This document shows, one piece after another, positions 1-29,094 of a DNA stretch of 29,094 nucleotides. The notes below the pieces were generated by a model. It worked only from the letters and a program-made list of their open reading frames with translations. It was not told the DNA's origin and made no database searches. The stretch comes from Actinomycetota bacterium (GTDB lineage Bacteria; Actinomycetota; Acidimicrobiia; Acidimicrobiales; Acidimicrobiaceae). Position 1 is the first letter of the stretch; the number at the start of each line of letters is the position of its first letter. The stretch lies in the NCBI GenBank assembly GCA_027318945.1, contig DAHVOF010000085.1, positions 1 to 29,094 on the forward strand, written 5' to 3'. The position numbers and the translations under genes are program-made.

Positions 1-1864
1 CAGTTACAGACGTGGCGTTGGCTTGTGAGCTAGTGCCAGAAGAGGTGCCGTTGTACCACTGGGCTTCGTAGTTAAGGCTGCCGTTCGAGCAGTTCGAAAA
101 CATCACGTCGTACGAACCTGAAGCAATGCCGCCGATTGTATAAGTGCCGCCGCTGGAGGTCTGGCTTCCGTACGACTGGCTGGGGGTGCCAGATCCAGTG
201 GAGGCAGGAACCGCTACCACGCAGATCCCTTGAATTCCAGTGGTCCCAGAAGCATCGGTGACCATACCCGATATGGTTTCCCCAGCTGCCAGTGAGGCGT
301 TGATGCCAGTAACGGGACCAGTTGATTCGGCAGGACTCGTTACAGTGATCGAGGTCGAAGTGTCAGCTGTGACTGTTCCGGGCGTAGTTCCGAAGTCCAC
401 CGCAGTTTCGCCACCAAGGTTGGAGCCGGTAATAATGACGGATGTGCCGCCGGATGTTGGTCCTGACGAGGGACTTATAGAGTTGACGATAGGTGAAGAC
501 ACCACATAGGTGAACTGATCTGCGCTAGAGGTGGCGCTTGCACCCGATGAAGTCGTGACAGTTATATCTACAATACCGGTACCTGACGGGCTCGTGACGG
601 TGATTGAGGTAGGCGAGTCAGCTGTGACTGTTCCGGGCGTAGTTCCGAAGTCCACCGCAGTTTCGCCACCAAGGTTGGAGCCGGTAATAATGACGGATGT
701 GCCGCCGGATGTTGGTCCTGACGAGGGACTTATAGAGTTGACGATAGGCGCTGAGGTTACAGCGTTCAGGTTGGTGCCAGAGAGAATGCTGGCGCCCGTC
801 GAGCCGGTACTTGGCGCCGTTGCGAAACAGTCACTCGTCGAGGGACATGAGAGTCCTCCGATGGTAGTGATCTCGGACGGGACTGTCTGGCTGCTCCAGG
901 TGGTTCCGCCGTCTCCAGTTCCGATAATTGCGGGTGAACCCGAGACGTCGGAACCCATTGCCTCGCACATCGTGGTCGAGGGACAGGAGATTCCGCCAAG
1001 GCTATGTGTGCCTGAGGGAACTATCTGGCTGCTCCAGTTGGTTCCGCCGTCTCCAGTTCCGACGATTACGGCCGAGTTGGAGCTATCAATACCCACCGCC
1101 TCGCAGACTAATACCGAAGGGCATGAGATACCCGAAAGGCTGTTTATCCCCAACAGTACTGTCGGGCTGTTCCAGGTGCTTCCGCCATCTCCAGTTCCGA
1201 CGATTACAGCCGAACTCGAATTATTAAAACCTACCGCCTCACAAACTGAGGTAGAGGAACATGAGACTCCCTCAAGGAGGTCAATCCCGGGGGGCACCGT
1301 CTGTGGGGTCCAGGTGGTTCCTCCGTCGGTGGTTCCGAGGATTTCCGCCGACGCCAAGCTATTAGAACCCACTGCCTCGCAAACTGTAGTTGAGGGACAT
1401 GAGATACCTCCGAGGCTGTTGATACCGGAGGGCACCGTCTGCGGGGTCCAGGTGGTTCCTCCGTCGGTGGTTCCGACAATTGCCGCAGTGTCCGAATTAT
1501 TGAGGCCCACTGCCTCGCAAACTGTAGTTGAGGGACATGAGATACCTCCGAGGCTGTCGATACCGGAGAGCACCTGCGGTTGGGTCCAAGTGGTTCCTCC
1601 GTCGGTGGTTCCGACAATTACCGCCGAGAACGAAACTACAGTTCCCACCGCCTCGCAATCTGTGCTCGAGTAACACGAGATTCCGTTGAGCGTGCTAATC
1701 GTCGTCGAAAAGGTAGTGCTTACGGCCCAGCCCGATGTGGCAGCTACAGCTGGCACCGAGGTGGGCAGAAAAACTGCGACCGTTGACAATACTAGCCCAA
1801 CGACAAGATTTCTAGCCCAAGTTAGACCCGCCGAACCGAAGAAAAGACGTGCCGAAGCCTTCAT
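1..1864 (-). CDS. Secreted/surface repeat protein, truncated by the window edge: signal peptide, seven Cys-paired Asp-box-like beta-propeller blades, two IPT/TIG domains, carboxypeptidase-regulatory-like domain
   Basis: Manual minus-strand translation from ATG at 1864: MKASARLFFGSAGLTWARNLVVGLVLSTVAVFLPTSVPAVAA (signal peptide ending AVA), repeats of GISCPSTTVCEAVG...GTTDGGTTW, PIVNSISPSSGPTSGGTSVIITGSNL...ATSSADQFTY (IPT/TIG), then GETISGMVTD...GTYTIGGIASGSYDVMF. No stop in the stretches translated, and the frame runs off position 1, which explains its absence from the ORF track. Confidence 0.85.
   Translation of the reverse strand, partial: MKASARLFFGSAGLTWARNLVVGLVLSTVAVFLPTSVPAVAATSGWAVSTTFSTTISTLNGISCYSSTDCEAVGTVVSFSAVIVGTTDGGTTWTQPQVLSGIDSLGGISCPSTTVCEAVGLNNSDTAAIVGTTDGGTTWTPQTVPSGINSLGGISCPSTTVCEAVGSNSLASAEILGTTDGGTTWTPQTVPPGIDLLEGVSCSSTSVCEAVGFNNSSSAVIVGTGDGGSTWNSPTVLLGINSLSGISCPSVLVCEAVGIDSSNSAVIVGTGDGGTNWSSQIVPSGTHSLGGISCPSTTMCEAMGSDVSGSPAIIGTGDGGTTWSSQTVPSEITTIGGLSCPSTSDCFATAPSTGSTGASILSGTNLNAVTSAPIVNSISPSSGPTSGGTSVIITGSNLGGETAVDFGTTPGTVTADSPTSITVTSPSGTGIVDITVTTSSGASATSSADQFTYVVSSPIVNSISPSSGPTSGGTSVIITGSNLGGETAVDFGTTPGTVTADTSTSITVTSPAESTGPVTGINASLAAGETISGMVTDASGTTGIQGICVVAVPASTGSGTPSQSYGSQTSSGGTYTIGGIASGSYDVMFSNCSNGSLNYEAQWYNGTSSGTSSQANATSVT
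362..748. repeat. Exact 132-bp direct repeat (362-493 and 617-748) encoding the N-terminal parts of the two IPT/TIG domains
   Basis: Base-by-base comparison: GTCAGCTGTGACTG...GAGTTGACGATAGG is identical in both copies, offset 255 bp (85 codons). Confidence 0.9.
827..1675 (-). repeat. Seven tandem 138-bp (46-codon) coding repeats, putative 7-bladed beta-propeller
   Basis: The second Cys codon of each SCxSxxxC motif falls at 827, 965, 1103, 1241, 1379, 1517 and 1655, an exact 138-bp period. Positions 1368-1419 and 1506-1557 are identical over 52 bp. Confidence 0.85.
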
Positions 1865-2565
1865 TGGATTCCCCCCGCCAAATTACAACTTCGCAAATGA
1901 AGCAAATGAAAAATGAAGAACAAAGGTACTGGTGTATCCCCGAATGCGCTGACCTAAGATACAGGAATCTCCAAAAAAACTTCAGTTTCAGTCAAGATAC
2001 CACTGGAAGTCCCAGCGTTTCAATAGGTAGACAAGAATTTGGAGCACTTCGTGTGGCAGGTGAAAAGACTACGGTCCACGAGTGCGTTTTACTCAAAACA
2101 AATTTCAGCCTTAAACTTGACTTCATACCAAACCCTCTGCAGATGAGTTTGGTCCTAAAGTGCCGGCAGGAACTAGCCGGCAAAGGTTAGTCCAAAATGT
2201 TCCATCTACAAGAGCTGCCCTGCTAATCTGGTGAACAGCCAACGGCTCATCATTCTCTGAAGATGCGCTCCTCCGTACAGCCGGCTTCATCTAGATCGCG
2301 CTCGACGAGACGATGGTCGCGGGCGCAACCTTGCTCCGGACCTGATCAGGGCATTGCGATTCGGAGCGCACTACATAGATTGGGGCACAGGAATTGATTG
2401 GTCTTCACCTTCTTAAAATACGGCCGCTCAAGATACAGCGGTGCAGGCCCACTTCTGGTTCGAGTGCGCCCGCGGAGCTAGCCCGCCGATGAGCGACACG
2501 ACTACATACCTTGGGCGGCTCAGGGAAAGCGTCTCGTCGAGACTCCGGCACAAGCGGAGAATCAG

Positions 2566-4053
2566 ATGAGTTCCTTGGCAAGCTTTGGGGACAATAATCG
2601 CAAGTGGTCGATCCTCGCGGTCGTGACCCTCGGCTCGTTCATATTCAACGTGGACGCGACGATTGTGGTCGTGGGTCTTCCCCGGATACTTGATGGGCTC
2701 CACGCGAGCATTAGTGCCGGCCTATGGACCCTGACCGGATATCTGCTCGTGAGCACGGTGCTTCTTCTTCCCGTGGGCAGGTGGTCCGACTTGTTCGGAA
2801 GAAAGCAGATCTTCATAGCGGGCTACCTTTTCTTCGCCATCGGTTCCGCACTTTGCGCCCTTGCCCCTTCAGGCGGAGCACTAGTCGGCTTTCGGCTTAT
2901 CCAGGGCGTAGGAGGAGGAATCCTGGGTAGCGTTGGGATTCCAATAATTACAGAGGCATTTCCGCCGAATGAGCTAGGCAAGGCAATTGGGATCAACTCC
3001 ATCGCTTGGGTGTTCGGATCGGTGGTGGGCCCAGTCGCTGGTGGAGCTCTAGTGAGTGGATTTGGGTGGCGCTCAATCTTTTGGGTAACTGTGCCATTCG
3101 CGATTCTGGGAGCTATCACCGGAACACTCCTCCTTCCTTCCACGAAGAGCCTGCAGCGACGGCAACCGATGGACTGGGTCGGGGTTACAAGCTTTTCAGT
3201 GGCTCTTGCCTCTCTTTTGATAGCTCTTTCAGAGGGCTTGGCCTGGGGATGGACCAGCCCGCGCATCGTTGGCCTTTTCGCATTGACCATCCTGGCTTTA
3301 GCCGCATTCTTTGCGGGAGAGTCTCGACGCAAGTACCCCCTTTTTATGCTCAGCCTTTTCAAGCACCGGCACTTTGCCGCCATTCAGGGCGTGGTGGTAT
3401 TTGCCAGCATCGCATTTTTCGCAACTACATTCCTCCTGACTTTCTACCTCCAAGGCGCGCTTCACCAGACACCCCTTGCCACTGGCCTCTTGCTACTGCC
3501 GCTTTCGATACCGCAAATGGTCGCAGCGCCACTCAGCGGGCGGCTAGCAGACAGAATCGGATTTGCCCGTCCGGTATTTACAGGCCTTATTATCGTTGCG
3601 CTGGCCGATTTACTGTTGAGCCTTCTCGGACCCCATCTGAACTACGCGCTGCTGATCCTTCCCCTGGCGCTAATGTCAGTTGGCAACGGCGTCTATTGGC
3701 CTCCGATGGTCAAAGGAACCATGCAGTCTGCGCCAAAAGAAGTGGCAGGAGCCGCGTCCGGTATGTTCTATACGCTGCGCAACGTGGGCTTTACGCTCTC
3801 GCTGACACTAGCGCTCCTCAGCGCAGAAAGCAGCCTGCCGGCCGCCACGGCCACGAAAGTGTTCCTTGGGATCGAGACGGCCATCTCAAGCTCTTCCGCC
3901 GCAGCCCTTTCGCATGGGATAGACATCACGTTCCGGCTCTTTGTGCTCTGCTATGTCGTTGCGCTTGCATTTTCGGTTCTTCTGCTCAAACCGCATAAGA
4001 TGAAACTTGTTCAAACCGATACCGTTGGTGAAGCCCCTGTGGTATCCACTTGA
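2566..4053 (+). CDS. MFS drug:H+ antiporter, DHA2 (EmrB/QacA-like) family
   Basis: About 14 hydrophobic segments; D-x-T-I-V-x-V motif (VDATIVVV), GRWSDLFGRK (motif A), RLIQGVGGG, GPVAGG (motif C); GGAG upstream of the ATG. Confidence 0.9.
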   Translation: MSSLASFGDNNRKWSILAVVTLGSFIFNVDATIVVVGLPRILDGLHASISAGLWTLTGYLLVSTVLLLPVGRWSDLFGRKQIFIAGYLFFAIGSALCALAPSGGALVGFRLIQGVGGGILGSVGIPIITEAFPPNELGKAIGINSIAWVFGSVVGPVAGGALVSGFGWRSIFWVTVPFAILGAITGTLLLPSTKSLQRRQPMDWVGVTSFSVALASLLIALSEGLAWGWTSPRIVGLFALTILALAAFFAGESRRKYPLFMLSLFKHRHFAAIQGVVVFASIAFFATTFLLTFYLQGALHQTPLATGLLLLPLSIPQMVAAPLSGRLADRIGFARPVFTGLIIVALADLLLSLLGPHLNYALLILPLALMSVGNGVYWPPMVKGTMQSAPKEVAGAASGMFYTLRNVGFTLSLTLALLSAESSLPAATATKVFLGIETAISSSSAAALSHGIDITFRLFVLCYVVALAFSVLLLKPHKMKLVQTDTVGEAPVVST

Positions 4054-4409
4054 GTCACTAATGCGGCCTTTCAACATCTCGCGCCGCATGGACAGCGAAT
4101 CTAACGGGCTTACAAATCAAGAGGCCGTCTCAAGACAAGAACAGCCGTCAAGGACTTTTGCAATTATGCCTGCCTGGGCACTAGTCGGCGCAAAAAAGGC
4201 AGCCATCTCAACCAGTGAGCGAGCACTGGGAAGACGTCTCCGAATGCGTAAAAGGTAATTTGTCCACTTGCACCAGGAATACATGGAGAGGTGACGATGG
4301 TTAATACCAAGTGGGGTATTTGGTAAATCGTCGGCTGCTGCCATCTGTGCGGCACGGGCAAGCCGGCCAAGCCAGATCCCGACCGGAGCTCTTAGCGGAT
4401 AGGAAACCT

Positions 4410-5789
4410 ATGCAAAACGTCGCAGAAGTAAAAGATGGCTCTCCAGCATCGAGGACCAAAACACTCAGCCTCATTTCCTTCGGGCACTTCATAAACGACG
4501 GCATGGTGTTCTTCATTCCGGTAACCGCCGCTATCCTGGCCAAGGAACATGGGGCTCCTGCCGCGCTCATTACTGCGGTGCTTACTCTGTTCTACCTGGC
4601 AACCGCTCTTTTCGGACTTGTAGTAGGCAGGATCGCAGACATCGTCGGAAGAAGAGGGGTCCTGATCTCCCTGGGCATCTTCATCTTGTCTTTGGGTTTG
4701 GGGGGATTCTATCTGGCGCTTCTCGCCCCGCCCGGCCCTGGCGCCGACGCGCTGGCAATTCTTGCCGCGATAGTAGCGGGAGTCGGCAGCTCGTTCTACC
4801 ACCCGCTGGGGGGCTCGGTGATCCAGCTCGCCTTCGACAAGCAGTCGATGGGCAGGGTGCTTGGCATAAACGGCGCATTCGGAAGCTTGGGCCGCGCACT
4901 CTATCCGTCGGTATTTTTCATTGTTGCCGCTTTCTCGATTACACAGACCAGCACCGTGGCGATCTTCGCGGCGGTCGGCGCGATCTCAGCAGGGATCATC
5001 GGATGGGGATTGGCAGAATCGGTCTCCAAAAAGCGGCGTGGGCATTCTACGTCCGTTGCGGTACCGTCCTCAAAAGGTTCAGGTGACATAACACAGAGCA
5101 TGAAACCCAGTGCACAAAATGCGGTCTCTCACGGCGCATCATCAACTACAGGTAAGGACACGGCCAGCCAAAACGAGAGCGGAAAGCAATCAATGCGCAA
5201 CGTGCTCAACGGAAGCGTAATCGCTCTTACGATCATCGCGTTCTTCAGGTCGATGGCCTTTATAGGAATTGTTTCATGGGTGCCCATCTATCTGACCACG
5301 CAGAAGCACTTTGGCGTTTCCTCCCACCTTGGCTACACGGTGACACTTATGTATGCGGGCGGAGTGGTGGGACAGCCTTTGTTCGGTCAACTGGTCGACC
5401 GCTTTGACAAGAGGCTCGTCCTCTCGCTCAACAGCCTCCTTTCCGCACTTTCGATTATCGCCTATATCGCAACGTCAGGCGCTGCATCAATGGTTGCGCT
5501 CGTCTTCTTTGGCTTTTTCACCTTCGCCGGATTCCCCCTTCTTCTTTCTCTCGTCTCTGATTACGTTCCAAAGGGCTCGTCCTCTACCGGAAACGCGCTT
5601 GTGTGGGGGCTCGGCTCGACCGGAGGCCAGGCGATGGGACCGCTCGTAGTGGGGCTTCTGACCTTTGGGTCGTATTCTCGGCTAACGACAGCCTTCGCTA
5701 TCATGGCCGTCATTGCGGCTCTAACCGTGCTTGGAACCCCCTTGCTTGCGAAATCTGAGAATCGCACAAAGATGCCGCTGTTCGGTTGA
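4410..5789 (+). CDS. MFS transporter (12-TM type, Fsr-like motifs) with a long polar central loop
   Basis: GHFIND, GRIADIVGRR, SSFYHP and GQLVDRFDKR motifs. Start moved from 4311 to ATG 4410, which is preceded by AGGA and directly precedes the first TM segment. Confidence 0.85.
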   Translation: MQNVAEVKDGSPASRTKTLSLISFGHFINDGMVFFIPVTAAILAKEHGAPAALITAVLTLFYLATALFGLVVGRIADIVGRRGVLISLGIFILSLGLGGFYLALLAPPGPGADALAILAAIVAGVGSSFYHPLGGSVIQLAFDKQSMGRVLGINGAFGSLGRALYPSVFFIVAAFSITQTSTVAIFAAVGAISAGIIGWGLAESVSKKRRGHSTSVAVPSSKGSGDITQSMKPSAQNAVSHGASSTTGKDTASQNESGKQSMRNVLNGSVIALTIIAFFRSMAFIGIVSWVPIYLTTQKHFGVSSHLGYTVTLMYAGGVVGQPLFGQLVDRFDKRLVLSLNSLLSALSIIAYIATSGAASMVALVFFGFFTFAGFPLLLSLVSDYVPKGSSSTGNALVWGLGSTGGQAMGPLVVGLLTFGSYSRLTTAFAIMAVIAALTVLGTPLLAKSENRTKMPLFG

Positions 5790-5853
5790 GCGATTCAGCC
5801 CACGTAATCTGAGGCCGTGAGGGCTCTCCAAACACAATCTGCACATCGCAATG

Positions 5854-5870
5854 CGGAGCGGCACGCTCCG
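5854..5870. terminator. Possible hairpin terminator after the second MFS gene
   Basis: CGGAGCG-GCA-CGCTCCG, a 7-bp perfect GC-rich stem about 65 bp after the stop; no U-tract. Confidence 0.3.
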
Positions 5871-6296
5871 GCTGCTACTACGCACACTGTCCCTGCAGTG
5901 TTGTTCCTACGCGTGCCCCCTGCCGCTACAAGCTCCGAAACGCCGGTGCGCGTGAGAGCTGTATTGCGACGCATTCGTTGATTGCATCAGGGGTGTAGTG
6001 CGACACCGGGAATGCGGATCGCGATCCGACTGAAGATCCATCTTCTCAAGATCGGAAGTGTCCACAATTCTTGAGCGGGCAATTCAAGAAGTCCAGCGTA
6101 AACCAGGTCGGACACACAACTCTCCACACAGCTCATTTCATTCCAACGGATTCTGAGAGCTTCTTTGCAAAAGAAAAACATAGATGGGTTGCAATCCCCA
6201 TTCCTATTCCTGCGACGGCGACAAAATTGCCGTCGGAGAAAGGCGCTATATGACCACATTGGTTCGCCTCTTCCCGGAAGCAAGTCCTACAAAACT

Positions 6297-7001
6297 GTAA
6301 GGCTGCAGGTTTCGACCTCGCTTTCAACCTTGGCAATTTCTGGCGCGGCCTTGCTACCTAGTTCGCCAGCCTTTGCGCAGTCGTCCAACACGGTGACGGC
6401 AACTGTTCCTGTCGGCAGTCACCCAACCGGAGTTGCGTTCGGCTCGGCGAACAATGACATCTATGTCACGAATCGATACTCCGAAGCTGCTTCGGTCATG
6501 GCTACCCAGGTGGCCAAAGACCTGGCTATTGCCGCGCCGGCATATCTGACGGTATACGCCACAAGCTCTTCGGGCACTATGATCAAGTATTTTCTACCTG
6601 TGGTGAGCGACCCAGATGACGCAACTCTGCCTGTAGCTACACGCTCGCAGCCATCTGGTTCCGTATTTCCAGTGGGCGTGAGCACTGTGAACTGTTCGGT
6701 GAAAAGCTGCGACGACACTCGCAGTACAGTAGCAACAAGTTTCACAATTGACGTTCTTGGAGTGAAAAGCCAAATACGAAACCTGGAGTCTTATGCGATA
6801 GGTGTCGGACCTGCAAAAAGCCTCTCAAGCAGGATTCGTTCGGCACTTTCCGATCTCAACTCCGGCAATCCAAAACGTGCGAAGTCGGCACTTCTGAGCT
6901 TCGTCCATGAAGTCAGCGCGCAATCCGGCAAATAGAAAAGCAAGGCCAAGACGAGCGTCCTGAGCGCAGATGCCCAGCAGATCATAAGCGTCCTGGGCTA
7001 G
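6297..7001 (+). pseudogene. Decayed secreted protein: signal-like segment, one YVTN repeat, HYR-like domain, C-terminal helical (FIMAH-like) domain; in-frame TAG at 6933-6935
   Basis: ALLPSSPAFA signal end; VTATVPVGSHPTGVAF..NDIYVTN (YVTN); PSGSVFPVGVSTVNC..TSFTIDV (HYR-like); SFVHEVSAQSGK*KSKAKTSVLSADAQQIISVLG* continues 21 codons past the TAG to a second TAG at 6999-7001. No convincing start codon; the 5' boundary is approximate. Confidence 0.6.
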
Positions 7002-7013
7002 CCAAATCTTTTC

Positions 7014-7063
7014 ACCGAATCTCTCGTCCGGTGCAGTTCCTGCGTCTGGACGAGAGACCGAAT
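7014..7063. repeat. 36-bp element with 9-bp terminal inverted repeats flanked by 7-bp direct repeats; also folds as a terminator-like hairpin
   Basis: ACCGAAT [CTCTCGTCC GGTGCAGTTCCTGCGTCT GGACGAGAG] ACCGAAT read directly at 7014-7020, 7021-7056 and 7057-7063. Confidence 0.7.
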
Positions 7064-7312
7064 CTTTTGGCACGTCTTTCAAAGAAGAGCCGGCGAGCCG
7101 CTTAACCTGGAGAAATCAATGGGAGGACCATATAACGTGGCTCGCATATTGTGATCGGCAAATCGTCGCGACGTGTGATTGGGTTGCTTGATCACCCCTA
7201 TCACACTGAAGTCATGCCTTGCCTCTCGACGGGACATATCATTTCCTGCAATTGTGATAACTACCGCAATGTAGGCGCCTTGGGACGCTCGGTATTTACA
7301 AACTTCTTGACG

Positions 7313-7753
7313 CTAGAGGCCCATCCCCTGAAAAAGCTCCTCGATAGTTATGGGAGAGTTTTCGTTCTCGTTGATAGACACATGGACCGTGTAGGCATCG
7401 GTCAGAACTGTCCCATCAGCTCCCTGCGTCACATGCTTGATCCTGATGCTGGTAGTGCCGATGTCGGTCACGTATGAGGTTACCGTTACGACGTCGTCCA
7501 ACCCGAAAGGCTTCTTATACTCACAATGAGCGGAGATCACCGGAAGGGCGAAGCCGTTGGCGAGCATGTTGCTGAGCGAGATGCCAAGCTTGTGAAACAG
7601 CTGGATCTCGTTTCTGTCAATGAAGGAAAATATAGAAGCAAAATGTATTCTTGAGACGTCTACATCCTGCATCGATATGTGAATAGTCGACTCCACCTTG
7701 GTAGTTTCGAGCCGCTCTCTCCACGTCATTGTCTGCTCTTTCAATTCATTCAT
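7313..7753 (-). CDS. Acyl-CoA thioesterase, hotdog fold (4HBT/YbgC-like)
   Basis: QDVDVSRIHFASIFSFID aligns by eye with the D-T-D-x-x-G-x-V active-site segment; SAHCEYKKPFGLDD and TTSIRIKH are typical. An alternative start is possible at the MTW Met. Confidence 0.8.
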   Translation of the reverse strand: MNELKEQTMTWRERLETTKVESTIHISMQDVDVSRIHFASIFSFIDRNEIQLFHKLGISLSNMLANGFALPVISAHCEYKKPFGLDDVVTVTSYVTDIGTTSIRIKHVTQGADGTVLTDAYTVHVSINENENSPITIEELFQGMGL

Positions 7754-8596
7754 ATTCGCGCTTTCTAAAGTACTTTTCCCTGAGAATCTCCACTATACCG
7801 GACTGACCGCTTTACATCCTGCCGTTACGCCGTTCACCTGCCATGCTCTGGCGCTAATGCAGGGGCGAACAACACGCCGTCGAACTTTGCGGCCTTATAC
7901 ATCCGCGGCTCAAGCGGCTCATTTCAAAACGATCGAATCCTGTTTCACAAGCTTCTTACACCACTTACAACTTGCGGATCTGGAAAAAGATTTCCAAATC
8001 AAACAAACTTCCTTGAAAGCCCTCGTCAATCGACCGATAGGACACGCTGGCACCTAAGTTCCCTGGCAGCGTTTCTTTGCCAGCAACTGCAGATTCTTGG
8101 CCTGCGACAAGAATCAAGGTCAAAGTCAGGTTGACAATGACGAGGCCCTTTTCGGCGGTCTTTTCTGCATGGATTCGATGAATAGGGATTTGGATTTACT
8201 CCCGCGCGCCCCGTCGTAAGAACGAATATTGGATTCGACCTGGCACCTCAGGTTTCACTCTTCGCGAGCTGGATTTTGGACGATCCGGGATTTGCCGCCT
8301 CGTCAAAAAAGGACATTTGCCAACTCAGAGTTTTGCTAAAGCTCTTCGCGAACATTCGCGTCGCCAGTCCGTCGTTTCAATGTGGCTCTTTGGGACAAGC
8401 TATGCGACGGCTTTACCGTGGCGCCAATGTTCACCTTCACGGCCGACGATGTCGCTACCACGTATCAATCGGCTCAAGCACTATCTAGACTCAAAGCTTT
8501 GCCGTTTCGAGGAAAATGCGAACAGAAGAAACGGGCGAAAACTCTTATGCGGTCGAAGTAAATTCGATCCGTTCAGCAGCTAACCTGCTCAATCAA

Positions 8597-8625
8597 TAGT
8601 ATCATTTGTATGCGGGTGGATACAA
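8597..8625 (+). promoter_or_regulatory. Putative -10 box (TAGTAT) and GntR operator TTGTAT-N8-ATACAA overlapping the gntR start
   Basis: TAGTAT at 8597-8602 lies 7 nt before ATG 8610 with no SD, a leaderless-type layout. TTGTATGCGGGTGGATACAA at 8606-8625. Confidence 0.65.
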
Positions 8626-9305
8626 TGAAAGTTGGTCGAATGCCCAATAAGCGCAACGGGTCGACGATGGATTTCGCTTATGAAGCCATCAAAGCCGCAA
8701 TCCTGAACGGCCAGTATTCTGCTGGGGCTCGGCTCACAGAAGAGGACCTGGCAAAGACACTCGAGATTAGCCGCACACCGGTCAGAGAAGCTTTGCATCT
8801 TCTCGAGTCCGAACTGCTAGTGGAAACAGTTCCACGCGTTGGTCTTGTAGTTCCAGCGATCTCGATGGTCGATCTCGAGGAGATCTTCGAGGTTCGCTGG
8901 CTGGTTGACGGTTACTCAGCGCGCCTTGCGGCAAAGCGGATCTCGAAGGGTGAGCTGGCGACTTTGGAGGCCCTGCAGAAACGAATTGTCGAGGCCGCCG
9001 CGAACAAGGACAGCGCTGCTATGGGTCGCACCAACCTGCTGTTTCATCGAAAAATACTTGAGGCGACGCAAAATCGCCGTCTAATCGCATTCAGCAAAAG
9101 CATCGCAGATATCATCCAGCTGGCGATACAACAAACCACTTTGGACGGAGCCGAGTCGCGAATCATAGCCGAGCACAGCCGGATCCTTGAAGCGCTACTA
9201 GCGGAAGACCCGGATGCGGCTGAGGCTGCCGCCAGAGCGCACGTGGAGGCTGGCCTCGAATTCCACAGGCGGTACTTGGCGGAAACGACTCCACACAACG
9301 CGTAA
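8610..9305 (+). CDS. GntR-family transcriptional regulator with FCD effector domain
   Basis: wHTH YEAIKAAILNG...EEDLAKTLEISRTPVREAL; FCD domain with three His (LFHRKI, AEHSRI, RAHVE). Confidence 0.93.
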   Translation: MRVDTMKVGRMPNKRNGSTMDFAYEAIKAAILNGQYSAGARLTEEDLAKTLEISRTPVREALHLLESELLVETVPRVGLVVPAISMVDLEEIFEVRWLVDGYSARLAAKRISKGELATLEALQKRIVEAAANKDSAAMGRTNLLFHRKILEATQNRRLIAFSKSIADIIQLAIQQTTLDGAESRIIAEHSRILEALLAEDPDAAEAAARAHVEAGLEFHRRYLAETTPHNA

Positions 9306-9391
9306 TTTTGAGGGTGAATCTTCCAGCCGGCAGACCTCATCGCGCAGAGCCCATTTTGAGAAGCCAAAGGCTCGGTGTTCGACATGACGAG

Positions 9392-10180
9392 TTAGGTAAT
9401 CCGTCCTCCCAGTAGGGACTCTATGACTGCTTGATCCTCGAGCGCATCACCGATTGCACCCCGAAAGATGCGCTGACCCTGCTCCATCACTACCACCTCT
9501 GTACAGACTTTTGAGATGAAATCCATGTCATGCTCGACCAGAATGATCGTCAAATTCGTCGAGGTAAGCTGGGAGATCAGCCCGGCAAGATCGTTGCGTT
9601 CCTCCTCGTTCAGCCCTGCGGCCGGTTCGTCCAAAAGAAGGACCCTCGGTTGCTGGGCGACGGCTCGGGCGATATCGGCCTGCTTCGCCAATCCGTACGG
9701 TAGATCTCCCACCAACGTATTGGCATGCTCGGTAAGGCCCAGCAATGCTATTGAATCCAAAGCCGCCTTGCGCGATTCTTTTTCCAAAGCGCGCAGGAAC
9801 GGAATGCCTATCCCAAAATAGAGCATGCTTGATCTCGTGATAGCCTGGCGCCCTAGCATCGCAAGATCCACGACCTTCAGATCCAGGGGAATCTCAATAT
9901 GTTGGAATGTTCGTGCAATCCCGCGGCGCGTTACTTTATGGGGAGAGAGACGAGTAATCTCCTCCCGATCCAGGTAGATGCTGCCAGAGTGGGGAGAGTA
10001 GATTCCGCTCACACAGTTCAAAAGGCTGGTCTTACCCGATCCATTCGAGCCGACTATTCCAAGCACGCCGCCTGGCGAAACGTCAAAACTGACATCCGAA
10101 AGCACGGTCAGGCCGCCAAAAGACAGGCACAACCGGTCGACGCGGAGTGCGGAACCTTTTACCTCCAGCTCATTGCTCAC
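9392..10180 (-). CDS. ABC importer ATP-binding subunit, LivG-like
   Basis: GSNGSGKTS (Walker A), ARTFQ, LPYG..IARA, LLLDEPAAG, VEHDM. Start moved to GTG 10180, preceded by AAGGA and overlapping the upstream gene end. Confidence 0.9.
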   Translation of the reverse strand: MSNELEVKGSALRVDRLCLSFGGLTVLSDVSFDVSPGGVLGIVGSNGSGKTSLLNCVSGIYSPHSGSIYLDREEITRLSPHKVTRRGIARTFQHIEIPLDLKVVDLAMLGRQAITRSSMLYFGIGIPFLRALEKESRKAALDSIALLGLTEHANTLVGDLPYGLAKQADIARAVAQQPRVLLLDEPAAGLNEEERNDLAGLISQLTSTNLTIILVEHDMDFISKVCTEVVVMEQGQRIFRGAIGDALEDQAVIESLLGGRIT

Positions 10181-11045
10181 GGGCGTTTCCTTTGAACGAT
10201 CCGCTCCACTTGCTTCCCAAAAACGTCGAAAGAATTCCATCGCCGGCCAGCAAAGTTTCCTTGGTGCCGCTCGCCACTTGCCTTCCACTTTCAAGAACAT
10301 GGATTGTATTCGAAAACTCAAGCGCGACCGCGACACTCTGCTCGGCGGCAAGGATCGGAATGCCAGCTGAGGCGATCTTGGTCAAAGAAGTAACCATTGA
10401 GGCGATAACCGCAGGTGAAAGACCAAGGGTAAGCTCATCGACAATCATCAGTTTTGGACCCATGCACAGCGCGGATGCTAACGCCAGCATCTGGCGCTGA
10501 CCCCCGGAGAGGTAACCGCCTTTTCGATTCAAATGATTTCTAAGATCCGGAAAGACCGAAAGAGCCATCTCCCGCAGATCTCCCGAGCCTCTCCTATTAT
10601 TCCGGCCGACTCCAACTTGGAGATTCTCGAAGACGGTCAGATCGGTAAAGATCTTTTCCCGTTCAGGCACCATCACCAACCCTGCCCGCGACCGGTCCCA
10701 GGGTGCCAAATCACCGATATCGCGGCCCAGGAATTTGATCTTGCCCTTTGACGCCTTTGCTGCGTCTCTCTTGAGCAAGCCGGCTATGCCCCGCAACGTG
10801 GAGGTCTTGCCGGCTCCATTGGGACCCACCAAGGTCACAATCTGGCTCGGCCATACCTGCAAGGACACGCCCTGCACCCCAATACCGCCGCCTTTATAGA
10901 TGACACTTAGCTCCTCGACCGACAAAATCGGCTTTCCAACCCCGGCTGGAACGCTCCCTTGCAAACCGCCACCGTTGCTCGAGTTCAAGGTATCCGCCCT
11001 CTCGCCGCGATCTATCTCATCTGAACTGTCGGCACGCCCCAACAC
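10170..11045 (-). CDS. ABC importer ATP-binding subunit, LivF-like
   Basis: GPNGAGKTS, LSGGQRQM, VDELTLGLSP, AEQ; GAGGTGA upstream of the GTG. Confidence 0.9.
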   Translation of the reverse strand: MLGRADSSDEIDRGERADTLNSSNGGGLQGSVPAGVGKPILSVEELSVIYKGGGIGVQGVSLQVWPSQIVTLVGPNGAGKTSTLRGIAGLLKRDAAKASKGKIKFLGRDIGDLAPWDRSRAGLVMVPEREKIFTDLTVFENLQVGVGRNNRRGSGDLREMALSVFPDLRNHLNRKGGYLSGGQRQMLALASALCMGPKLMIVDELTLGLSPAVIASMVTSLTKIASAGIPILAAEQSVAVALEFSNTIHVLESGRQVASGTKETLLAGDGILSTFLGSKWSGSFKGNAREQ

Positions 11046-11049
11046 TTGC

Positions 11050-12114
11050 TCACCTCACTGCGGCGACGGCTTCGGCCGCGGACGATTTCCTACGTTTGAT
11101 CTTCGCAAGGCTGGCAATTCCTGCAGGCCGAAAGAACAGAAAGACAAGTATCGCCAATCCATAGACGGCGGTTTCCAATGAAGACAAATTTCTTTGTGCA
11201 AACCCGCCCAGGGTGCCGCTAAAAGTCGACGCGCCCGCTTGCATGAGAAATGGAATCATAGTTACGACAAAAGCTCCGATTATCGAACCCCAAATTGACG
11301 CCAGGCCCCCTATCAGAATCATGGCTACATAAGAGACCGTTAGTGTCAACGAATAATATCCATTGCTCACGTCCTGCATGAAGTATGCTCCCAGTCCGCC
11401 GGCCAGCCCGATGATTGCCGAGGACAGAGCAAAAACGGACAGCTTCGTCATTGTGACGTTCACTCCCACCACGGAAGCTGCCGCTTCATTGCGCCTCAGC
11501 GCGGCGAACGCTCTGCCGGGCTGCCCGCGAACGATATTCCATACAAACAGGGAAACAAGCACTAATACCACCAGCAGCACCATGAACCACACCTTCTCGC
11601 TGGCGATCTGCCACGGCCCCAGCTTGGCGGTCGGAACAAAATGGCCGGCGATAGCCCCGCTGCTCGTGTCATATTGATTCGCGGCAAAGGCGACCACGAA
11701 CTGAAGGGCCAGGGTGGAAAAGATCAAATAAAGGCCCGAAAGCCGCAAAGAAGGCAGTCCTATAGCAAAACCAACTATGGAAGCCGCGGCTGCGCCCGCA
11801 AAAATTGGAAGCGGAAAAGGCATCGACTTGTCCAGCAAAACTACCGAATAGGCACCGATGGCTAGAAATGCGGCATTGCCCACTGATATCAGACCGGCGT
11901 AACCGGTCAGCAGATTCAGCCCGATAGCACCTATGGCCGCGAGGATCGCGATATCAGCGTCATACACGTAAGCGCTGGAGCTGATCTGGGAAAAGACGAT
12001 CACCAACAAAATGACTGCTACGCCGGCAATCTTAGAGTAGTGCTCCCCGCCATAACGCAAGAGTTGCCGCTGCGTTTGCTGACCAGACGCTTGTGACAGC
12101 GTTTCGCTCTTCAT
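11050..12114 (-). CDS. ABC importer permease, LivM-like
   Basis: GLNLLTGYAGLISVGNAAF, PSLRLSGLYL, ILIGGLASIWG; ATGA overlap with the upstream permease. Confidence 0.9.
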   Translation of the reverse strand: MKSETLSQASGQQTQRQLLRYGGEHYSKIAGVAVILLVIVFSQISSSAYVYDADIAILAAIGAIGLNLLTGYAGLISVGNAAFLAIGAYSVVLLDKSMPFPLPIFAGAAAASIVGFAIGLPSLRLSGLYLIFSTLALQFVVAFAANQYDTSSGAIAGHFVPTAKLGPWQIASEKVWFMVLLVVLVLVSLFVWNIVRGQPGRAFAALRRNEAAASVVGVNVTMTKLSVFALSSAIIGLAGGLGAYFMQDVSNGYYSLTLTVSYVAMILIGGLASIWGSIIGAFVVTMIPFLMQAGASTFSGTLGGFAQRNLSSLETAVYGLAILVFLFFRPAGIASLAKIKRRKSSAAEAVAAVR

Positions 12115-12989
12115 AGGCGGGCTATCTCCCTGCTTCCGAACAATCCGGTGGGAGAGATGATCAACACCAAAAGGAGCACGAGGTAGCCAACCACATCTGA
12201 ATAACGCCCTCCAAGGTAGCTAACCGCAAATCCCTGGATTTCAGCTAAGATCACCGAACCGATCAGAGCGCCCCCAACTGAATCAAGGCCGCCCAGGATC
12301 ACCGCCGGGAATGCCGCAAAACCGAGCGCGTTCCCGGCACTTGGCGCCAAACCGTTTGTCGCGCCGTAAATTACCCCTGCCAAACCGGCGCCCGCAGTAG
12401 CGATTGCCCATGTCATAGCGGCCAACGTGGAGACATTGATGCCACGATATGTCGCAAGCAAAGGATTCTCCGCCGCCGCCCTCATGTGAGAGCCAAATCT
12501 AGACCACTTGAGAAGAACGCCGAAGGCGGTCAAAACCGCGGCGACGCTTATGACAACCGCAATGTCCAGCGCAGTTATGCTCACGCCCTCAGGAAAGTGG
12601 AGGATTGTCTTCGCACCCGGCACGTTGACGAATCGCGTGGCGCCGCCCCAAAGGATGAGATCGAGCGCCCCCAGAATAATGTTCAACGCAATCGTCAACA
12701 TAACCAGCAAGATGGCAGTTTCGCCGAGCAACGGCCTCAGCATCAAAGAATAAATGGATGCCCCGAGCAACATCGAAGCCACCACACTCAATACCACAGC
12801 CGGCCAGAAGGGTACGTGCGCCGATACAGCAATGCTGTAGAACAGGTACCCTCCCAAAAGAGCCAGCGTTCCCTGAGCGAAATTCAGCACCCGAGTACCT
12901 CGATACACGATTACGAAGCCAACGCCAATCAGCGCGTAAAGCGCCGCCGTCGGTAGCTGGCCTACGAACGTCTGGAGTGCCAGGTGCAT
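12111..12989 (-). CDS. ABC importer permease, LivH-like
   Basis: YALIGVGFVIVY..VLNFAQG, RAAAENP, VILGGLDS..GA, PTGLFG. ATG 12989 follows GGAGG at suitable spacing. Confidence 0.9.
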   Translation of the reverse strand: MHLALQTFVGQLPTAALYALIGVGFVIVYRGTRVLNFAQGTLALLGGYLFYSIAVSAHVPFWPAVVLSVVASMLLGASIYSLMLRPLLGETAILLVMLTIALNIILGALDLILWGGATRFVNVPGAKTILHFPEGVSITALDIAVVISVAAVLTAFGVLLKWSRFGSHMRAAAENPLLATYRGINVSTLAAMTWAIATAGAGLAGVIYGATNGLAPSAGNALGFAAFPAVILGGLDSVGGALIGSVILAEIQGFAVSYLGGRYSDVVGYLVLLLVLIISPTGLFGSREIARL

Positions 12990-13058
12990 TGAAGACAACC
13001 TCCGCTATCTCATTCTTCGAATTCTACGGGATATTTCCTCTTGGAATCCGGCCGAAGC

Positions 13059-14327
13059 CTAGGAACCAATCGGCAATAGCCCGGAGACGGCCGCGGGCTG
13101 AGACAGCGAAGTGTCCCAGTGCCAGAATCGGATTTCGTGAATGCCTACGTGGCTGCTCGAAGAATAACTCCAGTTGCCATAAGTCAGGCCTCCGGTATTG
13201 AGGTTTAGGGAGCTCAACACCGTTGACAGCTTTTGGCCGGAACACGGATAGCCACACTGCGACAAGGCGTGCCCAAGCACCCAGGCCTGAATATAACCGT
13301 TTATAAAGAATCCGGTGTTCGGATCGTCCGACGCCGCCTTTGCAGCCGCCACGAACTTCGTAAACTCGGGTCCTGGGCTCGGCTGACCAGCGACGTCATA
13401 TGGGAATGCCCTGATCACGTAGAAGTTGGGATCGGCCAAAGTCTTGAGGGTCGAATAAGCGCTGCCGCCGTCGTAATTGACGATGGGTCCTGTGAAACCC
13501 TGCTGCCGCAATGCCTGAACAGCACTGATAACCCAAGGCTCAGGCAAGGCCATTATCACTAGATTCGGGTTGGCTGCAGCCACAGCCGTCGATTCGGGAG
13601 CAGCCGTGGTAGCCGACATCGGCACCTGCTGATAGTTGACCATTTGCCAACCTTTGGCCTTTATCAGCTGCTCGGTCTTCGCGACGTAATTCGCGTTGTC
13701 CGCCACCTGCAAGGACATTATCCCAACTTTCACGGGCGAAGACCCAGCCACGGTCGCAGCAAAATTCACCACTGGCGCGGCTTCCGCTCCAATGACAACG
13801 TCACCCGCAAACATGTAGGGATTGGGAGGCGAAACCAAGCTCGTCGTAATCCCTTGTGATATCGTTGGCGTCTTGCTGGCCTCTAATACTGGAGCCGCTG
13901 CAACCAAAACCGTAGATAGAAACACCAATTCCGCATTTACATGATCAATCTGCGTAAGCTGCTTGGTGTTGGCTACTCCATTGGTCGGGTTTGAGCCGTC
14001 ATCCAGGGCAATCAGCTTAACTTTATGCCCGTTGATGCCTCCGTGATCATTCACATATGAAAAATATGCCTGGTAGCCGTTCCTGAGAGCGCCTCCCACT
14101 GCTGCTGCCGGACCGGATAGATCGCCCGTGGATCCCACCACATATGTCCCGCTTACCGCCGAACTGGAAGTCGTGCCCGTCGATGACGAGCTGCTCCCGC
14201 AAGCCGCCATCAACAATCCTGCAACCGCCAATCCGGTAGAAGTCAAGCCCAAGGCGCGACGCCGCTTGACCCTAACTGCTCCCCCACCTCCTAATTGAGG
14301 TGAAGCTTTCCGTAAATCTATGTTCAT
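13059..14327 (-). CDS. ABC substrate-binding lipoprotein, LivK/Peripla_BP_6 type
   Basis: AAGGAG SD; RRRAL...LMAAC signal with lipobox Cys followed by a Ser/Thr linker; GGINGHKVKLIALDD motif. Confidence 0.88.
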   Translation of the reverse strand: MNIDLRKASPQLGGGGAVRVKRRRALGLTSTGLAVAGLLMAACGSSSSSTGTTSSSAVSGTYVVGSTGDLSGPAAAVGGALRNGYQAYFSYVNDHGGINGHKVKLIALDDGSNPTNGVANTKQLTQIDHVNAELVFLSTVLVAAAPVLEASKTPTISQGITTSLVSPPNPYMFAGDVVIGAEAAPVVNFAATVAGSSPVKVGIMSLQVADNANYVAKTEQLIKAKGWQMVNYQQVPMSATTAAPESTAVAAANPNLVIMALPEPWVISAVQALRQQGFTGPIVNYDGGSAYSTLKTLADPNFYVIRAFPYDVAGQPSPGPEFTKFVAAAKAASDDPNTGFFINGYIQAWVLGHALSQCGYPCSGQKLSTVLSSLNLNTGGLTYGNWSYSSSSHVGIHEIRFWHWDTSLSQPAAVSGLLPIGS

Positions 14328-14565
14328 ATCTACTCCTTTATTTGGTAGACACCCCTGCTAAACCCTGATATCACAATTCATCAAGTCACCCAATTCACGT
14401 GCAATCAGCCCCACTCTTTGCAAACACTCCTATGCTCTAATGGTTTCTATCTCCTAAATCTCTTCCCGCATCAGGTTTCCCGCGTGCCGCGGCCTGCTCC
14501 GAAACCGTTTCATTGGTGATAAACCCTTCTGCATCCAAACCGGACGGCATTCACATCCATCGTCC

Positions 14566-15708
14566 TCACTTCACCAATATGTTGACGGTGCAGGCTGTGC
14601 CTTCCACGCCCTGGGCCTTGCCGCCCCTGCAGTGGGCTATTCCAACCTTGGGGCTTTTGATCTGGCGTTCTTTGGCGTCGCCTCGAAGCTGGCGGACCAG
14701 CTCCACCACTTGTGCGACACCTGTTGCTCCCAGCGGGTGTCCCTTGCCCAGAAGTCCGCCTGAGGCGTTGACTGGGAAGGTCCCGTCTATGTCCATCTCC
14801 CCTTTGACCACCCTTGAGACGTACTCGCCGTGGGGGATGAGGCCCATGCCCTCTACCCGAAGGGCCTCGGCTATCGAAAAGCAGTCGTGGACCTCTGCGA
14901 AGTCGATCTCTTCGGGGCCTATGCCGGCCTGGGCGTAGGCGGCCTCTGCGGTGCGCCAGGTTAGGTCCTCTACTGTCATGTCAACAAGTCCAACCTCTGT
15001 GCGGCCGCTTCTAAGGGATGTGGCTGCAAGCCTTATGGCTCTATTTGAGCCGTACTGCGATAGCTTGGAGCGGCTTATGAGCACCACCGCTGCAGCGCCG
15101 TCTGAGATGGGGGCGCACTCGTGCAGCCTGAGCGGGTCGGCTATGAGCCTGCCTGCTGCGACCTCTTCTAAGGTGACGGGCTTCTTGAAGTGCGACAAGG
15201 GGTTCATAGCGGCGTTCTTTTTGTTCTTCACAGCTATGTGGGCTATGTCTGAAGGGGTGACGCCGTACTGGAGCATGTAGCGCTGGGCTCTCATGGCGTA
15301 TATGCCGGGCATGGTGAGGCCGATCTGGGCCTCTATGTCGGTGGGGTCCGGAGCCAGCGCTCCTCTGAACATAGAGCTGAGATGCTCTACTCCCAATGCG
15401 AGCACCACGTCGTATGCTCCGGCCCTTATGGACATGGCGGCATCCCAGATGGCTGTGGACCCCGAAGAGCAGGCATTCTCGACATTGGCTATGGGCAGCC
15501 CCGAAAGCCCTGCGGCATAAAGGGCTCTCTGACCCATGGCCATGCCCTGATAGACGTGTCCCACCCAGGCGGCCTCTATGTCTTTTCTGCTCACTCCTGC
15601 GTCTTTGAGAGCCAGGCCTATGGCCTCTGATCCCAAATCGGCGGCGCTGCGATCAGGATGCCTGCCGAAAGGGGTCATCCCTATGCCAAGCACATATACG
15701 TCATCCAT
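14566..15708 (-). CDS. Thiolase, SCP2/SCPx-type (DUF35-partnered)
   Basis: ENACSSG (nucleophile Cys), EVHDCF, NASGGLLGKGHPLGATG. Start moved to ATG 15708, 5 nt after AGGAGG. Confidence 0.92.
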   Translation of the reverse strand: MDDVYVLGIGMTPFGRHPDRSAADLGSEAIGLALKDAGVSRKDIEAAWVGHVYQGMAMGQRALYAAGLSGLPIANVENACSSGSTAIWDAAMSIRAGAYDVVLALGVEHLSSMFRGALAPDPTDIEAQIGLTMPGIYAMRAQRYMLQYGVTPSDIAHIAVKNKKNAAMNPLSHFKKPVTLEEVAAGRLIADPLRLHECAPISDGAAAVVLISRSKLSQYGSNRAIRLAATSLRSGRTEVGLVDMTVEDLTWRTAEAAYAQAGIGPEEIDFAEVHDCFSIAEALRVEGMGLIPHGEYVSRVVKGEMDIDGTFPVNASGGLLGKGHPLGATGVAQVVELVRQLRGDAKERQIKSPKVGIAHCRGGKAQGVEGTACTVNILVK

Positions 15709-15731
15709 ATGCTCCTCCTTGTAAAGATCGT

Positions 15732-16136
15732 TCAAGCCTGTCGGCTCTGTGCATGCGGTAGCAGGACCAGGGCTCCATCTATTAGCCTCGGGCCGGGGGC
15801 CAGCACTATCTCGGCCTCGGCGCCTATCACAGGGGTTCCATCTCCGAGATATGGAAGCAGCACCCGCACGTCTTGGGGGAAATCTATGTACACCATGGCG
15901 TAGGGGGCTTCGAACTCAGGGGTGGACTGCCTTATCACGGTGTAGGTGTAGATGATCCCGTGGTCCGCTAGAGCCAGCTCTTCTAGGCCTTCTGTGCCAT
16001 CGGCTGGGCAGATGGTCCTCGAGGGGAAAAAGGCGGCAGAGCAGCTGGGGCATCTAGAGCCGAGAAGGTGCACCTTGCCCTGGCTCTGGCGGTACTGCAT
16101 GATCTCTGGCGCAGAGGGGGACTCTATGTCTGGCAT
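15732..16136 (-). CDS. DUF35 Zn-ribbon/OB-fold acyl-CoA-binding protein
   Basis: GSRCPSC..FFPSRTICPAD, GIIYTYTVI, PYAMVYIDF; directly upstream of the thiolase; ATG 16136 follows GGAGAG. Confidence 0.88.
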   Translation of the reverse strand: MPDIESPSAPEIMQYRQSQGKVHLLGSRCPSCSAAFFPSRTICPADGTEGLEELALADHGIIYTYTVIRQSTPEFEAPYAMVYIDFPQDVRVLLPYLGDGTPVIGAEAEIVLAPGPRLIDGALVLLPHAQSRQA

Positions 16137-16153
16137 TGATCTCTCCATATCTA

Positions 16154-16900
16154 CTAGTAGGCTCCGATGCTTCTTCCGCCGCAGACGTACATGACCTGGC
16201 CGGTGATGTACCAGGAGTCGTCGTCGGCGAAGAAGGCAACAGCGTGGGCGATCTGTTCTGGGCCCCCAACCCTTCCTATGGGCACCGTCTTTGTGAGCTT
16301 GTCCTGGGTCTCAGGAGACAGGCTTCTGAACAGGGCGGTGTCGACGAGGCCCGGGGCCACTGCATTGGCGGTTATCTGGTACTTGGCGAACTCGAGGGCC
16401 AAGGTGCGGGTGAGCGAGACCACCCCTCCTTTGGAAGCTGAGTAGTTGGCCTGTCCAGCCCCGCCCAGCCAGGCGCGGGAGCCGATGTTTACGATCCTGC
16501 CGTAGCCGGAGTCCATCATGTGCTTGGCTGCCGCCTGGGTGGTGAGGAACTGGGACTTCAGGTTTATCCTTATAACCTCGTCCCAATCCTCCTCGCTCAT
16601 CTTGATGAGCCACTTGTCCCTGGCGATACCGGCGTTGTTGACCAAGATGTCTATGCGGCCAAAGCGCTCCAAGGCGTGATCTATCAGCCCTTGGGCGCCT
16701 TCTTTTTTGGACACGTCGCCACAGAACCCGCTCACCTCGTAGCCCTTGGAGCCGAGCTCATCTGATACAGAAGAGACCCTGTCGGGGTCTATGTCGTTTA
16801 TCACTACACGAGCAGCGCCCTCTGCGAGCCTCTCGGCTATGGACAGGCCGATTCCCTGTCCCGAACCTGTCACCACGGCTACGCGGTCATTGATGCCCAT
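16154..16900 (-). CDS. Short-chain dehydrogenase/reductase (FabG-like), probable hydroxyacyl-CoA dehydrogenase
   Basis: TGSGQGIG, LVNNAG, YSASK; operon context. Confidence 0.9.
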   Translation of the reverse strand: MGINDRVAVVTGSGQGIGLSIAERLAEGAARVVINDIDPDRVSSVSDELGSKGYEVSGFCGDVSKKEGAQGLIDHALERFGRIDILVNNAGIARDKWLIKMSEEDWDEVIRINLKSQFLTTQAAAKHMMDSGYGRIVNIGSRAWLGGAGQANYSASKGGVVSLTRTLALEFAKYQITANAVAPGLVDTALFRSLSPETQDKLTKTVPIGRVGGPEQIAHAVAFFADDDSWYITGQVMYVCGGRSIGAY

Positions 16901-16903
16901 CTA

Positions 16904-17686
16904 TCACCTTCCTATGAACTTCGGTGGACGCTTCTCTACGAACGCTCTCATGCCTTCCTCGCGATCCTTGGTGTTGCGCAGGAAAGCGTGGCAGAGCTCT
17001 TCGAACTCGAGCCCGCTCGCGAGATCGGTGCTCATGGCCACGTAGATGCTGCGCTTGATGCGGTCTATGGACAAAGGGGCCTTGGAGGCTATCTTCTCTG
17101 CCAGCTCTGTGGCTTGGGCAACTGCGGCGCCCTCAGGGACCACCTTTTGGACCATGCCCAGACGGTAGGCCTCCTGGGCGTCTATGCGGTCACAGCTGAA
17201 CATGAGCTCCATGGCAACCGCTGGTCCCACGAGCCGTGTCAGGCGCTGGGTGCCTCCTGCTCCTGGCATGGAGCCAACGTTGGCCTCTGGGAAGCCGAAG
17301 CGGGCTGTTGTGTCTGCGATCCTTATGTCACAGGCCAGGGCCAGCTCTAACCCTCCTCCTAGGACGTATCCTGCCAGAGCGGCAATCACTGGCTTTGAGA
17401 GCTTGGCCATCAAGGAGAAGAGGTCTCTTATGATCCTGCCCATGGGATCCGCCACGCCTCCGGAGTCGTACTCCGCCACCCTTGCTTTTAGATCAGCTCC
17501 GACGGAGAAGGCCTTGGGCTGGCCGGAGATGACAACGGCGCGGACCTCCTGATCGAGGCCGTGGGCTTCTAAGAGCTCGCCCAGCTCTGCGAGCATCTGC
17601 GGGGTCAGGGCGTTGAGAGCCTCCGGGCGGTTTATGGATATCTGAGCCACGCCGTTTGAGATAGACGAGCCAATAAGTTCAGACAA
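16904..17686 (-). CDS. Enoyl-CoA hydratase (crotonase family)
   Basis: [38 protein letters not shown] with both catalytic Glu present; REGM.AF.EKR.P.F tail. Confidence 0.92.
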
Positions 17687-17730
17687 AGCGCAAGTACCTC
17701 CAAAGCATTGTTATGCGGGAACGGGATTCA

Positions 17731-18951
17731 TCAGCCATCTTCGGCCTCTTGGTAGCCGAGCTGCTCCACTACCTGGGAGCTGATCCATGACTCGCAAACG
17801 TCAAGGGGGACTTTCGCTATCTCGGTCAGGATCTCTACGGTGTTCTCACCTGGAAGCGGAGCAGCTCTGGCAGCTCTGGGGGGAGTGCGCGACAGCCGGG
17901 CGGCCATCCCTACCCCTGGGGTGGGACCAAGAGCGGGATGGGAGAGCGATGGGAAGCGGTCGGAGGTGACCAGGTGGCTTTCTTTACAGAGAGAGTCGTA
18001 GTCGTAGATCTTGGCGCAGACCACGTCTGAGTCTTCGAGCCTTTTCACCCAGTAGTCGGTGGGGGCTCCCTCGAATATCCGGCTCAGCTCAAAGAAGAGC
18101 TCTTTTCTGTTTGCCACCCTGAGTGCTATGTCACAGAAGCGGGGATCATCGGCCAGCGAGGGGCGGTCTATGGCCTGGGTGAACTTGAGCCAGCGGTCTG
18201 GCCAGTAGGCGGCGACCATGATGTAGCCGTCCTTGGTGGGGAAGGCCTCGTTGGGGGCGGCGTAGGGGGCGGCGCTGCCTTGTTTTCCCGGAGAGGACCC
18301 GCTGGCTAAGAACATGGACAAAGGCACGGTCTGGAACATCAACATGGCGTCCAACAAAGAGAGGTCCACCCTCTGGCCAAGGCCGCTGCGGTTGCGCTCC
18401 AGGAGAGCCAGCAGTATCCCCTGGGCGGCCAAAAAGCCCCCTACGGTGTCTGCGGCTGGAACGCCGACTTTGACCGGGGCCCCTTGGGGCTCTCCGGTAA
18501 CGCTCATGATCCCAGAGATGGCCTGGACTATGCCGTCCACTCCGGGCTTGTCCTTCCAGGGGCCGTCTTGGCCGAAGGCTGTTATAGAGCACCAGATGAT
18601 GCCGGGGTGTTTTACAGAGAGGCTCTCGTAGCTGAAGCCGAAGCGTTCCAGAACGCCGGGGCGGAAGCTTTCAACCACGACGTCTGCCGATTCTGAGAGC
18701 TTTTCGAGCACCTCTGCGCCTTTGGGATGCTTTAGGTCCACAACGATGGAACGCTTGTCTCGATTCATACCCAGATAAGCCGCCGCCTGATCTTTTATGA
18801 AGGGGGGGCCGAGCTTTCTGCCCCATTCTCCTCCAGGGGGATCCACCTTTATGACCTCAGCCCCGTACTGGGCTAAGACCATGGTGGCTATAGGGCCTGC
18901 GGCACCTTGGGAGAGATCGAGAATCGTGGTTCCATCGAGAGGGGGCTGCAC
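17731..18951 (-). CDS. Family III (CaiB/BaiF/Frc-like) CoA-transferase
   Basis: LDLSQ..AGP, NRDKRSIVVDLK, ADVVVESFRPG, VPAADTVGG (catalytic Asp), P.PGENT.EIL; GAGAGGAG upstream of the GTG. Confidence 0.93.
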   Translation of the reverse strand: MQPPLDGTTILDLSQGAAGPIATMVLAQYGAEVIKVDPPGGEWGRKLGPPFIKDQAAAYLGMNRDKRSIVVDLKHPKGAEVLEKLSESADVVVESFRPGVLERFGFSYESLSVKHPGIIWCSITAFGQDGPWKDKPGVDGIVQAISGIMSVTGEPQGAPVKVGVPAADTVGGFLAAQGILLALLERNRSGLGQRVDLSLLDAMLMFQTVPLSMFLASGSSPGKQGSAAPYAAPNEAFPTKDGYIMVAAYWPDRWLKFTQAIDRPSLADDPRFCDIALRVANRKELFFELSRIFEGAPTDYWVKRLEDSDVVCAKIYDYDSLCKESHLVTSDRFPSLSHPALGPTPGVGMAARLSRTPPRAARAAPLPGENTVEILTEIAKVPLDVCESWISSQVVEQLGYQEAEDG

Positions 18952-19453
18952 TAGCCGGCTCCTCTCCCTGCCGCCTTTGCCAAGGATCCGCCTGTGCCGC
19001 CGGATAGAGCCGAATGGGAATCCAAGATTCGCCAGTTCAGGGAATGGGAGGCACGCGGCTGCAAATCGATAAAGGTTGCAATAGCTCGCCCTCTCAAGCA
19101 GTTTCCGCCCCCAACAGTGGCACCCTCTTCGCGCGCCAAGGGCCCCCAGAGAACACTCCCGATAATGAACGATCCACTTGAAGTCGAACTCAAATCGAAA
19201 CTGGATCTCCAGATTCCGGGCAAGGCCTCACGTAAACCCATGGCATCTGCGACGCCAAAATTCGGCCCGCAAACGACACTCTTCGATCCACGAATCAATT
19301 CGACCCCTCCAACTGCAAGTGCTCCGCTCCCATCCCAATCCAATTCCGGGAATCCAAGGAGCATTCATACCGGAAGGCTGCTGACCCTGTACCCGCTCTA
19401 AAAATTTCGAATAACAGCATCGCAAATCCCACATGTAATACTGTTGCATTCGT

Positions 19454-19473
19454 TTGTATACAGTATCATACAA
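19454..19473. promoter_or_regulatory. Second copy of the putative GntR operator TTGTAT-N8-ATACAA
   Basis: TTGTATACAGTATCATACAA: same 6-8-6 inverted-repeat geometry as 8606-8625, in an AT-rich patch about 500 bp upstream of the CoA-transferase start. Confidence 0.65.
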
Positions 19474-20130
19474 TCATTGGGCTCGCAAAATATTAATGCG
19501 ATATAGGCCACATAAATGGACGCAGATCCTTACGAACTTGCAACTGCCAACCGGTATTTTCAACACATCGCTTCTAGCGATGGCCAGCAAATTTACCCGT
19601 TGCACGATTCCGACAGACAGCGCATGCTCTCCATCACAGCTCACGTCCTATGTGCAGCTTTCAAAGCGCACAAACCAATGTGGTTTCCACTTTGAACCGA
19701 TCCAAGTCAACAACGCCTACCCAGATCGAGCCGCTCAGCCGTTCCATTAATTCGAGAGTTGACTGTTGCGGTTCGGCATGCGGATTACCCGCGGGTATCT
19801 GTCCCGGCGACTTCACACTCGACTATTTCCACTACCGAAAGTGTCGGCGGGCTTCGACAGCTGAGTGAGAAGTTACTCCCTTCGACACAGCTGCTTCTGG
19901 CGACTTCATGTCGAACGATGCCTGGCAGACCGGAAGGCTATTCGGTCACAATTAGCGACCCTTTTCTAGTGGGTTTGAAATGTCCTATCAACGACCATCC
20001 ACCAGCTCAGAGGGCACTATATCTTTCCGGGCCAGCTTTTGTGGAGATTATTTCCGGTAATTCTCGGCTTATAACGCCCGAACTACGGACACAGGTGTTT
20101 CAACGTTTCGGACCAATAGGTTTGAACCCA

Positions 20131-20484
20131 TTAGAGGCGAGTGCACGCTGCTACAGCTTCTGCGTGATCAGCCGCAATCTCAACGCCTAATCTGACAAGT
20201 TCCACGACACGAGGATCGTCGACCTTGTAGTAAGTAAAGTGTCCTTCGCGTCTCGAAGTAATGAGACCGCAGTTCACTAGGCATAGAAGGTGGGTCGAAA
20301 CCCGGCTTTGTGCCAAACCTAATAAGGCCACACATTCGGTGCCAGTGTGCTCACCATCGACCAAAAATTCAACAAGAGCTAGCCGACTTGGATCGCTTAC
20401 CGCCTGGAAAAATTTTGCGAGAATCGTTCTTCCAGCAATGTTCGTGGGAATTAGCGGGGCTTCGCCCTCAAGAAGATCTGACAT
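20131..20484 (-). CDS. ArsR/SmtB-family metalloregulator, CmtR-like, probable mercury-responsive repressor
   Basis: AVSDPSRL, LGLAQSRVSTHLLCLVNCGL (CxxxC in helix 4), YYKV, C-terminal AAC; divergent from merA. Confidence 0.88.
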   Translation of the reverse strand: MSDLLEGEAPLIPTNIAGRTILAKFFQAVSDPSRLALVEFLVDGEHTGTECVALLGLAQSRVSTHLLCLVNCGLITSRREGHFTYYKVDDPRVVELVRLGVEIAADHAEAVAACTRL

Positions 20485-20563
20485 ATGGCCTCAATTCATT
20501 GTCTCTCAAAATTCTAAGAGATACCAAGGCATTGGCATTCATTGAGCTGATCGATTTCAGCCT

Positions 20564-20585
20564 TATATACGCAATTACGGATATA
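20564..20585. promoter_or_regulatory. Imperfect inverted repeat between arsR and merA, candidate ArsR operator
   Basis: TATATACG-CAATTA-CGGATATA (7 of 8 arm positions complementary); TATACT follows at 20592-20597. Confidence 0.5.
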
Positions 20586-20640
20586 TTGATGTATACTTTA
20601 CCTTGTTAGCTATTCCAACCCGTCGCCAAGGAGGAGTACT

Positions 20641-22290
20641 ATGACGGACTCCCGATACAGCGTCCTCGAGGTACGCGGAATGACCTGCGATGACTGTGCA
20701 GCGCACGTGACTTCAGCTCTTGAGAGGGCGGGCGCAAAGGACGTTTCTGTGGCGTGGCAGGATGGAGAGGCAAAGTTTTCTTGGCCCTTGGAAATACCTG
20801 AGGCAGCTTTGCGCGCCGAGGTGAGTAGCGCTGGTTATCAGCCTGGGTTCCTTAGAGTTTTGGATGATTCAAGCAAACTACCCGGGGATTCCGAAGCGGA
20901 TTATGACCTGCTCGTCATAGGTGCTGGATCTGCAGCTTTCGCAGCCGCCATCAAAGCGACTGAGGCAGGCTACCGTGTTGCGTTGGTCGAGCAGGGTACT
21001 CTCGGTGGAACCTGTGTAAATGTCGGATGTGTGCCGTCCAAGGCACTATTGAGGGCTGGCGAGGCCGCTTGGTCTACAGAACATCATCCTTTCCAAGGTG
21101 TAAAAGCAATACTTGAATCGGTCAATTTGGCCAAAGTGGTCACTCAAAAAGATCAGCTGGTAAATACGCTTCGTCAGGTCAAGTACGCTGATCTGGTAGA
21201 AGATTACGGCTTTACCGTTATAGACGGGCACGCCCGTTTTAGCGGAGAAAGTACCGTTGAAGTCGACGGAAAGCGGATAACTGCTTTAAAGATTCTGATC
21301 GCCACCGGAGCGTCTCCTAGCATACCTCCGATTCCCGGACTAGGTGAATCTGGGTATTTGACCTCCACGACTGCGCTCGAACTCGAGGCGGTGCCTGATT
21401 CAATAGCGGTCATTGGTGCCAATGCCATAGGTCTCGAACTTGGCCAGTTTTTTCTTCACCTCGGTTCAAAGGTGACTTTCATCGACGTCGCAGATCGAAT
21501 CGCGCCTTTTGAAGAGCCGGAAATATCTGAGGCGATGAGACAACTATTAACTTCGCAGGGAGCGACAATCTATACTTCAGCGAACGTTACTGCCATAGCA
21601 TTAGCAGATGAGCGACGCGTCATCCACCTCAATGTCGGCACCGAAGCACAGGATGTTGTTGTCGATGAGATACTGGTTGCCACGGGGCGCCGTCCAAATA
21701 CTGAGGATCTCGGTCTTGCGGAAGCCGGGATTCAGACCGACGCCAGAGGCGCTATCGAAGTTGACGACCAGCTGCGAACCACCAATCGCAATGTCTACGC
21801 AGCTGGCGACGTCACAGGCGCGCCGCAATTCGTGTACGTTTCAGCTTACGAAGGTGCCTTGGCAGTAGATAATGCGCTCTTGGGAACTGTTAGAGCCATT
21901 GATTTCAGGGGGCTTCCAAAAGTTACGTTCACGTCTCCCCAATTAGCATCAGCCGGACTCACGGAATCACAGGCTCGAGAAGCAGGATTCGAAGTCGTGA
22001 CGTCGATTCTTCCAATTGATGCGATTCCCAGGGCTCTGGTCAATCATGACACTGCTGGCCTTTTCAAGCTTGTAGCAGAGGTCAAGACTGGAAAGTTATT
22101 GGGAGCGTCGATCATGGCGGACGGTGCTGCCGAGGTGATCCAGTCGGCGGTGCTAGCTATCAAATACGGCATTTCCATCGAGGACTTGGCGTCTACTTTC
22201 CATCCATACTTGACCATGGCCGAAGGTCTGAAGCTCGCCGCGCAAACCTTCACTAGGGACGTGCACAAACTTTCGTGTTGTGCCGCCTAG
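20641..22290 (+). CDS. merA: Mercuric reductase
   Basis: N-terminal GMTCDDC metal-binding domain, GAGSAA FAD motif, GGTCVNVGCVPSK redox dithiol, FHPYLTMAEGLKLAAQTF, C-terminal LSCCAA vicinal Cys pair; AAGGAGGAG SD. Confidence 0.97.
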   Translation: MTDSRYSVLEVRGMTCDDCAAHVTSALERAGAKDVSVAWQDGEAKFSWPLEIPEAALRAEVSSAGYQPGFLRVLDDSSKLPGDSEADYDLLVIGAGSAAFAAAIKATEAGYRVALVEQGTLGGTCVNVGCVPSKALLRAGEAAWSTEHHPFQGVKAILESVNLAKVVTQKDQLVNTLRQVKYADLVEDYGFTVIDGHARFSGESTVEVDGKRITALKILIATGASPSIPPIPGLGESGYLTSTTALELEAVPDSIAVIGANAIGLELGQFFLHLGSKVTFIDVADRIAPFEEPEISEAMRQLLTSQGATIYTSANVTAIALADERRVIHLNVGTEAQDVVVDEILVATGRRPNTEDLGLAEAGIQTDARGAIEVDDQLRTTNRNVYAAGDVTGAPQFVYVSAYEGALAVDNALLGTVRAIDFRGLPKVTFTSPQLASAGLTESQAREAGFEVVTSILPIDAIPRALVNHDTAGLFKLVAEVKTGKLLGASIMADGAAEVIQSAVLAIKYGISIEDLASTFHPYLTMAEGLKLAAQTFTRDVHKLSCCAA

Positions 22291-22668
22291 CGCGTGGAAG
22301 AGAGCAGAAAGGCCCTACGGAAGGGGTCCTGATTCCTCGTGCCCGATTGTCCTCGACGAACAACCACGGCGCATTCTGGGCAGTTGCAGAAGTTGGAGGT
22401 GCTGCGAGACCGCGAACGCCGGCCAGTCCTCCCGTGAGGAGATGTGTGCAATAGAATAATGTTGCTCTCGGAAACACGTGGTGGAGTCACAATGATTGCC
22501 AGCACCGCTAGGTATTCGACGGGCGGTCGCTCAGACGGTTTTCGTTCCGCATCGCGATCCCAGTATTCCTGATCTCCCAACGAGTTGTCGCCGAGAGCAG
22601 CCAACCCTGATTCGGCATAAAGCGAAAATTTCGGTCTTTTACCAACACGCTTGAAAAGACGACGCCAC

Positions 22669-22703
22669 TACTGAGTATTATCTATAGTGACTAGTAATCA
22701 GTA
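22669..22703. promoter_or_regulatory. Imperfect inverted repeat upstream of marR, candidate MarR operator
   Basis: TACTGAGTATTA-N11-TAGTAATCAGTA (10 of 12 complementary), ending 11 bp before the ATG; TTGAAA (22651) and TATTAT (22676) are possible -35/-10 with a 19-nt spacer. Confidence 0.5.
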
Positions 22704-22714
22704 ATTATGGAAAC

Positions 22715-23248
22715 ATGGAGGCTGGCTTGAACTCCGCCCCAAAACAACGGACACAACACGCTGAAACAGACGAATTGTCTGATGAGCTAGGCGAGCTTGT
22801 GACCACTGTCGCCAGACGACTTAGGCGCAACTCCAAACTGAGACTGTCAACCTTGGGCATCTCCTTCTCTCAAGCGCATGTTCTTCGAACTCTGGCCCGG
22901 GCTTCTGCGCCGATGCGGATGTCGGAGATCGCCCGAGCGATCGAAATCGTGCCCCGCGCTGTAACGGCCATTGTCGAAGCACTCGAGTCAAAAGGGCTAG
23001 TGCGGCGTGAAATAGACACGCAAGACCGCAGGTTCGTGATAGTGGTCCTCACTTCGACAGCTCAAGGACTGCTTTCCGAACTTGCCAGGGCGAGAAGCGA
23101 AGCCTCTGCCATCATGTTTGGAAATATGGACAAAGACACGAAAAAAGCCCTACTTGAAAACCTCTCCTCTCTGATAGCCGCCACAGAGCACATATCGCCA
23201 TCAGGCAGATACGAACCCGAAAAGAATGACGGCGGTGAAACACCATGA
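22715..23248 (+). CDS. MarR-family transcriptional regulator
   Basis: MRMSEIARAI.IVPRAVT.IV.ALE.KGLVRR..D.QDRR motif; ATGA overlap with the ABC gene. Confidence 0.9.
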   Translation: MEAGLNSAPKQRTQHAETDELSDELGELVTTVARRLRRNSKLRLSTLGISFSQAHVLRTLARASAPMRMSEIARAIEIVPRAVTAIVEALESKGLVRREIDTQDRRFVIVVLTSTAQGLLSELARARSEASAIMFGNMDKDTKKALLENLSSLIAATEHISPSGRYEPEKNDGGETP

Positions 23249-25167
23249 TGAGGCCGGGCGGCATGGTCGGCGGCGGCATGGGAATGGGCCGCGGAGGTTC
23301 ATTCCGATCCCTATTCCGGGATCGATCAGTGACAGAAATGAGCGTTTCAAAGGGAACCTTCCGGCGGATACTCGGCTATTTGCATCCCTATCGCAAACGG
23401 CTGGCCATCTTTTTGACCCTCCTCGTTTTCGACTCGCTCATCACGGTCGCTAATCCACTGATCTATCGCGAGATCATTGACCGCGGCATTCTCGGAAAGA
23501 ATGTGCATCTCATTATCTTCTTGGCGATAGCCGTGGGCGGCTTGGCAATTTTGGACTCAGCACTCGCGCTCGGCGAACAATTGAACTCCGCAAAGATAGG
23601 CCAGGGCATAGTCTTCGACCTCAGGACCAAAGTCTTCTCGCATATACAGAGGATGCCGATCGCTTTCTTCACGCGCGCGCAAACAGGCGCGCTTGTGTCT
23701 CGACTCAACGTGGACGTCCTTGGCGCTCAGCAGGCCCTGTCAGACATCCTGTCCAATGTGATCGGAAACATCTTGAGCGTTGTAATGGTGATAGCGGCCA
23801 TGTTTTTCATGTCCTGGCAGATAACCCTCGTCGCGCTGGCGATAGTTCCCCTGTTCACGATTCCCGCGCGCTACATGGGCCACCGCCTTGGTTCCATAGC
23901 TCGGGAGAGTTACGAACTCGCCGCGGAGATGAATACGACCATGGCCGAGCGATTCAATGTTTCCGGCGCACTACTCGTAAAGCTGTTCGGCCGGACCGGC
24001 GAGGAAGACTCTTCGTTCTCACGCAGAGCGGGACGCGTAAGGGACATTGGCGTGACCCAGGCACTGTATGCACGCATTCTCTTCATCTCTCTCACCATAA
24101 CCGCCGCATTCGCAACGGCTCTGGTATATGGCTGGGGAGGAATCCTCTCCGTGCACGGAACTCTTCAGGTCGGCACGCTCGTTGCAATGACCGCGTATCT
24201 GGGCAGGCTTTATGGTCCCCTTACGCAGCTGTCGAACATAAACGTTGACGTAATGACCGCGCTGGTCTCGTTTGATCGGGTCTTCGAAGTGTTGGATTTG
24301 GAGCCGACGATCAAAGACGACGAGCTTGCCGAGCCCATGGGGCGGGGGCCGGCGACCGTTGAGTTTCACCATGTCGACTTCGCTTACCCGAGAGCCGATG
24401 AAGTATCGCTCGCCTCCCTCGAGTCCGTAGCGATCCCGGAAAGCCACCAACCGCAACAGGTTCTTGCCGATGTCAGCTTCCGGGCGGATCCCGGAAAGAT
24501 GGTTGCTCTCGTCGGACCTTCGGGAGCTGGTAAAACAACGATAATCCAGCTTGTTGCGCGCCTTTATGACGTGAAATCAGGAAGTGTCAGAATAAACGGA
24601 ACGGATGTAAGAAAGCTCAGCCTTGACTCGCTTCGCAAAGCTGTGGGCATGGTCACCCAGGATGCTCACATGTTCCACGACACCATACGTGCAAACCTGT
24701 TGTATGCGAAGCCGGATGCCAGCGAAGCGGAGATGATTGAAGCTCTCGACGCAGCGCAGATACTTCGCCTGATAGACAGCCTTCCCGAGGGCCTTGACAC
24801 CTTGGTCGGAGAGCGCGGCTACCGGCTGTCCGGCGGGGAGAAGCAAAGGATAGCCATTGCGCGTCTGCTGCTCAAAGCGCCCGACATCGTCGTGCTTGAC
24901 GAGGCGACGGCGCATCTGGATTCGGAGTCGGAACTCGAAGTCCAAAAAGCTCTAAAGCACGCGCTAGCGGGCCGCACATCCCTGGTCATAGCGCACAGGC
25001 TCTCCACGGTTCGCGATGCCGACCTCATCGTGGTTGTTGACGGGGGCCGCATTGTCGAGCAAGGCAGCCACGACCAGCTGCTAAGTCACGGCGGGCTTTA
25101 TGCCGAGCTCTATAGGACCCAGTTCAGAGTGCAGGATTCGCCCGCAATCCCGTCTGAAGCGGTGTGA
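23245..25167 (+). CDS. ABCB-type (MsbA/Sav1866-like) exporter, fused TMD-NBD half transporter
   Basis: Hydrophobic N-terminal domain; GPSGAGKTT, LSGGEKQRIAIAR, VLDEATAHLD, IAHRLST. Confidence 0.93.
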   Translation: MMRPGGMVGGGMGMGRGGSFRSLFRDRSVTEMSVSKGTFRRILGYLHPYRKRLAIFLTLLVFDSLITVANPLIYREIIDRGILGKNVHLIIFLAIAVGGLAILDSALALGEQLNSAKIGQGIVFDLRTKVFSHIQRMPIAFFTRAQTGALVSRLNVDVLGAQQALSDILSNVIGNILSVVMVIAAMFFMSWQITLVALAIVPLFTIPARYMGHRLGSIARESYELAAEMNTTMAERFNVSGALLVKLFGRTGEEDSSFSRRAGRVRDIGVTQALYARILFISLTITAAFATALVYGWGGILSVHGTLQVGTLVAMTAYLGRLYGPLTQLSNINVDVMTALVSFDRVFEVLDLEPTIKDDELAEPMGRGPATVEFHHVDFAYPRADEVSLASLESVAIPESHQPQQVLADVSFRADPGKMVALVGPSGAGKTTIIQLVARLYDVKSGSVRINGTDVRKLSLDSLRKAVGMVTQDAHMFHDTIRANLLYAKPDASEAEMIEALDAAQILRLIDSLPEGLDTLVGERGYRLSGGEKQRIAIARLLLKAPDIVVLDEATAHLDSESELEVQKALKHALAGRTSLVIAHRLSTVRDADLIVVVDGGRIVEQGSHDQLLSHGGLYAELYRTQFRVQDSPAIPSEAV

Positions 25168-25175
25168 CAATTAAT

Positions 25176-25215
25176 ATGCGCAAAAACACTAGGTTTGCAT
25201 GCGCAAAAACGCTAG
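25176..25215. repeat. Two 17-bp direct repeats with a 23-bp period, upstream of the AAA pseudogene
   Basis: ATGCGCAAAAACACTAG (25176-25192) and ATGCGCAAAAACGCTAG (25199-25215), one mismatch. Confidence 0.7.
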
Positions 25216-25224
25216 ACCAAATTT

Positions 25225-26465
25225 GTGCGAAGTGATAGCCACATAACACGAAGAGTTGACAAAGAACTTGACGAACTCATGAAGTTCTCTCCTGCGATCA
25301 TGATCGGCGGACCACGCGCCGTCGGCAAGAACACGACAGCCAGACACCATGTACGTGACGTCATCCAATTGGACTCACCTTCGCGATCTTAGGAATTTCG
25401 GGCTGACCCAGATGCCGCGCTCGAGTCGGTAAAAGAACCAGTCCTCCTAGATGAGTGGCAAGAAGTGCCACAAATCCTCGGTGCTGTAAAGCGTTCCGTG
25501 GATCTGGACCATCGACCCGGCCGCTTCATTTTGGCAGGAAGCTCGGCGGCGCATATTGACCAGTCGACATGGCCCGGTACTGGACGCATTAGCGAACTCA
25601 ACATGTTCGGCGTGACCGTGGCGGAAAAGCTTGGGCATCCCTCTAGCGAATTTTTCCAACGCCTTCAGTCAAAGAAACCAGGGGAGTTTCCGAGAACAAA
25701 TGGCCCCCAAAGCTAAGAGACTATCTTCGCCTTGCGCTCGAAAGTGGATTTCCCCAAGCCATTCACCTTGACGAGACTCATAGACGAATCTGGCTGACAA
25801 GCTACTTGCAAAATGCTTTGTCAAAAGACGCAATCCCAAAGGGCTCCCGAAGAAGTTCTGGAACAGCACTCAGGTGTTTCACTGCGATAGCTTCGACTCT
25901 GGCCACAAACACAGAAGAAACCTCTATTCGTCGAGCTGTTGGAATTACGAGAGATACCTACCTGGCCTATGAAAGTATGCTCCAAGAGATCCGGGCGATC
26001 GAGTTGGTACCTGGCTGGTCGGCAAATCACCTGTCACGTCTTCGCAAGTCCGCTAAGAGATACGTGGTGGACACTGCTTTGGCAGCAACAGCCCTTGGGC
26101 AGGACTTGAAGAGCATTGCAAGCAACGGAGACCTTCTTGGAAATGTCCTAGACAACTTTGTACTCTCGCAGCTCCGTCCTGAGATTGTCTCACCAAGCTC
26201 AAACTTGCAGGCATTTCATCTCAGGAAGGAATCGGGTCGTCACGAGGTCGACATTCTTATCGAGGTTTCGGGCAAAGGCGTCTTAGCACTGGAGGTCAAC
26301 GCGACGGCATCACCTGGCATCGCAGATGCGCGGCACCTTGTATGGCTCAAAAATCAACTGGGCGAGCGATTTATCGCCGGGGCGGTAATGCATACGGGAC
26401 CTGCGCCCTTTCTCCTGGAATCCAAGGTCTTGGCATTGCCCATCTACACAATTTGGAATCAATAG
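25225..26465 (+). pseudogene. AAA_14/DUF4143 family ATP-binding protein, disrupted
   Basis: From GTG 25225: HITRRVD..GPRAVGKN (Walker A), in-frame TAG at 25390-25392, VLLDEWQ (Walker B), RFILAGS. A frameshift shortly before 25713 leads into LRDYLRLALESGFP..WLTSYL, KRYVVDTAL, GRHEVDILIE, LALPIYTIW*. Confidence 0.88.
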
Positions 26466-26643
26466 AAAGCGCGCGCTCCGAGGTGACAAGCATTTCTGCC
26501 CTTCCTAGCACCGAGGGAGCGCGTATCTAGGTTTTCACCATACAACTAGTTCACGTGACGCCGACGCAACTGCCAGTGTCCCGCCGCAAAGGCCAGCGCG
26601 ATCCATTCCACAAGAACGGCCGCTCCAGGAACGACTCTTAGGG

Positions 26644-28284
26644 CTAGCTCTCCCCGAGATCCTCATCCACCAGCACGTCGACAATTGCTGGTCCATCATG
26701 CGCGAAGGCCCATTCGAGCGCTGAGTCGAGCTCGGATTGACTCGTTACAAGTCGTCCCTCCACGCCAAAACCTCGTGCGAGACTCACTATGTCGATAATC
26801 GGAGGCGAGAGGTCGACACCCATGAACTCGCCCCTTTCGACGGCGTGGCCTTTATATGCGACAAGGCCGGCCTTGACGGCTAGAAATTTCCTGTTGTTCG
26901 GAACGACCACTTTCACCGGAAGCTTCTCCCTGGCTGCCGTCCAGAGAGCCTGAATGGAAAACATCAGGCTTCCGTCGCCAATGTATGCCAGAACCGGACG
27001 ATCCGGCCAAGCCAGCTGCACCCCAAGAGCAGCCGGCAGCCCCCACCCGAGCCCTCCTCCGCTTGTATGGAAGTAGTTGCCGGGACGCAGGGGGTAGTTT
27101 GCAAGCAGAGCTGGCGAAGACCTGATTGATTCATCCACTACCGCGGTATCTGGCGGCGCGATTCTCGCTAGTGCCCGTGACAGCATCGCCACATTGCAGC
27201 GTGCCGAGAGGTCCGTGAGGCGATCGGCGATCTCGCCACCGCCCGATCCATTGCTGGCCGCGCGCCAATCTCTGTAAACATGCTGGATCTGAGCATCGGA
27301 GTCACCGCTGCAAAGCTCTTCGAGAACCGCCGCAACGCTGGCGACCAGTCCAATGGAAGGCTGATAGAGCTTGCCCACCTCGTAAGAATTCCGGTGGACA
27401 TGTATCAGCTGAGCATCTTTTGGCACGTCTGGTTGTTTGACCGGCGAAAATTCGACTGACAGTCGCGGCCCGAGGGCAAGTATCACGTCGGCGCCTCTGA
27501 CCAAGGGGTGGCCGCTCGTGTATTCGCCCGCGTAGTTCTTGAAATCGGTGGCCACGTTCCAGGTGGCAGCAGATCTCCGAGATTCCTGGAGCACGGGTAT
27601 GCCCCACAGCTCCGAAAACCTCTCGAGCAGCTCTGCCGCACCCGTGGCGGATACCTCGTCTCCGGCGATGCAGATAGGAGTGCGCGCATTTGAAAGCATC
27701 TTTTTCACCGCGCTCATCTGATCCGTCGAAGGGACGAAGCTCTCCGAGACGCGACCGTTCTCCCTTATGTCCCTGCCATCGATCTCCATACCGAGCATGT
27801 CTTCTGGATATGCAAGGAATACAGGCCCAGATGGCGAGCTTCCGGCAATCTTTATAGCTCGGCCGATCTCTTGGGGAATCTGCTCGGCCACCACTCCCTG
27901 CCACGCCCACTTCGTGACAGGACGCGCCCACCCCGGGAGGTCGGGCCCTACGCAGAAGCCGTCGCGACCGAGGATCTCAGAGTGCTTGTGGGTCGCGATC
28001 GTGACAACCGGAGAGCTGTCCTTCCACGCATTGAAAAGAGCGGTAAGCCCGTTGCCGAGCCCCACCGTGGTGTGCAGGTTGGCGACCGATGGCCTGCCCG
28101 TAGCTCGGGCAAAGCCGTCAGCCATTCCAACGACAACGCCTTCGTGCAGGCCCAGAATATAGTGGGTCTCTGGATAGTCAAGAAGCGCGTCCAGCAATGG
28201 GGCTTCGGTGCTTCCCGGCAGTCCAAAGATATGAAAGATGCCGTTGTGCTGCAACATTTCGATCAATGCAGCTGCAGATCGCAA
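26644..28284 (-). CDS. ThDP-dependent 2-oxoacid decarboxylase, benzoylformate decarboxylase (MdlC)-like
   Basis: IFGLPGSTE, HE..VVGMADG, NLH..VGLGN, GGLGWGLPAALGVQLA, IGDGS...NN (ThDP motif). Start moved to TTG 28284, 7 nt after GAGGAG. Confidence 0.85.
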   Translation of the reverse strand: MRSAAALIEMLQHNGIFHIFGLPGSTEAPLLDALLDYPETHYILGLHEGVVVGMADGFARATGRPSVANLHTTVGLGNGLTALFNAWKDSSPVVTIATHKHSEILGRDGFCVGPDLPGWARPVTKWAWQGVVAEQIPQEIGRAIKIAGSSPSGPVFLAYPEDMLGMEIDGRDIRENGRVSESFVPSTDQMSAVKKMLSNARTPICIAGDEVSATGAAELLERFSELWGIPVLQESRRSAATWNVATDFKNYAGEYTSGHPLVRGADVILALGPRLSVEFSPVKQPDVPKDAQLIHVHRNSYEVGKLYQPSIGLVASVAAVLEELCSGDSDAQIQHVYRDWRAASNGSGGGEIADRLTDLSARCNVAMLSRALARIAPPDTAVVDESIRSSPALLANYPLRPGNYFHTSGGGLGWGLPAALGVQLAWPDRPVLAYIGDGSLMFSIQALWTAAREKLPVKVVVPNNRKFLAVKAGLVAYKGHAVERGEFMGVDLSPPIIDIVSLARGFGVEGRLVTSQSELDSALEWAFAHDGPAIVDVLVDEDLGES

Positions 28285-28392
28285 GATGACTCTCCTCAAG
28301 TTAAAGGCTGTGCCAAATCATTCGGTGGTGGAGGCTATGCGTTTCCAGTGCCGAACCCAGGCCAGCTCGCGTAAATTACAGCCATTGAATAA

Positions 28393-29094
28393 CTAGGCGC
28401 TGTAGACCAGATTGATGTGCTTCAGTTCGGTGAACTCATTTAGCCCGTCCGTGCCGCGCGTACGCCCTACGCCGCTGTCCTTTGTCCCGCCCGACTCGAT
28501 TTCCGCGAAGGTCTCGTTGTAGGTATTTACCCAGACCGTTCCAGCTTGTATTCCCTGCGACATCCTCATCGCCGTGTCTAGCCGGTTGGTCCAGACCGCC
28601 CCTACGAGACCGTACTTCGAGTTGTTTGCCAGCTCCAGAGCCTCCTGCTCACTCGTAAAGGTCTGGATGCTCAAAACGGGACCGAACAGCTCCTCCTGGG
28701 CAAGCTCGGAGTCCGGCTTCACGTTGTCGAAGATGGTGGGAGCAATGAAGTGGCCCAACGCCATTCCGGCCCCGCTCAACTGGCTGCCTCCGATCACAAG
28801 GTCGGAATCCTTGGCTCCGCGATCGCAAGCCTCGAGCACAGACTCCATCTGGGATCCAGATATCATTGGACCCATCTGCGTCTTTGGATCGATTCCATTT
28901 CCAACGACGAGAGCCTCGACTCGGCTCTTTAGCGCCTCGACAACCGAGTCGTGAATCGATCTCTCGACAATCAGCCGTGACGCGCACATGCAGAACTGAC
29001 CGGCAAAGACATAGGCGTTTCGCACCAGAGAGGGAATCGCACGATCGAGATCCGCATCGGCGAACACAACAAATGGGGACTTGCCTCCCAGCTC
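28393..29094 (-). CDS. Aldehyde dehydrogenase (5' part outside the window)
   Basis: The frame at the window end reads ELGGKSP; then FAGQFC (catalytic Cys), EELFGPV, NNSKYGL, GGTKDSG.GR. Confidence 0.93.
   Translation of the reverse strand, partial: ELGGKSPFVVFADADLDRAIPSLVRNAYVFAGQFCMCASRLIVERSIHDSVVEALKSRVEALVVGNGIDPKTQMGPMISGSQMESVLEACDRGAKDSDLVIGGSQLSGAGMALGHFIAPTIFDNVKPDSELAQEELFGPVLSIQTFTSEQEALELANNSKYGLVGAVWTNRLDTAMRMSQGIQAGTVWVNTYNETFAEIESGGTKDSGVGRTRGTDGLNEFTELKHINLVYSA

Follow-up and report, generated by a model that had tools for sequence, protein, structure and literature searches.

A second, regulator-controlled copy of a Bbs-like gene block with predicted activity on arylidene-succinates in an Acidimicrobiia genome

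The window analyzed here is a complete MAG contig of 29,094 bp that passes through a repeat present in two copies. Its flagged genes had been proposed to form a self-contained CoA-dependent pathway, but they represent the second copy (copy B), under the control of a regulator, of one block from a far larger gene set (the parent supercluster, copy A). This larger gene set is apparently undescribed and probably converts aromatic keto acids to benzoyl-CoA and succinate. On balance, we lean towards an explanation in which copy B encodes a Bbs-like module of four steps that needs no dehydrogenase and acts on arylidene-succinates, with the chemistry proposed and the origin described below.

Core enzymes and their Bbs-like relatives

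Pfam matches confirmed that the genes named in the original prediction, from the CoA-transferase to the hotdog thioesterase, are real and lie on the strands given there. The core occupies the minus strand and comprises a family III CoA-transferase (17731-18951; PF02515, E=2e-116), a crotonase-fold enoyl-CoA hydratase (16904-17686; PF00378, E=6e-69), a BbsD-like 3-hydroxyacyl-CoA dehydrogenase of the SDR family (16154-16900; Pfam and best PDB match), a DUF35 Zn-ribbon/OB thiolase subunit (15732-16136; PF12172 and PF01796), and a BbsB-like thiolase of the SCP-x type (14566-15708). The quoted motifs were likewise found in the sequence: both catalytic glutamates of the crotonase are present (Glu114 in GGGLELA and Glu134 in FPEANVG), and Cys-x-Ser, HDCF, and GHP are conserved in the thiolase. 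Asp149 is present in the CoA-transferase. A scan of every window ORF of 200 aa or more detected no acyl-CoA dehydrogenase (ACAD) and no AMP-binding (CoA ligase) gene, as had been claimed, and none of the genome's 12 ACAD matches lies on the window contig. The idea of a module without an ACAD extends further, as this enzyme was absent from every orthologous supercluster context examined. The grouping of the five core genes is far beyond chance, since a synteny check found their order identical in 13/13 related loci and they are also kept in distant genomes (other Acidimicrobiia and one Armatimonadota genome, 38-73% identity).

The functions of the module proteins are predicted activities, assigned by sequence. 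The description of the module as Bbs-like agreed with a comparison against 177,635 PDB sequences, in which BbsD ranked first for the SDR (7pcs_B; 264 bits over residues 1-246 of 248, with ~50% identity by eye and the next match 34 bits behind), BbsB first for the thiolase (7pxp_C; 267 bits), and BbsA second for the DUF35 protein, after an archaeal DUF35. None of the module proteins reached an NCBIfam equivalog cut-off, Bbs models included. The thiolase scored 295 against the BbsB model (cut-off 750), and BbsA was the sole match, also under its cut-off, of the DUF35 protein, in which Asp serves as the fourth Zn ligand within this genus. The CoA-transferase is predicted to be of the succinyl-CoA:dicarboxylate type: its best PDB match was succinate-hydroxymethylglutarate CoA-transferase (250 bits, versus 140/120 bits for BbsEF), and its best NCBIfam matches were the succinate-glutarate and succinyl-CoA:mesaconate transferases, both under cut-off. 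Short-chain or dicarboxylyl hydratases were the best matches of the crotonase. With no equivalog cut-off reached, and no paper describing the module found in a literature search, the claim of an undescribed pathway is supported.

Duplication of the core and the flanks of copy B

The five-gene core is a segment at about two copies per genome. The repeat measures 4,506 bp (14548-19053) and occurs in two genomic contexts: one Logan unitig spans exactly this interval at a depth of 19.8, roughly twice that of its flanks (5.9-8.6 for the four alternatives), and loose ends or alternative continuations were observed at both borders in 3-4 runs. Copy B arose by copying of this 4.5-kb segment, which left behind stumps of both neighbor genes. 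On one side is a 46-bp 5' remnant of a PrpF-family (methylitaconate-isomerase-like) gene (14548-14593, minus strand). Contig C189 of the same MAG, which begins in the thiolase 3' end, matches the window over 14548-14684 (137 bp, within which the PrpF gene start falls) and then runs on into PrpF. On the other side is orf137 (18951-19364, minus strand), a junction ORF with no Pfam match, whose final 34 codons (18951-19053) are left over from the 3' end of a 2-oxoacid:ferredoxin oxidoreductase (POR) gamma gene, with identical C-terminal peptides. Contig C147 ends in POR gamma, and the sister contigs L032 and L034 carry this gene in full, their identity with the window stopping at 19053. Sister assemblies displayed the flank combinations POR-core-LIV-GntR-TE, Mer-core-PrpF-PaaK, and POR-core-LIV, with POR linked to the LIV side in two of the sister contigs. 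Short reads cannot phase the repeat, and we infer the left-right linkage of the window across it. In the congener G006, one 82-kb contig carries POR gamma stump, core, PrpF stump, and GntR in this order, the PrpF remnant (42 aa) lying in the same place as that of the window.

Sequence comparison places copy B under a GntR/FCD regulator (8625-9305, plus strand, convergent with the operon) with a candidate palindromic operator at both ends. The palindrome TTGTAT-N8-ATACAA occurs exactly upstream of the operon (19454-19473) and at the GntR start (8606-8625), i.e., twice in the window versus 0.01 copies expected by chance. An exact copy also stands at the GntR start of G006, whose operon has a copy with 2 mismatches upstream of it; the GntR orthologue there (69% identity) immediately follows the core on its downstream side. 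The start of the transcription unit is probably to the right of the CoA-transferase gene, at orf137 and the palindrome.

The module had also been credited with its own importer, regulator, and thioesterase, of which only the link to GntR held, recurring in one congener (G006). The LIV/HAAT-type ABC importer (9392-14327, minus strand; gene calls in L032) has five genes, namely two ABC ATPases (9392-10180 and 10170-11045), two BPD_transp_2 permeases (11050-12114 and 12111-12989), and a Peripla_BP_6 lipoprotein SBP (13059-14327). It is foreign and was joined to copy B in this lineage: the SBP was found in none of the 46 other family genomes, i.e., only in this genome among 47. The nearest solved relatives of the SBP matched only at E=5e-13, and a relative with 54% identity adjoins GntR/FCD, CitE-like lyase, and CoA-transferase III genes; the importer family is one that probably binds dicarboxylates. 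The hotdog (4HBT/YbgC-like) thioesterase gene (7313-7753, minus strand) is separated from GntR by a gene-free gap of 857 bp. Its orthologues (53-84% identity) occur in five congeners, including two without the core, and the G004 orthologue is linked to MFS1. Since it is kept in congeners without the core and linked there to an MFS gene, it belongs to the native flank and is probably a neighbor, not the pathway member proposed to free the product or dead-end CoA esters.

Parent supercluster, predicted chemistry, and rival explanations

Copy A lies on contigs C147 and C189 and contains genes for a LeuCD-like hydro-lyase of the LeuC/LeuD-DmdB family, a PaaK-like ligase, a LeuA-like synthase, indolepyruvate and 2-oxoacid ferredoxin oxidoreductases (the latter of the generic 2-oxoacid:acceptor type), the core, and a 3-methylitaconate-isomerase-like enzyme. 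The core of the window is a duplicated fragment of a supercluster that does contain a CoA ligase, and not the self-contained locus first proposed. The full supercluster has orthologues in other Acidimicrobiia and in one Armatimonadota genome (38-73% identity), and the order POR-core-PrpF-PaaK-like-LIV is kept in 11/13 related loci. The best PDB match of the PrpF-family isomerase was 3g7k (282 bits, versus 196 for PrpF); its methylitaconate-isomerase-like identity had been predicted ahead of this comparison, which agreed. No role in the scheme that follows is proven for the PaaK-like ligase or for either of the oxidoreductases.

The synthase, hydro-lyase, and isomerase of the supercluster would make a double bond possible without a dehydrogenase. 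In copy A, the LeuA-like synthase would condense an arylpyruvate with acetyl-CoA, the LeuCD-like enzyme would dehydrate the condensation product to a 2-substituted maleate, and the isomerase would move the double bond to give the itaconate form (arylidene-succinate). The 2-arylidene- or alkylidene-succinate, i.e., a substituted itaconate, would then be activated by the succinyl-CoA-dependent CoA-transferase, hydrated by the crotonase, oxidized at the resulting alcohol by the BbsD-like SDR, and cleaved by the DUF35/BbsB-like thiolase to an aryl-CoA (benzoyl- or 4-hydroxybenzoyl-CoA) and succinyl-CoA, which may recharge the CoA-transferase. No ACAD would be needed because the double bond is formed before CoA activation. 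Copy B is without synthase, hydro-lyase, and isomerase, so its substrate would come from copy A or from outside, and it could let the cell use an externally acquired pathway intermediate or a close analogue. Against this explanation stand a CoA-transferase that is no orthologue of BbsEF, scores under every Bbs equivalog cut-off, and a single SDR gene where the Bbs route has BbsC and BbsD.

The aryl-CoA product may enter the aerobic Box benzoyl-CoA pathway present in the genome. The aryl reading is supported by the core carriers, which almost always have genes for dearomatizing benzoyl-CoA. Among 300 Acidimicrobiia genomes, BoxB was found in 11/13 carriers of the thiolase orthologue versus 12/287 others, a co-occurrence among related genomes that is not a statistical test. 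Within family f40 the same 8/16 genomes have both core and BoxB, and BoxB scored above its cut-off in G000 as well as in each of the 11 genomes of the genus. In Armatimonadota, a four-subunit benzoyl-CoA-reductase-like set follows the cluster, and genes for BcrAD and for an Hcr-like Mo enzyme flank it in CP129495. IOR alpha reached its equivalog cut-off, and the PaaK-like ligase scored 557 (cut-off 646). A dicarboxylic enoate, among the substrates originally suggested, is compatible with this evidence.

A self-contained locus, in which the LIV importer would bring in an acid that is already unsaturated (cinnamate-type, cyclohexenecarboxylate, or itaconate/mesaconate-type) for shortening by the five enzymes and release of the product by the thioesterase, now appears unlikely. 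The genes are co-oriented with short gaps, the pair of candidate operators brackets the unit, an ACAD is in no context, and the SBP family elsewhere adjoins CoA-transferase III and CitE-like lyase, a typical dicarboxylate route. However, the identical core is embedded in a supercluster with its own substrate-forming enzymes and ligase, the thioesterase gene belongs to the native flank, no other family genome searched has the importer, and the likeness to BbsB and BbsD suggests esters of the 2-substituted succinyl-CoA kind, not plain cinnamoyl- or cyclohexenoyl-CoA. We consider it quite improbable that the same chemistry serves aliphatic 2-oxoacids (e.g., 2-oxobutyrate via ethylmalate to ethylidenesuccinate), with alkylidene-succinates cleaved to acyl-CoA and succinyl-CoA. 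The usual preference of LeuA- and LeuCD-like enzymes for aliphatic 2-oxoacids, the generic type of the second oxidoreductase, and the crotonase matches fit such a route, but the IOR alpha score, the near-PaaK ligase, the adjoining BCR-like and Hcr-like genes, and the co-occurrence of BoxB argue for aryl substrates.

That the core was joined chimerically, and without biological meaning, to the LIV/GntR or Mer flank is very doubtful. Four MEGAHIT sister-sample assemblies do combine an identical core with differing flanks, and both alternative flanks are separate contigs in the MAG. Yet both junctions fall at single-base-identical positions across several runs, a unitig of run X3 bridges 14548 by 76 nt, the junction gene stumps recur in the independent G006 assembly beside an orthologous GntR, and the same palindrome stands on both flanks, which leaves uncertainty at most in the left-right flank pairing. 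It is equally hard to credit a biosynthetic module that runs in reverse, with acyl-CoA and succinyl-CoA condensed and a substituted itaconate or succinate given off as product. Bbs beta-oxidation is reversible and has been run backwards in E. coli (PMC10818641), and archaeal DUF35-thiolase pairs are condensing enzymes (PDB 6esq), but the module is coupled to an importer, not an exporter, co-occurs with benzoyl-CoA-consuming pathways, and has a GntR/FCD regulator typical of catabolic operons.

Comparison with known systems

The closest known system is the beta-oxidation of benzylsuccinate in anaerobic toluene degradation by Thauera and Geobacter metallireducens, carried out by BbsEF, BbsG, BbsH, BbsCD, and BbsAB (PMC10818641). 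On the one hand, both systems combine a family III CoA-transferase, crotonase, SDR, and DUF35 plus SCP-x thiolase with the same reaction types; BbsD, BbsB, and, in second place, BbsA are the closest solved relatives, and succinyl-CoA would likewise be regenerated by thiolysis. On the other hand, the window and all orthologous clusters are without the dehydrogenase BbsG, the single CoA-transferase gene resembles those for succinate-hydroxymethylglutarate and mesaconate transferases more closely than BbsEF, one SDR replaces the BbsC/BbsD pair, no Bbs equivalog cut-off is reached, and the host belongs to aerobic-type Acidimicrobiia with a Box pathway. No benzylsuccinate synthase was found in any of these clusters.

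The CoA-transferase plus lyase routes for itaconate, mesaconate, and malate (Ict/Ich/Ccl; SmtAB/Mcl) share with the module a family III CoA-transferase, which uses succinyl-CoA to activate a C4-C5 unsaturated or hydroxy dicarboxylate, and the 54% identical relative of the SBP lies in such a GntR-LIV-lyase-transferase locus. Unlike them, the window combines an SDR with a thiolase and contains no C-C lyase. Hydration of plain itaconyl-CoA yields a tertiary alcohol, which an SDR cannot oxidize.

Nicotinate fermentation in Eubacterium barkeri uses a 3-methylitaconate delta-isomerase (Mii, PDB 3g7k) and the dimethylmaleate hydratase DmdAB of the LeuCD family. The supercluster similarly pairs a Mii-like isomerase with a LeuC/LeuD-DmdB-family hydro-lyase, predicted to interconvert substituted malate, maleate, and itaconate forms. 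The partners of this pair are, however, a CoA-dependent Bbs-like module and a LeuA-like synthase, where the fermentation has a B12 mutase and a lyase, and the window keeps only the isomerase stump. In the homophenylalanine biosynthesis of Nostoc, the benzylmalate synthase HphA and HphCD perform 2-oxoacid chain elongation on aromatic substrates. LeuA- and LeuCD-like enzymes acting on phenylpyruvate would similarly give 2-benzylmalate and benzylmaleate, the proposed substrate precursors. No LeuB-like dehydrogenase was seen in the supercluster, where the intermediate would instead proceed to isomerization and CoA-dependent cleavage.

Gene content and surroundings of the locus

The window corresponds to the complete contig C221, which belongs to a 2.07-Mb Acidimicrobiia MAG (G000, 79% complete) derived from mine-drainage metagenomes; just about one tenth of the sampled words were present in the sediment runs X5-X8. 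All genes named in the original prediction were recovered by Pfam on the strands it had given, and the catalytic motifs that it reported were confirmed in the sequence. Along the minus strand, in order of decreasing coordinates, the core (14548-19053) encodes a family III CoA-transferase, a crotonase, an SDR, a DUF35 Zn-ribbon/OB protein and an SCP-x-type thiolase. To the left of the thiolase, on the same strand, lies a LIV importer, followed by a GntR/FCD gene convergent with the minus-strand run and, beyond an 857-bp gap, by a hotdog thioesterase. The order of the five core genes is kept in ten congeners at 54-85% identity. None of the core proteins reached an equivalog cut-off in NCBIfam scans, and Rfam and tRNA scans of the whole window gave no matches. 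In a promoter/terminator scan of 7000-20700, sites were rarer than in shuffles, so the scan was uninformative on operon breaks.

The reported lack of an acyl-CoA dehydrogenase (ACAD) and of an adenylate-forming ligase on the contig was borne out by Pfam, ORF scans and the ACAD matches of the genome. G000 carries ten family III CoA-transferase genes and four CoA-transferase/DUF35/thiolase modules (on contigs C10, C153, C217 and C221), of which the three others are more distant, with 28-39% identity to that of the window. An ACAD adjoins only the C153 module, and its absence is therefore a trait of the window module and not of the organism.

The importer is a complete HAAT/LIV system, with a Peripla_BP_6 substrate-binding protein (SBP) carrying a lipobox, two BPD_transp_2 permeases and two ABC ATPases in one run. 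The SBP was rejected as an amino-acid equivalog (36 bits versus an NCBIfam cut-off of 477), was not found in the 46 other genomes of the family that were searched, and just eleven proteins of a large collection are related to it at E<=1e-30. The surroundings of a 78% identical relative were uninformative, as the contigs stop within the permeases. Another relative (54% identical) belongs to a GntR/FCD-LIV locus, behind which a CitE/HpcH-like lyase and a family III CoA-transferase are encoded, a typical dicarboxylate route. The nearest solved relatives are weak (E=5e-13), and several of them we take to be aromatic-acid binders of Rhodopseudomonas. The importer probably belongs to a dicarboxylate-binding family. 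What is new is that it is specific to this lineage.

The regulator combines a winged helix (PF00392, 63 bits) with an FCD domain (PF07729, 85 bits), which places it in the FadR/FCD subfamily of the GntR family; it reached no equivalog in NCBIfam. The thioesterase exceeded the Pfam cut-offs for 4HBT and 4HBT_2; as to the YbgC/FadM subfamily, it scored 42.6 against a cut-off of 68.7 for TIGR00051 and gave weak, generic YbgC-like matches in the PDB (E=1e-5). Its orthologues occur in five congeners, two of them without the core, and its linkage to the MFS gene seen in the window recurs in one congener (G004), which identifies it as native flank. A 146-aa 4HBT gene adjoining the related gene cluster of CP129495 proved unrelated to it (E=0.53). 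Thus, of the importer, regulator and thioesterase that the locus had been said to own, the regulator holds in two species and the importer in this lineage only, while the thioesterase has to be withdrawn.

Several features lie outside the module. Directly adjoining the inserted module, a divergent ArsR-type regulator and an HMA-domain MerA (20131-22290) fit the mine-drainage source. At 25806-26465 (+), a 219-aa ORF with a DUF4143 domain alone resembles the C-terminal portion of a longer ATPase gene, which would point to a rearranged accessory region. At 26644-29067 (-), a ThDP enzyme and a partial aldehyde dehydrogenase form a pair as in the lower mandelate-type pathway; the top NCBIfam match of the former is benzoylformate decarboxylase (337 bits versus a cut-off of 493). 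A paralogue, about 70% identical in DNA, is found on another contig of G000 (C117) beside a LeuCD-like pair and another family III CoA-transferase.

A duplicated fragment with conserved stumps

The flagged locus is a duplicated fragment, which is a new finding. In ten congeners, the core is as a rule flanked upstream by a three-subunit 2-oxoacid:ferredoxin oxidoreductase (POR) and downstream by a PrpF-family gene, a PaaK-like ligase and a LIV transporter other than that of the window. In G000, one contig (C147) terminates in the POR gamma gene, and another (C189) begins with 137 bp identical to the 3' end of the thiolase, followed by the PrpF-family gene, the ligase and the other SBP. We refer to this core as copy A and to that of the window as copy B. 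Four sister assemblies with an identical CoA-transferase contain the arrangements POR-core-LIV-GntR-thioesterase, Mer-core-PrpF-ligase (Mer being the mercury-gene flank) and POR-core-LIV, with breakpoints exactly at window positions 19053 and 14548, and the window core is identical to the POR/PrpF-flanked copy from the same samples. In three runs, the Logan unitigs also end at exactly these two positions. The two core copies of G000 are at least 99.9% identical.

Either two copies in one genome or two strains could give rise to this pattern. The 4,506-bp core unitig had approximately twice the depth of each of its four flanks (19.8 versus 5.9-8.6 in run X1; 13.9 versus about 7 in run X2), and three samples gave a ratio close to 1:1. 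These values agree better with two copies in one genome than with two strains, the depths, which come from contigs, being only indicative. Around the junctions, only short repeats at chance level were found, with no target-site duplication and no IS ends. The border of the inserted block may lie in the 857-bp stretch between the thioesterase and the GntR gene (7754-8605), where there is no called gene and no Rfam match, and two small ORFs lack Pfam matches.

In the sister MEGAHIT assemblies (L032-L035), the 4.5-kb exact repeat yielded every possible combination of flanks, a caution for users of MAGs. Any single contig across 14548-19053, the window included, may pair its left and right sides chimerically. 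The stumps of the neighbouring genes bear on this question. Upstream of the core, orf137 consists of the last 34 codons of the POR gamma gene fused to an unrelated stretch of 103 codons, and downstream copy B retains the first 46 bp of the PrpF-family gene, which marks the window copy as the derived one. In a congener from another study (G006), both stumps recur around the core, all on a single 82-kb contig; the gamma stump begins at the identical residue, and an orthologue of GntR (69% identity) lies directly downstream. Moreover, the palindrome TTGTAT-N8-ATACAA, a candidate operator, occurs twice in the window (0.01 expected by chance), once at the start of GntR and once 90 bp upstream of orf137; in G006, an exact copy lies at the start of GntR and a copy with 2 mismatches upstream of the operon. 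This putative GntR operator pair flanking the unit is a further new element of the locus.

Because both stumps are on one copy, G006 shows the homologous arrangement and the operator is present on both flanks, the order Mer-side/core/LIV/GntR of the contig is favoured as correct. The order across the repeat is beyond proof by short reads, and recombination between the copies may account for the other combinations in a fraction of the population. G006, whose core proteins are 54-85% identical to those of the window and thus differ by 15-46%, has these stumps too, yet the two copies within G000 are nearly identical, so that gene conversion or a recent re-copy has to be assumed. A search of G006 for the POR gamma gene of a canonical copy A returned just one 34% identical paralogue.

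The parent supercluster and a hypothetical route to benzoyl-CoA

An outward walk from the core revealed one conserved set, at 38-73% identity, in a congener, other Acidimicrobiia and an Armatimonadota genome. The window core is 51-73% identical to the cores of four of these loci (L036, L037, L054 and L055), with 38-45% for DUF35. Besides the five core genes and the PrpF-family gene, this supercluster comprises a LeuC/LeuD-DmdB-family hydro-lyase, a PaaK-like ligase, a LeuA-like synthase, an indolepyruvate:ferredoxin oxidoreductase (IOR) whose alpha subunit exceeds the equivalog cut-off, a second 2-oxoacid:acceptor oxidoreductase and, often, a TetR regulator. No ACAD was found in the supercluster loci examined. 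In the complete Acidimicrobiia genome CP129495.1 (L055, 499524-520747) the supercluster is rearranged: the LeuCD-like genes share an operon with the CoA-transferase, crotonase and SDR, while DUF35, thiolase and isomerase run divergently, with an Hcr-like Mo enzyme behind them.

The best solved relative of the PrpF-family enzyme is 3-methylitaconate delta-isomerase (3g7k; 282 bits versus 196 for PrpF), a resemblance that had been forecast from the chemistry ahead of the PDB comparison. The 3-methylitaconate delta-isomerase interconverts itaconate-type and maleate-type acids. In a hypothetical wider pathway, the LeuA-like enzyme would condense an arylpyruvate with acetyl-CoA to a 2-arylmethyl-malate, LeuCD-like dehydration would give a substituted maleate, and a 1,3-proton shift by the isomerase would yield an arylidene-succinate. 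This acid would receive CoA from succinyl-CoA, and its CoA ester would be hydrated, oxidised and thiolytically cleaved to aryl-CoA and succinyl-CoA. Since the double bond would be made by dehydration, the dehydrogenase BbsG of anaerobic toluene degradation would be unnecessary. No member of the HGD-D family was found in G000 (79% complete), and the literature searched yielded no paper linking benzylmalate, methylitaconate isomerase or isopropylmalate-type enzymes to the formation of benzoyl-CoA.

An aliphatic version of the same chemistry is possible; several lines of genomic evidence support the aryl reading. The supercluster contains the IOR and a ligase close to PaaK. In the Armatimonadota genome it is directly followed by a four-subunit set with best family matches to benzoyl-CoA reductase C, B, A/Q and D/Q, all below cut-off, and in CP129495 its neighbours are a BcrAD gene and a three-subunit enzyme of the xanthine-dehydrogenase family whose domain content is Hcr-like. 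BoxB, the epoxidase of the aerobic benzoyl-CoA pathway, exceeds its cut-off in G000 and in all genus genomes (11/11). In an even sample of 300 Acidimicrobiia species, a thiolase orthologue (58-63% identity) was present in 13, and BoxB occurred in 11 of these 13 compared with 12 of the 287 others, which, as the genomes are related, is a pattern and not a test statistic. Of the 16 genomes of one family (f40), both genes occur in the same 8, and in one genome (G231) they are 12 kb apart. CP129495, one of the two carriers without BoxB, has the anaerobic-type genes.

The enzymes of copy B are identical to those of copy A and therefore share their specificity. Separated from the genes that form the substrate, copy B lies behind a predicted GntR-type operator and is followed by an importer. 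This arrangement fits an operon that imports and cleaves the free intermediate or a close analogue, and it also fits an extra, separately regulated dosage of the cleavage steps. A possible, if rather unlikely, joint reading is that the supercluster would provide a new route, independent of oxygen, that leads from aromatic 2-oxoacids (breakdown products of phenylalanine or tyrosine) to benzoyl-CoA and succinate, and the window copy a salvage operon importing free arylidene-succinate such as phenylitaconate, with GntR sensing it. Phenylitaconate is a by-product of anaerobic toluene degraders. If the proposed scheme holds, it would represent a second bacterial way of shortening aromatic side chains to benzoyl-CoA, one that needs no oxygen, no molybdenum phenylacetyl-CoA oxidoreductase and no ACAD. 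The window is the most useful test site, as its cleavage module, severed from the genes that form the substrate, is linked to an SBP and a regulator of its own, whose ligands should directly reveal the pathway intermediate.

Comparison with the benzylsuccinate beta-oxidation module

Structural relatives were sought among 177,635 distinct PDB sequences, and the outline of the Bbs pathway in the original prediction agrees with PMC10818641. The SDR has BbsD as its top match, over its full length, about half identical and 34 bits above the next. In the Bbs system, BbsCD joins the active BbsD to an inactive BbsC subunit, whereas the window module has a single SDR, nearest to BbsD, and lacks a BbsC-type partner. 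BbsB is the top PDB match of the thiolase (NCBIfam BbsB 295 versus a cut-off of 750) and BbsA the second best of DUF35 (NCBIfam BbsA 49.9 versus 250), so the BbsAB architecture of an SCP-x thiolase and a Zn-finger DUF35 protein is found below equivalog level. In DUF35 (15732-16136, minus strand), the fourth Zn-ribbon ligand is Asp in this genus (CxxC...CxxD) and Cys in orthologues of other lineages. The crotonase has the fold and both catalytic Glu residues, its top matches being generic hydratases among references that did not include BbsH.

The CoA-transferase differs from that of the Bbs system. In PDB and NCBIfam comparisons, succinate-hydroxymethylglutarate, succinate-glutarate and succinyl-CoA:mesaconate transferases lie closer to it than BbsEF does (250 bits for the first of these versus 140 and 120 bits for the BbsE/F chains, 9fn0), which points to a putative succinyl-CoA-dependent enzyme acting on a dicarboxylate. 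BbsEF is a heteromeric succinyl-CoA:(R)-benzylsuccinate CoA-transferase, whereas the window has a single CoA-transferase gene that is not of the BbsEF type. The Bbs operon also carries the ACAD BbsG, a counterpart of which was found neither on the window contig nor in L032, L036, L037, L054, L055 or L039. The locus is classed as a Bbs-type module dispensing with the dehydrogenase. The proposed route would join to this Bbs-like cleavage a condensation and dehydration of the leucine-biosynthesis type and a methylitaconate-type double-bond shift, with succinyl-CoA recycled as in the toluene pathway.
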